Below the pieces are notes generated by a model, which saw nothing but the letters and a program-made list of their open reading frames with translations, had not been told where the DNA came from and ran no database searches. Below, in pieces: positions 1 through 64,000 of a DNA stretch of 64,000 nucleotides (position 1 is its first letter; each line of letters opens with the position of its first letter). The stretch spans positions 1,449 to 65,448 of the forward strand of contig CAJKLB010000005.1 in the NCBI GenBank assembly GCA_905200615.1, given 5' to 3'. This stretch comes from an uncultured Selenomonadales bacterium (GTDB lineage: Bacteria; Bacillota; Clostridia; Christensenellales; QALW01). Made by a program: the position numbers and the translations under genes.

Positions 1-1202
1 CCTATTACGAAAAATGCCATCGCGCTTATGAAAAGATCTACGCGCGGGTAGGCTTACCGGAAGTGATTTCCGTTGCCTCGGATTCCGGCATGATGGGCGG
101 GAATATTTCGCACGAATTTATGCTGCTGACCCCCATAGGCGAAGATTCCATCGCGCTGTGCAAAGAATGCGGCTACCGCGCCAATATGGAAGCGGCCGAA
201 AGTATTTTCAAAAAAGAAAAAAATCAAGATTCCCAAGAGCTGACGCCGGTTTATACGCCCGGAATCCATACAATTGAAGATATCTGCGAATTTTTGCACA
301 GTAAAAAAGAACGTTCCTGCAAAGCGGTTGTTTATCAAAGAGATTCTGACAACCAGTACATTGTACTGTTTCTTCGCGGCGATCTTGAAGTAAATGAAAC
401 CAAACTTACCAATTTCTTAGGCTGCCCCGTTCATCCCGCCGTTATTACGCAGGAAAGCGGATTGCATGCCGGCTATATCGGGCCGGTGGATTTGAAAGGG
501 GATTTTATTGTACTGTATGATCGTTCTCTTGAAGGGCTGAACAATCTTTCCTGCGGCGCGAACCGGCCGGAATATCATTATACCGGATTGGATATGCAGC
601 GTGATGTCAAGGACGCTGTATATCATGATTTTGCAAAAATTTCAGAAGGGGGAATTTGCCCTCACTGCGGCGAAGCGGCAATTACCATTTCAAGAGGCAT
701 TGAAGTGGGAAACATCTTTCAGTTGGGCACAAAATATACAAAGGCCATGAATATGACCTATACCGATAAAGAAGGAGTACAGCAATATCCTTTCATGGGA
801 TGCTACGGAATCGGCGTGGGAAGACTTGCCGCCTCCATTTGTGAAGCGCATCACGATGATTTCGGCCCGATCTGGCCGATGTCAGTAGCGCCGTGGCAGG
901 TGCACCTGTGCGCGGTACGGGCCGATGACGCACAAACAAAAAGCTTTGCGGATCAATTGTATGCGCAATTACAGCAAAACGGAATTGAAGTAATCTATGA
1001 CGATCGCTCCGTCAGCGCGGGCATCATGTTCTCCGATGCCGATCTGCTGGGAGTCCCCCTCAGGGCCGTTGTCAGCCCCAGAAACATGAAGGAAAATGTG
1101 ATTGAGATCACGGCAAGAGATAAAAGCTTTTGCGAAAAAACCGCGCTGAAAGACGCCGCAGCACGGTTAATCCAGCTTGTTTCCGCATACCGCATCCAAT
1201 AG
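1..1202 (+). CDS. proS: Proline--tRNA ligase, C-terminal part (5' end lies outside the window)
   Basis: The frame is open from base 3. It has class II aaRS motifs (ADSG-like SDSGMMGGNISHEF, GCYGIGVGRL) and a C-terminal anticodon-binding region. Confidence 0.85.
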   Translation, partial: YYEKCHRAYEKIYARVGLPEVISVASDSGMMGGNISHEFMLLTPIGEDSIALCKECGYRANMEAAESIFKKEKNQDSQELTPVYTPGIHTIEDICEFLHSKKERSCKAVVYQRDSDNQYIVLFLRGDLEVNETKLTNFLGCPVHPAVITQESGLHAGYIGPVDLKGDFIVLYDRSLEGLNNLSCGANRPEYHYTGLDMQRDVKDAVYHDFAKISEGGICPHCGEAAITISRGIEVGNIFQLGTKYTKAMNMTYTDKEGVQQYPFMGCYGIGVGRLAASICEAHHDDFGPIWPMSVAPWQVHLCAVRADDAQTKSFADQLYAQLQQNGIEVIYDDRSVSAGIMFSDADLLGVPLRAVVSPRNMKENVIEITARDKSFCEKTALKDAAARLIQLVSAYRIQ

Positions 1203-1287
1203 TATTTCTTTATCCCAAACAAAATGAGATGTTTGACGGCCGAATCAAAATACCGCCCGGGGATTTTTCCCTGAGCGGTATTTTTTA

Positions 1288-1431
1288 TCATTTATCGTCT
1301 TTTTTCTGCTTCGTAACAGCATTAAGCAGTAAGGTGATAACAATAATAACGCCGATTACAATACCGATACTGAGCATACCGATTCCCATATATTTAAGAT
1401 TATCCAAAAAAGCTGTGGGATTAAAATTCAT
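1288..1431 (-). CDS. Small single-TM peptide (47 aa), possibly an OadG-like gamma subunit
   Basis: Hand translation gives MNFNPTAFLDNLKYMGIGMLSIGIVIGVIIVITLLLNAVTKQKKDDK. It starts 5 nt after the decarboxylase beta-subunit stop. It is below the ORF-track size cutoff. Confidence 0.3.
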   Translation of the reverse strand: MNFNPTAFLDNLKYMGIGMLSIGIVIGVIIVITLLLNAVTKQKKDDK

Positions 1432-1435
1432 GCCG

Positions 1436-2560
1436 TTAACCTCCCATAAAGAAATTAAGAATCAGTCCGCCGGCAATAACCGATGCTATCTGGCCGGAGA
1501 CATTGACGCCGATAGCCTGCATCAAAATAAAGTTCTGCGGATCTTCCGCCAACGCCATTTTATGCACAACTCTTCCAGACATCGGAAAAGCAGAAATCCC
1601 CGCCGCGCCAATCATAGGATTGATTTTTTTACGCAGGAACAGATTAAGGAATTTAGCAAACAGCACACCGCCGGCAGTATCAAAGATAAACGCCACCAAT
1701 CCAAGGCCTAAAATCAACAAGGTTTGCGGCCGCAGAAAGTCCGCCGCCTGCATTTTCGAAGCAATCGTAATTCCTAAAAAAATTGTAATTAAGTTTGCCA
1801 GCGTCTTTTGGGCGGTTTCGGAAAGAGAATTGAGCACGCCGCATTCACGAATCAAGTTTCCAAACATTAAAAATCCGATCAAGGATACGGAAGCCGGCGC
1901 GATAATTCCCGCGATAATTGTAATGATAATAGGAAACAGAATACGGGTAAGCTTGGAAACATCCTTCTGCACATAGGGCATACGAATCAGCCGTTCTTTT
2001 TTCGTGGTAAGCAGTTTGATAACCGGCGGCTGAATAATGGGAACGAGCGCCATGTAGGAATACGCTGCTACCATAATTGCGCCTAAATAGTGGGATTTCA
2101 GTTTTTGTGCCACCACAATAGAGGTAGGTCCGTCTGCCGCGCCGATGACTGCAATAGAAGCGGCATCATTGATATCAAAAAACATAGACGCAGTACACAG
2201 TGTAAAGAAAATACCGAATTGGGCCGCCGCGCCGAAAATCATCAATTTCGGATTGGCTAAAATCGGGCCGAAATCAATCATGGCGCCGATGCCGATAAAA
2301 AGAATCAGCGGAAAAAGTTCATTGGCAATACCCGCGTCAAAAAGAACGCTTAAAGCACCGTGCGTTTCCTCGCCGTTTATGATTTGCGTTACCGCACCGG
2401 AAAACGGCAGATTGACCAAAATAGTACCAAACCCCAACGGCAGTAAAAGCGTAGGTTCCATATCCTTTTTGATGGCCAAAAAAATCAAAATGCCGCCGAT
2501 CAGCCACATGACAATATGCTGCCAGTTGATAAGCAGCAGATTTTCGTATAAAATTTCCAT
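1436..2560 (-). CDS. Sodium ion-translocating decarboxylase beta subunit (OadB/GcdB/MmdB family)
   Basis: 374-aa polytopic membrane protein with the family-typical N-terminus and conserved segments (GFGTILVNLP, IGAADGPT). Confidence 0.8.
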   Translation of the reverse strand: MEILYENLLLINWQHIVMWLIGGILIFLAIKKDMEPTLLLPLGFGTILVNLPFSGAVTQIINGEETHGALSVLFDAGIANELFPLILFIGIGAMIDFGPILANPKLMIFGAAAQFGIFFTLCTASMFFDINDAASIAVIGAADGPTSIVVAQKLKSHYLGAIMVAAYSYMALVPIIQPPVIKLLTTKKERLIRMPYVQKDVSKLTRILFPIIITIIAGIIAPASVSLIGFLMFGNLIRECGVLNSLSETAQKTLANLITIFLGITIASKMQAADFLRPQTLLILGLGLVAFIFDTAGGVLFAKFLNLFLRKKINPMIGAAGISAFPMSGRVVHKMALAEDPQNFILMQAIGVNVSGQIASVIAGGLILNFFMGG

Positions 2561-2751
2561 TCACAATCCTCCGTATTGATCTTAAAATGCCCAAAAACAG
2601 GAATTTTCAAGAAGATATTATACCGTATAATAGAAAGGCTGGCAAATAGGTTTTTCTTTTGTTTACAAATTATTTACCGTTTTTCGACGGCTCAACCCCT
2701 TTTATAAGACCAATGACACAAAAAAGCAAAAGCTTCTGCCTCTTTTTTGTT

Positions 2752-3969
2752 TTATTTATTCCCCGCGGTTTTATTATAACCGCTATTAAACGCGTCATAA
2801 CGGGCAATCAGCTCCCGCTCGGTTTTATCAAGCTCATCCTTCGTTTTTAAAGGAATAATTTTTACCGCAAACAGATCTTCTCGGCTGTTTTTGCAGCTAT
2901 AATAATCTTCGGCAAAGATAATATTATTCGGAACCGTGCCGTTAAAATGCTGTGAAAGCCGTTTATACACGTCTTTTGACTGGCCTATATAATACCTATC
3001 ATTTTCAATATTGTGAATGATATAGCATCCCACAATCTTTTCATATGTAAAACTCTGAAATTGCTTTAAAGGCACAAATCCTCTTTCCTCATGGTAATAT
3101 TCTTCCAGCGGCACCGTTTCCTGCAGCCGCAGAGTATATTCTCTGTTAAGTGTCTCCGCTTCATCAGCCAGCTGATGCAATTTTTGCTGTAGTATCTTCT
3201 CTTGTTCATCATACACTTTTTGGGCATCAGCAAGTCGGGTATCTATATCCTCAAGCCGACAACTTATTTCTTGTATTTTTCCTTCAAGCTTTTGTTTTTT
3301 TCCTTTTAAAGAATCAACGCGGCCGGAAGAATGCAGCAAAAGCGCAAATCCAAAAGTAAAAATCACCGTCCAGACACCCGGAAGATTTTTTTTCGCTTTT
3401 TCTAAACGGTTGCAAAGTCGAATCAATCTTCTTTCCGTCTTTTCCTTTTTAGCAGCAGGATGTTTCCTTTGCATATCACAGGCTTTTTCCTGGTTTTGAT
3501 ATTGTTCCCGGACGGCAATGCACTGTATTTCTAATTCTTTCTTCGTTCTTTCATTTTTTTCCATAGCCTGATTCAGCTCTTCTTTCAATTGCTGCTTTCT
3601 AAACCAAGAGGGACGCGGAATCTTTAAATTCGCCTGAATAATCTCGCGGGCGAAATTACGTATCAAATCATCTGAATTCTTCGGAAGCTTTTCCAGTACG
3701 GCATTGGTAAGTTTTATGCTCTTTTCAATCTCTTTGTTTTTTTCTTTCCAGCCACTGTAGATAGGATATTTTCGATAGTTTATCGTTTTATACCGCTCAA
3801 TCGTACGATATTTTGTTTTTTGCAAAAATTGAATGCGGCAGACGCACGTTATATCATCAAAAGAAACGGAAAGAATACTGTATATAGGCGGCCATGATTT
3901 AGGTTCTTTGGCCATGGTTCTGTATTCACGCTCCATTGCATCTAAGAAAAATCCCCGGATACGTGCCAT
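2752..3969 (-). CDS. GIY-YIG nuclease-domain protein with long coiled coils and one central TM helix
   Basis: The C-terminus reads GCYIIHNIENDRYYIGQSKDVYKRLSQH...ELIARYDAFNSGYNK (GIY-YIG pattern). A central hydrophobic helix VWTVIFTFGFALLL is flanked by K/E/Q-rich heptad-like segments. Confidence 0.6.
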   Translation of the reverse strand: MARIRGFFLDAMEREYRTMAKEPKSWPPIYSILSVSFDDITCVCRIQFLQKTKYRTIERYKTINYRKYPIYSGWKEKNKEIEKSIKLTNAVLEKLPKNSDDLIRNFAREIIQANLKIPRPSWFRKQQLKEELNQAMEKNERTKKELEIQCIAVREQYQNQEKACDMQRKHPAAKKEKTERRLIRLCNRLEKAKKNLPGVWTVIFTFGFALLLHSSGRVDSLKGKKQKLEGKIQEISCRLEDIDTRLADAQKVYDEQEKILQQKLHQLADEAETLNREYTLRLQETVPLEEYYHEERGFVPLKQFQSFTYEKIVGCYIIHNIENDRYYIGQSKDVYKRLSQHFNGTVPNNIIFAEDYYSCKNSREDLFAVKIIPLKTKDELDKTERELIARYDAFNSGYNKTAGNK

Positions 3970-4009
3970 AACTCCTCCTGAATTTTAGCAAAAAATTTCC
4001 TTTTTATAA

Positions 4010-4026
4010 TATGACAAAATGTCATA
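4010..4026. promoter_or_regulatory. Perfect palindrome TATGACA-aaa-TGTCATA in the divergent intergenic region (putative XRE operator). An extra TGTCATA half-site lies at 4054-4060.
   Basis: Read directly from the sequence between the GIY-YIG and XRE genes. Confidence 0.4.
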
Positions 4027-4073
4027 AATGTCAAGACAAAAATATGCCATACTGTCATATAGAGGTGGCAAGA

Positions 4074-4286
4074 ATGGAAACAAATTTAAAAAAGCTGAGA
4101 ACAGCACGCGGACTTACACAAATCGCATTACAGATGAAAACCGGTATTGAACAGTCGCTGCTCTCCAAATACGAAACCGGTGAGCGTATTCCTCCTACCG
4201 AAACACTGCTTCTGCTTGCTGATTTTTATCAGGTGAGCATTGATTATATTCTAAAGCGAACGGAAAATCCGCGGATAAATTCCTAA
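4074..4286 (+). CDS. XRE-family helix-turn-helix transcriptional regulator (70 aa)
   Basis: METNLKKLRTARGLTQIALQMKTGIEQSLLSKYETGERIP is a classic Cro/C1 HTH. A GAGGTGG RBS lies upstream of the ATG at 4074. Confidence 0.8.
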   Translation: METNLKKLRTARGLTQIALQMKTGIEQSLLSKYETGERIPPTETLLLLADFYQVSIDYILKRTENPRINS

Positions 4287-4694
4287 GATTTTGCGATCTG
4301 TTTTAAAAGAATTTTGATTCGCGCCGCTGAATATAAAGCCGATATTCTTAATCAAAAATTTTTCCGAGAAGTTTTGTCTGCCCGAAATCGAGTGTTTCTG
4401 CGGGGTATCACAATTGGAAAAACTCAATATTTTGCAGTTGTTTCCAAAAGTTTTGGGAACGATTTTGGACGTGGCATACGGAGAGTTATCCGAGTGGACG
4501 AAGTGCAGCACTCGAAATTTTTCTCTGCCCGCAATGGCAAAAGAAACACAGGCATAAATCGGTTCGCCCGATAATCTGCATTCTCAAAGAATTATTGATT
4601 TTTCGGTGCCCTTGTAAGAATGAATCGCCGCATACATTGTTTTATCTCTTTTTGTATCAACCGTTTGAGAAAATTCATTTTCACACTCCTTCAT
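4251..4694 (-). pseudogene. Possible disrupted ORF: a 148-codon frame interrupted by a single in-frame TGA at 4584-4586
   Basis: The frame runs ATG 4694 ... TGA 4584-4586 ... stop 4251. No family was recognised. It overlaps the SNF-transporter promoter. Confidence 0.2.
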
Positions 4695-4722
4695 TGTCTT
4701 TTTATACCGCTTATGCTATAAT
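4694..4722 (+). promoter_or_regulatory. Sigma-70-like promoter (TTGTCT, 17-nt spacer, TATAAT) for the SNF transporter
   Basis: Hexamers and spacer were read directly. The site lies about 65 nt upstream of the ATG at 4787. Confidence 0.45.
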
Positions 4723-4786
4723 ATTTTCAATTGACTTTGAGACCGCCCCACACCGTCTCGGTAAAAAAAGCTATAAGGAGAGTTTT

Positions 4787-6268
4787 ATGGACGAAAGAGA
4801 AAAATTCAGCTCACGCATCGGCTTTATTCTGGTTTCCGCAGGATGTGCCGTCGGGCTGGGCAATGTATGGAAGTTTCCTTATATGTGCGGCCAATACGGC
4901 GGCGCCGCTTTTATTCTAATCTATTTAATCTTTCTTGCCGTTATGGGGTTTCCGATTCTGGTCTGTGAATTTTCGGTAGGCCGGGCAAGCCAAAAATCGA
5001 TAGCGGTTTCCTTTCATACTTTAGAGCCTGAGGGCAGCCGATGGCATAACTTTAAATATTTAGGCATGGCCGGAAATTATCTATTAATGATGTTTTATAC
5101 TGCCGTTGCCGGCTGGATGATCTATTATTGCTTTCGGTGCATAACCGGAGAATTTACCGACATTCCTTTAACGGCGGCGCAAACAGAACAAAAATTTAAT
5201 GAGATGCTGGCAGAACCCGGCCTTATGACATTTTGGATGGCAATCGTCGTTATTGTGTCTTTCGGCATATGTTTGCTCGGCATGCAAAAAGGCGTAGAAA
5301 AAATTACCAAGGCAATGATGTGCTGTCTGTTGCTTCTGATCGCAGCTTTAGCGGTAAATTCCCTATTTCTGCCCCGCGCGGAAAAAGGAATCGAATTTTA
5401 TTTGGTTCCTAACTTTGAAGCCATAAAAGAGCAGGGACTGGGCAATGTTATCTTCGGTGCAATGTCGCAGGCTTTTTTTACCTTGAGTATCGGAATCGGC
5501 TCCATGGCCATCTTCGGCAGCTATCTGGATAAAAGCCGTTCCCTCACGGGAGAATCGACGCATATTATTTTGCTGGACACCTTTGTTGCGCTGATGGCCG
5601 GACTGATTATCATTCCCGCCTGCTTTTCTTTCGGTATTGAACCCGGCTCAGGCCCCTCCCTCATTTTCATCACGCTCCCCAATATCTTTAACCAGATGGT
5701 AGGCGGCCGTATCTGGGGAAGCCTGTTTTTCCTGTTTATGTCTTTTGCCGCGCTTTCCACGGTGATTGCCGTATTTGAAAACATCACCTCCTTTGCTATG
5801 GATTTATACCAATGGAGCCGTAAAAAATCGGTGCTTATCAACGGTATCCTTATGCTGATACTTTCTATGCCATGTATCCTGGGTTTTAATCTGCTATCGG
5901 ATTGTATGCCCTTAGGGCAGGGAACCAACCTAATGGATTTAGAAGATTTTCTGGTATCCAATAATCTTCTTCCGTTGGGTTCACTGGCCTATCTGCTGTT
6001 CTGTACCTCCCGCGCCGGCTGGGGCTGGAACAACTTTTTAAATGAGGCCAATCAAGGAAGAGGCGCAAAATTCCCCAAGCAACTAAAATATTATATGACC
6101 TACGTTCTGCCCGCGATAATCGGGGTAATTTACCTGAAAGGATATTGGGACTTTTTTACGCAAAAAGATCCCGCGCATCGAACAGGGTGGATGATCTTTG
6201 CCGTATTTTTATTGGCTCTCATGCTATGGTTCGCCTTCGGAAATGTGCTGAAAAAGCGTAGAAAATAA
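4787..6268 (+). CDS. Sodium-dependent transporter, neurotransmitter:sodium symporter (SNF) family
   Basis: Carries the SNF signature GFILVSAGCAVGLGNVWKFPY and is polytopic. An AAGGAG RBS precedes the ATG at 4787, and the upstream part of the tracked ORF is leader sequence. Confidence 0.85.
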   Translation: MDEREKFSSRIGFILVSAGCAVGLGNVWKFPYMCGQYGGAAFILIYLIFLAVMGFPILVCEFSVGRASQKSIAVSFHTLEPEGSRWHNFKYLGMAGNYLLMMFYTAVAGWMIYYCFRCITGEFTDIPLTAAQTEQKFNEMLAEPGLMTFWMAIVVIVSFGICLLGMQKGVEKITKAMMCCLLLLIAALAVNSLFLPRAEKGIEFYLVPNFEAIKEQGLGNVIFGAMSQAFFTLSIGIGSMAIFGSYLDKSRSLTGESTHIILLDTFVALMAGLIIIPACFSFGIEPGSGPSLIFITLPNIFNQMVGGRIWGSLFFLFMSFAALSTVIAVFENITSFAMDLYQWSRKKSVLINGILMLILSMPCILGFNLLSDCMPLGQGTNLMDLEDFLVSNNLLPLGSLAYLLFCTSRAGWGWNNFLNEANQGRGAKFPKQLKYYMTYVLPAIIGVIYLKGYWDFFTQKDPAHRTGWMIFAVFLLALMLWFAFGNVLKKRRK

Positions 6269-6555
6269 TAAAGACTGTTTCCTATACCTATGGAACAGTC
6301 TCTGAGAGTGTCGCCAAAGTCAACCTTGGTCGGAGATTCCGTTCGCTCAAAAATAGTTGCTTTTCGAACTGCATTCAACCACCGCCCCCTATGCCCTTGA
6401 AGAATCACTTATCAAGCGGTTTTTTCGATTATAAGCAGTTTTTTCGATCACCGTCACCGAAAAAACAAAATGCGGCTGAACGCCGCAAAAAAATCATTTT
6501 TCAGGTTTTTCTACCGTCTGCATACTGTTATGGAACAGTCTCTGCTTTAATTGAA

Positions 6556-7713
6556 TTATTCAAGCCAACTTTTTCTTCCCGGATCCAGCGTAATATTGCT
6601 TTGGCCGTAAAGTGCCAGCTGTAGTTTTCGCGCGGCAACAGGAAAATCTACTTTCCAATACCAAAGATTATCCGCGGAATTTCGAAAGCCTTCAGCACAT
6701 TCCTCATCGGGAAGGGACATTTGCTTAATTTGATAGTCCAGCCAGCCATTGGTCAGAGCGTTGGTAGCATATCCCAGCATATCCGTTGACGAAAGCCCCG
6801 TGCGAATATACGGAATCATCGTATTCATCACGGAAATCAAAGAAGATACACCGTAGCTTTTGGCCTGCTTCAGCATTTGCATAATCACCTTTTGCTGTCG
6901 GTTCACGCGAGCCTCATCTCCGCCGATATTTTCCCGTATCCGCATATAGATAAGAGCTTCTTCTCCGGTTAAGGTATTCCGTCCGGTGCTTAAACGCTTC
7001 AGTCCGCATTTATTGCGTAAATATTGACTCTCCTCCTGAGTCAGTTCAATTTGCACCCCACCCATTGCGTCAATTACCTTTGGCAAGGATGCGAAATTTA
7101 CTACCGCATAATTATCAATAGATACTTTATAATAACATTCCAGCATTTCAATTTGCAGCGCGGGTCCGCCGTAAGCGTTGGCATGATGAAGCTTTTGAAA
7201 GGATCCCTGATTATCGTGCACAATATAGCTGTATTGATCGCGCATAATGGAGGTCAATGTAATGGTTTTGGTGCTGTGATTGATTGAAAAAATCACCATC
7301 GCGTCCGCGCGGGAATTGCTGCTCAGTTTTTCATTATCCATACCGATAAGCAGAATATTGGTTACGCTGTCTGAACGTACGGCCGTTCCATTATTCATCC
7401 AGTTTTTGATATTTGCCTGTAAATTATTTAGTTCATGGGGATGAATATCCTCCCCTTCCAAAGCTGCGCCAGCCTCATCGGAAATCGGCGCCAGCGTAGC
7501 AAGATTTCCAACCGAGGAACCGCCGCCTTCAATAATATTTCCCGCGGAATCAATATCTACCCCTTGGTTAGGCGTGTATTTGCCTTCGCTCATACGGCCG
7601 AAATACCATGTCCATGCACCAAAAGCGCACCCTAACACTAAAGTTGCGATAGCCAGTGCTACCGCAACAATCTGAAACATCAAACTTACATTGTCCTTGG
7701 TTTGAAATAACAT
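6556..7713 (-). CDS. LytR-CpsA-Psr (LCP) family cell-envelope phosphotransferase
   Basis: Has an N-terminal TM helix and the LCP core ILLIGMDN...RADAMVIFSIN...SIMRD. Confidence 0.8.
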   Translation of the reverse strand: MLFQTKDNVSLMFQIVAVALAIATLVLGCAFGAWTWYFGRMSEGKYTPNQGVDIDSAGNIIEGGGSSVGNLATLAPISDEAGAALEGEDIHPHELNNLQANIKNWMNNGTAVRSDSVTNILLIGMDNEKLSSNSRADAMVIFSINHSTKTITLTSIMRDQYSYIVHDNQGSFQKLHHANAYGGPALQIEMLECYYKVSIDNYAVVNFASLPKVIDAMGGVQIELTQEESQYLRNKCGLKRLSTGRNTLTGEEALIYMRIRENIGGDEARVNRQQKVIMQMLKQAKSYGVSSLISVMNTMIPYIRTGLSSTDMLGYATNALTNGWLDYQIKQMSLPDEECAEGFRNSADNLWYWKVDFPVAARKLQLALYGQSNITLDPGRKSWLE

Positions 7714-7968
7714 ATCAAGACCTCAATTTTACAGAATCTTCAAAAGCCAAACGGTTTTCAATGCATTATTAGTATAACATATTTTAAAAAATTTATCAAA
7801 CTTATAATGGTTTAATTGAAAAAGTTTCACAAACTCTTTATAGAGTTGTAAAAAGCGCTTTTCTAAACAAAATCAAAATTACAAAGCATACGTATACATT
7901 ATTCCGCTGTGAAAACAATATAACCAAAGAAATTTTCTTTTACGAAAAAACATAAAAATGAAATTACA

Positions 7969-7997
7969 TTGACGAAACGAACGTTCTTTTATATACT
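7969..7997 (+). promoter_or_regulatory. Sigma-70-like promoter (TTGACG, 17-nt spacer, TATACT) upstream of parA-like gene
   Basis: Hexamers read directly from the sequence. Confidence 0.4.
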
Positions 7998-8027
7998 TAT
8001 ACTATCAAATATTAACGGGTGATTTTT

Positions 8028-8822
8028 ATGAAAAAAACCATTACCATATGTTTTGCCAATAATAAAGGCGGATCGGGAAAATCCACTACTTGTTCCAATG
8101 TGGGGTACAGTCTGGCACAAAGCGGAAAAAAAGTACTGCTGATCGACGGAGATATGCAGCTGAATCTTTCCCTTTCTCTTTTTGAGGAAGATACCGTGCT
8201 CAAAATGGCGCAAGGGGAAAAAAATCTGTATTATGCCATCAAGAATCAGCTTCCGCTTGAAAAATTCATTATAAAAACACCGTATGAAAACCTGGACCTT
8301 ATTCCCTCCTCTACCCTGATGAGCGGAATCGAATATGAGCTTTTTACGAAATGGCAGCGCGAATTTATTTTAAAAAAATGCCTGAAAGAAGTGCAGGAAA
8401 GCGGTAAATATGATTATATCCTGATTGACGCGCCTCCAACTTTAGGCGGATGGGTTATGAATCTGCTCTGCGCGTCGGATTTTCTTTTAATTCCGGTAGA
8501 GGCCAGTCCCTGGGGACTTTTCGGTTTAGCCAATATGTTTGAATTTTATTCCGTAGTTCAGGAAATGGCTCCTCAATTAAAGATATTAGGCATTGCCGTT
8601 ACCAAGGTAAACGAAAGAAAAAACTATTTTAAACAAACCCTTGCTACCCTGCAGGAAATGAAAGATATTTATGTGTTTTCTTCCTATATTCGCGTAGACA
8701 GCGCGGTAGAATGGGCACAGGACGCCAGCAAACCTGTGGCGGCTTTCCGCAAAACAAGCAGAAGCGCTCTGGAATACGACGCGCTGGCACAGGAAATTCA
8801 CGCGATGGCCAACAAAAAATAA
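8028..8822 (+). CDS. ParA/Soj-family P-loop ATPase with no adjacent parB (orphan)
   Basis: Deviant Walker A NNKGGSGKST, and LLIDGDMQ. Confidence 0.8.
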   Translation: MKKTITICFANNKGGSGKSTTCSNVGYSLAQSGKKVLLIDGDMQLNLSLSLFEEDTVLKMAQGEKNLYYAIKNQLPLEKFIIKTPYENLDLIPSSTLMSGIEYELFTKWQREFILKKCLKEVQESGKYDYILIDAPPTLGGWVMNLLCASDFLLIPVEASPWGLFGLANMFEFYSVVQEMAPQLKILGIAVTKVNERKNYFKQTLATLQEMKDIYVFSSYIRVDSAVEWAQDASKPVAAFRKTSRSALEYDALAQEIHAMANKK

Positions 8823-8973
8823 CGCTTTTCTCTCAACGGTCTGCTGTTGTTTTATGTTTCTGCTTTTAGTATTATAAAAGAAGACTTATCGATATATCTT
8901 TTAAATGTCCGATAAAGTATATATTCTCAAAGAATGCGATTCTTTTTACTGTAAAAGCATCGCGCATAACCCT

Positions 8974-9020
8974 TATAAAAAATTGACTGAGGAAATAAAT
9001 TCCTCAGTCAATTTTATAAA
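8974..9020. terminator. Long AT-flanked hairpin (12-bp core TTGACTGAGGAA/TTCCTCAGTCAA) between convergent genes
   Basis: Inverted repeat read directly. A/T runs lie on both sides. Confidence 0.5.
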
Positions 9021-9079
9021 CCAGCTTCAAAATATTCAGCTATATCCACTGCTGAAATTTTTACACTTTACGACAATCT

Positions 9080-9472
9080 TTATTGAAGTCTGACATGATT
9101 TTTTACCTGGAAATTATGATCGTTCGATACAAGATAGATAATTCCCTCAATAAAGGCTACAAGTCCCGGTATTCCCGTCCAGCAAAACAGCAAATATAAA
9201 ACGCCCATGCCGGTTTTTCCCAGATAAAACTTATGAATGCCGAGACTGCCAACCAGAATGGCCAAAACACCTGCAACGATTTTACTTTTAATGGGCCAAG
9301 CGGGATTAATTCCGTCATTGGGCGCCGCCTGATAAACATTTTGCTGATAAAAAGCTTGCTGGGCTTGCGGCTGCGGCTGTGCTCTGACAATCGCTTCTCC
9401 GCAATAAGGACACTCTGTCGCATTTGCCGGAACAGGGGCTCCGCACTGTGAACATTTGTTTGTTTCTGCCAT
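9080..9472 (-). CDS. Zinc-ribbon plus TM2-domain membrane protein
   Basis: N-terminal CSQCGAPV...CPYCG zinc ribbon. C-terminal TM2-like GVLAILVGSLGIHKFYLGKTGMGVLYLLFCWTGIP. Confidence 0.7.
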   Translation of the reverse strand: MAETNKCSQCGAPVPANATECPYCGEAIVRAQPQPQAQQAFYQQNVYQAAPNDGINPAWPIKSKIVAGVLAILVGSLGIHKFYLGKTGMGVLYLLFCWTGIPGLVAFIEGIIYLVSNDHNFQVKNHVRLQ

Positions 9473-9524
9473 AAAAACTTCCTCCTATTGATAAATAAAT
9501 AAAAATTTTATTAGAAGCTTAAAA

Positions 9525-9911
9525 TTATATACTATTCTTCTGTGCCGTTTTTCCGGCTTTATAAAGAACAGAAAAGATGATTATGAATAACAGCAAAAAT
9601 ATAAGCGCAAATAATAAATAGATCTTAATGCTCTCGGCCGTAAAACAGAGTGCAAAAAGAATTGTCTGAAGCACCGTATAAATTCCGGCGGTACTTATCT
9701 GTGCCAAAGCAAACGGCAAAGTAATACTTCTGCGCAACACAGGATAAAAGATAAGAACTCCCGCATCTATACACAGACAAAGAAGCATAAACAAAGCCTT
9801 CCAAAATACCATGTCATAATTTTGCAGGCAAAATAATCCGAAAATCATATAGCAGGCAATTCCCATAATTCCTAATCCCGCAATAACCCCGATCAACGAT
9901 ATTTTTTTCAT
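9525..9911 (-). CDS. Small polytopic membrane protein (about 4 TM helices), unknown function
   Basis: Hydrophobicity pattern. Its start directly abuts the SPFH gene stop. Confidence 0.5.
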   Translation of the reverse strand: MKKISLIGVIAGLGIMGIACYMIFGLFCLQNYDMVFWKALFMLLCLCIDAGVLIFYPVLRRSITLPFALAQISTAGIYTVLQTILFALCFTAESIKIYLLFALIFLLLFIIIFSVLYKAGKTAQKNSI

Positions 9912-11045
9912 CTATTCAACCTTCTCTCCGCATACTGAGCAAAATTTTGCACCAGGAGCAAGTTCCGCCCCGCATTTGCATTGACGCTTTTGAGGCGCGC
10001 CGCAGCTGTTGCAAAAAGCCGATCCTTCTTCTATTTCAGCATTACATTTTATGCATTTTACTTTTTTGGGGCCCAAATTCTCCCCGCATGAATTACAAAA
10101 TTTTGATCCGTAAGCATTTTTCGCGTTACATTTGGGACAATAAATAACCGCCTCTTGTTGATGCGCCAATCCCGTACCCGGCATCATTCCGGCTCCGGCG
10201 TTCATCATATTTGCGCCCAATCCCACCCCGAGACCTCCAGCAAGAAGTACGCCGGCCGTTCCGTTATTATTATTCGCGGCGCCTTCATATACATCAAAGG
10301 AACGCATGGTCGCGTATCGTTGATCCCCGATAATATCAAAAGAGGCTTTCTTTTCAAGAATTTTATTTACTTGCTCAAAATCCTCATCCGGACAATTAAT
10401 AGACTCAATAAAAAAATTTCTTACATTAAAACCAAACTTTTCAAATTCGCTCCGAATCTTGTCGGCAGTGAATTCTGAAATACTTTCAAGCTTCGCGGCT
10501 ATTTCAAATATGGATATTTGCTGATTGATAATCGCATCTGCTATAGCAGATTTAGTTTTTGTAACAAGAACGCCCTTAAAATAATCCATTACTTTTTTAT
10601 AGCTGATCGCCGTGTTGCCAAGCGCCCCTATCACTTCGGAAATAAAAAGGCTGTAATCTTTAATTTTTAAACCAAACTGACCAAAGGCACGAACATGGAC
10701 TCTTACTGAATATTTAGGATCAATGACTACAATAGGATCTACTGTACCCCAGCGCATATCCAGTTTTGTCGTTGTATTTACAAAGTATAGTTCTGCCGTA
10801 AAAGGTGTTTGTCCGCCGAAAGGCAAATTTACAATGCTATTTAAAATAGGCAGATTGTTTGTCTGAAGATTATAAGTGCCCGATAAAAATACATCGCATA
10901 TCTGCCCGCCTTTTACAAAAACGCAAGCCTGCCCCGGCCCGACAACAAGAACGCTTCCCAAACGAAACTGTTCGCCGGGATAACGATATATCAACCATTC
11001 TTTTGACGTTAAACCGTCAAATTTAATTCTGTCAAGAATTTTCAT
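9912..11045 (-). CDS. SPFH-domain protein (YdjI / virion-core-like) with three C-terminal zinc ribbons
   Basis: N-terminus MKILDRIKFDG...WLIYRYPGEQF is typical of the YdjI-like SPFH family. The C-terminus carries three CxxC..CxxC pairs (CPKCNA..CNSCG, CIKCNA..CNSCG, CKCGA..CSVCG). An AAGGAG RBS precedes the ATG at 11045. Confidence 0.7.
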   Translation of the reverse strand: MKILDRIKFDGLTSKEWLIYRYPGEQFRLGSVLVVGPGQACVFVKGGQICDVFLSGTYNLQTNNLPILNSIVNLPFGGQTPFTAELYFVNTTTKLDMRWGTVDPIVVIDPKYSVRVHVRAFGQFGLKIKDYSLFISEVIGALGNTAISYKKVMDYFKGVLVTKTKSAIADAIINQQISIFEIAAKLESISEFTADKIRSEFEKFGFNVRNFFIESINCPDEDFEQVNKILEKKASFDIIGDQRYATMRSFDVYEGAANNNNGTAGVLLAGGLGVGLGANMMNAGAGMMPGTGLAHQQEAVIYCPKCNAKNAYGSKFCNSCGENLGPKKVKCIKCNAEIEEGSAFCNSCGAPQKRQCKCGAELAPGAKFCSVCGEKVE

Positions 11046-11251
11046 AATCAATCTCCTTGTTTGCGGCAAATTAAAAACAAAAGATAAATAATCGTTAGAT
11101 CAGTACAAAACATACCAAAATACTTTAATTCTTCCGCTACAATTGTATCGAAAAAGATTGCTTTTGTCAATAGACTGTTAGTCCTCTTGTCATAAAAAGT
11201 TTAAAGTCATCAAGTAAAAATGAGAACACGCAATAAAATATTCCATATATC

Positions 11252-11285
11252 AAAAATCCCACCGAAAATTTCGATGGGATTTTTA
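11252..11285 (-). terminator. Intrinsic terminator downstream of hom
   Basis: Hairpin AATCCCA(C/T)CGAAA...TTTCGATGGGATT flanked by A and T runs. Confidence 0.5.
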
Positions 11286-11528
11286 GTACACCGAAGACAA
11301 TATCCGAATGAAATTCCTTTGCCTTCCTTTCTTCGCAGTACTTTTTCTCCAAAAATATTAAATGAAACGATTCCTAAAAAAACGCTTTTCGGAAGCTTTA
11401 TAAACCGCTTTCTCAATTTCCTCCCAAATGCGAAAAGGTGAGCCAACATAAAAAAATACCGATGAAAAAACCAACCATTGCAAGAAGAGCGATTACGATT
11501 ACAAATCTGCTGTTTGGCTTTCTCATAA

Positions 11529-12731
11529 TCAAACCTCTAACACGCGGATAGCCGAAAGAATACTTAATTCCTTAAAATAACAGCTGTGCTGCGCATTGCT
11601 CAAAATCGGCGTAATGGCTGCCGCGGTATTTTCCTGTTCAAACAAGATCCGCGCGTTGCCGTATACGGAAAGAATATCGCTTGCCGTTCCTTTAACACGA
11701 ACAAAATAGGCCGTTTCTAATTCCTCTTGCGTCAACACCTGTCCGCAAATCTCGTCTTCCCAGCCCCATCCTTTCAAAAATTCAAAGTGCTTAGCCGCAT
11801 CTAAAATATCCGCTACTACCGCGCTTGCCGTAGGGAATTTTCCCGCGCCGCGGCCGTACAGAAATACATCGCCCACCGCGTTTCCTTTCAGCAGCACGCC
11901 GTTAAACACATCCTTTACCTGCGCCAGCAGACAAGATCCCGGAACCAGAGCAGGTGAAACCATCACCTTGATTTTATCGCCTAATTGCTTGGCTTGCCCA
12001 ATCAATTTGATTTCATATCCGTTTTTTTTGGCAATAGCTACATCGTCCGGTGAGATGTTTCGAATGCCTTCCGCATACACATCTTTGGGATATACATGGT
12101 GTCCGAATGCCAACGAAGAAAGAATACACATTTTCCGACAGGCGTCAATCCCGTCCACATCCGCAGTAGGATTCGCCTCGGCATAGCCTAATTTTTGAGC
12201 CAGCTTCAGCGCGCCGTCAAAGCTCATACCATCTTCCACCATTTTGGTAAGAATAAAATTCGTGGTACCGTTTAAAATTCCGTAAAATTCGGTGATTTCA
12301 TTCGCGGCCATACACCGGTGCATCGGACGTATCAAAGGAATACCGCCGCCGACGGATGCTTCAAAAAAATAATTTACATTATACTTCTTTGCCAACTGAA
12401 GCAGCTCATAGCCCTTTTGCGCTACCAATTCCTTATTGGAAGTAACCACGCTTTTCCCTGCTTTCAAGCTGCGCACGGTAAAATCATACGCGACATTCAC
12501 CCCGCCGATCACTTCCGCTACCACTTTAATTTCCGGATCCTTTTCTATGATACTGAAATCCTTAATAAATTTTTCCGGATACGGACTATCGGGAAAATCA
12601 CGCACATCCAAAACATATTTTACATGCAGCGGCTGCGCAAGCTTTGCTTCAATATGCTTTTGATTCATAAGAATCAATTCCACAACGCCGCTGCCTACCG
12701 TACCATGTCCTAATACAGCAATATTGATCAT
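11529..12731 (-). CDS. hom: Homoserine dehydrogenase with C-terminal ACT domain
   Basis: N-terminal Rossmann motif INIAVLGHGTVGSG. Catalytic region NGTTNFILT...LGYAEANPTADVDG. Confidence 0.9.
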   Translation of the reverse strand: MINIAVLGHGTVGSGVVELILMNQKHIEAKLAQPLHVKYVLDVRDFPDSPYPEKFIKDFSIIEKDPEIKVVAEVIGGVNVAYDFTVRSLKAGKSVVTSNKELVAQKGYELLQLAKKYNVNYFFEASVGGGIPLIRPMHRCMAANEITEFYGILNGTTNFILTKMVEDGMSFDGALKLAQKLGYAEANPTADVDGIDACRKMCILSSLAFGHHVYPKDVYAEGIRNISPDDVAIAKKNGYEIKLIGQAKQLGDKIKVMVSPALVPGSCLLAQVKDVFNGVLLKGNAVGDVFLYGRGAGKFPTASAVVADILDAAKHFEFLKGWGWEDEICGQVLTQEELETAYFVRVKGTASDILSVYGNARILFEQENTAAAITPILSNAQHSCYFKELSILSAIRVLEV

Positions 12732-12760
12732 ATGTTTGTTCCTCCTTTCTCTGTTTTGTT

Positions 12761-12788
12761 AAAAAGCGGGCAAAAAATGCCCGCTTTG
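12761..12788 (-). terminator. Intrinsic terminator after rplQ (AGCGGGCA/TGCCCGCT stem plus U-tract)
   Basis: Read directly. It lies only about 30 nt upstream of the hom start. Confidence 0.6.
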
Positions 12789-12792
12789 GGTT

Positions 12793-13305
12793 TTAAACCA
12801 GCTCTAAAATCACCGCTTCGGCGCAATCGCCGCGGCGGGGACCTTTTTTGATAATTCTTGTATAACCGCCGCCCTGACCCAGTTCTTCCGCACGCTTGGC
12901 GTATTTGGGCGCGAGTTCATCAAAGATTTTGCTGATCACCGGATGGTTAATCTGCGCTGTACGAACCTTATATTCGGCTTTCTTTTCCTTTTCATTGCGC
13001 GGAATCTGCCGCTCATAAAGGTACGCCATCATTCTCCGACGCGCGTTCAGCCGCGCGGGTCCGTCATTCTTTACTTCTGTTTCCACGCGCTGTCCCTTAT
13101 CATTCAGCTTTTCTTTTTTTACCGTTACCGTATCGGCATAGGATTTAATTCCCATAGTAATAATCTTCTCGGCCTGTTTACGAACCTCCTTAGCACGCGC
13201 CTCAGTGGTTTCAATACGGCCATACCAAAGAAGATCCGTCGTAAGCCCGCGGATAACGGCAACACGCTGATCCGTAGGTCTGTTAAGCTTTCTATTACCG
13301 GCCAT
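12793..13305 (-). CDS. rplQ: 50S ribosomal protein L17 (long 170-aa form with an internal insertion)
   Basis: Has [13 protein letters not shown]...[15 protein letters not shown] and sits after rpoA. Confidence 0.9.
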
Positions 13306-13323
13306 TGTTCTTTATCCTCCTAA

Positions 13324-14274
13324 TTAATCTTCGTTGCTCTTCAGCTTCAGTCCCAGGCTTGCCAGCTTCTGGCGTACTTCTTCCATGGACTTTTTGCCAA
13401 GATTACGAACCCTCATCAAATCAGTTTCATCAAGGTTTGCAAGCTCCTGCACGGAATTGATGCCCGCGCGCTTCAAGCAATTATAGGAACGCACTGAAAG
13501 ATCAAGTTCATCAATCGTCATATCAAACGCTTTTGTCTGCGGCACAATCCCGTCCTTATCCTCTGCAAGCTGGATTCCGCCCGCGTTTTCGGCAAGGTCC
13601 ACAAAAAGCGCAAGATAATCGCTCATAATTTTTGCGGCGATGCTGATCGCCTCATCCGGCCTGATGGAACCGTCTGTCCAAACATCAAGAATCAGCTTAT
13701 CGAAATTGGCGTCTCTTCCGATACGCGCGCTTTGAACGGTATAACTGGCCTTGAGTATAGGCGTATAGATGGAATCAACGGCGATCACATCTATGGGCAT
13801 ATCGTCCGTTTTATTCTTATCCGCCGGAACATATCCCATGCCTTTATCAATGATAAACTCCATATTCAGCGCTCCGCCTTCATCGATAGTGGCAATATGA
13901 AGATCCTTATTGATAATTTCAAGCGAGCTGTCGCCCTTGATATCGCCTGCCGTAACCTCACAGGGACCCACCGCGTTAATCGTAGCGGTAACCGGCGTGT
14001 CACTGCTGAGTCTCATGGCAATATTCTTAATATTGAGAATAATATTGGTAACATCCTCACTTACACCGGGAACAGTGCTGAATTCATGCAGTACACCGTC
14101 GATACGCACCTGTGTTACTGCAGCGCCGGGCAGGGAGGATAACAAAATTCTACGGAGAGAATTGCCCAAGGTATTGCCAAATCCGCGCTTTAACGGCTCC
14201 ACTACAAACTGGGCATATTTGCCGTCTTCGCTGATCTGCTTACACTCGATAACAGGCTTTTCTATTTCTATCAT
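13324..14274 (-). CDS. rpoA: DNA-directed RNA polymerase alpha subunit
   Basis: Sequence and synteny (C-terminal domain ELDLSVRSYNCLKRAGI). Confidence 0.95.
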   Translation of the reverse strand: MIEIEKPVIECKQISEDGKYAQFVVEPLKRGFGNTLGNSLRRILLSSLPGAAVTQVRIDGVLHEFSTVPGVSEDVTNIILNIKNIAMRLSSDTPVTATINAVGPCEVTAGDIKGDSSLEIINKDLHIATIDEGGALNMEFIIDKGMGYVPADKNKTDDMPIDVIAVDSIYTPILKASYTVQSARIGRDANFDKLILDVWTDGSIRPDEAISIAAKIMSDYLALFVDLAENAGGIQLAEDKDGIVPQTKAFDMTIDELDLSVRSYNCLKRAGINSVQELANLDETDLMRVRNLGKKSMEEVRQKLASLGLKLKSNED

Positions 14275-14309
14275 TATAATAAACCCCTCCTACAAAACTT
14301 TAAGCGATA

Positions 14310-14933
14310 TTACTTGGAGTACAACTCAACGATAAGATGCTCCTCAATACCAAGATCAATATCCTCTCTTTTGGGAAGCTCCACAACCTTACCGCTAAGC
14401 TCGGCACTGTTAAGCTCAAGCCATGCGGGAATCGTTTTTGTGGAACCCTCGCGCATCGCTTTGAATTTTTCTATGCTTGTGCTGTTTTGTGCGATAGCAA
14501 TGATATCGCCGGCTTTTACAATAAAGGAAGGGATGTTTACTTTATGACCGTTCACGGTGATATGGCCATGATTAACGATCTGCCTTGCCTGCGCACGGGA
14601 ATCGCCGAAGCCCAAACGATACACTACGTTATCCAACCGGCGCTCCATCAACTGCAGCATATTTTCGCCCGCGGCGCCCTTCATTGCGGTAGCCTTTGTA
14701 AAATAACCGCGGAACTGCTTTTCCAATATTCCATAGGTTCTTCTGGCCTTCTGCTTTTCGCGCAGCTGTAAGCCGTACTCGGAAACCTTTCTGCGTCCTT
14801 TGGCATGCTGGCCCGGAGCCGTTCCTCTTTTTACCACAGGACACTTTGCACTATAGCAGCGGTCGCCCTTCAAAAAAAGCTTCTGATTTTCGCGGCGGCA
14901 CAAACGGCAAACCGCTTCAGTATATCTTGCCAT
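14310..14933 (-). CDS. rpsD: 30S ribosomal protein S4
   Basis: [15 protein letters not shown]..., and synteny. Confidence 0.95.
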
Positions 14934-14951
14934 AATTTTCTGTCCTCCTAA

Positions 14952-15347
14952 TCAAACTCTTCTGCGCTTGGGCGGACGGCATCCGTTGTGCGGAATAGGG
15001 GTAACATCTTTGATCATGCTAACCTCAAGGCCTGCCGCCTGAAGTGCCCGGATTGCTGCCTCGCGTCCGCTGCCGGGGCCTTTTACATAAACCTCGACCG
15101 AACGAAGGCCGTGCTCCATCGCTGCCCTAGCTGCTGTTTCGGCTGCCGTCTGCGCGGCAAAGGGCGTGCTCTTTTTAGAGCCGCGGAAACCCAGTCCGCC
15201 GGCGCTTGACCAGCTGATCGCGTTCCCGGCAACGTCAGTAATCGTAACAATGGTATTGTTGAATGATGAGCAGATATGCGCCGCGCCGCGTTCGATGTTT
15301 TTCTTTTCTATGCGGCGGCGTCCGCCCTTTTTAACTGGTTTTGCCAT
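14952..15347 (-). CDS. rpsK: 30S ribosomal protein S11
   Basis: Sequence and synteny. Confidence 0.95.
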
Positions 15348-15365
15348 AAAATTCGTCCTCCTATC

Positions 15366-15743
15366 TTACTTGCCGGCTTTTTTCTTGCCGCCGACAGTCT
15401 TCTTGGGTCCCTTACGCGTACGCGCGTTCTGCTTGGTATGCTGTCCGCGTACGGGAAGGCCCTTACGGTGACGAACACCGCGATAGCAGCCGATTTCAAC
15501 AAGACGCTTGATATTCAGCGCAACCTCACGACGAAGGTCACCCTCTACCTGAACGTTCTTGTCAATATAATCTCTGATTAAGTTAACCTCATCCTCGGTT
15601 AAATCTCTAACACGGGTGTCGGGGTTAACGCCGGTTTTTTCAAGAATCTCTTTTGCGATGCTGGGGCCAATGCCGTAAATGCTCTGCAGTGCCGCCTCAA
15701 CCCGCTTATCCTTTGGTATATCAATACCAGCGATACGTGCCAT
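15366..15743 (-). CDS. rpsM: 30S ribosomal protein S13
   Basis: [14 protein letters not shown]..., and synteny. Confidence 0.95.
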
Positions 15744-15877
15744 TCAGTACACCTCCATAATGCTTTGAATATAAATTTTATATTGAAAAGCCCCTCGGGC
15801 AAACAGATTTCTCTGTCAGCCGCGCCCGATTTCCGGCTTTATTTTCAGACTGCGCTTTTTCAGCGCATCAAAATGAA

Positions 15878-15994
15878 TTAACCCTGCCGCTGTTTATGGC
15901 TTTTATCCGCGGAACAGATAACCATTACCTTTCCGTGGCGCTTAATCAGCTTGCATTTATCACACATGGGTTTTACGCTCGGTCTTACTTTCAT
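15878..15994 (-). CDS. rpmJ: 50S ribosomal protein L36 (Zn-binding C-x2-C..C..H form)
   Basis: Hand translation gives [38 protein letters not shown]. It is below the ORF-track cutoff. Confidence 0.9.
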
Positions 15995-16007
15995 TACAAT
16001 AACCTCC

Positions 16008-16229
16008 TCAGTTCTTGCTACGCCATATGATCCTGCCCTTGGACAAATCATAGGTAGAAATTTCCACTGTCACCTTATCACCCGGCAGCACCTGAATATT
16101 ATTCATTCTGAGTTTGCCGGCTATATGCGCCAGAATTTTATGTCCATTTTCAAGTTCAACCTCAAAAACAGCATTCTTTTTAGATTCCGTTACAATGCCT
16201 TCCACTTCAATGACATCTTCTTTAGACAT
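16008..16229 (-). CDS. infA: Translation initiation factor IF-1
   Basis: [13 protein letters not shown]...GRIIWR. Confidence 0.95.
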
Positions 16230-16233
16230 GGAT

Positions 16234-16515
16234 TCACTCCTCGCCTTTATTGGTGTAGATCGTAAGCGACTCTAACGCGTTTCTGATCTCGCTGTCAAAG
16301 ATTTTAGCGCCGCTTTCAAGCTTCTGTGCGATATTTTCCAGCGAATACCCCGTTTGCACAAGATGCTTCCGCTTTTTCTTTTTCGGAGAAGAAAGCTTTC
16401 GTAGGGCGCCGTCAGCAATTCGTACATATTGCTCGTCAATGATTTCAACTATCACAAAATATCTTTGGGCATCTCTGCCCGCAGTGGAACAGACGACGTC
16501 TCCTAAAGAATACAC
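16234..16515 (-). CDS. KOW-domain RNA-binding protein commonly found between map and infA in Firmicutes
   Basis: [11 protein letters not shown] motif, plus its position. Confidence 0.6.
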
Positions 16516-16527
16516 ATCCGTCCCTCC

Positions 16528-17289
16528 TTAAATTTTAACCTTGGGATCTGTCAGAATTACCGGTTCACCGTCAATTACGGCAACGGTATTTTCATAATGC
16601 GCCGCGCACGAACCGTCCGCTGTAACCGTTGTCCAGCCGTCAGAAAGTACCTTGACCGCGTCGCCGCCCAAATTAATCATCGGTTCAATGGCCAGCGTCA
16701 TTCCGTTTACGATTCGCGGGCCATGCCCGGCAGGACCGAAATTGGGAATTTCCGGTGATTCATGCAAATCGCGTCCGACACCGTGACCGGTGTAATTTCT
16801 TACAATGCCGTAACCGAATTTTTTAATGTAGGTTTCCACGCCGTGCGAAATATCCGAAATCCGATACCCCACACGCGCAAAACGCATTCCCTCATAAAAC
16901 GATTGCTTGGTACGCTCTACAAGAAGCCTCTTTTCCTCCGGTACATTTCCCACAATAAAGGTACGGGCCATATCGGTATGAAAACCCTTGTACAGCACAC
17001 CGGCGTCAATGCTCACAAGATCCCCCTCATGAATAACGCGCGAAGCTTTGGGAATACCGTGAATAACTTCCTCATTGACGGAAATGCACAGCGTATTGGG
17101 AAAGCCGTACATTCCCAAAAAGGAAGGCTTTGCCTTGCGGTTTATTATATACCGATAAGCAGATTTGTCAAGGTCCAGCGTTGTCATGCCGGGCTTTATA
17201 CTCCCACCCAGCATTTCCATGGTTTCGGCAAGAATTTTTCCGCCCTCAGCCATGGCGCGCAAAGCAGTTTCACTTTTAATGCAGAGCAT
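16528..17289 (-). CDS. map: Type I methionine aminopeptidase
   Basis: Metal-ligand context (HGIP..D..VSIDAG, YTGHGVG, EP). The ATG at 17289 overlaps the adk stop. Confidence 0.9.
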   Translation of the reverse strand: MLCIKSETALRAMAEGGKILAETMEMLGGSIKPGMTTLDLDKSAYRYIINRKAKPSFLGMYGFPNTLCISVNEEVIHGIPKASRVIHEGDLVSIDAGVLYKGFHTDMARTFIVGNVPEEKRLLVERTKQSFYEGMRFARVGYRISDISHGVETYIKKFGYGIVRNYTGHGVGRDLHESPEIPNFGPAGHGPRIVNGMTLAIEPMINLGGDAVKVLSDGWTTVTADGSCAAHYENTVAVIDGEPVILTDPKVKI

Positions 17290-17906
17290 CAAACCGCCTC
17301 CAGCACGTTAACAATCTCATGAAAAACATCCGCTGGCGGAAGATTACCGTTTACCGTTTTGACCTCTTTTCCGTAATAAGCCAGTAAAGGTTTGGTCTGC
17401 TCATTATAAACCGCCAGTCTGTTTTTTACGGTTTCCTCCGTATCGTCCGCACGCTGCGTAAGCTCCGCGCCGCAAGCCGGACATTGCTCACCCTCTAAAG
17501 CAGAAACATGATACGTTCCCGTGCAATCGGGACAAACTCTTCTTCCGGTAATACGGGCCAACAGCAGACTCTCATCCACATCGATATTCAAAACGCAATC
17601 CAAAGCGGTAAGAGCCTTTAACCCCTCGGCCTGCTCAATCGTGCGGGGAAAGCCGTCCAGCAAAAAGCCATTTTGGCAATCCTCCTGCGCCAGTCGCTGC
17701 TTTACCATTCCGAGCGTTACCTCGTCAGGCACAAGTTTTCCGGCATCAATATATTGTTTGGCCAAACGCCCCAGCTCGGTATTCTTACTCATATTTTCCC
17801 GGAACATGTCACCGGTGGAAATATGCGGGATCCCGAACCGTTTACAAATTTCAGCGGCCTGGGTGCCTTTACCGGCACCCGGAGCGCCTAATAAAATCAT
17901 CTTCAT
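17289..17906 (-). CDS. adk: Adenylate kinase (Zn-lid form)
   Basis: P-loop GAPGAGKGTQ. Lid CPDCTGTY...CPACG. Confidence 0.95.
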   Translation of the reverse strand: MKMILLGAPGAGKGTQAAEICKRFGIPHISTGDMFRENMSKNTELGRLAKQYIDAGKLVPDEVTLGMVKQRLAQEDCQNGFLLDGFPRTIEQAEGLKALTALDCVLNIDVDESLLLARITGRRVCPDCTGTYHVSALEGEQCPACGAELTQRADDTEETVKNRLAVYNEQTKPLLAYYGKEVKTVNGNLPPADVFHEIVNVLEAV

Positions 17907-17917
17907 CGCGTCACCTA

Positions 17918-19255
17918 TTAATCAAGGAAGCCTTTGTAATGACGCATTACCATCTGTGATTGCAGCTGCTTGGTCACTTCAATGGAAACACTTACGATAA
18001 TTAAAAGGCCAGTGGAACTGAACGTCAGCGCAAGACTCAGAATGGAATTGGCGTACTGCGGAGAAATGGAACCTAAAACAGCGCTGGCAATCATCGGAAT
18101 TGTAGAGATAATTCCCAGATACAAACCGCTGAACAGTACCAACCGCTTATTGACCTTGTTCAGATAATCCGTGGTAGGTTTACCCGGCCGTATTCCCTGA
18201 ATAAATCCGCCGTACTTCTGCAGATTTTTTGAAGTTTCCGCAGCGTTAAAGGTAATGGCTGAATAGAAGAAAGCAAAACCAATCGTCAGCAAGAAGCTTA
18301 CAACGGTATAGCCCCAAGTTCCCGAACCCAGCCATTTGGAATAGAACGTTTCAAACGAACCGCCGCTCCAGAACATTCCCGCGATAATACTGGGGAACAT
18401 CAAAAGAGACATGGAAAAAATTAAGGGAAGAACGCCGCAGGAGTTCGGCTTGATAGGCATATATGTGCTCTGTCCGCCGTAAATTTTACGTCCCGAAACG
18501 CGCTTGGCATACTGAATCGCGATTCTGCGCTCGCCCAATTCAACAAAGATAACAACTACAATCAAGGCAAGAATGGCAACGATAATGATGGGAAGAATCC
18601 ACCAAAGAGCGTTGTTTCCGGCCTGTGAGTTTGCACTTGCCTGCTCGATATAGGACTGCGCCGTCGAAGGCAGACGGGCAATGATACCCACAAAGATAAT
18701 CATTGATATACCGTTGCCCAGTCCCTTTTCACTGATGCGGTCGCCGATCCAAATGGCAACGGCCGTACCGGCGGTAAGGGAAACACCGATCAGCACATAA
18801 GCTAAAATGGTAGTCGCGGTCGATGTCAGCATAGAGGAGACAATGATATCGGCGCCGTTGCGGCTGAAAGACCAGCAAATGCCCACCGCCTGCAAAAAGG
18901 CCAGGCCGATCGCGCAGTAACGCACGATTTTATTGATCTTTTCTCTTCCGTTTTCCTCTTTTGCCATACGCTCCAGTCCGGGAATAACCACCTGAAGCAG
19001 CTGAATAATAATGGACGCGTTGATATACGGGGAAATACCCATAGCCATAAAGGTATAGCCCTCTAAGGACCCGCCGGTGATGATATTCATCAAGCCCCAG
19101 ATATTCTGGTTGGCGGCGTCGATCGTCAACGAGGGATTTACACCCGGCGTGGGTATGTAACAGCAAAGCCGGAAAATCAGCAGAAGCAGCAGCGTATAAA
19201 GAATTTTTTTACGCAGCTCCGGGATCTTCCACGCGTTTTTATAAACCGAAAACAT
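17918..19255 (-). CDS. secY: Preprotein translocase subunit SecY
   Basis: Polytopic protein, with supporting sequence and synteny. Confidence 0.95.
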   Translation of the reverse strand: MFSVYKNAWKIPELRKKILYTLLLLLIFRLCCYIPTPGVNPSLTIDAANQNIWGLMNIITGGSLEGYTFMAMGISPYINASIIIQLLQVVIPGLERMAKEENGREKINKIVRYCAIGLAFLQAVGICWSFSRNGADIIVSSMLTSTATTILAYVLIGVSLTAGTAVAIWIGDRISEKGLGNGISMIIFVGIIARLPSTAQSYIEQASANSQAGNNALWWILPIIIVAILALIVVVIFVELGERRIAIQYAKRVSGRKIYGGQSTYMPIKPNSCGVLPLIFSMSLLMFPSIIAGMFWSGGSFETFYSKWLGSGTWGYTVVSFLLTIGFAFFYSAITFNAAETSKNLQKYGGFIQGIRPGKPTTDYLNKVNKRLVLFSGLYLGIISTIPMIASAVLGSISPQYANSILSLALTFSSTGLLIIVSVSIEVTKQLQSQMVMRHYKGFLD

Positions 19256-19257
19256 GG

Positions 19258-19701
19258 TTAAATCACCTCAGCCTTTCCTCCGAGCGCCTCAATCTTCTGC
19301 TGAGCCGTCCGAGTAAAGGCTGCAACCTGAACAGTAAGCCGCTTTGTAATTTCGCCATTGCCAAGTACTTTTACGCCATCCTTCTCGATTTTACTGATCA
19401 TGCCTTTTTCTTTCAAAAGTTCCGCGGTAACCACGGTATCTTCATCAAAGGCCTCCAGTCTTGAAATGTTTATTTCCGTATAAATTTTGCCAAAGCGGTT
19501 AAAGAAACCTCTCTTGGGCAGTCTGCGGGTAAGGGGCATTTGGCCGCCTTCAAATCCGGGACGAACCCCGCCGCCGCTTCTGGCATTTTGTCCCTTATGT
19601 CCTTTACCGGAGGTTTTTCCCAATCCACTGCCGGGGCCGCGTCCGCGACGGCGGCCGGTCTGGGTAGCACCCTCTGCGGGTTTCAAATCTACTAATTTCA
19701 T
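19258..19701 (-). CDS. rplO: 50S ribosomal protein L15
   Basis: Sequence and synteny. Confidence 0.95.
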
Positions 19702-19713
19702 ATATGAACCCTC

Positions 19714-19890
19714 CTAGTCAACTTCCTCAACGGTTACAAGATGCTTTACCTTGAAGATCATACCGCGGATAGCGGCATTATCCGGCTTTGTTACCGTTGA
19801 ATTGGTTTTTTTAAGGCCAAGAGCCTTTACCGTAGCGATCTGATCTTTTTTGCAGGAGATCGTACTTTTTGTTAATGTAATCTTTAACAT
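19714..19890 (-). CDS. rpmD: 50S ribosomal protein L30
   Basis: MLKITLTKS... with an AGGAGGG RBS. The tracked ORF is over-extended at its 5' end. Confidence 0.9.
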
Positions 19891-19903
19891 TCCGGTTCCC
19901 TCC

Positions 19904-20404
19904 TTAGCCGATAATCTCTTCAACGGTTTTGCCGCGCATCTGTGCGATCTGTTCAGCCGTTTTCAGGGAAGCAAGCCCTTCTAAAGTAGCTTTTACACAG
20001 TTTGCCGGATTATTGGAGCCCTGGCTTTTGGTAAGAATGTCACGTACACCTACCATCTCCAGCACGTCACGCACGGGACCGCCGGCGATAACACCGGTTC
20101 CTTCGGGAGCGGGCATTAAAAGTACCTGACCTCTGCCGAACTTACCCACTACCGCATGGGGAATGGTGGTATCTTTCAGGGAAACCGTAATCAAATGCTT
20201 TTTGGCATCCTCGGTTGCCTTACGAATGGCTTCGGGAACCTCTGTAGCCTTCCCCTGGCCCACGCCTACATGACCGTTTCCGTCACCGACAACCACCAAT
20301 GCGGCAAGGCGCATATTACGTCCGCCCTTTACGGTTTTGGCAACGCGGTTTACCGAAACTAATTTTTCCTTTAAATCCAATGTTTTGGGATCGATTTTAT
20401 TCAT
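19904..20404 (-). CDS. rpsE: 30S ribosomal protein S5
   Basis: A GGGAGG RBS precedes the ATG at 20404. Sequence and synteny agree. Confidence 0.93.
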
Positions 20405-20421
20405 GCTCTTATTACCTCCCA

Positions 20422-20790
20422 TTAGAATTCCAGACCCGCTTCACGCGCTGCCTCGGCAAGCGCTTTCACGCGGCCGGTATAGAGGTAACCACCTCTGTCA
20501 AACACAACGGTTTTAATCCCTTTGGCCTGCGCGCGCTCGGCGATAAGCTTGCCGACATAGGCAGCGGCCTGAGATTTTGTCATTTCTGCGGTTGCCTTCA
20601 TAGCATCGCCTTCGATCGTAGAAGCAGCGGCAAGCGTATTACCGGCCTGGTCATCAATAACCTGAGCATAAATATGACTGTTGCTGCGATATACGTCCAG
20701 TCTGGGACGGTCTGCCGTACCGCTTACCTTTTTGCGCACACGTGCGTGACGCGCCAGGCGATCGGTATTTTTATCTTTCTTGTTGATCAT
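20422..20790 (-). CDS. rplR: 50S ribosomal protein L18
   Basis: Sequence and synteny. Confidence 0.95.
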
Positions 20791-20811
20791 ACTGTAAATG
20801 CTCCTTTCTGA

Positions 20812-21354
20812 TTATTTCTTGCCGGCCTTGCCCTCTTTGAGCGCGATATATTCGCCCTCATAGCGGACACCCTTGCCATGATACGGTTCCGGTGCGCGAA
20901 CGCCCCGAACCTCTGCTGCAAACTGGCCGACGGCCTGCTTGTCAATTCCGCGGATAATGATGCTGGTCTGTGAGGGAACTTCTATTGTGATTCCCTCGGG
21001 CGCTTCCATCTCTACCGGATGAGAATAGCCCAGCGTAAGTACTAATTTTTTGCCGTTCATCGCGGCGCGGTAACCGGTTCCCTGAATGGCAAGTGCCTTG
21101 GAAAAGCCCTCGGAAACACCGATTACCATATTGTTCAGCAGTGTTCTGGTAAGACCGTGCAGCGCGCGATGCTCCTTATCGTCAGAGGGACGCGCAACCG
21201 TAACGGAAGTTCCTTCTACTTTTATTTGCATATCCTTATTCAGCTGCTGGGTAAAGGTCCCCTTAGGTCCCTTTGCCGTAACGACATTGCCCTCGGCTAC
21301 CGTAACGGTAACGCCTGCCGGGATTGTTACCGGAAGTCTACCTATTCTTGACAT
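20812..21354 (-). CDS. rplF: 50S ribosomal protein L6
   Basis: MSRIGRLPV..., and synteny. Confidence 0.95.
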
Positions 21355-21368
21355 ATTCTACCTCCCGA

Positions 21369-21767
21369 TTACCATACATAAGCAAGAACTTCGCCGCCGA
21401 TACCCAGCGCGCGCGCCTGCTTATCCGTCATAATACCCTTGGATGTGGATACAATTGCTATCCCCATACCGCCAAGAACTCTGGGAAGTTCCTCGGCCCG
21501 GGCATAAACTCTCAGGCCCGGCTTTGATATTCTGCGAAGACCTGAAATGATTCTTTCCTTGTTTGCCCCGTATTTCAATGTAATACGGATGGTTCCCTGA
21601 GGAACCGCGTCGATCACCTCAACGCCTTTAATATAACCCTCGTCAAGAAGAAGCTGGGCAATCGCCTGCTTTACATTGGACTTGGGGATATCTACTGTAT
21701 TGTGCCTTGCCACCATCGCGTTGCGAATTCTGGTAAGCATATCGGCAATAGGATCTGTTAAAACCAT
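21369..21767 (-). CDS. rpsH: 30S ribosomal protein S8
   Basis: [14 protein letters not shown]. Confidence 0.95.
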
Positions 21768-21795
21768 TATGGTATCCTCCTTCCTTTATTTGTTC

Positions 21796-21981
21796 CTACC
21801 AACTTGCCTTTTTCACGCCGGGAATCTGACCCTTATAGGCCAGCTCTCTGAAGCAGATGCGGCAAATGCCGTATTTGCTGAGTACTGCGTGAGGGCGGCC
21901 GCAAATGCTGCAGCGCGTATAGGCGCGCGTGGAGTATTTTGCAGGCTTCTGCTGCTTATTGATCATTGCTTTTTTAGCCAT
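21796..21981 (-). CDS. rpsN: 30S ribosomal protein S14, type Z (61 aa, Cys4 zinc form)
   Basis: [10 protein letters not shown]...CRICFRE. Confidence 0.95.
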
Positions 21982-21995
21982 TCATATCCCCCCTA

Positions 21996-22535
21996 TCAGT
22001 TTGCATAAGGCATTCCCATCAAGCCTAACAGCTCGCGGGCTTCCTCATCGGTCTTCGCGGTAGTAACAAATATTACATCCATTCCCCGAACCTTATCAAT
22101 TTTATCATACTCAATTTCGGGGAAAATCAGCTGCTCCTTGATACCCAGGGCATAGTTGCCTCTGCCGTCAAAAGCGTTGGCGGAAACGCCGTGGAAGTCA
22201 CGAACGCGCGGAAGTGCTATATTCAAGAGCTTATCCACAAATTCATACATTCTTTCGCCGCGGAGCGTTACCTTCGCACCGATGTTCATGCCTTCGCGGA
22301 CCTTGAAGTTAGCAACAGACTTTTTAGCCTTGGTAACAACAGGCGCCTGACCTGTGATCAGCGCGATCTCCTGCACGGCGGCATCAAACTTTTTGGCGTC
22401 ATCCTTCACATCGCCCAAGCCGGCATTTACAACAACCTTTTCAAGCTTAGGTACCTGCATGATGTTCTTGTAGCCGAACTTCTTTTCCATTGCCGGAACG
22501 ATCTCGCTTATATATTTATCCTTTAATCTGGCCAT
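21996..22535 (-). CDS. rplE: 50S ribosomal protein L5
   Basis: Sequence and synteny. Confidence 0.95.
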
Positions 22536-22559
22536 AGTATCTCTCCTTCCGTTCCTTCA

Positions 22560-22886
22560 TTACTGAATGCTCTTTTTGCATTTTTTGCAAACGCGCACTT
22601 TTTTACCGTCAACAACGGCATAGCCTACACGCACGCCTTTTTTGCAGGAAGGGCAGTATATCATAACATTGGAAGCGTCAATCGGAGCTTCCTTTTCTAT
22701 ACGGCCGCCGGCCTCGCCCATTTTCTTCGGCTTAGTGTGGCGCGTAACCATGTTCACGCCCTCAACAATTACCTTGTTTTCTGCGGGAAAAGCCTGAAGC
22801 ACCTTATGCGTGGCAGCCTTATCGTCACCGACGGACTTGTTGGTTCCGCTGATCACAACAACGGTATCGCCTTTTATAACCTTCAT
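22560..22886 (-). CDS. rplX: 50S ribosomal protein L24 (with CxxC...CxxC pairs in the C-terminal part)
   Basis: MKVIKGDTVVVISG... The second ATG (22886) has better RBS spacing. Cysteine pairs are CPSCKK and CKKCKK. Confidence 0.9.
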   Translation of the reverse strand: MKVIKGDTVVVISGTNKSVGDDKAATHKVLQAFPAENKVIVEGVNMVTRHTKPKKMGEAGGRIEKEAPIDASNVMIYCPSCKKGVRVGYAVVDGKKVRVCKKCKKSIQ

Positions 22887-22900
22887 TCCCATGTCCCTCC

Positions 22901-23269
22901 TTACAGCACTTCCGGAGCAAGGGAGATAATCTTCATAAAATCTCTTTCACGAAGCTCTCTTGCTATGGGCCCGAACACACGGGTTCCGCGGGGAAGCTTT
23001 TGATCGTTGATGATAACGGCGGCATTATCGTCAAAACGGATATATGAACCGTCGGCACGGCGGGTGGGTTTGGTTGTGCGTACGATAACCGCCTTTACAA
23101 CATCGCCTTTTTTCACTACGCCGCCGGGCACAGCCGTTTTCACGGAAGCAACAATGGTATCGCCCACGCTTCCGTATCTTCTGAAAGAGCCACCAAGAAC
23201 TCTTATGCACATAATCTCTTTTGCGCCGGTATTGTCGGCAACCTTCAATCTTGTTTGAGGTTGTATCAT
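22901..23269 (-). CDS. rplN: 50S ribosomal protein L14
   Basis: [17 protein letters not shown]. Confidence 0.95.
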
Positions 23270-23305
23270 AATTTACCCCTTTCCGGGAAAACAATCGAAA
23301 AAAGC

Positions 23306-23560
23306 TTATTTTGCCTTTTCAACTATTTCCACCAATCTCCATCTTTTATCTTTGCTCAGCGGCCTTGTTTCCATAATCCGTACGGTGTCGCCGATGCCGC
23401 ATTCATTTTTCTCGTCATGCGCCTTAAATTTTGTGGTACGGTTAACCGTTTTGCCATAAAGCGGGTGAAGAACCTTTGTTTTTACTGCAACAACAATCGT
23501 CTTATCCATTTTATCGCTTACAACGATCCCTACTCTTTGCTTGCGAAAGTTTCTTTCCAT
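23306..23560 (-). CDS. rpsQ: 30S ribosomal protein S17
   Basis: Sequence and synteny. Confidence 0.95.
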
Positions 23561-23576
23561 TCGTCCTCAACCTCCT

Positions 23577-23780
23577 TTATGCCTGAGCCTTGATCTCAAG
23601 CTCACGAAGTATGGTCATTACCCTTGCGATGTCCTTTTTACAGGCGTCTATCTGCTTCGGGTTATTCAACTGTCCGGTAGCATTTTGAAATCTGAGGTTA
23701 AAAAGCTCTCTTTTCAGTTCGGCCAGTTTTTTGTTCAGCTCATCGGCGTTCATTTCACGAAGCTTACTCGGTTTCATCAA
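23577..23780 (-). CDS. rpmC: 50S ribosomal protein L29
   Basis: Sequence and synteny. Overlaps the rplP stop by 4 nt. Confidence 0.93.
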
Positions 23781-24214
23781 ACATCACCGTCCTGTTCTTT
23801 GTTGTAGTCCTCACGGGTAACGAACTTCACCTTCAGCGGAAGCTTATGGCTTGCCAAACGAAGTGCTTCGCGAGCGGTGGCTTCGTCAATACCGTTCATT
23901 TCAAACAGTACCCGGCCCGGTTTTACCACGGCTACCCAGTATTCCGGCGAACCTTTACCGCTTCCCATTCGGGTCTCGGCCGGCTTTGCCGTAACGGGCT
24001 TATCCGGGAAAATTTTAATCCATACCTGACCGCTACGTTTAATATAACGCGTCATCGCGATACGCGCGGCCTCGATCTGCGCGCTGGTGATCCATGCCGG
24101 CTCAAGCGCTACCAGACCGTAATCACCGTAGGCGATAAAGTTACCGCGCTGAGCGGTTCCCTTCATTCTGCCACGGAAAACTCTTCTTCTTTTTACTCTT
24201 TTGGGCATTAACAT
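23777..24214 (-). CDS. rplP: 50S ribosomal protein L16
   Basis: [11 protein letters not shown]... Confidence 0.95.
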
Positions 24215-24216
24215 AA

Positions 24217-24873
24217 TTACTTGCCTCCTTCTGCTGCGGCAGACTTCTTTGCAAGAATCTCACCCTTGTATACCCACACCTTTACGCCGATACGGCCATA
24301 GGTCGTTGCAGCCTCTGCAAAACCGTAATCAATATCCGCGCGGAGTGTCTGCAGCGGAATGCTTCCCTCATGGTAGCCCTCGCTGCGGGCGATTTCTGCG
24401 CCGCCAAGACGACCGCTTACTAAGATTTTAACACCTTTGGCTCCCGCGCGCGTAACACGCTGCATGGACTGTTTCATCGCGCGACGGAAAGAAACACGCT
24501 TTTCCAACTGCTGAGCGATACTTTCGGCCACCAGCTGCGCGTCCATATCCGGCTTGCGGATTTCCATGATGTTAAGATGAACCTTTTTGCCAAGCATCTT
24601 TTCAAGCTCTGCCTTTAAAGCATCGATTCCCGCACCGCCCTTGCCGATCAATGCGCCGGGTTTTGCGGTAAAGATAAAAATAGTTACTGTATTGGATTTA
24701 CGCTCAATTTCTATCTTCGGAACGCTGAAAGCATTCAGCCTGTTCTTTAAATAGCTGCGAAGCTTGTTATCTTCACTGATATTCTGGGCAAAATCCTTGC
24801 CGGCGATCCAGCGGGAATCCCAGTTCTTGATAATGCCCACTCTGAGACCGTGGGGATTCACTTTCTGACCCAT
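24217..24873 (-). CDS. rpsC: 30S ribosomal protein S3
   Basis: [13 protein letters not shown]. Confidence 0.95.
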
Positions 24874-25272
24874 TTACTTGTCCTCCTTTACTTGATCAAG
24901 GATAACCGTGATGTGGCTTGAACGCTTCAGTATCGGCGAAGCGCTGCCTTTTGCGCGGGGCATAAAGCGCTTAAGCGTAGGACCCTGGTTCGCATATATC
25001 TCAGCAACATAAAGGTTATCTCTGTTTAAATACGGAGGATTGTTCTCCGCGTTAGCGATAGCCGAAAGCAAAACCTTTTCCACTACAGGAGAGGCCGCCT
25101 TGGGCGTGAACCGCAAAATAGCAAGCGCCTCATCTACCTGCTTGCCGCGGATCAAATCGATCACAATGCGTACCTTGCGGGAAGAAATGCGAATATATTT
25201 GGCAATCGCTTTCGGTCTGCGATCGCGCGCTTCCTTACGGGCAGCGGCTTTTTCTTTCATTCTCTTTGCCAT
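24874..25272 (-). CDS. rplV: 50S ribosomal protein L22
   Basis: Sequence and synteny. Confidence 0.93.
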
Positions 25273-25287
25273 AGCGTCTTCCTCCCC

Positions 25288-25569
25288 TTACTTACTTCCT
25301 GAGGACTTTTCCGAACCGGAGTGACCTCTGAACGTTCTTGTGGGTGCAAACTCACCCAGTTTATGTCCTACCATATCTTCCGTGATATAAACAGGAACGT
25401 GTTTTCTGCCGTCATGAACGGCTATGGTATGGCTTACCATCTGGGGGAAGATCGTGGAAGACCTTGACCAAGTCTTAATAACCTTCTTATCGCCAGAGGT
25501 ATTCATTTCTTCAACCTTTTTCAGCAAACGCTCGCTGACAAAGGGACCTTTTTTTACTGACCTGCTCAT
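25288..25569 (-). CDS. rpsS: 30S ribosomal protein S19
   Basis: [10 protein letters not shown]. Confidence 0.95.
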
Positions 25570-25590
25570 AATGAGCCTCCTTCCGATTTA

Positions 25591-26421
25591 TTAGCCGTTA
25601 CGGCGCTTTACGATATATTTATCACTCTTGTTTCTCTTGTTGCGGGTTTTATAACCAAGCGCGGGTTTGCCCCAAGGAGTAACCGGGCCGGGACGGCCGA
25701 CAGGCGACTTGCCTTCACCGCCGCCGTGGGGGTGATCGCACGGGTTCATAACAACACCGCGTACCGTAGGCCGAACGCCCATGTGACGTTTTCTTCCCGC
25801 TTTACCGATAGAAACGTTTTCATGATCCAGATTGCCTACCTGGCCGATTGTCGCTTTGCACTCCATCAGAATGTAGCGAACCTCGCCGCTGGGCAGACGG
25901 ACCTGCGCATATTTCTCTTCCTTTGCCATCAGCTGCGCGGCATTGCCGGCAGAGCGCACCAGCTGGCCGCCTTTACCGGGGGTAAGCTCAATATTGTGAA
26001 TCAGCGTACCTACGGGAATATTCTTGATTTTCAGCGCGTTTCCGGGCTTAATATCGGCGTTATCACCGGCATATACCGTATCGCCTACCGTAAGTCCCAA
26101 AGGCGCTAAAATATAGCGTTTTTCGCCGTCGGCATAATGCAAAAGCGCAATATTGGCTGTACGGTTGGGATCGTACTCAATGGAGGCAACGCGCGCCATG
26201 ATATCTTCCTTGTTGCGTTTAAAATCGATGATTCTGTATTTTCTTGTATTGCCGCCGCCGTGATGACGAACGGTTAAACGGCCAACATTATTTCTTCCGC
26301 CGCTCTTGCTCACTTTTGCCAGCAAGGAGCGCTCCGGCGTGGTTTTTGTGATTTCTTCAAATGCCGAAACCGACATAAAACGCCGTGCGGGCGAGGTTGG
26401 CTTATACTTTTTAATAGCCAT
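25591..26421 (-). CDS. rplB: 50S ribosomal protein L2
   Basis: [14 protein letters not shown]...HPHGGGEG. Confidence 0.95.
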
Positions 26422-26506
26422 GATTCAACTCCATTTCTCAGCGACGCGAATTTAAGCTGCTGTGCCTGTCGCTGCGTGAAACGCGCAGCAGCCTGTTTTT
26501 TTAAAG

Positions 26507-26797
26507 TTAAGCCATACCCTCGAAAAACTCGATGGCCTTAGAATCTTTCTTCAAAACGACATACGCCTTTTTGGTGGCCGAGGTTCTGCCCTCATACCGA
26601 CCCATGCGTTTGATCTTTCCCTGGGTGGTAACGGTGTTTACCTTTTCCACCTTTACGCCGAAGATCTGCTCAACCGCCATTTTAATCTGACTTTTGTTGG
26701 CCTTGGGCGCAACCTCAAACACATAACGCTTCTCGCTCATCATGCCATAGCTCTTTTCGGTAAGCACGGGCTTGATAATGATATCCTCATGGAACAT
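26507..26797 (-). CDS. rplW: 50S ribosomal protein L23
   Basis: Sequence and synteny. Confidence 0.93.
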
Positions 26798-27417
26798 TAT
26801 GCATATACCTCCTCAAGCTTTTTCAGCGCCGCTTTGGTAAGGATCAGCTTTTCATGGTTCAGCACATCAACCACATTGAGCGTGTTTACCAATCCCGTTT
26901 TCACACCCGGAATATTCGCGGCGGCTCTTTCCACATTCACAGTGGGTTCCGCATTTACAATATAAGCCTTTCCTTCTACCTTCAGGTTGGCAAGCACTTT
27001 TACCATTGCTTTGGTTTTTGCCTCGATCTCCAGTGCGTCAAGAATGATGATATCCTTATCGGCAACTTTTGAGCTGAGCGCACCTTTTAACGCAAGCCGT
27101 TTTACCTTTTTGGGAACAGCGATGGAAAAATCTCTTGCCTTGGGCGCAAATACAATACCGCCCTTATAATACTGAGGCGCTCTGGACGAACCCTGACGGG
27201 CACGGCCGGTTCCCTTCTGACGGAACGGCTTTTTGCCGCCGCCGGCAACCTCACGGCGAGTGAGTGTTCCCTTGGTGCCCTGACGCTTATTGGCAAGCTG
27301 GGCACGAACTACCTGATGAAGAACGTGCGTATTGATATCGGTTTCAAAGATCTCTTTGCTCAGTGTCACCGTACCAACCTTTTCGCCTTCAATGTTATAT
27401 ACAGCTACTCTTGGCAT
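26797..27417 (-). CDS. rplD: 50S ribosomal protein L4
   Basis: Sequence and synteny. Confidence 0.95.
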
Positions 27418-27431
27418 AGCTACTTACCTCC

Positions 27432-28067
27432 TTACTTACTCTTTACCGACTGCTTAATGGTAAGCAGTGCGCCTGCCGCACCGGGAACCGCGCCTTTAAT
27501 TAAAAGAACGCCGCGCTCGGTATCAACACGAACAATTTCAAGGTTCTGAATGGTTACCTGCTCGTTACCCCACTGACCGGGCATATGTTTGTTTTTGAAA
27601 ACATGGCTCGGTGAGGAACTGGCTCCCATAGAACCTACCACGCGGTGGCTGCCGGAGCCGTGAGCCATCGGGCCGGTACGCTGATTCCATCTCTGAATCA
27701 CGCCGCTGAAACCGTGGCCTTTTGTTTTTGCCGTTACATCCACTTTGTCGCCCTGCGCAAAAATATCGCATTTGATCGTGCCGCCAACCTGATATTCGGC
27801 GCAGTTATCAAATTTAAACTCTCTCATATAGCGGGCAACCGGGACATTGGCCTTTACAAACTGTCCCTTTTCGGGCTTGCTTACGTTCTTTTCCTTTACA
27901 GCGCCAAAACCTACCTTGACGGCATCATAGCCGTCTTTTTCAACGGTTTTGATCTGTACTACCGAGCAAGGACCGGCTTGAACGACTGTTACGGGAACTA
28001 CTGTACCGTCCGCGGCGAAAATCTGCGTCATGCCGACTTTCTTGCCTAAAATACCTTTTGTCATCAT
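27432..28067 (-). CDS. rplC: 50S ribosomal protein L3
   Basis: [13 protein letters not shown]. Confidence 0.95.
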
Positions 28068-28079
28068 CGTTCATCCTCC

Positions 28080-28388
28080 TTACAGTTTAATGTTAATGTC
28101 AACACCGGCGGCAAGATCCAGCTTCATCAGTGCATCCACCGTTTTTGTTCCGGCATTGTAAATGTCAATAAGACGTTTGTGAGTACGAAGCTCAAACTGT
28201 TCCCGGCTATCCTTATATTTATGAGGAGCACGAAGAATGGTTATCACTTCCTTCTCGGTGGGAAGGGGAATGGGGCCGCTTACCGTGGCGCCCGTTTTGA
28301 CTGCCGTATCCACGATCCTCTCGGCCGCTTGGTCGATCAGGCTGTGATCATACGCTTTCAACTTGATTCTGATTTTCTGCGATGCCAT
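28080..28388 (-). CDS. rpsJ: 30S ribosomal protein S10
   Basis: [11 protein letters not shown]... Confidence 0.95.
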
Positions 28389-28594
28389 TTATATACCTCC
28401 TTACAGTAGCTCAAATACACTGTTCCGTGTGTGCCGCTTTTTTAAATTTTAAACGGCGGTGTGTATCTGGCTGTTCGTCCGATTTTTCCGGACAATTGTC
28501 CACGGAAATTACCCGCGCGAACGGCGGCAACCTTCCGCTTCATACCATTTACGCCGACAGGCGCAGCTGCTCCACCGCACAGAGCAACGGATTT

Positions 28595-28623
28595 AGTATA
28601 TAACAAAGCCTTTTTTTGCGCAA
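28595..28623 (-). promoter_or_regulatory. Sigma-70-like promoter of the S10 operon (TTGCGC, 17-nt spacer, TATACT on the minus strand). It implies a 5' leader of about 200 nt.
   Basis: Hexamers read on the reverse complement. Confidence 0.4.
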
Positions 28624-28779
28624 CCGTTTTTTTCTTTTATTTGTGAATTTTTTGTAAACATTGACCGTTTTCACAAAAAACTGCTTTTTTTGCGTCCTAA
28701 CTTACATACATTTTATAAAACAAAACGTTGCAACAAGCCGTATACGGCTTTTACTCGGCTGAAAAGAGGAACAAATATT

Positions 28780-29712
28780 ATGCCCATGATATCCGTAAAG
28801 TGCCCCGGAAGGGTAATTCTGGCGGTGAACAATTCCTTTGCCGGAGAAGTTCTGCCGAACCAATCGATTTCCGTTCCGGCCGGCAGCGGTACCACATATA
28901 TTGCCGCCTATCCCTTGGAAGAAGATGGTCTGCCGGTTTGGGTTGCTATTGAAAACGACGGAATGCTGCTTCATCTTGCACCGTGCTCCGGCCGGCTTTG
29001 CCGTTGGAGTGACGAAATCTATGAACTGGAGCTGTGCATCAAAAAAAAGAAGCCGGAGTTTCCGCCCTTTATTCTGAATGAAAAGAAATGGGGGGCCGCC
29101 TTCGCAGGCATCTGCGCCGGTTTTTTCGTTGCCGAAGACGAACACGGCGCGCGCCGATTTTTTCAGTGCGAAGAGCCAATCGATGATTTTTCCGTACTTT
29201 CCGCCGGATACGCCGCGCTGCAAAGCGGTAAAAAGCTCACGGTAGTCACGCAGGAAATGACCGCGGTGCTTTCCTTGGAAGTCAATACCTTTTCTGTGGA
29301 AAACAACCGTCTGTATCTGCGTTTTTATCCCGGCGGCATGGACAGTTACGAAATTCTGCAAACCTATAATACCGCTACCATGGAGCGCATGGAAAGCGTC
29401 ATCGAGCGACGGGAAAGCGAAACCGAACTCTCGGCAATCCGCTGTTTCTGTGAAGCCGTGCGGCTGGATTTAAAAGAAGAAGCGCTTTCTTTTTTAACCC
29501 CGGGGCTCACCGAGGATATGAGTTTTGAGGAAATCAAAGACTTTTTAGGTCCGTTTGACTCTATCGAAGAAGTCCGTTATCTGCCCAACTCACCACTGCA
29601 TTCGGTAGCGCTGCGATACGCCGTAGACGCTTGTAATTTTCACTATTTGTGTTATGAATTCCATATTATTTCCGGTGACCGGCCGTTGATCGACGATATC
29701 GCGCAGTTATAG
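28780..29712 (+). CDS. Hypothetical protein (310 aa), no recognisable domain
   Basis: Long ORF. An AAGAGGA RBS precedes the ATG at 28780. Amino-acid composition looks protein-like. Confidence 0.5.
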   Translation: MPMISVKCPGRVILAVNNSFAGEVLPNQSISVPAGSGTTYIAAYPLEEDGLPVWVAIENDGMLLHLAPCSGRLCRWSDEIYELELCIKKKKPEFPPFILNEKKWGAAFAGICAGFFVAEDEHGARRFFQCEEPIDDFSVLSAGYAALQSGKKLTVVTQEMTAVLSLEVNTFSVENNRLYLRFYPGGMDSYEILQTYNTATMERMESVIERRESETELSAIRCFCEAVRLDLKEEALSFLTPGLTEDMSFEEIKDFLGPFDSIEEVRYLPNSPLHSVALRYAVDACNFHYLCYEFHIISGDRPLIDDIAQL

Positions 29713-29820
29713 AAAGCCCTTTATATCGCGGAACCTTTATTTTCATTTGCCGTTACAACTGTATATTCTTTTTTATAAAACAAAACACAAGCGGATTTTT
29801 TTGCATATTTCTCGGAAAAA

Positions 29821-29865
29821 GAACGAGGAGCACAAGCCGACCTACTTGTGCTCCTCGTTCTTTAT
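29821..29865. terminator. Bidirectional intrinsic terminator with a perfect 16-bp stem (GAACGAGGAGCACAAG / CTTGTGCTCCTCGTTC)
   Basis: Read directly. An A-run lies upstream and a T-run downstream, and it sits between convergent genes. Confidence 0.75.
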
Positions 29866-29900
29866 ATGAAATTGTTCCAAAAAAAGGCATAATTAAAGAG

Positions 29901-30116
29901 TTATCGTATTTTCTTTAAAAGCGTACAGGAAAATCCGTATTCCCCATGCAAGGCATAATCCTTAATGTATCCCCAGCCTTCCAATTCCTGTCCCACGCTT
30001 TCGCGAAGATCTTTAAAATCATAAGGAAAATCTACTTTGGCTTTATCCGTTTTCTCTTTCAAATTTTTGTTTGCCATAACTGCCAGAATGTACATTGCCG
30101 GAGGTGATAACAACAT
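29901..30116 (-). CDS. Small hypothetical protein (71 aa)
   Basis: ORF with a GGGAGG RBS upstream of the ATG at 30116. Confidence 0.35.
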   Translation of the reverse strand: MLLSPPAMYILAVMANKNLKEKTDKAKVDFPYDFKDLRESVGQELEGWGYIKDYALHGEYGFSCTLLKKIR

Positions 30117-30471
30117 TTTTCTTTCCTCCCTTTGTATTTTGAATTTTTAGTTTCTGCAAAGATTATAAGTTTCTGGGAAATCTTTGCTTTGTTTGACAGT
30201 ATTATACACCATGCTTTTTCTTTTTTCAACCCCCTTTTTTACAAAAAATAGAAAAATTTTTAAAATTTTTGAAAATTTATGGAATTTCGACTATGTTTTG
30301 ACGTCACTTTATCGTCAATCATTCTTCACATTTTTCTCTTTTCGTATTTCCAAATCGCAAAAAGACTAATACTTTAGGCTACACACTTTACTCAAGAATA
30401 TGCCGTAATCCGATTGACCCTTCGGAAAAATTGCTATATAATTTTTATATATTGAAAAAAAGAGGTATACT

Positions 30472-31647
30472 ATGAATTACGCTGAGGAATCGCTGAAAAA
30501 GCATTATGAATGGAAAGGAAAAATTGAGGTGATCTGCCGCGTGCCGATAAACAGCCGTGAGGATCTTTCGCTGGCCTATACGCCGGGAGTTGCCGCGCCG
30601 TGTCTGGAAATACAAAAAGACAGCAGCAAAAGCTTTGCGCTGACGCGCCGCTCCAACCTGGTGGCAGTGATTACCGACGGTACCGCCGTACTGGGCTTAG
30701 GCGATATCGGGCCGGAGGCAGGCATGCCGGTAATGGAGGGAAAATGCGCCCTTTTTAAAGCCTTTGCGGATGTAGACGCGATTCCGCTTTGTATTAAAAG
30801 CAAGGATACCGACGAATTGGTGCGCACCATAGAACTGCTCTCCGGCAGTTTCGGGGGAATCAATTTAGAGGATATCTCCGCGCCGCGCTGTTTTGAAATA
30901 GAACGCCGCCTGAAGGAAAAATGTGATATTCCCGTATTCCATGACGATCAACACGGTACGGCTGTTGTTGTCTCCGCGGCATTGATCAACGCCGCCAAGG
31001 TAGCCCAAAAAAAGTTAAATGAGCTTACCGTCGTAATCAACGGCGCAGGCAGTGCGGGAATCGCCATCGGCAATATGATCTTGAATTTAGGCGTAAAAGA
31101 TTTGCTTCTTTGTGATAAAACGGGAATTCTCTTCCGCGGCAAGGAAGATATGAATCCTGCCCAGCAGGAGATCGCGCAGCGAACCAACCGACAAAATAAA
31201 CAAGGCTTGCTTGCCGACGCCATGTCCGGTGCGGACGCTTTTATCGGTGTTTCGGCGCCGAATGTAGTAACCGGCGAAATGATCGCCAAAATGGCATCCA
31301 AACCGATTCTGTTTCCCATGGCTAATCCGGTACCGGAGATTATGCCTGACGCGGCAAAAAAAGCCGGCGCGTTTATTGTAGGTACCGGCCGAAGCGATTT
31401 CCCCAACCAAATCAACAATGTACTGGCTTTCCCCGGTATTTTCCGGGGTGCGCTGGACGCTCAAGCAACCGATATCAATGAGGAAATGAAAATGGCCGCC
31501 GCCTTTGCTATTGCCGCGCATATTCCGCCGGATCAGCTATCACCGGAAAACATTATTCCCAGCGCGTTGGATAAAACGGTTGCCTTTTCCGTAGCCAAAG
31601 CAGTATCCGAAGCCGCGAAAAAAACCGGCTGCGTACGAAAAAAATAA
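30472..31647 (+). CDS. NAD(P)-dependent malic enzyme (short, about 390-aa form)
   Basis: KGKIEV...LSLAYTPGVA...VAVITDGTAVLGLGDIGP...GGINLEDI...VINGAGSAG. Confidence 0.9.
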   Translation: MNYAEESLKKHYEWKGKIEVICRVPINSREDLSLAYTPGVAAPCLEIQKDSSKSFALTRRSNLVAVITDGTAVLGLGDIGPEAGMPVMEGKCALFKAFADVDAIPLCIKSKDTDELVRTIELLSGSFGGINLEDISAPRCFEIERRLKEKCDIPVFHDDQHGTAVVVSAALINAAKVAQKKLNELTVVINGAGSAGIAIGNMILNLGVKDLLLCDKTGILFRGKEDMNPAQQEIAQRTNRQNKQGLLADAMSGADAFIGVSAPNVVTGEMIAKMASKPILFPMANPVPEIMPDAAKKAGAFIVGTGRSDFPNQINNVLAFPGIFRGALDAQATDINEEMKMAAAFAIAAHIPPDQLSPENIIPSALDKTVAFSVAKAVSEAAKKTGCVRKK

Positions 31648-32175
31648 ACCCGTTCTTTGATACAAACGGGTTCAAAGTTATCAAAAATTCTCACGGACAA
31701 ACAAGCTGCACAAAAAAGGTTTCGTCCACCTTTTTTAAAAGGCGGGATACCGGCGCCCCTTCGGAAAGAACGAAATCTTACCAAAAAGAGCGCAGGATGG
31801 ACATAAGCCGTCCCGATGGAAAATTTTATGATAAGAAACCCCCCGGCGAGGGTTTCCTCATGCGCTGCATAAAAATTTTGTTTTGGTACATATTGCGATT
31901 CACGAACAGGTTTTTCGACAGACTCAACCCGCCCTCTTATATAAACAGCGGGATTCAAATTTTCTATAAACTCAAATCTACTTTTTCGCGGCGGAAGCGC
32001 CGCATTTTTTCACCGGCAGACGCGGCGAAAAAGCTCTGGTCAAAAGATTGCATTTTTTACGTTGAAAGGATATTGATGAAAACAGATTCATCCAATCTTT
32101 GATTTTTCAAAAAGGCTAGACTAACGCCGTATCCGATTTTTCCGCAGGATGACCCGTTCTTTCGCTTGTATCGGT

Positions 32176-32496
32176 TTATGCACGCGACGATACGCTATGC
32201 TCTTTGTTTTCAAGATGTTCGCGAATCAGCTGCACGTTGCTGAAAAAATTAAGGCTCAGCATTCCGATAACATACCATAAAAACGCGCCGATAATCAACC
32301 CTATAAATTGAGCCAAAAGAAGAAAGGTTATCTCAGAATTCAAGCCGAAATGAATACCGCTAGCATTCTTCACGCCTATAAGCAAAAAAATAACATAAGC
32401 TCCGTAAAGAACGATGCCCGCGCAGATCATCCAAAACCCGACCATAATAATTCCCTTATAAAGATCCAGCCAAATATTGCTTTTTTCATTAAACAT
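32176..32496 (-). CDS. Small membrane protein (3 predicted TM helices), unknown function
   Basis: Hydrophobic ORF, divergent from an XRE regulator. Confidence 0.45.
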   Translation of the reverse strand: MFNEKSNIWLDLYKGIIMVGFWMICAGIVLYGAYVIFLLIGVKNASGIHFGLNSEITFLLLAQFIGLIIGAFLWYVIGMLSLNFFSNVQLIREHLENKEHSVSSRA

Positions 32497-32584
32497 GTTT
32501 TTCTCCTCTTTTCATAATCTTTGTATTCTTTTCCGTTTTTTCACAAACAATTTACATTGTCTATTATAGCATACAATTTTTATT

Positions 32585-32604
32585 TTGTCTATCATCACAG
32601 ACAA
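32585..32604. promoter_or_regulatory. Inverted repeat TTGTCT-n8-AGACAA in the divergent intergenic region (putative operator). A related ACAAT/ATTGT element lies at about 32548-32560.
   Basis: Read directly from the sequence. Confidence 0.3.
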
Positions 32605-32651
32605 TATTTTTTTGTTTTTTTGGTACTCTAATAGAAAGGGAAGTGTCTACG

Positions 32652-32885
32652 ATGATAGAATTCAATAAATCGGCGGCCGGAAAGGCCATCCGGCGGCTGC
32701 GCAGGGAAAAGAATCTTTCCCAAGAGGTTTTCAGCGGTTTGGCGGGTATCGCCCGCAGTCACTTGGCAATGATAGAAACCGGCACAAAGCAGCCGAATTT
32801 TGAAACGATATGGCGTATTGCCAACGCCTTTGAAATATCGCCTCATGAATTGGTAGAGCAAATTGAAAAACAATGCCGCCAATGA
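32652..32885 (+). CDS. XRE-family HTH transcriptional regulator (77 aa)
   Basis: AAGKAIRRLRREKNLSQEVFSGLAGIARSHLAMIETGTKQP. Confidence 0.75.
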   Translation: MIEFNKSAAGKAIRRLRREKNLSQEVFSGLAGIARSHLAMIETGTKQPNFETIWRIANAFEISPHELVEQIEKQCRQ

Positions 32886-33025
32886 AAGAGAATCTTTACC
32901 GTGGAAGGATATCCGCGATCTTTCCTTTATCAGCTCCAAATTCTTTTCGGTTTGACAGAAAAATACCTTAAATGCTATAATAGCCGGGATTAAAATTTTT
33001 AAAACCGGTGCGACGATTGATTTCT

Positions 33026-34342
33026 ATGCAGAAGCTACAAAAAAAAGAATTTATAAAATATATATCGTGTAATGTGCTTTCCATGATCGGCCTGTCCTGT
33101 TATATTTTAGCCGATACTTTTTTTATCGCCCAAGGCGTGGGACCCAAAGGCCTGGCGGCGCTGAATTTGGCGTTACCTGTATTTAATACGGTAAACGGCA
33201 TCGGGCTGTTGCTGTGCATGGGCGGAGCGACACGGTTTTCACTTTCAGGCGCAAAAAAGGACGCTTCTTCCGCCTCAATTTTTACCCATACGGTTTATTG
33301 GGGCATCTTTTTCTCCTTGCTGTTTATGTTGCTGGGCGGTTTTTTTTCGGAAAATATCGCGTGGTGTATGGGTGCGGACCCGGATACTTTTGAAATGACA
33401 AGGATCTACCTTCAGGTAATTTTGCTGTTTGCGCCGCTGTTCATTTTTAATCAAATATTGAGCGGCTTTGTGCGCAATGACCGAGATCCCAAGCTTGCCA
33501 TGGCCGCTATGCTCGCGGGAGATTTTATCAATATTATACTGGATTATGTTTTTATATTTCCTTTGAATATGGGAATATTCGGCGCGGTTTTGGCCACGGG
33601 AATCGCCCCGGTTATAGGAATTTTATTGATGTCCTCTCACTTTATAAAAAGAAAAAATCATTTTTATTTTAAAATCCAAAAGCCGTCCCTGCAAGAGGGG
33701 ATATCCTGTATAAAATCCGGTATTTTTGCCTTTATCGGTGAAATTTCAAACGGAATCGTTATTTTTGTGTTTAACGCGTTATTTTTACGCTTTATGGGAA
33801 ACACCGGCGTAACGGCCTACGGCATCATCGCCAATATTTCTTTAGTGGTTATTTCCGTTTATAACGGTATTGCGCAGGGAATGCAGCCGCTGGTAAGCAA
33901 AAATTGCAGCCGCGGAGATCAAAAATCAGCGCAAAGTATATATCAATATTCTTTCCTTTGTTCTCTGGCCGTATCGGTCCTTGTTCTGGTTGCGGCACTG
34001 CTGTGGCACACACCTATGGTCGCTCTGTTTAACCAAAACGCCGAACCTTTGCTGCAAACCACGGCAGAAAGCGGTATGCTTCTTTATTTCCCGGGCTTCT
34101 TTTTTGCCGGAATCAATATTATTACCGCTGCGTATTTTGCGGCTTCGGGAAAAACCGCGCAATCTTTCGGAATCGGATTCTTGCGGGGAATTGCCGTTAT
34201 TGTTCCGGCAGCAATAATTCTTGCGCTGCTTTTTCAGACAACGGGAATTTGGCTTTCTTTTCTGGCCGCGGAAAGCATTGTTTGCTTGATCAGCGCGGTG
34301 CTGTTCTTTTTCAGCCGAAAAAAAGCAACCCGGCTTTTATAA
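33026..34342 (+). CDS. MATE-family efflux transporter
   Basis: 12-TM-like protein of about 440 aa with a MATE-typical N-terminus (...LSMIGLSCYILADTFFIAQGVG..GLAALNLALPVF). Confidence 0.8.
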   Translation: MQKLQKKEFIKYISCNVLSMIGLSCYILADTFFIAQGVGPKGLAALNLALPVFNTVNGIGLLLCMGGATRFSLSGAKKDASSASIFTHTVYWGIFFSLLFMLLGGFFSENIAWCMGADPDTFEMTRIYLQVILLFAPLFIFNQILSGFVRNDRDPKLAMAAMLAGDFINIILDYVFIFPLNMGIFGAVLATGIAPVIGILLMSSHFIKRKNHFYFKIQKPSLQEGISCIKSGIFAFIGEISNGIVIFVFNALFLRFMGNTGVTAYGIIANISLVVISVYNGIAQGMQPLVSKNCSRGDQKSAQSIYQYSFLCSLAVSVLVLVAALLWHTPMVALFNQNAEPLLQTTAESGMLLYFPGFFFAGINIITAAYFAASGKTAQSFGIGFLRGIAVIVPAAIILALLFQTTGIWLSFLAAESIVCLISAVLFFFSRKKATRLL

Positions 34343-34547
34343 AAGAAATCCACACAAATTCGAATCCTGAAATCAACTCTGTTTAGAGCTTCTTTCAAAC
34401 TGTCGAAAAACGTCCCATCGGGACGATTCTCCCTCCTGTTCTCTTTTTTATCCTCTTCCGAGGGTACCCCCTTGATTTTCCTCCTTCTAAAAAAGGTGAA
34501 AAAACTTTATATTGTGCAGTTTTTAGCCGTATGACTTTTGGGTGCTC

Positions 34548-34581
34548 TGAAATCAGCTCTGTTTGGAGCTGATTTTTTTAC
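34548..34581 (+). terminator. Intrinsic terminator (AAATCAGCTC / GAGCTGATTT stem plus T7 tract)
   Basis: Read directly. It lies about 200 nt downstream of the MATE stop. Confidence 0.6.
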
Positions 34582-34737
34582 ACAATAAGTCCATTGGCAC
34601 GCATAAAAAACAGGCAACGCACGGTATCAATTAAAGCATACCGTAAATATCGGGATTGTGCACAAAAAAGTCAGATTCGTGCTATGAAGGACAGAGATCT
34701 TTCTGTTATAACAAAAGACACAACAGGAGGGAAAAAC

Positions 34738-36327
34738 ATGTATCGAGCAGGAATAGATATCGGCGGAACCAAAGTCATAATCGGTTTGATAGACCAACAG
34801 AAGCATTTGATGATACGTAAAAAATATATCATTCCCGATTCTGCGAAAAAAGACGGATTTTTAAAATGGCTTATCCAAATCTTTGAGAATACAGTAACAG
34901 AGGCGCAACTTTCAAAACAGCAAATTGACTTTTGCGGTATCGGTGTCCCCGGTACCGTAAGTGAAGACGGTACAACGGTGCTGAAAGCGCCCAATTTACA
35001 CTGGGAAAATAAGCCTTTAGCCGCGGACTTTACCCAAGCCACCGGTATCGCGAGTCGTTTGATACAGGATTCCCGCGCGGCGGCCTGGGGCGAGTATACG
35101 GCCGGCGCGGGAAGAGGTTTTAAAAACGTAGTATGTATCACCCTGGGAACCGGAATCGGTACGGGAATAGTGCTTAACGGAAAAATTTTTACCGGAAGTT
35201 TAGCCTGCGCGGGAGAAATCGGCCATGTTCCCGTAACGGGGAACGGAAGAAAATGCGGCTGCGGGCAGACGGATTGTTTGGAAAAATATGCGGCGGGTAT
35301 GGGCTTGGAACAAACGGCAAAAGAACTGTTAGGAGAAGACGCGGATACGGAAGAGTTGTTTCGGCAGGCACGCAGCGGAAATGAACGGGCAAGAAACGCC
35401 GTCGCGCAGGCAGCGGAGTTGTTGGGAAAAACTTTAGTGCAGACCGTGAATCTTCTTTCGCCGGACTGCCTGCTCTTCAGCGGAGGACTCAGCAAAGAGG
35501 AAGAGTTGTATATCCATCCGATCATCCAGTATATAAAAACGCACAGTTATGCGCTGACCGCCCAAAAGATTCATTTGGCGACAGCGCAATTGGGTGAAGA
35601 TGCGCCGATGATCGGCTGCGCGTTGCTTCCGTACACCTCAACGCATACACCGCAGATATCCGCCTCTATTATGTGCGCAGACATAATGAATTTATCCCGC
35701 GCACTGCAGGAATTAGAGGAAAATCAAATTGATTATATCCATTATGATATTATGGATAATCACTTTGTACCCAATTTAATGCTGCCGCCGGAGCTGATGC
35801 GAAAAATACGCAAGCATACTGCGTTGCCCTTTGACGTGCATATTATGGCTGAAAATCCCGAACGTATTGTGGAACAGCTGGAATTCAGGCCGGGAGATAT
35901 CTGCGCGGTTCATTATGAGAGCACGGCTCATCTGCAGCGTGTGCTCTCTCTGGTGCGAGAAAAAGGTGCTATTCCCGCGGTGGCGCTGAATCCCGCCACG
36001 CCTGTGGAAGTATTGCAGGAGATTCTGCAAGATATCGGTATGGTGCTGATTATGACGGTAAACCCCGGCTATGCGGGACAAAAGCTGGTACCGCAAACAC
36101 TGGAAAAAATACGAAGAACCCGTGAATATCTGGATCAAGCCGGTTATCAGAATATCCGGATTGAAGCAGACGGCAACTGCAGCTTTGAGAATATTCCTAA
36201 AATGTACCGGCAGGGAGCGGATCTTTTTGTCGCGGGTACCTCCAGTATTTTTCATCCGGCAATAACCGTAAAAGAAGCGGTAAATAAAATTCATTCTATA
36301 TTTTTAAAGGAGGAACAAAGTTTATGA
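34738..36327 (+). CDS. Bifunctional fusion: ROK-family sugar kinase (N-terminal) plus ribulose-phosphate/allulose-6-phosphate 3-epimerase (C-terminal)
   Basis: The ROK part has AGIDIGGTK and the Zn motif GHVPVTGNGRKCGCGQTDCLE. The RPE part has HYDIMDNHFVPN, VHIM, VNPGYAGQ and EADGN. An AGGAGGG RBS precedes the ATG at 34738. Confidence 0.85.
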   Translation: MYRAGIDIGGTKVIIGLIDQQKHLMIRKKYIIPDSAKKDGFLKWLIQIFENTVTEAQLSKQQIDFCGIGVPGTVSEDGTTVLKAPNLHWENKPLAADFTQATGIASRLIQDSRAAAWGEYTAGAGRGFKNVVCITLGTGIGTGIVLNGKIFTGSLACAGEIGHVPVTGNGRKCGCGQTDCLEKYAAGMGLEQTAKELLGEDADTEELFRQARSGNERARNAVAQAAELLGKTLVQTVNLLSPDCLLFSGGLSKEEELYIHPIIQYIKTHSYALTAQKIHLATAQLGEDAPMIGCALLPYTSTHTPQISASIMCADIMNLSRALQELEENQIDYIHYDIMDNHFVPNLMLPPELMRKIRKHTALPFDVHIMAENPERIVEQLEFRPGDICAVHYESTAHLQRVLSLVREKGAIPAVALNPATPVEVLQEILQDIGMVLIMTVNPGYAGQKLVPQTLEKIRRTREYLDQAGYQNIRIEADGNCSFENIPKMYRQGADLFVAGTSSIFHPAITVKEAVNKIHSIFLKEEQSL

Positions 36328-37295
36328 AGCATGTGGTCAGTGTAGGACCCGGAAAAAGTGAAATTCGTGAAATTCCCATGGTAGAGTATGATGACAATCA
36401 AATTCTGATTCGCACCCGCTATGTAGGGGTATGTATGTCCGAGCATTATGCTTGGTCAACGGCAAAAGAAGGAGATGCCTTCGGCCATGAACCGATGGGA
36501 ATTGTAGAGGCTGTGGGTAAAAACGTAACCGGGTTCCGTAAAGGAGACCGTGTCAGCGGTCTATGGGGCAGTACCCTGCCCGGCGCGGGCGGCATGGTAG
36601 AGTATTTTGCCGCGGATCCACGGGAAGCTGTGATTGTAAAGCTTCCGGAAACTCTCCGCGATGAGGACGGCGTATTGGAGCCGCTGGCGTGTATGATGAG
36701 CGCGGTAAGCAAGGTACGGTTTTCCATGCCGGGTACCACGGTATGCGTGGTAGGCTGCGGCTATATGGGCTGCGGTGTGATTTCCCTTTTAAAAACAAGG
36801 GGAGCTCGGGTTGTAGCGGTAGATATCCGCCGGGAATGTTTGTCCGACGCCAAAAAGTACGGTGCCGATGAAATTTTTCTGGCAGAGGACGCCAAAGAAA
36901 GGTTTCAAAAAGAGGGCTTTGAGTTTGTCATGGAATGGGGCGAGACCGCGGAATCACTGGATTTAGCGATTCATCTGACAAAGATGTGCGGTAAACTGTA
37001 TATCGGCGCGTATCATACCGGAGGAAAACGTTTAGTAGATATCCAGCAATTAAACTTTAAAGCCATTGATTGCCTGAGCGTGCATCCGCGGGAATTTGAG
37101 CTGAGTCGTATCGGGGCCCAGAACGCGGTGGAACTTCTTTCCTGCGGCATGTGGAACTATACGAATATTCCCGTAAAGATCTATCCCATGAACCGATTTG
37201 ACCAAGCGCAGGAAGAACTGGAAACCAAATACGGAAAATATATGAAAGCGTTGATCGATATGACTTGCAAAGAAGGAGAACCGTATATTCTTTAA
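36324..37295 (+). CDS. Zinc-dependent medium-chain dehydrogenase/reductase (sorbitol/threonine-DH-like)
   Basis: GVCMSEH...GHEPMGIV...GDRV. Nucleotide-binding motif VVGCGYMG. Its start overlaps the upstream stop by 4 nt. Confidence 0.8.
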   Translation: MKHVVSVGPGKSEIREIPMVEYDDNQILIRTRYVGVCMSEHYAWSTAKEGDAFGHEPMGIVEAVGKNVTGFRKGDRVSGLWGSTLPGAGGMVEYFAADPREAVIVKLPETLRDEDGVLEPLACMMSAVSKVRFSMPGTTVCVVGCGYMGCGVISLLKTRGARVVAVDIRRECLSDAKKYGADEIFLAEDAKERFQKEGFEFVMEWGETAESLDLAIHLTKMCGKLYIGAYHTGGKRLVDIQQLNFKAIDCLSVHPREFELSRIGAQNAVELLSCGMWNYTNIPVKIYPMNRFDQAQEELETKYGKYMKALIDMTCKEGEPYIL

Positions 37296-37308
37296 AAGGG
37301 TGAAAAAG

Positions 37309-37758
37309 ATGAAAATAGCCATCGGCAGTGATCATGTAGCGCTGCAAATGAAACAGGAAATCATAGAGTTTTTGGAAAAGAAGGGCCATACGGTAAAAGA
37401 TTGGGGCACCTACACTTCTCAGCGATGCGATTATCCTATATACGGTCAGAAAGTCGCCAATGCCGTAGTTTCGGGAGAAGCAGACCGCGGTATTGTGATC
37501 TGCGGAACCGGCGTAGGGATATCCATCGCGGCCAACAAAGTAAAAGGGATTCGCGCGGTCGTTTGCAGTGAACCCTATTCAGCAATGCTTTCAAGGCAAC
37601 ATAATGATACCAACGTATTGGCCTTCGGCGCGCGAGTGGTAGGAATCGAGCTGGCAAAAATGATTACAGAAGTATGGCTTAACGCGGAATTTGAAGGCGG
37701 CCGCCATCAAAAACGAATCGACATGCTTTCAGAAATAGAAAAGAATTCCAGACTGTAG
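37309..37758 (+). CDS. rpiB: RpiB/LacA/LacB-family sugar-phosphate isomerase (ribose-5-P / allose-6-P isomerase B)
   Basis: MKIAIGSDHVA...CGTGVGISIAANK... Confidence 0.85.
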   Translation: MKIAIGSDHVALQMKQEIIEFLEKKGHTVKDWGTYTSQRCDYPIYGQKVANAVVSGEADRGIVICGTGVGISIAANKVKGIRAVVCSEPYSAMLSRQHNDTNVLAFGARVVGIELAKMITEVWLNAEFEGGRHQKRIDMLSEIEKNSRL

Positions 37759-38007
37759 AGAACCCTGATTTTTAATTTTTTGCAGCGTTCAGCCGCATTT
37801 TTTCCGGTGACAGATGCAAAGAACCGCTTGATAATCGGTTTTTCAAGGGCATAGGAGTGGTTAGATGCCGTCCCAAAATCAACAATTTTCAAGCCGGCGA
37901 CATTCCCGGCCAAGAGAGTGTTGACTTTGTCTACACTCTCAAGAATTCTTTCCTTGTATAATCCGGGGCGGCATGATACAATACTCTTGGAGAAAGGAGC
38001 AATAAAA

Positions 38008-38796
38008 ATGGCTGTTATACAGATCGGAATCTCCCCCGTCAGCTACCGTCATATTCGCGCTCACGCGCATTCGCTATGGGAAATCGTCTATAATTTTGAA
38101 GGCGAGGGCACAACGATAGTGGGGAAAAACGAATATTGCTTTTCTCCCGGCAGTATCATTTGTCAGCCCCCCGGAGCTGTTCATACCAAAAATTCAAGCC
38201 GGGGCTTTCGGGACATTTTTTTGCAAACAGATTCTTTTCCCTTAGGCGATACGCTGCCCAAAGACCGTCCACTGATTTTTCAGGATGATGCGGAAAAAAG
38301 TTTTCTGAACCTGATTGCTTTGGCTCACCGCGTCTATCACAAACAGGAGGCAAATTACCGTCCTCTTGCGGAAGCGCTTTACCAGGCAATGTATCAACTG
38401 CTGTTAAGCTGGTCCGTTTCGCCGGAAAAAAACACGGATGTGAAACGTATAAAAAATGAAATGGTCTCTTCGTTTTCCGATCCTGAATTCAGCATGTCCG
38501 AATTATTAAAAGATACCGGATACTGCGAAGATCATTTGCGGAAACTCTTCAAAAAAGAAACCGGATATACGCCTCACGCCTATTTACAGAAGCTGCGTAT
38601 GGATAACGCAAAAAAAATGATAGCCAACAACAGCATATTAAATTTGAATATTGAAGAAATCGCACTGATGTCCGGTTTCTATGATACCCATTATTTCCAT
38701 CGCATGTTTAAAAAAGAAACAGGAATGACGCCTCGTCAATATCAACGATATACGGAAAAAGACAACTTTCAGAAAAATAAAAATTCACTCTTGTAA
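38008..38796 (+). CDS. AraC-family transcriptional regulator (cupin sensor plus C-terminal HTH)
   Basis: The C-terminus has the AraC signature (LRKLFKKETGYTPHAYLQKLRM...FYDTHYFHRMFKKETGMTPRQY). Confidence 0.85.
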   Translation: MAVIQIGISPVSYRHIRAHAHSLWEIVYNFEGEGTTIVGKNEYCFSPGSIICQPPGAVHTKNSSRGFRDIFLQTDSFPLGDTLPKDRPLIFQDDAEKSFLNLIALAHRVYHKQEANYRPLAEALYQAMYQLLLSWSVSPEKNTDVKRIKNEMVSSFSDPEFSMSELLKDTGYCEDHLRKLFKKETGYTPHAYLQKLRMDNAKKMIANNSILNLNIEEIALMSGFYDTHYFHRMFKKETGMTPRQYQRYTEKDNFQKNKNSLL

Positions 38797-39104
38797 ACGC
38801 CACGGGTGGATAAAGAAGTACAAAAACTTAATTCATTCACGACATTGCAAAGGTAGAAATTAAGGTATCAATCGAAAGGTTGGTACCTTTTTCTCAAAAT
38901 CCGCACATTCGTATACTGTAACTGCTTTTGCCGCAATATAGTCAAAGGAGAAACGCTTAAGGCGGATATTACCTTTACAGGTATCGGCTTATTTTGATCT
39001 TCCGACAGAATAAAAACTGTTAAAAACGGTTCTTGAACCGAAAGAGCAAAAAGGAATATCAAATCCGCATAAAAGAAAAAGTATAACCCTATATTACTGA
39101 GGTT

Positions 39105-39162
39105 ACACCGCCTTTCTATAATACTTCCTTATTAACCCGGAAAAAACACCGCCTTTCTATAA
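39105..39162. repeat. Two exact 17-nt direct repeats ACACCGCCTTTCTATAA (39105-39121 and 39146-39162) in a roughly 580-bp ORF-free region
   Basis: Read directly from the sequence. Confidence 0.8.
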
Positions 39163-39330
39163 GAAAATATTACAGCCGCCTAAAACAAAGAACTTTCGTC
39201 TCCCGATCTTTTATAGGCATACCGTAAGCTGAAAAATCAGCTTTTCTTCAGACAATAAAAAATTTTTTTGATTTTTATCTTACGTATAAATTCTATAAAA
39301 AACAATCTTATCCGTTTTCAATAGAAAGAA

Positions 39331-39378
39331 AACACCTATTGTATTCCTTGCCAAAAAGGTCGGAATCCAATAGGTGTT
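39331..39378 (-). terminator. Terminator hairpin (AACACCTATTG / CAATAGGTGTT) closing the phage-like operon
   Basis: Sits immediately downstream of the LysM gene stop on the minus strand. A U-tract is present on both strands. Confidence 0.6.
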
Positions 39379-39381
39379 TTT

Positions 39382-39936
39382 TTAAAGCTGACTGATTTTT
39401 CTGTTGGCGTCGGCCGTATTGCGTGAAAGTTTTGTTTTAAGCTTATTAATTTTTTCACGGTAGCTGCGCGAAAGCTCCGCTTCCTCGCCGGCCGTTTCCT
39501 GTTCCAGCTTATTCTTTTCGTTTTGAGCAATACTGGAAGTCTCAATTTTTTGTGCCGCCAAATCGCTCTCCAGTCCGATTCTGTTTTTACGCAGTGCTTG
39601 GGAAAGCTTTTGCTTTTTATAAAGATAGTCCGCGTCAGCAGACGCTTTATCCGTTTGGTAATCTTCCCGGGCACGCTGAATATCTATTTGATATTCCTCT
39701 TTCTTAGCGGCGGCCTGCTGCTGTTTTTTTTCATTTTCCGCTTCCTCTTCATCGGCCTTTTCATCCAACACTTCCGCAACAGAAAGAATAATGCGGGCGC
39801 CTTTTTTAATTTTTCCCGTCTTATAGGTTGGATTATTCTTTACAAGCTGCGCATAATCCGTTCCGGTTTTTTCTGCAATTTCCTGCAGTGTTTCGCCGCC
39901 CTGGGCGGTATAAAGCTGACTCGTCAAAAATTTCAC
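39382..39936 (-). CDS. LysM-domain protein with a C-terminal coiled coil
   Basis: YTAQGGETLQEIAEKTGTDYAQLVKNNP... (LysM), followed by a K/E/Q-rich helical tail. Confidence 0.65.
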   Translation of the reverse strand: MKFLTSQLYTAQGGETLQEIAEKTGTDYAQLVKNNPTYKTGKIKKGARIILSVAEVLDEKADEEEAENEKKQQQAAAKKEEYQIDIQRAREDYQTDKASADADYLYKKQKLSQALRKNRIGLESDLAAQKIETSSIAQNEKNKLEQETAGEEAELSRSYREKINKLKTKLSRNTADANRKISQL

Positions 39937-40316
39937 CCCAAATCAACGATTTTTGTAAGGATTTCTCCCCAAGCAACAGCTCCGCCTGTTGCGTTTACGG
40001 TAACCGTCACGCTGTTGACTCCTTTTTTAATGTCCGGACAAACAGCCGCCGAAGCATTGCCGGCGCCATGCTCAAGCAAAAGCGTGCTGCCGTTTACGGT
40101 AATACTGACCGCGGCGGAAGCTGAATTTTTTAAATAATAGCTGATATACAGTCCCTGATGCGCCTTCCAGCTGATAATGTTTTTCGTTACGGCCGTCGCA
40201 CTGCTTCCTTGGTCGATTTCGCCGACGCTGTACTTTTTTACCGCGCTGAACGCCGCGGCATTTTCAATCCACCGCAGCCGCCGTTCATTTTTTATTTTAT
40301 CCCTCTCTGTTTGCAT
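39933..40316 (-). CDS. Hypothetical phage-like structural protein (127 aa, beta-rich)
   Basis: ORF in the operon. Overlaps the next gene by 4 nt. Confidence 0.45.
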   Translation of the reverse strand: MQTERDKIKNERRLRWIENAAAFSAVKKYSVGEIDQGSSATAVTKNIISWKAHQGLYISYYLKNSASAAVSITVNGSTLLLEHGAGNASAAVCPDIKKGVNSVTVTVNATGGAVAWGEILTKIVDLG

Positions 40317-40324
40317 ATGTCCCC

Positions 40325-41839
40325 CTAAGAAACAAAATCTCTTTCCGCAGTATAGAGAAACGTAAAGGGTGAAACGGAAAAGAAACTGCCCGCCGTATTT
40401 TTTATTAAAAACCCGATCAAATGTCCTTTCAACGAGAACGGAAGTTTATAATGCCGTTCCTGACCCGAAAGTATTACTGTTTTGCTCTGTTCTTTTTCAT
40501 CGGCAAAGACCGTAATTTGTATCGGTCCGTCTCCCCAAGCGGAAAAATGAACTTCTTTTATTGTTTTCCATGCGTGCGCAAGTCCCAAATCATTTTTCGG
40601 GCTGTACCAAAACCCTTGAATTGCGCCGGAGGTAGCCATATTTTCACCTACACCCCACTCCATAACCACCGTAGTTTCACTAAAAGCAGTAAGCAGTTTT
40701 TCCGTATTCCGGTCCCGGCACACCACCATAGAAATAATTTCCGGTCCGGTGTAGATCTGCCATTGCCGGTATACTATATTGTATATGAGTAATCCGCTTT
40801 CCTCCTGCGGCGTTTTTCGATGAAACGTAAGATAATAACAATTCTTAAAATAAATGCTGCACTCCTTGCGGCAAAGAATCGTATTTTTATCAAAAAAACC
40901 TTTCAGCGCGTTACTGATGCAGGAAACTCCGCTGCCGTTACAGCTGTAAACACCATAGCGGGTGGCAAACAGCACGCAGTCACCGCAAACGGTAACGCTG
41001 CCCCGGATAATTTCACTGTCAGAAAAGAAAATATTTTCTACCGTAAAATCACTCTGTACCGAAAGCGTATTGACTGCAACAATTCCGTACCGGCAAAAAA
41101 CCAGCAGCGTATCAAAAAAAGAAACGATATCGATGGCGCTGCCGATGGTATCGGTAATATCAATATAGCCGCCTGCCTCTTCCGACGCCGTAAAATCTCC
41201 CGGATCGCCGATTTTGGAAAACCATATGCGCTGGGGATATTCCGGATCCCCGATACCGAACATTCTGGAAAAGTGCATCGCCGTCTTTTCCATATGCGGT
41301 CTTGTTTGCGAAGAAACCAGCGTATAGCTGCCGTCCTCGGTATAGATATACGGTCCGCAGTTCGGTCCGCCCAACAGCGCGCAGTTATTTTTACCGGATT
41401 TATACTGTGTGAAATAAGTATATTCCCAGCCTGTGATCCCATCGGTACAGGAAACAGGCTCGGCTTCCACTTTGGAAAGCTGTTCATTATATATAAAGCG
41501 GTAAAGATTTCCGTCCGTTGCCGTATAATAAAGATTTTTATACCCTTCGGTTTCAGAGGACGCGGCCTGAAACTCAAACAGCCGTATAATCTCTTCAGGC
41601 AGCTGGCGCAGCATGACCTCTTGTCCGCTGTCCTTTTTCCACTTTACGGCGTCAAAACCCATCGCCCGCTTTAATCTTCCGCCCTCAGTGATAACATTTT
41701 CGGCCTTGGGGCTTTCCTCTAAGGCCATAATGCTGTCATCATCGCGCATGTTCAAGCCGGCAAAGCCGTCCATCCGCACCACATATTCCTGCTGCGACGA
41801 AAGAGTTTCCAGTCTGCGCAGCGTGAGCATCAGCGCCAC
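40325..41839 (-). CDS. Hypothetical large phage-like structural protein (504 aa). Candidate tail/nozzle or stabilisation protein.
   Basis: Position downstream of the head genes. Beta-rich, aromatic-rich composition. Confidence 0.45.
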   Translation of the reverse strand: MALMLTLRRLETLSSQQEYVVRMDGFAGLNMRDDDSIMALEESPKAENVITEGGRLKRAMGFDAVKWKKDSGQEVMLRQLPEEIIRLFEFQAASSETEGYKNLYYTATDGNLYRFIYNEQLSKVEAEPVSCTDGITGWEYTYFTQYKSGKNNCALLGGPNCGPYIYTEDGSYTLVSSQTRPHMEKTAMHFSRMFGIGDPEYPQRIWFSKIGDPGDFTASEEAGGYIDITDTIGSAIDIVSFFDTLLVFCRYGIVAVNTLSVQSDFTVENIFFSDSEIIRGSVTVCGDCVLFATRYGVYSCNGSGVSCISNALKGFFDKNTILCRKECSIYFKNCYYLTFHRKTPQEESGLLIYNIVYRQWQIYTGPEIISMVVCRDRNTEKLLTAFSETTVVMEWGVGENMATSGAIQGFWYSPKNDLGLAHAWKTIKEVHFSAWGDGPIQITVFADEKEQSKTVILSGQERHYKLPFSLKGHLIGFLIKNTAGSFFSVSPFTFLYTAERDFVS

Positions 41840-42360
41840 CTCCCTGCCGGCATCGTAAAGCCGCAGCGAACTTCTTTTACATTATCCACAACATTTCTGT
41901 AACGCACATCCCATACCGCAGCCTCCGCGTGAAGATGCCGGATACTGCAGCAAAGCGACGCGGCAAAATAGATGTACGCGTACGGATCCACCTGTGTAAA
42001 AGGAATGACCGGCTCATCTTCCTCTTCCTCCATGGGAACGGGAAGATAATAATATTCCACCGTAACCCTTTGTATATTTTCACACACGTGAATAAAATCC
42101 TTACCGGCCCACGCGCCGGCTCGCAAACCGTTCAACTTAACGCTTTTAAGTCCTACAAAGCATTCGCTCAGCTGCGCGATCGGAATTTTTCCGCAGCAAA
42201 CACACATCTCTTCTACGGCTACCGGACGCCATTTATCCCGTGCAATGGTCATATACGCGGTATTGATCGCGTGTTTAATCTGATCTGTAAACGCTTCATC
42301 GTTTTCGGTTTCCTTCTCTAAAAGTTCGGCTGTACGAGCAATCATCTCTCCAAAATTCAC
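41830..42360 (-). CDS. Hypothetical protein (176 aa), candidate head-tail adaptor
   Basis: Position and size only. Confidence 0.35.
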   Translation of the reverse strand: MNFGEMIARTAELLEKETENDEAFTDQIKHAINTAYMTIARDKWRPVAVEEMCVCCGKIPIAQLSECFVGLKSVKLNGLRAGAWAGKDFIHVCENIQRVTVEYYYLPVPMEEEEDEPVIPFTQVDPYAYIYFAASLCCSIRHLHAEAAVWDVRYRNVVDNVKEVRCGFTMPAGRWR

Positions 42361-42713
42361 GCTTCTTCCCCCCCAAACGCCTCCATAACCTCTCCGGCCG
42401 TATTTTTTATTTCCCGGATCTTCCGCTCTTGCCGCAAGCTGTTTTCTCTTTCTATCTCTTTAAAAATTTCTTTTGCCCGGGCGCTTCGGTACCGCTGCAC
42501 AAATTCCACCGCTCTGGCATCCAGGCAGGGATAAGGGAGCTCCAAACAAAAGCTCCCATCCGCCTGCGCGCAGGAATGTACTTCAAATTTGCCCGTTATC
42601 CTGTTGAATAAAATAAAATAGGTATGATCAATCTGCTGTATCCTGTTTAAAACATCTAACGTATCACTCAAAACAGGAATATATTTTTCCGTGTATACTC
42701 CCGGTTGGGCCAT
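42357..42713 (-). CDS. Hypothetical protein (about 118 aa)
   Basis: ORF in the operon. The start was set at the first ATG after the capsid gene stop. Confidence 0.35.
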   Translation of the reverse strand: MAQPGVYTEKYIPVLSDTLDVLNRIQQIDHTYFILFNRITGKFEVHSCAQADGSFCLELPYPCLDARAVEFVQRYRSARAKEIFKEIERENSLRQERKIREIKNTAGEVMEAFGGEEA

Positions 42714-42739
42714 AAACAACACCTCTGCGCCTTCTTGTT

Positions 42740-43885
42740 TTATTTTTCGGTAATCCCCGTGAGCTTTGCCTGGCCGCAGGGCATACCGCATATAAGATTC
42801 GCATATTTTACCAACGTAGCGGTATAGGCCGCCTTATTGGCAAGCTGCTTCAGCACATTGCCGCTGTCGCCCTCAAGCCAGCGCCAGTCGCAAAGCTGAT
42901 GCATATCAAACACCTTGGTGTCTAAAAGATACATGGTTCCGGCCGGACAATATCTGTCAGCCACTACGGGAATACCCGAATAGCTGATCGTTTTAAAACC
43001 GCCTTCCAGCTCCACGGGACTGATATTGCGCTTAGAAGTTTCCAAATATTCCTGATAGGCTCGGCGTACTCCGTAAGAACAGGTAATAAAATCGATTTGT
43101 CCGCCGCTCTTTTCCTCTGCCGAATCAATCGCTTTTTGGATTTTAATATCCGAAATAGACGTAGTTCCGGTGCCGATAAAAGGATGCATCCAATCCTTTC
43201 CGGTACGATCCACGCCATAAAGCTGCGTACCGGAGGAAAAAAGCGTCTCCAAGCCAAAGATTTCATTATTATATGAGCCTGCCAGCACAATGATATCATC
43301 CTTTGCCACCGTAACGGGTGAAGCTAAGGTAATGCCGGAATCACTGACGGCGGTAATTTCCGCCGAAACAGAAGTGCTGCTGCCTCTGAATTCAACTTTC
43401 ATTCCGGGTTTAAGCAGCTTATAAGAATCCGCCGTAACCGTCGCGGCATTATCCACCGCCGCCGCAACCGCGGCCAATTTTCCGCTGCCGTCGCCATAAA
43501 GCATTCTTGAAAAATTCTGTTTTGCCGTTGCCAACAGCCCTTCCATTTCGGCATTAAGCAAATTCACCACCGCGCCCTGGCTGTTTTCGGAAGCACGCAT
43601 TGCCTTATCCGTAATTTCAATCGTACCGTATAGGTTTTTCAACTCTGCGCGAAACATTGCATAACTGTTTCCGTTAGCCTTGGGTAAATCACCATATTCA
43701 TCCAGCGCGGCGACGCCGGAAGAAAGATCATAGCAAACGGGTTTCACCGCCTCTTTACCGGTAATAAATGAGCTGGTTGCCTTAAATTTACTGTAAAGCG
43801 GACTGATGGAGTTATTGAGCTGATTGATCAATACATCCAAATAAAAACTCTTCAGGGCATCATTCACTGTTGAAACTGAAACCAT
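42740..43885 (-). CDS. Phage major capsid protein (381 aa)
   Basis: Its position after the scaffold gene, its size, and an N-terminus typical of HK97-fold capsid families. Confidence 0.6.
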   Translation of the reverse strand: MVSVSTVNDALKSFYLDVLINQLNNSISPLYSKFKATSSFITGKEAVKPVCYDLSSGVAALDEYGDLPKANGNSYAMFRAELKNLYGTIEITDKAMRASENSQGAVVNLLNAEMEGLLATAKQNFSRMLYGDGSGKLAAVAAAVDNAATVTADSYKLLKPGMKVEFRGSSTSVSAEITAVSDSGITLASPVTVAKDDIIVLAGSYNNEIFGLETLFSSGTQLYGVDRTGKDWMHPFIGTGTTSISDIKIQKAIDSAEEKSGGQIDFITCSYGVRRAYQEYLETSKRNISPVELEGGFKTISYSGIPVVADRYCPAGTMYLLDTKVFDMHQLCDWRWLEGDSGNVLKQLANKAAYTATLVKYANLICGMPCGQAKLTGITEK

Positions 43886-43906
43886 AATTTTCTCTCCTTT
43901 TTTTAT

Positions 43907-44431
43907 TTATTTGCGGAAAAGCGCCCGTGCCAGTTCTCCGGCCGAACGCAGCGTTGCCGGCTTGCTGTGAGCGGAAACCGGAATCGCCCCGCGTTTTTCG
44001 CACATATCCGGCGCCTGGGGAAGTGAATCGAGATACTGCCGGATAAATTTTTCCCGAATTTTTTCATTACAGAAAATATAATTCAGCAAAAAATCCTCAT
44101 CCTGCGCAAGCTGTTCCGGCGCCTGATATTTTTGGGAAAGCACGCGAGTATACGCCTTATGCAATCCCTCCGCCCCGGCCAGTGAAGCGTCCTCTTCCAG
44201 CACGCGGCAGATATCGTCAAAAAAGTCGGTCGCCCCCGGGAATTCAACCAGAAAGCTCTCAATAACCGCGTCCTCCGGTGAAGGGTCAGCCTTAAACGCC
44301 CTGTTTTCCTCCTCCAGCTGCCGAATCAGCTCTTTGGCCTTTGTCATTTCTTCCTCCATCCGGCGGTATTTTTCCTCCGCTGTTTCACCGGATATTTTTT
44401 CCTCTATTTTGCCGTCTTCATTCTTCTGCAT
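43907..44431 (-). CDS. Phage scaffolding protein (acidic, helical, 174 aa)
   Basis: E/K-rich coiled-coil composition. Lies between the portal and capsid genes. Confidence 0.5.
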   Translation of the reverse strand: MQKNEDGKIEEKISGETAEEKYRRMEEEMTKAKELIRQLEEENRAFKADPSPEDAVIESFLVEFPGATDFFDDICRVLEEDASLAGAEGLHKAYTRVLSQKYQAPEQLAQDEDFLLNYIFCNEKIREKFIRQYLDSLPQAPDMCEKRGAIPVSAHSKPATLRSAGELARALFRK

Positions 44432-46307
44432 GAGTATCCTCCTCCATTTTTATTTTGTGCTGTGCGATATGTTCTTCAAAACGTTGGTGCTGTTCGCTGT
44501 TCAAACCGAATTCTTGTTCAAACTCCTGGCTTAAAAGCATCTTGGCGTGTTCCGAAATATGAATTTCATGGTCATCGGTTTCCAGCACACGAACCTCCCC
44601 TCCGTTTTTCAGCAAAAGATTTTCTCTCTGCGCCCTATTGGTATGAAGTTCACCGATATCGGCTATATTTTCCCAATCTCCCAGACCCAGACTTCTCAAC
44701 AAACGGACTCTTGTTCTTTCCGAAAGCGCACCGCTCGCGTCCGAAAACAGCCCCTTGGCTAAAAGATCGTAGATCAGCTGCTTGCGGTTGGATATGGAGT
44801 CGGAAAGCTCATTTTCGGTTTCATGAATCACATCGTCGCTGGTAAGCATACTGGCGTTCCAATATAATTTGGAGATTTCTCCGTTTTTCCCCACAATACG
44901 TTCCAATCGCAGCTGTCCGGCAAACTGCTTAAACAACCGCAGCCATTGACGGGATATTTCCAGCACCGCGTCACGAATGCGATCCGCCGTAATCGCAAGG
45001 CGCGTATCGTCTTGCTCGGCAATCGTATTCAGTGCCACACCGCTGGTCACATTTGTCGGTGCAACAGACTGTCTCATCAAATCCGAAGTTCCGGATATCA
45101 AATTAAATTCCTCCAAAAGAGCGCTTTCCTCCTGAAAGAATTCATTGGGAAGCGCCCCGGCCGGCAGCATTTGAGGCGGATTTGTTCCCTGGCGATATAC
45201 CAATACCTTTCCCGGCGTCAAGCCGTTCTCTTCCAGATCCTCTAAATCCACCGTTCCTTCTTCCACCGCCAAAATACCCACCGCCGCACGATTTAAAAAT
45301 TCATGCTTGCGGTTCCGTACCGCGTTATAAGATCGCTGGATGGGGATGCATCGCTCCACAATGGAAATCCCCCAGATACAGCCCGGCCGAGAAATGGAAT
45401 TTTGCTGTACAAACGGAAGTTTACGCGTACCGTTATCTCCGTTGCGGTACGGCAAAGGACCTTCCCAAAGTAAAATTTCGCCGCAAACCACAAGATAGCG
45501 GCCTTCTTCATATTCTGACGAGGGCTGTTCGTAATATTCCAATACCCATGCGCTGTTCTCCGTTTCCTCCGCCGCGGCCGCGTATACCGAAGACCGATAA
45601 CCGAATCCTCCGGCCGTATCAGCGGAAGAAAAACCCAAAGCTTTTACTTTATCGGGCGGAACCTCTACTCCCCAGATATCTTGAATCATATCGCAGCTGT
45701 ATACATGAGCATGAATGACCGAAGCGCATTTTTCCACATTCTGTACATAAGGCGTGTCCGGATAAATTTCATACGGCGGACATACCGTAGTAGAAATATC
45801 TCCCTCATATATCGCGCGTCCTCCGGAATTTCTGCCCATCATTCTTCCCTTGTTGCTCACCCATGTCTGCTTATAAAAAACGGTACCGCAAAGTTCGGAC
45901 CAAACGGCCGCTTCAGCCAATATCCCATCCATCCCGATACGTTCAAACGCCGAATTCAATATGGCCGTGCTTACTTTGGCGCTTTGAATGTCCTCTTCAT
46001 CTCCTGTGGCCGGACGTACCGTCACCTGCGGCGTAATTTTATTCAGCTTAGCCAGCCGGCTTTCCACGATAGGCGCAATATGGTTATACACCTCGCGCTC
46101 CTGCCATAAAAACGCTTTATCCTGCTGATAAAGCCTTCCCGCTTCGGGCAGAATATCACAATACTGATTTCCCATAAAAAAATTGATATTCAGCTGCCAT
46201 TGTAATTCAAAGCGGCCGCGTTCGCGTGAGCGCCGCTCCAATTCCTGCCGCACATAAGCGCATAGCTCTTTTTTACGTTTTTCCTCTTTCTGTTTCAAGA
46301 TCTCCAC
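44418..46307 (-). CDS. Phage portal protein (629 aa)
   Basis: Size and its position directly after the large terminase. Confidence 0.6.
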   Translation of the reverse strand: MEILKQKEEKRKKELCAYVRQELERRSRERGRFELQWQLNINFFMGNQYCDILPEAGRLYQQDKAFLWQEREVYNHIAPIVESRLAKLNKITPQVTVRPATGDEEDIQSAKVSTAILNSAFERIGMDGILAEAAVWSELCGTVFYKQTWVSNKGRMMGRNSGGRAIYEGDISTTVCPPYEIYPDTPYVQNVEKCASVIHAHVYSCDMIQDIWGVEVPPDKVKALGFSSADTAGGFGYRSSVYAAAAEETENSAWVLEYYEQPSSEYEEGRYLVVCGEILLWEGPLPYRNGDNGTRKLPFVQQNSISRPGCIWGISIVERCIPIQRSYNAVRNRKHEFLNRAAVGILAVEEGTVDLEDLEENGLTPGKVLVYRQGTNPPQMLPAGALPNEFFQEESALLEEFNLISGTSDLMRQSVAPTNVTSGVALNTIAEQDDTRLAITADRIRDAVLEISRQWLRLFKQFAGQLRLERIVGKNGEISKLYWNASMLTSDDVIHETENELSDSISNRKQLIYDLLAKGLFSDASGALSERTRVRLLRSLGLGDWENIADIGELHTNRAQRENLLLKNGGEVRVLETDDHEIHISEHAKMLLSQEFEQEFGLNSEQHQRFEEHIAQHKIKMEEDTHAEE

Positions 46308-46312
46308 CCTCT

Positions 46313-47722
46313 CTAATTCAATTTTTTATGTCTGCTTTGCCGAAGCAGCCGTTCCATATCACGCATACAAGGTGATTTTTCAGTCCTGGGCGCCTTCGGT
46401 TCGGGATGAGACATCACATAATATCTCAACTCATCCATCGCGTGATCATCACGCTTAACAGGCGTATCCCCTTGCCCGTATCGGTATCCCTTTATTTCTC
46501 TGATCATTTCACTGCAGCAGCGGAAAATAAAAAGACGGGGCATATCCGTCCTTTTATTAAAATATTGCTTCACGCGCTGAATTCCCGTCCATAAATTTTT
46601 ATTGACGCGGCTGTTTACCGCGATGCCGAAATCATAAAACAGCTGTGCCACGCTTTTATCTGCCGAAAGCGTGTGCTGCAGCGCCGCGCTGTCCATCAGA
46701 GCCTCCACACGGCCGCCTGCGGCTTTGGGCCAATCTAACTCCTCACATTTTCGTAAAATTGCTTCACAATGCCAGCGGGCATCTTTTCCGGAAAAATAAT
46801 GCTCGGCAATCACATAAATATTTCCGTCGCCGTCTACCGCATACCAATGACACGAAAGCGGATTGACCAATCCCGGATCAATGGAAAGCTTATCGAACCA
46901 TTCCTTAGGGACTTCAAAGGGATCAATCACATGAACATTTTCATCAAATTCACTGTATACCAGTCCGCAATGGCTCATAAAATGACCGTACTGTCGGCTT
47001 TCCCGTTCACTTTCCGGCAGCAGAGCCTCCAGCATTTTGACCTCTTGCGGATTCAAGAACGGATTGTCCTGCCAACTCATGGTAATATACCATGCTTCGG
47101 GATCATGGTTTTGATTCAGATAAATCTCATCGTGAACCCAGGTCAAGCCCATCAGCGGCGTCATAGTTCCCCAAATCTCGCCGCAGGTATCCAGCACCCG
47201 CATCCGACATTCATCATAAATATCTTCCGGCGGCTCCTCATCAAACCATATCCAATCCTGGCTGGTTCCCTGAAAACGCTGCCGGCCCTGATCACAGCTT
47301 TTAAAACCAATCACCGAGGTTCCGCCATGCACGCTCTTTACCAAAATAAAATCAATTACACCCGCGTCAGGACTGTCTCCCCGGCCTTTGCGCATCACAA
47401 TTTTTTCAATCCATTCTCGGGGCAAATAAGAAAGCAGCTTTTCCTGGGCAACATCGCGCTGCACCTCCTGCGTCAAACTGACCACCCAGCCTTTAGTAGG
47501 TCCTTTTATTTGCCGAAACGGATGAATACCTCTGGCATACCATACGGCTTCCACTGCCCCGCACTCTGTTTTTCCTGTACGGTTGCCGCCGAATACCCAT
47601 CGGTTTCGTTTGCGGCAGGCATGAAATTCCATTTGCTTTTTATGTCTCTTTTCCCCCAAATTGTATCCCGCCAATTTAAACAGCTGCGGATGCTTCTGTA
47701 TTTTCTGTTCAATCTGCTTCAC
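46313..47722 (-). CDS. Phage terminase large subunit
   Basis: Walker A FGGNRTGKT. Walker B-like DWIWFDEEP. C-terminal nuclease-like region. The start was chosen at the GTG just before the terS stop (uncertain). Confidence 0.75.
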   Translation of the reverse strand: MKQIEQKIQKHPQLFKLAGYNLGEKRHKKQMEFHACRKRNRWVFGGNRTGKTECGAVEAVWYARGIHPFRQIKGPTKGWVVSLTQEVQRDVAQEKLLSYLPREWIEKIVMRKGRGDSPDAGVIDFILVKSVHGGTSVIGFKSCDQGRQRFQGTSQDWIWFDEEPPEDIYDECRMRVLDTCGEIWGTMTPLMGLTWVHDEIYLNQNHDPEAWYITMSWQDNPFLNPQEVKMLEALLPESERESRQYGHFMSHCGLVYSEFDENVHVIDPFEVPKEWFDKLSIDPGLVNPLSCHWYAVDGDGNIYVIAEHYFSGKDARWHCEAILRKCEELDWPKAAGGRVEALMDSAALQHTLSADKSVAQLFYDFGIAVNSRVNKNLWTGIQRVKQYFNKRTDMPRLFIFRCCSEMIREIKGYRYGQGDTPVKRDDHAMDELRYYVMSHPEPKAPRTEKSPCMRDMERLLRQSRHKKLN

Positions 47723-48161
47723 GGTACAATCTGCGTCTTTCAAGCAAAAGCTCCCTCGCTTCCTCGATATCCAGTTCCTCCTCCGGCTTTTGTCCGCTGT
47801 TTTCCATCCACCATTTAATCGCACTTAAATCCGGGGGCACTTCCTTTTTTATTGTTTTTTTTACCACCTGTTCATCCGTTACCGAGCCATCCTCATTCTT
47901 TCTGCCCTTACACTCGGTGGTTTCCTCCTGAGCCATATAGCCGCAGGCTCGTTTAAAAAACGCCTCCATCACCTGAAAATCAGCGTTTTTCTTCTTTTCC
48001 AACGCATCTTTCAATTCCGGATAGATTCTTTTATATCTTTGCAGCGTTCGATGGGCAATTCCCAGCATCGCTGCAAGTTCTTCCTCCCGTGCGCCGCACA
48101 TAACCAGCGTACCGATATGTTTTAAATACGGCTTTACTTTTTTTTGATACATTTCACTCAT
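47709..48161 (-). CDS. Phage terminase small subunit (HTH)
   Basis: EEELAAMLGIAHRTLQRYKRIYPELKDAL. It is the first gene of the operon, upstream of terL. Confidence 0.6.
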   Translation of the reverse strand: MSEMYQKKVKPYLKHIGTLVMCGAREEELAAMLGIAHRTLQRYKRIYPELKDALEKKKNADFQVMEAFFKRACGYMAQEETTECKGRKNEDGSVTDEQVVKKTIKKEVPPDLSAIKWWMENSGQKPEEELDIEEARELLLERRRLYREAD

Positions 48162-48448
48162 CCATACCGCCGCCTCCTAAAAAAATACGGCCGCCGAAAA
48201 AGCGTGCCGCGCTTATACTTTCAGTATATCACTGTTTTCTTTTTTCGCGCCTTGTATGTGACATCTGTTATTTCTCCTTTGTACGAATTCCGGATAGACA
48301 AAAACATTTCTTCAAGCAAAAAACGAAAACATATCTTTTACTTCTGTCTTAAGTCGGCGGATTTTTATGCTTTTCATAAAACTCATATTTTCAAAGTTCA
48401 TCAATTTTTGCTTGGTTTTTTATTTACACACTTGTTTCCATTTTTCTG

Positions 48449-48478
48449 TTGACACCGCTGTTTTTTTTTGCTATAATG
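48449..48478 (+). promoter_or_regulatory. Near-consensus sigma-70 promoter (TTGACA, 18-nt spacer, TATAAT) for the tRNA-Ser pair
   Basis: Hexamers read directly, about 20 nt upstream of the first tRNA. Confidence 0.7.
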
Positions 48479-48497
48479 CACGTATCCGTTGGAAAAC

Positions 48498-48586
<89 letters not shown>

Positions 48587-48603
48587 AAAAATATGTATTA
48601 TTC

Positions 48604-48698
48604 GGAGACATACCCAAGTTTGGCCGAAGGGGCGCCCCTGCTAAGGGTGTAGGTCGGGAGTTACCGGCGCGAGAGTTCAAATCTCTCTGTCTCCGCCA
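48604..48698 (+). tRNA. tRNA-Ser (anticodon GCU), CCA encoded
   Basis: Acceptor GGAGACA/TGTCTCC, anticodon loop CTGCTAA, long variable arm, and T-arm AGTTCAAATCT. Confidence 0.9.
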
Positions 48699-48731
48699 TA
48701 ATAGGAACATAAAAAAGATATGTTCCGCATA

Positions 48732-48756
48732 AACCCCGATTTTATCGGGGTTTTTT
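48732..48756 (+). terminator. Intrinsic terminator of the tRNA operon (AACCCCGAT/ATCGGGGTT plus T-tract)
   Basis: Read directly from the sequence. Confidence 0.75.
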
Positions 48757-48860
48757 GCTGTCCAAACGCCGGGATTTCAAGGTGCATATTCGTAGATATA
48801 AAACGGCTGTTTTTGCTTTGCGGATAGATTTGAACTCCCGTACAACAGAATAACTGCTTC

Positions 48861-48902
48861 AAACGGCAGACAAGTCGCTAAAAACTTGTCTGCCGTTTTT
48901 GT
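48861..48902 (+). terminator. Strong intrinsic terminator (perfect 15-bp stem AAACGGCAGACAAGT / ACTTGTCTGCCGTTT)
   Basis: Read directly. Followed by a T-tract. Confidence 0.7.
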
Positions 48903-48910
48903 ATTTAACT

Positions 48911-48944
48911 GCCCGAAGTTTTGCAAAAGACTTCGGGCTTTTTT
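48911..48944 (+). terminator. Second intrinsic terminator (GCCCGAAGT / ACTTCGGGC plus T6)
   Basis: Read directly. It lies 9 nt after the previous terminator. Confidence 0.7.
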
Positions 48945-48969
48945 CATTTCACGAAAAGGAGCTGACAAA

Positions 48970-49662
48970 ATGTACTTTACCAATACCCCCGCCCTCAACA
49001 GTATGGAGGCGATCATGAAAAAACTGCCCTACGGCACACAGAAAGGCGGAGGTCGGTTTCACAGATTGTATCAATACACCAAGAAAGACTGCGATTGCAG
49101 GCTTTGTCTCTACTACAGAAAAAAGAAGGGATGCACCTTGACGCTCTGTCCTGTGTTAGAAATCCGGCTTGGATGCGGCGCAGCTTCTATTAGCGATGCG
49201 ATAAAAGCTGTTTTCAAAGATGCCCAAAATACAGCATTCCAAAAACGCCTGTCACAAATATACCACCGAAAGGATGATGCAGAAATGATATTTCAAAACA
49301 ACAGGCACAAGCAGATTTTTGAAGCCGAGCGATTATCTATGCGAAAGCCCGGTAAAAAGACTCTCGCTGTTTTGTATCTGCTGACTGCCGACCATACTCT
49401 GTGGATAAAAACAAAACACCTATTCACTCCAAACGGAAAAGTGGATTTAAAAAGCGTCTGTCTCGGAAATGTTTCCACAGACATCTACGCCCTATGGAAA
49501 GCAGTTAAGGAACTGCAGACCGGCGAGAAACAAATATCGCTGTGCGAACTGGCGGACAACGGTATCGTCTCCGACAACGCGTTTCGCCTGATCGTGCAGG
49601 CAGCAGCTATCGCCCGCTTTGGTACTGCAGTCTTAAATAATACGGAGGTGCGCTATGTCTGA
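48970..49662 (+). CDS. Hypothetical ICE protein (230 aa) with a Cys-rich N-terminal segment
   Basis: An AAGGAG RBS precedes the ATG at 48970. Contains KKDCDCRLCLYYRKKKGCTLTLCP. Confidence 0.45.
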   Translation: MYFTNTPALNSMEAIMKKLPYGTQKGGGRFHRLYQYTKKDCDCRLCLYYRKKKGCTLTLCPVLEIRLGCGAASISDAIKAVFKDAQNTAFQKRLSQIYHRKDDAEMIFQNNRHKQIFEAERLSMRKPGKKTLAVLYLLTADHTLWIKTKHLFTPNGKVDLKSVCLGNVSTDIYALWKAVKELQTGEKQISLCELADNGIVSDNAFRLIVQAAAIARFGTAVLNNTEVRYV

Positions 49663-49705
49663 AAATCATAGCTTCAAAGAACAGCAGATTGGAGGAATGT
49701 GAGAT

Positions 49706-50047
49706 ATGGCCTTACTCTTTTCTAAGGTAACTGTAACGGCAGGAAATGACGCAGTAAGTTTTCTCGTTGGAGGAATTCCGAGAGAATACGATGATTTGGA
49801 TGATTGGGATGAATTCGATGATTTTCTGAAATATATCGATGAAGAAACAGAAGTGTTGGTTCATGCCAATGCTTACCTCTATGGCGAGGGAGAAACAAGC
49901 GATGCCTCCTATTCGGATATTCTGCAGTTTTCCTCACGGCTTAAATCCGGCAGCAATTTCCTTACAGATTACTGTGACAATATAGAGGAAGTAAATTTTA
50001 GCTTTACTTGGTCGCCGGAAGAATTATTTGGAATGGAGATGGAATGA
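49706..50047 (+). CDS. Small, strongly acidic protein (113 aa)
   Basis: D/E-rich sequence (YDDLDDWDEFDDFLKYIDEETE). Confidence 0.5.
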   Translation: MALLFSKVTVTAGNDAVSFLVGGIPREYDDLDDWDEFDDFLKYIDEETEVLVHANAYLYGEGETSDASYSDILQFSSRLKSGSNFLTDYCDNIEEVNFSFTWSPEELFGMEME

Positions 50048-50048
50048 G

Positions 50049-50594
50049 ATGAACAAATTAGAAGCAGAACGGCGCTTTGCACAGCGTATGAAGGACAACT
50101 ACCCACCCGGCACACGCATCATGCTTTTGCAGATGGGCGATGATCCCCACCCCATCGAGCCGAACACAAGAGGTACGGTCGAAGTTGTCGATGATATGGG
50201 AACGCTGCACTGTATTTTTGATAATGGCAGACAGCTTGGTATTGTTCCCGGCGAGGACAATTTCCGCAGGCTCACCGATCAGGAGCTTGCAGAAGAAAAG
50301 GACAGCCAGAAAAGACAATTGACAGAAATGTCAGAGGATGAGTTATATGAAAGGAATATCATTAGGTTCGACAACTTTGATGATTTTTTTGATTTCATCT
50401 ACGATGAGAACACCGACAAAGCTGATATTATCAACGATATGTCCCAACAGATGAAAAGGCAGCTTGTTTCAGAGAATTACGGTGAACGGTTTATTGAAGC
50501 AGACGGCGCGTTTTATTACAATTCCGAATGCTTCACACAGATGGCTTTACTGCAGAGTGACGAAGAAGATAACGCTCCCGTTTACGGAATGTGA
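50049..50594 (+). CDS. DUF4314-domain protein
   Basis: PGTRIMLLQMGDDPHPIEPNTRGTVEVVDDMGTLHCIFDNGRQLGIVPGEDNFRRL matches the DUF4314 pattern as recalled from memory. Confidence 0.55.
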   Translation: MNKLEAERRFAQRMKDNYPPGTRIMLLQMGDDPHPIEPNTRGTVEVVDDMGTLHCIFDNGRQLGIVPGEDNFRRLTDQELAEEKDSQKRQLTEMSEDELYERNIIRFDNFDDFFDFIYDENTDKADIINDMSQQMKRQLVSENYGERFIEADGAFYYNSECFTQMALLQSDEEDNAPVYGM

Positions 50595-50633
50595 GGTGGC
50601 ACGAAAAATAAATAGAAAGCGGTCGGATTTACT

Positions 50634-51740
50634 ATGCCAATCCGATTTTTTGATATGTTTGCAGGGATCGGCGGTTTCCGCTCAGGACTGGAAGCAGTCG
50701 GCGGCTACGAATGCATCGGTCACTGCGAGATAGATAAATATACAAATCAGGCATATAACGCTATCTACAATCCAAAAGGAGAACTGTATTTTGAAGACGC
50801 AAGAACTATCAACCCAAATGACCTGCCCGACATCGATCTCATCTGTGCGGGCTTTCCATGCCAAAGCTTCTCGGTTGCCGGAAAACGGCTCGGATTTGCA
50901 GACGATACAAGAGGAACTCTCTTCTTTGAGGTTGCCCGAATCGCTGAGGCGAAACGGCCTGCATATCTTCTCCTGGAAAATGTCCCCGGTTTGTTATCGC
51001 ATGACGGCGGCAGGACGCTTACTACCATCTTCTCCACGCTTACTGAGCTGGGGTATGATCTCGAATGGTGTGTGCATAACAGCGCAAATTTCGGAGTCCC
51101 GCAGCAGCGAAGGCGGCTGTACATTGTCGCAAGTTTTGGAGGACGAGGTGCCGGACGGATATTTCCTCTCACCTGCGGCAATGCGGAAAATCTTAAAGAG
51201 CTTATCCCCGGACCGCAGGGAGCGAGAGTTTACGAAACACACGGAGTAGCCTGCACGCAGACAGCAGGCTCCGGCGGATGGGGCGGTAAAACAGGATTGT
51301 ATTTTATTGATATGAATGTTAATCCCATCATTACCGATACAGCCCGATGCATTACGGCAAGACAGGACAGCGGAGTCAGCAATCACAGAGGCGAACACTC
51401 GGCTGTCCTTGTCACAGATGAGCCGAGGGCGATCCTTACACCCGACAGGGAGAAAGTCAGGCAGCAAGGCAGACGCATCAAAGAACCAAACGAGCCGATG
51501 TTCACGATAACGGCGCAGGATCGGCACGGCGTATGGCACAAAGGCAGAATCCGAAAGCTCATGCCGATCGAGTGCTGGCGCCTGCAGGGTTTCACCGATG
51601 AACAGTTTTACAAAGCACAGGCCACAGGTCTCTCGGACGGTCGGCTATACAAAATGGCGGGCAACGCGGTGAGCGTTCCCGTCATTTCTGCTATCGGGCA
51701 GAAAATCAAAGAAATTTACTATGAACAGGAGAAAAAATAA
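50634..51740 (+). CDS. DNA (cytosine-5)-methyltransferase
   Basis: Motif I FDMFAGIGGF, motif IV GFPCQSFS, motif VI ENV, motif VIII QRRRLYIV, and C-terminal GNAV. Confidence 0.9.
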   Translation: MPIRFFDMFAGIGGFRSGLEAVGGYECIGHCEIDKYTNQAYNAIYNPKGELYFEDARTINPNDLPDIDLICAGFPCQSFSVAGKRLGFADDTRGTLFFEVARIAEAKRPAYLLLENVPGLLSHDGGRTLTTIFSTLTELGYDLEWCVHNSANFGVPQQRRRLYIVASFGGRGAGRIFPLTCGNAENLKELIPGPQGARVYETHGVACTQTAGSGGWGGKTGLYFIDMNVNPIITDTARCITARQDSGVSNHRGEHSAVLVTDEPRAILTPDREKVRQQGRRIKEPNEPMFTITAQDRHGVWHKGRIRKLMPIECWRLQGFTDEQFYKAQATGLSDGRLYKMAGNAVSVPVISAIGQKIKEIYYEQEKK

Positions 51741-52793
51741 ATGCCGAATCATGTTGAAAACCATATATCGCTGCAAGGCGATCCCGCACAAATCCGCACC
51801 ATGCTGAAAGCCATACAGTCCGACGAGTATGGGATCGGCTCTGTGGATTTCAATAAGATCATCCCCATGCCGGAAAGCCTTAATATCGAAGCGGGCAGCC
51901 GAACCGACCGGGGATTGAAAGCCTACCGGGATTTTATCGAGGCGTATACTGCCGGACGGCCGGCAGAAGATGCATTAAAAGCGCTGGAAAACATTCCTGC
52001 GGAAAGCGAGGAAGCCTTTTTACGCCGGCGGACGGATATCAAGCACGATGAATGGGAGCTGGGCAAAACTGCATGGAATAATATCCGGCAGTACGGCGCC
52101 CCCACATGGTATGATTGGTGTATTGCGAACTGGGGAACAAAATGGAACGCCTATGGATACGATGATACAATCGACTATCATGACGGCACACCTCTGTATT
52201 TTCAAACCGCATGGTCTGCTCCTCATCCTGTCCTTGAAAAGCTGACGGAGATGTTTCCCGAAATTGAACTGGAACACGAATGGGCAGACGAGGATATCGG
52301 GCAGAACTGCGGCAGGTACAGCTATCGGGGCGGCGAGCGCATCGAAGAATACTTCCCCGAAAGTGAAAAGGAGGCAATTGAATTTGCCTGCCGGGTATGG
52401 GATTACGATCCGCTTGATATGGATTTGTGCCTGAATGCCGAGGGGACGAAATATATCAATGTAGAAAATGAGGGATATCAGCAGATCGAACTGCTGGGCA
52501 AGCCTGCCCTGTTTACCAATGCCCGCCTGACGGATGCGGATATCCCGCAGGGACTGTACTGCTATCACCTGCGGCACAGCGATGACGGCGGCCGCTTCTG
52601 CTCGGTTGAACCAAGGGTGGGCGTCAATCACGGCGGCAGCGTTATCACAAAAGAACCGATTGATTTCGGAAAACAGGGATATATTTCTTTTACCGAGGAC
52701 ACCGAACCAAACTTCATCGGCGGAGAAGAAACGCTTGGAGAATTTCTCCGTTCGGATACACCGCAGGAAAGCGAGGTGATGATGCTGTGCTGA
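51741..52793 (+). CDS. DUF1281-like N-terminal domain plus LPD28-like C-terminal domain (polyvalent-protein-type module)
   Basis: N-terminal part has WCIANWGTKWNAYGY. C-terminal part has LFTNARLTDADIPQGLYCYHLRHSDDG. Confidence 0.5.
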   Translation: MPNHVENHISLQGDPAQIRTMLKAIQSDEYGIGSVDFNKIIPMPESLNIEAGSRTDRGLKAYRDFIEAYTAGRPAEDALKALENIPAESEEAFLRRRTDIKHDEWELGKTAWNNIRQYGAPTWYDWCIANWGTKWNAYGYDDTIDYHDGTPLYFQTAWSAPHPVLEKLTEMFPEIELEHEWADEDIGQNCGRYSYRGGERIEEYFPESEKEAIEFACRVWDYDPLDMDLCLNAEGTKYINVENEGYQQIELLGKPALFTNARLTDADIPQGLYCYHLRHSDDGGRFCSVEPRVGVNHGGSVITKEPIDFGKQGYISFTEDTEPNFIGGEETLGEFLRSDTPQESEVMMLC

Positions 52794-52924
52794 ACTTTAT
52801 CGTCGGTCTGCTGCTTGGCGGCTGTATTGCAGCAAGCGTACTTTGCTGTATACAGATCAACCGCACAGGATACTACGAACGGGAAATCCGCAGACTCCAG
52901 GCAAAACTGAATAACAAGGAATAA
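52787..52924 (+). CDS. DUF3789-like small membrane protein (45 aa, GTG start)
   Basis: Hand translation gives VLNFIVGLLLGGCIAASVLCCIQINRTGYYEREIRRLQAKLNNKE. It is below the ORF-track cutoff. Confidence 0.45.
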   Translation: MLNFIVGLLLGGCIAASVLCCIQINRTGYYEREIRRLQAKLNNKE

Positions 52925-53048
52925 GGGACGAGGTCGTTTTGCGTGTACGAAGCAATCGTACATGGAAAACGGTCTCGTTTTCTTTTTGTGCCGTGTATTC
53001 GTACACGCAGACGCCTCCGCAGGGAGGTGATCAATAATCAACAGCTTT

Positions 53049-53903
53049 ATGGCATGGGTGGGCGGAAAAAAGGCGCTGCGGGATGAAATCCTTGCCCGGT
53101 TTCCGCTGGATTACAAGCGGTATATCGAAGTGTTCGGCGGCGCAGGCTGGGTGCTGTTCCATAAACCGCCCGGAAACGATTTTGAAGTGTTCAACGATTT
53201 CAACGGCAATCTCGTCAATCTGTACCGTTGTGTGCGGGAGCAGCCGGAAAAGCTCTGCAACGAACTGCGGTATCTGCTGAACTCCCGTCTTGATTTTGAA
53301 TATATGAAGCAGATGCTCCACTCGCAGGCGGTTCTGCCCGATGTGCGCAGAGCCGCCTACTACTATGCGCTCATCCGTTACAGCTACGCAGCCGGAACCT
53401 CCACCTTCGGCAGCCAGCCCCACGCCATGTGGAACAATTTTCCCCTGATAGAAGCGGCGGCGTGCAGGCTGCAGAAAGTGATTGTCGAAAACAAGGACTG
53501 CAAAAAGCTCATTACGCAGTACGACCGGCCGGAGAGCTTCTTCTACTGCGATCCGCCGTATTATCAGGCGGATCGGTACTACGAAGCGGTGTCAGCGGAC
53601 GGCTTCGACCATCAGGGATTGGCGGAAACGCTGTTTGGCATCAAGGGCAAATTCCTGCTGTCATATAACGACTGCGCATTCATCCGGGAGCTGTATACCC
53701 GCCCCGGCATCGTGATCGAGGGAACGACAAGGCTCTCCAATATCGCACAGCGGTACGATAACGGAAAGCAGTACCCCGAACTTTTGATCTCCAACTACGA
53801 CACTACCGAGCTTGCCCGATCCTGTGTTCAGCTCACGCTGTTTAACGAGCTTGACACGCAGGAAATCTTAAACGAAAGGATACTTTACAATGGAACGATA
53901 TGA
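53049..53903 (+). CDS. DNA adenine methyltransferase (Dam / D12 class N6-MTase)
   Basis: WVGGKKALRDEI..., FGGAGWV, and the catalytic motif YCDPPYY. Confidence 0.88.
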   Translation: MAWVGGKKALRDEILARFPLDYKRYIEVFGGAGWVLFHKPPGNDFEVFNDFNGNLVNLYRCVREQPEKLCNELRYLLNSRLDFEYMKQMLHSQAVLPDVRRAAYYYALIRYSYAAGTSTFGSQPHAMWNNFPLIEAAACRLQKVIVENKDCKKLITQYDRPESFFYCDPPYYQADRYYEAVSADGFDHQGLAETLFGIKGKFLLSYNDCAFIRELYTRPGIVIEGTTRLSNIAQRYDNGKQYPELLISNYDTTELARSCVQLTLFNELDTQEILNERILYNGTI

Positions 53904-54129
53904 ATTTGAAATGATCCCCGTACCTGCAGAGACACTGGATGCTGTGGGAATTACTCCCGGCGTAACGGTGGAAGCATTTGCAGACGGCAGCCACATCGTC
54001 ATTCAGAAGGCGCCGGAGGATGACTTCTGCGAATCCTACAACGAGGACTGCGAGGGCTGCCCTTACTGCTGCCCCTGCTGCGGCGAATGCCTGAAAGAAC
54101 AATTCGGCGGAGGTGAAGATGGTGAATAA
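53890..54129 (+). CDS. AbrB/SpoVT-fold-like small protein with a C-terminal Cys cluster
   Basis: IPVPAETLDAVGITPGVTVEAFADGSHIVIQK, followed by CESYNEDCEGCPYCCPCCGEC. Confidence 0.45.
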   Translation: MERYEFEMIPVPAETLDAVGITPGVTVEAFADGSHIVIQKAPEDDFCESYNEDCEGCPYCCPCCGECLKEQFGGGEDGE

Positions 54130-54478
54130 GCTGTACCGCATTCTCGGAAAGCGAGGACGGATCACGATCCCCTATGAAATCAGGCGGCGCGTCGGATTTC
54201 AGTATAACGATGTGCTGTCCTTTACCGAGAAGGACGACCGCACCGTTGTGGTCAGACGGGAAAAAATCTGCGATAACTGCAAAGGAACACGGCCTGCTGT
54301 CAATAAGCAGGTGGACGGCATCACGCTGCTGCAGTTTCTGGACAGCCTTTCTGGCGAGGAACAACGGGCGGCGCTCATCCATCTGTCCGTAAAATGGGCG
54401 GAGCAGCAAGCCTGCGGCACGGATGAAAAAACAATGGAGGAAAGGAAATTGCAGAATGAAAATAAAAGCACAAATTGA
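54119..54478 (+). CDS. AbrB/MazE/SpoVT-family DNA-binding protein
   Basis: LGKRGRITIPYEIRRRVGFQYNDVLSFTEKDDRTVVVR. Confidence 0.6.
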   Translation: MVNKLYRILGKRGRITIPYEIRRRVGFQYNDVLSFTEKDDRTVVVRREKICDNCKGTRPAVNKQVDGITLLQFLDSLSGEEQRAALIHLSVKWAEQQACGTDEKTMEERKLQNENKSTN

Positions 54479-54797
54479 CCGCTTTATCGGAAAGGACAAC
54501 CGCATCAAGGCATATGCCAGCGTGATTCTCGGCGGCGAGTATGTCGTTCGGGATATTGCCGTGATGGACAGCAAAAACGGTCTGTTCGCAAGAATGCCCT
54601 GCCGGTCGTATAAAGACCGAAACGGCAATACGCAGTATTCGGATGTAGTGTTCGCGCTGAACGAAACCTCCCGCAATGCTGTCAGCGACGCGGTTCTGGA
54701 AGCCTACGAGCAGCGGCTGCACATGGAGGAAAATGAGTCGCAGGATTATGAAGAACAGGAGGAAAATGAAACCCCGGCTTTCGAGCAGAGGATGTGA
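54456..54797 (+). CDS. SpoVG-family protein
   Basis: IKAYASVILGGEYVVRDIAVMDSKNGLFARMP.R.YKDRNG....DVVFALN. Confidence 0.7.
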   Translation: MKIKAQIDRFIGKDNRIKAYASVILGGEYVVRDIAVMDSKNGLFARMPCRSYKDRNGNTQYSDVVFALNETSRNAVSDAVLEAYEQRLHMEENESQDYEEQEENETPAFEQRM

Positions 54798-54872
54798 CTT
54801 TTTTCAAAAAACATCTCATTCTCGCTGGACTTTCCGGTTTTTATCGGTATGCTGTAGGTAGAGGTGATCCGT

Positions 54873-55574
54873 ATGATAAAAATGAAACGATACGCGCTCC
54901 TCCTCGCAGGTCTGACGCTCATCAGCCTTGCAGGGTGCGGTAAACAAGAACCGCCGCTGACGATAACCGACAATCCATCCTCTGTCGGCACTTCGGCAGA
55001 TGTAACATCGGCTGCCGAATCAAGCGAGGATATTCCTGCCAGTCCGTCTGCTCCGGCGAAATCAGAGAATCCGGCAGAAAGCGTACCCGAAAATCAGGCA
55101 GAAGAAACAGAACCCCCGGCAGAGCCGTCCGGCACGGAATATGCCGCCGAACCCAAAGAGCCTGCACGGACAGAAGAAAAAACAAATCCTGTCTCGCCTG
55201 CACCAGCGCCGGAAGAACCGGAACCGCAAAAACCAACCTCTGCGTCCACACAGCCGCCTGCGGAGGAACCGCCCCAAAGCGAGCCGCCGCAGGAGAGCGC
55301 GCCGCCCGAAGAACCCGCTGTTCCCGATTTTAACATCCAGATCTGGATCGACTATGCCAAAACCTATGCTGTGAGCATTGGGCTGCGGCTGGAAAGCTCG
55401 GCGGTCGACTGCTGGGACAATCCCATCACGGCAGGCCCGCACAGCCTGTATCTGGAACGGGATATTCAGAGTCGGCTCAACCGCTATGCTCGTGACGAGG
55501 ATATTACCGACGTCTGGATATGGGCGGAAAAACGCCCCGACGGGAGCTACGATCTGTATATCGGCTACGCTTAA
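54873..55574 (+). CDS. Lipoprotein with a Pro/Glu-rich linker
   Basis: Lipobox LISLAGC follows a signal peptide. The central region is low-complexity and P/E/A-rich. Confidence 0.65.
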   Translation: MIKMKRYALLLAGLTLISLAGCGKQEPPLTITDNPSSVGTSADVTSAAESSEDIPASPSAPAKSENPAESVPENQAEETEPPAEPSGTEYAAEPKEPARTEEKTNPVSPAPAPEEPEPQKPTSASTQPPAEEPPQSEPPQESAPPEEPAVPDFNIQIWIDYAKTYAVSIGLRLESSAVDCWDNPITAGPHSLYLERDIQSRLNRYARDEDITDVWIWAEKRPDGSYDLYIGYA

Positions 55575-55603
55575 ACCAAAATCAAAACGGAATATTTCAT
55601 GTT

Positions 55604-55636
55604 AAACGCACTGTGTAAAAACCACGGTGCGTTTTT
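55604..55636 (+). terminator. Terminator-like hairpin between the lipoprotein and adhesin genes
   Basis: AAACGCACTGTG / CACGGTGCGTTT plus a T-run. Confidence 0.45.
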
Positions 55637-55658
55637 CATTTCAACAGGAGGTTTTCAA

Positions 55659-58600
55659 GTGAAAACGAAAAAATTCAAAAGAATCATGTCGCTGTTTCTG
55701 GCGGCGCTAATGTGCGTTACCACCCTTGCAGGTCTTGGTACGACCGCTTACGCCGCAGAAGAAACCGATGAGGTGTATCTTGTCTCCTTCCCCCGTGACG
55801 GGGATGACAACTACAGCAGAGAATGGGGACACGGCAGCCATGAGTTTATGAACGGCTGGTCGACCGATGGCTCGCGGTATACCTCTGTTTACGCTATGGG
55901 CTCATATACCGGCAATATCTGTTACTGTATTGAACCCGGCGTCACTCTTAAAACAGGCGACCGCTTTACCAAAAAGGGCGAAAACTTTTGGGACAATTAC
56001 CCCTCGTCCTATAACAAAACCATCACACCCGATGATATAAAGCTGTTTATCGGCAGAATCATGCAGTACGGCTACACGGGGACGATCTCGACCTCATGGC
56101 GTTCGCAGAACGAGGGCGGAGACAAGCTGGCTCACGCTGTCGCCACACAGCTTCTGATTTGGGAAACCGTGGTCGGCGAGCGTGACGAAGACTTTAACAA
56201 GGCAAGCACCGGCGGCAAGGACGCCATCCTCGAACAGATCAGCGCAGACCATCCCCTGCGCAGCAAGATCATGAGCTACTACAACTCTATTGCGGCGAGC
56301 GTCCAGAAGCATTCCAAGCTGCCGAGCTTCTTCTCCAAATCCACAGGCAAAGCACAGAATATTGAACTGGAATGGGACGGCGAACAGTACACCGCCACGC
56401 TGACCGACAAAAACAATGTGCTCTCCGATTATTCGTTCTCCGCAGGCACTTCGGGAATCCGCTTTTCCGTAAACGGCAATAAGCTGACGATCACCGCCGA
56501 CAAAGCGCCGGGCAGCACCGTCACGATCACCGCAGAAAAGAAAAATTCGCAAAGGCGGGGCGTTATCACCTGGACGGACGGCGTATACGGCCCGAACGGG
56601 GAGCTGCAGGATACCGTCACCTACGCGCAGTCGGTCAACGATCCTGTAAAAGGATACCTCAATATCAAGGTCTCGCAGGGATCGGCAAAGATTATCAAAA
56701 CCAGCGAGGACGGCAAGGTTGACGGGATTTCTTTCCGCATTCAGGGAAACGGAATTGACCAAATCGTTCAGACGAAAAACGGCGGGCAGATTCAGGTGGA
56801 TCATCTCAATCCGGGCGTCTACACCGTAACCGAGCAGACGGAAAACAAATACGAGCCGCAGGAAAGCCGCAGGGTAACTGTGGTATCCGGGCAGACGGCA
56901 ACCGTGACTTTCAACAATGTTCTGAAGCGCGGTGACCTCAAGGTGGTCAAGACCGCCGAGGACAATATGGCTGAGGGCGTGAAATTTCATCTTTACGGCA
57001 CTTCGCTCTCCGGCCTTGCCGTAGATGAATACGCTGTGACCGATGCATCGGGTACCGCTGTTTTTGAGGACGTCCTCATCTCCGGCAGTACGCCATACAC
57101 GCTCGAAGAAGTGGATACCGATATCAAATATGTAGTGCCGGAGAAACAGACCGCAGCTATCGAATGGAACAAGGTAACCAACAAAAGCTTTCACAATATC
57201 CTGAAAAAATGGAGCCTCACCGTCACCAAATCCGACAGTGAAAAAGGACTGCCGCAGGGGGACGCTTCTTTGGCTGGCGCCAAATACGGTGTATTCAACG
57301 GCGGGCAGCTCATGGATGTGTACGAAACCGACCGCAATGGGCAGTTCACCACAAAATCCTATGTCTGCGGAAATGACTGGTCTCTGCGGGAGATCGAGCC
57401 GAGCGAGGGATACCTGCTCAATACAGAATCTCTGCACATCGGCGCGGAAGCGAAGCTCTATACGGCGGAATTTAGTCTCACCGCGCCGCTTGACTCTTAC
57501 GAAACAGTCAAGAAAGGAAAAATCGCCGTGATCAAGCACTGCGATGACGGTGAAACACAGCTCGAAACGCCCGAAGAAGGCGCGGAATTTGAAGTGTTTC
57601 TGAAAAGCGCCGGAAGCTATGCAGACGCGGAAGAAACCGAACGGGATATCCTTGTCTGTGATTCGTATGGCTTTGCCGAGTCTAAACTGCTCCCATACGG
57701 AATATACACGGTAAAACAAACCAAAGGCTGGGACGGCAGGGAGCTGATGCCTGCCTTTGATGTGTTTGTAAGTGAAAACAACGAAGTTTACCGCTATCTC
57801 ATCAACAACGCCACATTTGAGTCTCTGATCGAGATCGTAAAAAAGGACGCGGAAACCGGCAGGGTGATCCCCGCCGCAGGCGTCGGCTTCAAGGTGAGGA
57901 ATACCGATACCGGCGAATATATCGTCCAGCACATCAACTACCCGACGCCGGTGGATATCGACACCTACTACACCGATAGCACTGGAAAGCTGATGATGCC
58001 CGAACCTCTCGGCTTCGGAAATTACGAGCTGATCGAGCAGTGCAGCGCATACGGGTATGTCCTTGACTCCACACCTGTACCGTTCAAAGTGGACGGCACA
58101 CAGGCCACCGTGGTGGTCGAAAAGCATAACACTCCGCAGAAAGGCACGATCACAGTCGGCAAGGCCGGCGATGTGTTCTCTTCCGTGACGGAAACAGACG
58201 GCGTCTATCAGCCGGTATACGATAATGCAGGGCTGGCGGGCGCAGTATACGAGGTGTATGCGGACGAGGACATCGTTACCCTTGACGGTACGGTCAGAGC
58301 AGAGAAGGATGCTCTCGTTGCAATCATTGAAACGGGATCTGACGGCTTCGGCACAAGCATTCCTTTATACCTCGGTAATTACCGAATCGTGGAAAAAACC
58401 GCTCCGTATTCTATGGTGCTGAACCAAGAAGCGAAATTTGCGGAGCTGACCTATGCAGGAGAAAATGTCGAGGTGACCTCTGCGGAGGTCTCGTTCTGTA
58501 ACGAGCGCCAGAGGGCGGAAATCAGCCTTTCCAAAATTCTGGAGCAGAACGAGTTGTTTGGCATTGGCGGAAACGGCGAAATCCTCTCGGTGCAGTTCGG

Positions 58601-60035
58601 GCTGTTCGCCGCGGAGGATCTGACGGCGGCAGACGGCTCGGTGATCCCGAAAGACGGATTGCTGGAAATCGCAAACTGTGCGGAAAACGGTAAGGCGGTG
58701 TTTCAAACCGACATCCCCGCCGGCGCAAAACTCTATGTCAAGGAAATCGCCGCAGAGGAACACTATCTCATTTCGGACGAAAAATATCCTGTGGAATTTG
58801 TGTATGCGGGACAGGATACCTCCGTTGTGGAAATCAAGGCCAACGGCGGCGAAGCGATTGAAAACGACCTCATCTACGGGAATATTAAGGGCATGAAAGT
58901 TGACCGTGAAACAGAAGAACCCGTTGCGGGCGCTCTGTTCGGTTTGTTCCGTCCGGACGAAACCGAATTTACGGAAAAAACCGCCCTGCTCACCGCGGAA
59001 TCCCAGCCGGACGGCGTCTTCACATTTGAGCAAATCCCTTACGGAAACTGGCTCATCAAGGAGCTGCGCCCTGCGGAGTCCTTCCTCCCGAATGAAGAAA
59101 TCTATCCCGTAACCGTATCCGGGCATGAACAGGTCATCGAAATCACCGTAGTCAACGACCGCATTCCTGAGATCGGGACAACGGCGGCCGTGGATGGCGA
59201 AAAGGAAATCTGCGCAACCGAGGTATTCACCCTTACCGATACCGTATCGTACAAGCACCTGATCCCCGGTAAAGAGTATGTTCTCAAGGGCGTGCTGATG
59301 GATAAATCCACAGGCAAGCCGCTTGTGATTAACGGCGAAGAAATCCGTTCCGAAACGGTCTTTACACCCGATGCGCCCACAGGCGAAGCAATCGTGGAAT
59401 TCGTCTTTGATTCCAAATATATCAAGGAAGATACCGGCATTGTGGTGTTTGAAAGCCTGTATAAAGACGGCAAAGAGCTCGCTGTCCATGCGGATATCGA
59501 AGACGAGGGACAGACCGTCAAGGTGAAAATCCCTGAAATCAGAACGCAGGCGACCGCAGACGGAAAGAAAGAAATCACGGCAAACAGCAGAGTGAAAATC
59601 GAGGATGTTGTATCCTACAACAATCTGACTCCCGGCAAGGAGTATACGGTAAAAGGTGTTCTTATGAACAAATCCACAGGAGAACCGCTGCTTGTTGACG
59701 GAGAAGAAATTCGCAGCTCTTTCACCTTTAAGCCCGATGCGCCGGACGGTGAAATTACCGTTACCTTTGTATTTGACGCATCAGAACTGACAAGTGCAGC
59801 CGACATTGTGGTATTTGAAAGTCTGTACCGTGACGATGTTGAAATCGCTGTCCATGCGGATATCGAGGACAAAGGTCAGACGGTGAAGATCACACCTCCT
59901 GTCCCTGATGTACCGCAAACCGGTGATGACTCAAATCTCGGCTTTTGGATCGGACTCGGTGCAGTAGCCGTGGGCGGTGCGGTTGCCTCTGCGATCATCC
60001 TCATGAAAAAGAAAAAGGATGATGATAATGAGTAA
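55659..60035 (+). CDS. Sortase-anchored surface adhesin: N-terminal thioester domain, multiple CnaB/SpaA-type Ig-like domains, two VaFE (T-Q ester) repeats, and a C-terminal PQTG sorting signal
   Basis: Signal peptide follows the GTG at 55659 (AGGAGG RBS). Thioester-domain motifs are CYCIEPG and TQLLIWE. The repeated ...VVFESLY.D..E.AVHADIED.GQTV units are present. The end is VPQTGDDSN plus a TM helix plus KKKKDD. Confidence 0.85.
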   Translation: MKTKKFKRIMSLFLAALMCVTTLAGLGTTAYAAEETDEVYLVSFPRDGDDNYSREWGHGSHEFMNGWSTDGSRYTSVYAMGSYTGNICYCIEPGVTLKTGDRFTKKGENFWDNYPSSYNKTITPDDIKLFIGRIMQYGYTGTISTSWRSQNEGGDKLAHAVATQLLIWETVVGERDEDFNKASTGGKDAILEQISADHPLRSKIMSYYNSIAASVQKHSKLPSFFSKSTGKAQNIELEWDGEQYTATLTDKNNVLSDYSFSAGTSGIRFSVNGNKLTITADKAPGSTVTITAEKKNSQRRGVITWTDGVYGPNGELQDTVTYAQSVNDPVKGYLNIKVSQGSAKIIKTSEDGKVDGISFRIQGNGIDQIVQTKNGGQIQVDHLNPGVYTVTEQTENKYEPQESRRVTVVSGQTATVTFNNVLKRGDLKVVKTAEDNMAEGVKFHLYGTSLSGLAVDEYAVTDASGTAVFEDVLISGSTPYTLEEVDTDIKYVVPEKQTAAIEWNKVTNKSFHNILKKWSLTVTKSDSEKGLPQGDASLAGAKYGVFNGGQLMDVYETDRNGQFTTKSYVCGNDWSLREIEPSEGYLLNTESLHIGAEAKLYTAEFSLTAPLDSYETVKKGKIAVIKHCDDGETQLETPEEGAEFEVFLKSAGSYADAEETERDILVCDSYGFAESKLLPYGIYTVKQTKGWDGRELMPAFDVFVSENNEVYRYLINNATFESLIEIVKKDAETGRVIPAAGVGFKVRNTDTGEYIVQHINYPTPVDIDTYYTDSTGKLMMPEPLGFGNYELIEQCSAYGYVLDSTPVPFKVDGTQATVVVEKHNTPQKGTITVGKAGDVFSSVTETDGVYQPVYDNAGLAGAVYEVYADEDIVTLDGTVRAEKDALVAIIETGSDGFGTSIPLYLGNYRIVEKTAPYSMVLNQEAKFAELTYAGENVEVTSAEVSFCNERQRAEISLSKILEQNELFGIGGNGEILSVQFGLFAAEDLTAADGSVIPKDGLLEIANCAENGKAVFQTDIPAGAKLYVKEIAAEEHYLISDEKYPVEFVYAGQDTSVVEIKANGGEAIENDLIYGNIKGMKVDRETEEPVAGALFGLFRPDETEFTEKTALLTAESQPDGVFTFEQIPYGNWLIKELRPAESFLPNEEIYPVTVSGHEQVIEITVVNDRIPEIGTTAAVDGEKEICATEVFTLTDTVSYKHLIPGKEYVLKGVLMDKSTGKPLVINGEEIRSETVFTPDAPTGEAIVEFVFDSKYIKEDTGIVVFESLYKDGKELAVHADIEDEGQTVKVKIPEIRTQATADGKKEITANSRVKIEDVVSYNNLTPGKEYTVKGVLMNKSTGEPLLVDGEEIRSSFTFKPDAPDGEITVTFVFDASELTSAADIVVFESLYRDDVEIAVHADIEDKGQTVKITPPVPDVPQTGDDSNLGFWIGLGAVAVGGAVASAIILMKKKKDDDNE
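59163..59894 (+). repeat. Tandem duplication of a 366-nt (122-aa) VaFE-type domain unit inside the adhesin gene (59163-59528 and 59529-59894)
   Basis: Aligned by eye at the protein level. The units are diverged but clearly homologous. Confidence 0.85.
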
Positions 60036-60191
60036 CCGAAAAAAGATGGTAGTGAAGCGGAGCCGTTGCAGCCGCGCTTGCAAGGATGCAGGCGGAGCAA
60101 ACGAGTCTTTTTTTGGAGAGGAGGAGCAGCGGCGAGAGCGAGTTTTTCGCCATAAGGCGGAAACGAGCGTTTCAAAGCTTGCGACGACGAA

Positions 60192-60533
60192 ATGATGAAA
60201 AAGGTGTATATCTGCTCTCCCCTCGGTGGTAATGTAGAGGAAAATCTGCGTAAAGTCAGACGGTACACCAAATATGCATTGCTGTGCGGCACGGCTCCGG
60301 TCGTGCCGCATTTCTATGCGCTCTGCCTTGATGACAGCATCCCCAAAGAGAGAGAAATCGGCATAGCGGCAGGACTGTCGCTTTTGTGGTTCTGTGATGA
60401 AATGTGGCTCTTCGGTGATGAGGTGACCGAGGGTATGGCTGCTGAAATACAATTCTGCAAAAACCTCAATGTGACAATCCGAAAGGTTCGGGAAAATGAA
60501 ATCAACAAAGTGTTAGGAGGAAAAGGCCGATGA
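60192..60533 (+). CDS. Small nucleoside 2-deoxyribosyltransferase-like (DUF4406-like) protein
   Basis: KKVYICSPLGG... Rossmann-like start and size. The family name is from memory. Confidence 0.4.
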   Translation: MMKKVYICSPLGGNVEENLRKVRRYTKYALLCGTAPVVPHFYALCLDDSIPKEREIGIAAGLSLLWFCDEMWLFGDEVTEGMAAEIQFCKNLNVTIRKVRENEINKVLGGKGR

Positions 60534-60862
60534 AAAAGAAATGGACAAGACTTCTTGTCTGTGCCGCTGTAGTGGCGCTAATTGTTACTGTTTCCGCCGT
60601 GCCTGTCTTTGCTGCAGGCGATGTGGCGGGAGCGATTGAAAACACATGGACGCAGGCACAGACGCAGATCAAAACAGTGGTCAACAATGTGGTGTTCCCC
60701 GTGGTGGACATGATCCTTGCGATCCTGTTTTTCGTGAAGGTCGGCACGGCATATTTTGAATACCGCAAGCACGGGCAGTTTGAATTTGCCGCGCCCTGTA
60801 TTTTGTTCGCCTGCCTCATTTTCACGCTGACCGCGCCGCTGTATATATGGACGATTCTCTAA
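60530..60862 (+). CDS. Putative T4SS pilin-like (TrbC/VirB2-like) membrane protein
   Basis: Signal peptide plus two hydrophobic helices. Lies directly upstream of the TrbL-like gene, with a 4-nt overlap to the upstream gene. Confidence 0.45.
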   Translation: MKKKWTRLLVCAAVVALIVTVSAVPVFAAGDVAGAIENTWTQAQTQIKTVVNNVVFPVVDMILAILFFVKVGTAYFEYRKHGQFEFAAPCILFACLIFTLTAPLYIWTIL

Positions 60863-60902
60863 CCGATAGAACAGAGCCGTCCCGAAAAAACGGGGCGGCT
60901 GA

Positions 60903-61853
60903 TTGGAGGTGAATCGCTTGTTTGATTGGTTAGGAGATATCTTCTCCGGTATCGGCGACGCCATTGGCGGCGTGTTCGACTTTTTAGGAGAGCAAATATC
61001 CAATGTAATCTGGAACACGATGCTGAAATGGATGTACGAAACCATCTACAACGCCGTAGCCGATTTTTTCAGCATGATGGGCAATATGGGCGCAGATATC
61101 TTTGACCTTGACTGGATTCAGGCGACCATCAAACTCTTCACGCTGTTCGGCTGGGCGCTCTTTGTTGCAGGTGTGGTTGTCGCCATATTTGATGTGGCGA
61201 TTGAGTATCAGCACGGCAGAGCAGATATCAAGTCAACGGCTGTCAATATCTTAAAAGGCTTCTTCGCCTGCTCGCTCATCGGCATTGTGCCGGTGGAACT
61301 GTACAAGTTCTGTATCAGCCTGCAAAACACCTTCTCCCACGACCTGTCGGCGCTCTTTGCAGGCGGACGAACCCTCGACCTTGCGGGAGAAAGCACCAGC
61401 GTTCTGCAGGGCAGCTTTGCAGTCAGCACCAATATTCAGATGAATCTGTTTAACATCCTTGCGCTGATTGCCTTTGCCTACTGCGTAGTCAAGATATTTT
61501 TTGCGAACATTAAACGCGGCGGCATCCTGCTCATTCAGATGGCGGTGGGAGCGCTGTATATGTTCTCTGTGCCGAGAGGCTATCAGGACGGATTTAATCA
61601 GTGGATGAAGCAGATTGCGGCACTGTGCCTCACGGCATTTATGCAGACTTCGCTGCTGTTTTTGGGATTGCTGACATTCCCCGGCAATATGCTGTTAGGG
61701 CTTGGCATCATGCTTGCGGCCAACGAGGTGCCGAGAATTGCCCAGCAGTTCGGATTGGATTCAAGCGTGAGAGTCAACATGATGAGCGTTGTTCACGCAA
61801 CGACCACTGCGGTCAATCTGACGCGTTCAGTTGCCAGAGCAGCAGGAAGATAA
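60903..61853 (+). CDS. TrbL/VirB6-like conjugal transfer membrane protein (start ambiguous: TTG 60903, GTG 60909 or TTG 60918)
   Basis: Polytopic 310-aa protein in a T4SS context. Confidence 0.5.
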   Translation: MEVNRLFDWLGDIFSGIGDAIGGVFDFLGEQISNVIWNTMLKWMYETIYNAVADFFSMMGNMGADIFDLDWIQATIKLFTLFGWALFVAGVVVAIFDVAIEYQHGRADIKSTAVNILKGFFACSLIGIVPVELYKFCISLQNTFSHDLSALFAGGRTLDLAGESTSVLQGSFAVSTNIQMNLFNILALIAFAYCVVKIFFANIKRGGILLIQMAVGALYMFSVPRGYQDGFNQWMKQIAALCLTAFMQTSLLFLGLLTFPGNMLLGLGIMLAANEVPRIAQQFGLDSSVRVNMMSVVHATTTAVNLTRSVARAAGR

Positions 61854-61941
61854 CAAAAGAAGCAAACTTTCTGTGAAATATGGATTTTCCTCTTGATATT
61901 ATTTCGGTATGCCGATATAATAATAGTGAGAGGTGATTCCT

Positions 61942-62364
61942 ATGGTAATAGACAGTCTGCTCAAGAAGCGGAATATGACAAAATACCGATTGGCAGTTGA
62001 AGCAGGCATTCCCCACGCTACGCTCAATGATATTTGCAGCGGAAAAACAAAGCTGGAAAAATGCTCTGCCGAAACGATATATAAACTGGCGAAGGCTTTG
62101 GACGTTTCAATGGAAATGCTGACCGAAAGCGGCATACGGGCGGCTGAACGTGAGCGCTCGTTTGAACACGGTTTGCCGGATTATCTCCAGCACGATCTGG
62201 ATGCATACAAGGAGGGGCTGAAAATCAACTCCTCCATTCTCGACTGCCTGTGGGGAGAGCTTTACGGCAGCATCAATCTGGCGGAAATCAGCGAAGGTGT
62301 GATTACGCCGGAACACGCTGATTACCTCAGACAAAAATATTTATGGAAAGGAGCAGGAGCATGA
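61942..62364 (+). CDS. HTH (XRE-type) protein with a C-terminal extension of about 75 aa. Putative antitoxin or regulator of the downstream kinase.
   Basis: RNMTKYRLAVEAGIPHATLNDICSGKTKLEKCSAETIYKLAKAL. Its stop overlaps the kinase start (ATGA). Confidence 0.65.
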   Translation: MVIDSLLKKRNMTKYRLAVEAGIPHATLNDICSGKTKLEKCSAETIYKLAKALDVSMEMLTESGIRAAERERSFEHGLPDYLQHDLDAYKEGLKINSSILDCLWGELYGSINLAEISEGVITPEHADYLRQKYLWKGAGA

Positions 62365-63290
62365 CAGAAGGGATTGACTTTACAAACTGCCCTCGTATAT
62401 TTGACCGGGCATATAACGGAGCGAATGGCAAGAAAATTGCCGTGGAATACGACGGCAGACCATATATGCTCAAGTTTCCGCCGTCCGGCGAAGGAAAGCC
62501 AACTGAGCTGTCCTATACCAATAGCTGCATCAGCGAACACATTGCCAGCAGTATTTTTAATATGCTTGGCATCAAGGCGCAGGAAACCATGCTGGGGACA
62601 TTTACAGTAAACGGCAGGGAGAAAATCGTCTGCGCCTGTCTTGACTTCACCGAGGACGGGAAGAAGTTTTACGATTTCTGCTCCATCAAAAACACCGTTT
62701 TGGATTCCGATTCCAACGGCAGCGGTACGGAGCTTGAAGATATTTTGGAAGCCATTGAAAAACAGCAGTATGTTGATCCTGTCCTCTTAAAGAAACACTT
62801 TTGGGAGATGTTTGCCGCAGACGCATTGCTCGGCAACTTCGACCGTCATAACGGCAACTGGGGCTTTTTATATGATCCGAAGAATAAACAGCGTGAGATC
62901 GCGCCGGTTTATGACTGCGGAAGCTGTTTGCTGCCGCAGGCCGATGACGCAGTTATGCAGGCGGTACTGACCGATAAAGAAGCGTTGAATCTGCGGATTT
63001 ACCGGTTTCCGACTTCGGCAATTAAACTGAACGGGAACAAAATCAATTACTATGATTTTCTTTCAAGCGCCGAATATGAGGACTGCAATCGGGCGGTAAG
63101 GTATATTTATGAACGTGCCGATATGAACAAGATCAGCGCATTTATTGACGGAGTGCCGTATATCTCCGATTTGCAAAAGGAGTTTTATAAGCGGTATATT
63201 GCGGCAAGACGGGATTTGATCCTTCGTCCCGTCTTTGAAATGACAGAGCTGACCGAAACGCAGCAAGCCGGACCGACAATGTCCCTGTAA
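62361..63290 (+). CDS. Short HipA-like Ser/Thr kinase (HipA C-terminal kinase core only, about 309 aa)
   Basis: Catalytic motif ALLGNFDRHNGNWGF. Downstream APVYDCGSCL. An AAAGGAG RBS is present. Confidence 0.75.
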   Translation: MTEGIDFTNCPRIFDRAYNGANGKKIAVEYDGRPYMLKFPPSGEGKPTELSYTNSCISEHIASSIFNMLGIKAQETMLGTFTVNGREKIVCACLDFTEDGKKFYDFCSIKNTVLDSDSNGSGTELEDILEAIEKQQYVDPVLLKKHFWEMFAADALLGNFDRHNGNWGFLYDPKNKQREIAPVYDCGSCLLPQADDAVMQAVLTDKEALNLRIYRFPTSAIKLNGNKINYYDFLSSAEYEDCNRAVRYIYERADMNKISAFIDGVPYISDLQKEFYKRYIAARRDLILRPVFEMTELTETQQAGPTMSL

Positions 63291-63356
63291 CAAAATATTT
63301 TGCACAGAGCCATCGCAGCATTGCGGTGGCTTTTTGTATAGCAACGAGGTGAGAAT

Positions 63357-63740
63357 TTGAAAGAAAACAACGAGCTTGAAAGAGCCGATATTGCTGTCGA
63401 CCGCGATATGGAAGTAGACTGCGACATCGGTCAGGAAATCACCTGTTATATTGAAACATGGTTCGATGTAGATAAGAAATTCGGATTGAATATCGCAGAT
63501 GAGGACGGGACATGGCTGAATCTATACGGCAAATACAATCCCTTTGAAGATACGCTTCGCATCGAATGCGAGATCAGCCGGGATAACGGAAGTGAATATT
63601 TTGACTATCAGCCCACCGACAGCGAGGCACAGCTCCTCAAGGAAATGATTGCAGATAAAATCCGTGAGGAATACCATCAGACGCCGCAGGAATTCTGCGG
63701 CGATACACAAAGCGAAACGATGACGATGGGAGGAATGTAA
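63357..63740 (+). CDS. Small acidic hypothetical protein (127 aa, TTG start)
   Basis: A GAGGTGA RBS precedes the TTG. Composition is D/E-rich. Confidence 0.4.
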   Translation: MKENNELERADIAVDRDMEVDCDIGQEITCYIETWFDVDKKFGLNIADEDGTWLNLYGKYNPFEDTLRIECEISRDNGSEYFDYQPTDSEAQLLKEMIADKIREEYHQTPQEFCGDTQSETMTMGGM

Positions 63741-64000
63741 GTGACACAGTATCTGTACCCGCAGAACTTAAAAGCCACAGCAAACCTGTGGCTGTGGGGA
63801 CTGCGGGATTTTTGTATTCTCGGCATTGCCGCGCTGCTATCCATTGTGGCGCTGGTGCAGCTTCGGATCGTAATTCCTGCTGCCGCCACGCTCTGTTATG
63901 GCTTTTTGACTATCCGTCTGGACGATACGACCATACTGGATTTTATGAAATACGCCGTGCGGTACTTTATATCTACCCAACAATACTACGAATGGAGGTA
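63741..64000 (+). CDS. PrgI-family (VirB3-like) T4SS membrane protein, 3' end outside the window
   Basis: GTG start directly after the upstream stop. LWLWGLRDFCILGIAALLS... resembles the PrgI family as recalled from memory. Confidence 0.5.
   Translation, partial: MTQYLYPQNLKATANLWLWGLRDFCILGIAALLSIVALVQLRIVIPAAATLCYGFLTIRLDDTTILDFMKYAVRYFISTQQYYEWR

Follow-up and report, generated by a model that had tools for sequence, protein, structure and literature searches.

What kind of element is an intact block of phage structural and packaging genes that lies in a bacterial chromosome without replication, integration or immunity genes? This question is raised by a minus-strand locus (48161 to 39382) in a 64-kb window, the whole stretch of DNA that was analysed, from an uncultured gut lineage of Clostridia, where ten intact co-directional ORFs abut or overlap each other. 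The initial annotation described it as a self-contained capsid and packaging operon, and left three readings side by side: a domesticated GTA-like particle, a capsid-forming satellite remnant and a very reduced podovirus-like prophage remnant.

Table 1. Features of the operon and its control region (window coordinates).
Feature	Position	Strand	Assignment	Evidence or remark
Palindrome	48256..48264	-	candidate operator/activator site, ATGTCACAT, 9 bp	ends 27 nt upstream of -10 hexamer
Extended -10	48223..48231	-	promoter element, TGATATACT	
5' leader	48162..48222	-	small GC hairpin, T-run, ribosome-binding site	AGGAGG at 48173-48178
g1	47709..48161	-	small terminase subunit (TerS), 150 aa	phrog_309, 1.9e-26
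g2	46313..47743	-	large terminase subunit (TerL), 476 aa	PF03237 Terminase_6N, phrog_2; TTG start
g3	44418..46298	-	portal protein, 626 aa	PF16510 P22_portal, 6.4e-21; PF23899 SU10_portal; phrog_156
g4	43907..44431	-	acidic scaffolding protein, 174 aa	assigned by position and composition
g5	42740..43885	-	major capsid protein (MCP), podovirus type, 381 aa	NF033394 capsid_maj_Podo, 254 bits
g6	42357..42713	-	no role assigned, between capsid and adaptor genes, 118 aa	homologues in 38 loci
g7	41830..42360	-	head-to-tail adaptor, SU10 type, 176 aa	PF24175 SU10_adaptor, 6e-4
g8	40325..41830	-	tail nozzle, beta-propeller like P22 gp10 or SU10 nozzle, 501 aa	AF2 and Foldseek
g9	39933..40316	-	N-terminal helix and jelly-roll domain, 127 aa	AF2 model, pLDDT 77, 6 sequences
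g10	39382..39936	-	N-terminal LysM domain and K/E/A-rich coiled coil, 184 aa	LysM, 6.5e-4
Terminator	39326..39383	-	intrinsic, closing the operon	22-nt inverted repeat, 91% complementary

Independent gene calls on contigs of the same species returned the same ten genes at the lengths given in Table 1, in agreement with the ten tightly packed ORFs reported at first. Their products are, in order, TerS, TerL, portal, scaffold, MCP, a small unknown protein, an SU10-type adaptor, a P22 gp10-like nozzle, a jelly-roll protein and a LysM/coiled-coil protein. The earlier labels of terS, terL, portal and capsid were upheld by Pfam, PHROG and NCBIfam matches, and TerL, the longest ORF of which extends to 47824, carries the Walker A (GGNRTGKT) and Walker B (WIWFDEE) motifs. 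TerS may have an N-terminal helix-turn-helix (HTH), and a weak similarity to LuxR-type HTH was found. The MCP also matched phrog_14242 (7e-55), with at most ~26% identity to deposited phage capsid proteins. Neither g4 nor g6 matched a Pfam or PHROG family, and 103 of 104 loci have a g4 homologue at the corresponding place.

Two of the four genes initially left as unknowns, those of 176 and 504 aa, were found to be tail genes. PF24175 was matched by 9 of the 32 members of the g7 family (best 3.9e-7), with no match to any other family, and the g7 family profile just reached chain 7z47_A, the SU10 adaptor, with E = 0.24. The AF2 model of g8 (pLDDT 86) had its best Foldseek matches in the tails of Pa223, VP1, SU10 and GP4, followed by P22 gp10 (8u10, 8eap), Sf6 gp8 and T7 gp12, and its profile matched 7z47_G at 2e-4. 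Since adaptor and nozzle genes are present, the operon encodes a podovirus tail hub besides the capsid and packaging genes to which it had been restricted. The reported lack of tail genes thus holds for long-tail parts only: sheath, tube, baseplate and tape measure families gave no match, the tail parts present being of podovirus type, which excluded a PBSX-like or contractile tailocin.

The last two proteins may complete the tail. In its fold the g9 model weakly resembled fibre heads, host-specificity protein J and carbohydrate-binding modules, so that g9 could possibly, with low confidence, be a tail-tip or receptor-binding knob; it is confined to the clade of the window's operon (14 loci). 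For g10, the LysM domain of the initial annotation was recovered at a borderline score (20.0 bits vs. the 20.9 cut-off). Its C-terminal part is homologous to DUF7934-like proteins (hhalign probability 95.5%, E = 1.4e-8), which come after the nozzle gene in 51 other loci, and judging from these similarities g10 is a candidate peptidoglycan-binding needle or fibre.

At its end the operon is closed, as stated before, by a single terminator (arms 39326-39347 and 39362-39383; -26.3 kcal/mol, z = -5.35) with a U-rich tract behind it. Among the scanned ORFs of the window, Pfam, PHROG and NCBIfam gave no family of integrases, repressors, replication or lysis proteins, consistent with the first description, and no flanking direct repeats beyond chance were found around the operon. 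Ejection proteins, a receptor-binding spike or fibre, a lysis cassette and a lysogeny module were likewise absent from the operon and the scanned window ORFs, by which a complete P22/SU10-like prophage was ruled out. The left flank holds AraC, RpiB, ADH and ROK/RPE genes, that is, the sugar cluster noted earlier, and the right flank the tRNA-Ser(tga) and tRNA-Ser(gct) pair. The region past the tRNAs is not plain chromosome but ICE-like (TrbL, methyltransferases, adhesin). Seen from the tRNAs, the operon is found 5' and runs away from them; it does not occupy a tRNA 3' end. Its GC3 (0.502) is host-like when compared with the housekeeping genes (0.505), while that of the adjacent ICE-like DNA is 0.602.

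Selection and synteny were compared across relatives. Against two related species (L006 and L001), dN/dS of all ten genes was 0.04-0.31 (g1, 0.06-0.10; g2 and g5, 0.04; g6, 0.10-0.12), and the medians over all clade pairs were 0.06-0.26, values that are approximate because dS was 1.0-2.5, near saturation. With all ten genes under purifying selection the operon is not decaying, in line with the earlier argument that the intact frames speak against decay. Nine species representatives, at 45-93% identity, share the gene order, and in six of these the tRNA-Ser pair is the operon's immediate upstream neighbour. In a sister clade, eight species carry the cluster beside ispG-rimP-nusA, where it diverges equally to housekeeping genes (conservation of TerL 0.74 and MCP 0.73 vs. 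NusA 0.77 and IspG 0.70). MCP relatives occurred in at least 598 species representatives, and all contexts inspected were housekeeping ones; complete prophages around relatives, which the initial annotation had named as a refutation, never surrounded close relatives in those contexts. No recurrent integrase or mobility family was found among 140 flank ORFs from ~100 loci, nor any mobility family among the scanned representatives of accessory genes that recur beside the operon. These results indicated long-term vertical inheritance under purifying selection. Separately, terS is frameshifted in one relative (L004), and terL or MCP is broken by recombinase-bearing DNA in some distant relatives, showing that loss does occur.

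The control region was also conserved. The palindrome was kept upstream of terS in all ten aligned clade members, and the clade shares a composite promoter ahead of terS that consists of ATGTCACAT, 24-25 nt and TGnTATACT. No -35 element of sigma-70 was found at normal spacing from the -10, and a consensus scan of the operon strand gave no full sigma-70 promoter. The leader hairpin was no more stable than shuffled sequence. The composite promoter, a motif almost confined to these operons, had just 42 matches in 596 Gb, six of them being operon promoters and three being second sites in the same MAGs. Two of the second sites, those of the L001 and L006 MAGs, precede, on another contig, a tail-fibre-like gene and a holin gene; the third belongs to the MAG of L017. 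The leaders of the second-site operons hold a similar hairpin and T-run; a catalytic endolysin could not be discerned among the second operon's genes. Judged by the motif, the common promoter links the main operon with a fibre/holin operon that related genomes carry at a separate site. No such operon lies within the 64-kb window, and by analogy the window's own genome would carry one at another place. The main operon, rather than being self-contained, probably depends on this second locus for fibre and lysis functions. So rare a motif could be used to search whole genomes for the remaining regulon.

Because of the purifying selection, host-like composition, cross-species synteny, lack of mobility genes and promoter common with a fibre/holin operon, we consider it probable that the locus belongs to a GTA-like element or viriform, as the principal operon of a particle system that derives from a podovirus, has been domesticated and is inherited vertically at a chromosomal site in this clade of uncultured gut Clostridia. 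Of the three initial readings, the domesticated GTA-like particle is thus the supported one; the satellite, and the remnant taken as decaying, are not supported. Particle production, DNA content and induction are predicted here from the genes. A host factor would act at the ATGTCACAT palindrome just upstream of the extended -10 promoter, and one transcript would cover terS through to the terminator. A small procapsid would form from scaffold, capsid protein and portal and receive DNA by a headful mechanism through TerS and TerL. Adaptor and nozzle would plug the portal next, leaving the tip of the tail to be finished by the jelly-roll and LysM/coiled-coil proteins. The second distant operon, which shares this promoter in the two nearest related species, would supply fibre and lysis functions. 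The cargo would probably be host DNA, in pieces too short for the whole system. The possible HTH of TerS counts against this GTA-like reading, since it fits site-specific better than random packaging. On the same side stand the second operon's place outside the window and its lack of a recognised catalytic endolysin, the losses in L004 and some distant relatives, and the differing family names of the MCP and the capsid protein of FpGTA (see below).

The same conservation evidence would also fit a phage-like particle kept for a purpose other than transfer, such as a killing particle, release of DNA and other contents by controlled lysis, or a decoy for phages or immune factors. PBSX of Bacillus subtilis is a precedent, as it packages DNA and yet works as a bacteriocin, and the LysM domain of the last protein suggests cell-wall binding. 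However, TerS and TerL are among the most constrained genes (dN/dS approximately 0.04-0.10), indicating that DNA packaging itself is under selection, and podovirus particles have no contractile killing apparatus; a non-transfer use is therefore regarded as unlikely. PBSX is also discussed in PMC12946183.

That the locus is a recently stranded, inactive prophage remnant, intact in looks only, is improbable. The missing integrase, replication, immunity and lysis genes, the frameshifted terS of L004 and the disrupted terL or MCP of several distant relatives would agree with it, but purifying selection holds for all ten genes between species with near-saturated synonymous sites, the composition is host-like, locus and promoter are kept across species, and relatives have a second operon that is co-regulated to judge by its promoter. 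Very improbable is a capsid-forming, cf-PICI-like satellite that awaits a helper phage for induction, tails and lysis. Its compact capsid/packaging module beside tRNA genes and a TerS that could redirect packaging are in favor of it; against it are the lack of an integrase, bounding direct repeats and a replication module, the position on the 5' side of the tRNAs and facing away from them, the same location across species, the absence of mobility families from the scanned recurring accessory genes and the 140 other flank ORFs, and the operon's own adaptor and nozzle, with which borrowed tails are not needed. Finally, that the operon is part or cargo of the conjugative element across the tRNA genes is hardly credible, for although ICE-like genes begin ~700 bp from terS, two tRNA genes with their strong promoter stand between, relatives carry the operon without these ICE genes, and GC3 differs (0.50 vs. 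0.60).

More tentatively, and with somewhat less than even confidence, the domesticated GTA-like operon may be one branch of an ancient podovirus-type GTA family that spans the Christensenellales in at least ~600 species, has a small regulon under a dedicated operator (ATGTCACATACAAG plus extended -10), and is the source of the 4-6-kb GTA-type packaging in Christensenellales viromes. In that case no GTA family known outside Alphaproteobacteria would be larger, and the family would rank among the main routes by which genes move in a highly heritable gut lineage. Active particles would mean that a DNA exchange device is built into hundreds of gut species.

Among known systems, cf-PICIs resemble the operon in a compact terS, terL, portal and capsid module without long-tail genes. 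They hijack helper tails and carry an integrase, a regulator and a replication module, whereas the operon lacks these genes and has its own tail hub; as neither these nor attachment sites were found in the operon or its flanks, the element does not match a cf-PICI or other phage satellite. The P22, Sf6 and SU10 podoviruses share the folds or families of portal, adaptor and nozzle, and the gene order follows that of the P22 morphogenetic genes 3, 2, 1, 8, 5, 4, 10 and 26. They differ from the operon by their ejection proteins, tailspike, lysis cassette, integrase, immunity and replication genes. GTAs of the RcGTA type in Alphaproteobacteria are host-kept phage structural genes at several loci, under purifying selection and vertically inherited, with no replication or integration module, and the present element is like them in these respects, its second locus being predicted from relatives. 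The RcGTA type is siphovirus-like, with prohead protease, tape measure and tail tube, and is controlled by CtrA and GafA, while the particle predicted here is podovirus-like.

The closest likeness by gene content was to FpGTA of Faecalibacterium prausnitzii (Borodovich et al., Nat Commun 2026; PMC12946183). FpGTA also has a ten-ORF operon of terS, terL, portal, a scaffold-position gene, MCP, an unknown, adaptor, nozzle, an unknown and a K/E/A-rich 'TolA-like' protein, and its operon I (RCH50844-RCH50852, Table S2 and text) corresponds gene by gene by position and description. Its nozzle was modelled on P22 gp10 (PDB 8eap), a structure also among the g8 Foldseek matches. Both have a Gram-positive gut anaerobe as host and lack an integrase and a replication module. 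FpGTA has a second distant operon with fibre and holin genes, of which the counterpart here is seen in relatives. In contrast, the host lineages differ, the FpGTA capsid protein carries the NCBI name of an N4-gp56 family member and the MCP here matches NF033394, a difference of family names hinting that orthology is remote or absent. Ten nozzle-family proteins gave no names in a cluster look-up. FpGTA TerS was described without a DNA-binding domain, whereas TerS here may have an HTH, and the LysM domain on the last protein is particular to the present operon. Further, FpGTA was shown experimentally, and the particle of the present element is predicted from its genes. GTA-type packaging has recently been reported as the commonest capsid-mediated DNA mobilisation in human gut viromes, with the genes behind it so far pinned down in Faecalibacterium only, and packaging of this type, about 4-6 kb, was seen in Christensenellales with no locus named (PMC12946183). 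Both the match in layout with FpGTA and this packaging speak for the GTA-like reading, and the packaging indirectly supports a cargo of random host DNA in pieces that fall short of the encoding loci. The kind of element is thus already known from Faecalibacterium; new here is a concrete, testable candidate locus for GTA-type packaging in Christensenellales and related uncultured Clostridia, with defined parts: ten genes, a promoter and operator, and a partner fibre/holin operon in relatives.

Ten ORFs, abutting or overlapping, were found on the minus strand, and independent gene calls on same-species contigs from other samples yielded the identical ten genes (g1 to g10, with the lengths listed in the table). 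The operon ends at a strong hairpin with a U-tract (-26.3 kcal/mol, z = -5.35), confirming the tightly packed, co-directional unit with one terminator that the initial annotation had described. Four proteins had been left there as unknowns, and profile and structure searches identified two of them. PF24175 was the sole Pfam family matched by g7 (hit in 9 of the 32 members of its family, with 3.9e-7 as the best value), and the g7 family profile also touched the SU10 adaptor chain 7z47_A, which makes g7 an SU10-type adaptor. For g8, entered previously as 504 aa, a beta-propeller was confidently predicted (pLDDT 86, pTM 0.87), and its best structural matches were the podovirus nozzles of Pa223 (TM 0.75), VP1, SU10, GP4, P22 gp10 (8u10, 8eap), Sf6 gp8, and T7 gp12, which identifies it as a tail nozzle. 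The g9 model, based on only six sequences, showed an N-terminal helix and an eight-stranded jelly roll (pLDDT 77) that weakly resembles fibre heads, host-specificity protein J, and carbohydrate-binding modules, so a receptor-binding or tail-tip role is proposed tentatively, while g6 stayed without assignment.

The C-terminal part of g10 was homologous (hhalign probability 95.5%, E = 1.4e-8) to DUF7934-like proteins, about 309 aa long, whose genes come after that of the nozzle at 51 further loci; g10 is a conserved component of the family, its LysM domain being confined to the clade of the window. PDB sequence searches with the MCP (major capsid protein) profile, the portal, and TerS gave no useful match. 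TerS carries a possible HTH, leaving room for packaging from a fixed site rather than from a random start. Because the gene order runs on through the adaptor and nozzle to the coiled-coil protein, the operon encodes the tail hub of a podovirus as well as a head.

Features of the operon, its surroundings, related loci, and the partner operon (positions without a locus handle are those of the window; L-numbers denote loci of relatives)
Feature	Location	Length (aa)	Remarks
Operon g1-g10	48161-39382, minus strand		
g1, TerS		150	phrog_309, 1.9e-26
g2, TerL		476	Terminase_6N; Walker A GGNRTGKT, Walker B WIWFDEE
g3, portal		626	P22_portal and SU10_portal
g4, scaffold		174	acidic protein; assigned from position
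g5, MCP		381	NCBIfam NF033394 'capsid_maj_Podo', 254 bits; phrog_14242
g6		118	
g7, adaptor		176	
g8, nozzle		501	
g9	39933-40316	127	
g10, LysM and coiled coil		184	borderline LysM domain, then K/E/A-rich coiled coil
Palindrome	48256-48264		upstream of terS
Extended -10	48223-48231		upstream of terS
Direct repeats	39105-39121 and 39146-39162		two exact 17-nt copies, 41 nt apart
S10-Clostridia ribosomal protein leader	28475-28551		RF03136, 36.7 bits; upstream of S10 operon
Inverted tRNA-Ser(gct) T-arm copy	48823-48840 vs 48670-48687		18 nt, 89% complementary; 135 nt downstream of tRNA
ICE-like region	48886-64000		continues beyond window edge
Gut-1 RNA of relatives	L008:5024-5098; L009:128-202		RF01706, 78 bits
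Split terS homologue	L004:5884-6328		two frames
Serine recombinase pairs (IMG/VR)	L130:3376-6515; L143:5867-9026	510-536	inside cluster
Further composite promoter match	L187:834-876		uncultured Clostridia MAG
Partner operon, tail-fibre-like protein		509	segment 48-50% identical to annotated C. difficile phage tail fibre proteins
Partner operon, second protein		157	no phage match
Partner operon, small membrane protein			phage homologues, function unannotated
Partner operon, holin		91	38-40% identical to annotated phage holins
Partner operon, SH3-like protein		106	SH3-like by eye, from sequence

The operon is flanked on the left by AraC, RpiB, a dehydrogenase, and a ROK/epimerase gene, and on the right by tRNA-Ser(tga) and tRNA-Ser(gct), which are transcribed away from it from a perfect sigma-70 promoter. 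Housekeeping genes occur in the window too, among them those of the S10/spc ribosomal operons, and it is thus chromosomal DNA, a context supported by the S10-Clostridia leader. No convincing attachment-site repeats were found in the operon flanks, and Rfam detected no regulatory RNA at the locus. Between the operon terminator and the convergent AraC gene, a non-coding spacer of 586 bp contains two direct repeats, ACACCGCCTTTCTATAA. Right past the tRNA-Ser pair begins an ICE-like region encoding DUF4314, C5 and D12 DNA methyltransferases, an LPD28 polyvalent-protein domain, TrbL, an HTH and HipA pair, and a 1478-aa SpaA/TQ-ester/thioester adhesin, with no integrase within the window. The inverted copy of the tRNA-Ser(gct) T-arm region may have been left by element integration, as a scar or as what remains of an attachment site.

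The whole terS-to-g10 order was kept in nine species representatives, at 45-93% identity. The comparison of the AraC-to-tRNA-Ser interval among relatives had been proposed in the initial annotation; in six of the nine species, the tRNA-Ser pair was found immediately upstream of terS, in divergent orientation. As the operon sits on the tRNA 5' side, this is not the geometry left by integration at a tRNA 3' end. In some relatives, a Gut-1 RNA was found just past the tRNA-Ser pair. In five to six species (L001, L003, L005, L006, L008, and L009), one or two strong TTGACA-17-TATAAT promoters follow the operon terminator, and the contig runs out 150-500 nt past the g10 homologue. An rRNA operon probably lies beyond and would account for the frequent MAG contig breaks; 16S sequence was absent from the contigs with these promoters. 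If so, the conserved order would be tRNA-Ser, operon, rrn.

The operon is not a mobile prophage or satellite. Capsid relatives were found in at least 598 species representatives; among the matches listed, many carriers were labelled Christensenellaceae or Christensenella, in addition to Ca. Borkfalkia and unnamed Clostridia. Had these genes occurred only inside complete prophages at this locus, as the initial annotation had considered, phage modules would accompany them; all contexts examined instead showed a compact cluster amid housekeeping genes (for example smpB, rnr, secG, ispG, rimP, nusA, infB, and an aminoacyl-tRNA synthetase gene), and none contained integrase, replication, or lysis families. 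The 140 representative flank ORFs matched 123 Pfam families, each family in two ORFs at most, and the 25 families listed were all housekeeping or of unknown function, with no mobility function. Of 104 loci searched with iterative profiles, 103 had the scaffold, 96 the adaptor, and 88 the nozzle; clustered at 50% identity, the nozzle family gave 1996 clusters, with lengths of 460-510 aa in nearly all. In one sister clade, the cluster adjoins ispG-rimP-nusA in eight species, and conservation of TerL (0.74) and MCP (0.73) was level with that of NusA (0.77) and IspG (0.70). Only this equal level of divergence was used as evidence, since the correlation between cluster and housekeeping identities has little power when all distances are similar and RimP itself correlates poorly. 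Sister clades (L020, L013, L103, and about 40 other loci) carry three extra genes beside the cluster, upstream of terL: two on the opposite strand, encoding about 850 aa with weak beta-propeller matches and about 250 aa, and one encoding about 170 aa weakly similar to phage regulators of transcription. One more ORF, of about 100 aa, separates their terL from the portal gene. Homologues of the sister-clade accessory proteins (about 850, 250, 170, and 300 aa) were absent from the window and its clade, and the window has no homologue of the 100-aa ORF either.

The nearest capsid proteins in GenBank phages, from Arthrobacter and Microbacterium phages, were about 25% identical, with no nozzle match, and IMG/VR contains no close relative. 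On two long IMG/VR contigs, L154 and L165, PHROGs for tail and fibre accompany distant relatives, which may be true phages sharing this head type. Large serine recombinase pairs were found inside the cluster on two other IMG/VR contigs: after the recombinases, only TerL residues 303-496 are encoded on one (L130), and the capsid gene begins at residue 22 on the other (L143); terL is also truncated in L156 and L138. The integrases of long IMG/VR contigs were rejected as part of the element because terL or the capsid gene is interrupted by the DNA on which the pairs sit. The conserved cluster genes seem to be integration targets for other mobile DNA or to be split by an excisable element.

Nor is the operon a decaying remnant. 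Compared with the nearest species representatives, L006 and L001 (89-93% MCP identity), all ten genes were intact, bearing out the earlier argument from open reading frames, and the proposed test for purifying selection gave dN/dS of 0.04-0.31 in every gene at dS of about 0.5-1.8. Medians over all pairs of the nine clade members were 0.06-0.26; these values are approximate with dS near saturation, but dN was far under dS throughout. The GC (0.476) and GC3 (0.502) of the operon equal those of the window housekeeping genes (GC3 0.505), compared with a GC3 of 0.602 in the ICE-like DNA. The sole broken gene seen in the clade was a terS homologue split over two frames, by either a true frameshift or a MAG assembly error.

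Upstream of terS, all ten aligned clade members share a palindrome, ATGTCACAT, followed after 24-25 nt by an extended -10 (TGnTATACT), with no -35 element at normal spacing. No claim is made for the terS leader hairpin as an attenuator, its stability being no better than that of shuffled sequence. The composite motif, ATGTCACAT-N24-25-TGNTATACT, occurred 13 times in 3.3 Mb of loci, 12 of them before terS. The strict motif was found at just 42 places in the 596 Gb of the whole species-representative collection: six are operon promoters of the clade, three lie as second sites on other contigs of operon-carrying MAGs (L001, L006, and L017), and the remaining 33 correspond to about 1e-4 chance matches per genome of such size. 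In the L001 and L006 MAGs, the motif precedes a conserved partner operon whose first gene is 87% identical between both; the locus of the third second site (L200) is truncated. The N-terminus of its tail-fibre-like protein resembles a Faecalibacterium phage protein, and no catalytic endolysin was recognised in this operon of the two MAGs. A partner operon resembling the fibre/holin operon at L211:5001-7975 is predicted in the window's own genome, of which the window covers 64 kb only. A further exact composite match, followed by a hairpin and T-run with no obvious ORF on that strand, may be an additional regulon member or a chance match.

The order of terS, terL, portal, scaffold, capsid, adaptor, nozzle, and coiled-coil genes is that of P22, 3-2-1-8-5-4-10-26; in P22 the ejection proteins follow, whereas the operon stops short of them. 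An element of the same kind, the gene transfer agent FpGTA of Faecalibacterium prausnitzii, has been described (Borodovich et al., Nat Commun 2026; PMC12946183). Its operon I has ten ORFs (RCH50844-RCH50853; CP030777, 2536737-2546346), named in the text and Table S2 as TerS, TerL (RCH50852), portal (RCH50851), MCP (RCH50849), and adaptor (RCH50847), with a protein at the scaffold position (RCH50850), a nozzle (RCH50846) for which PDB 8eap was the modelling template, and a 'TolA-like' protein (RCH50844) that ranks third by spectral count in the particle preparation; from accession order, RCH50845 and RCH50848 would be its two unannotated genes. According to the same source, a second operon about 125 kb distant (2672270-2677176) has genes for baseplate, fibre, receptor binding, holin, and endolysin, the particles measure about 40 nm, appear tailless, and contain about 8.5-9 kb of DNA, and GTA-type packaging occurs in Christensenellales (HGM11616, about 4.1 kb; QANA01, about 6.3 kb), no locus being named. 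The FpGTA capsid protein is an N4-gp56 family member per NCBI and the MCP of the operon matches NF033394 instead, so that the two elements may be distant relatives or parallel domestications. Their layouts are alike gene for gene, the distant fibre/holin operon included.
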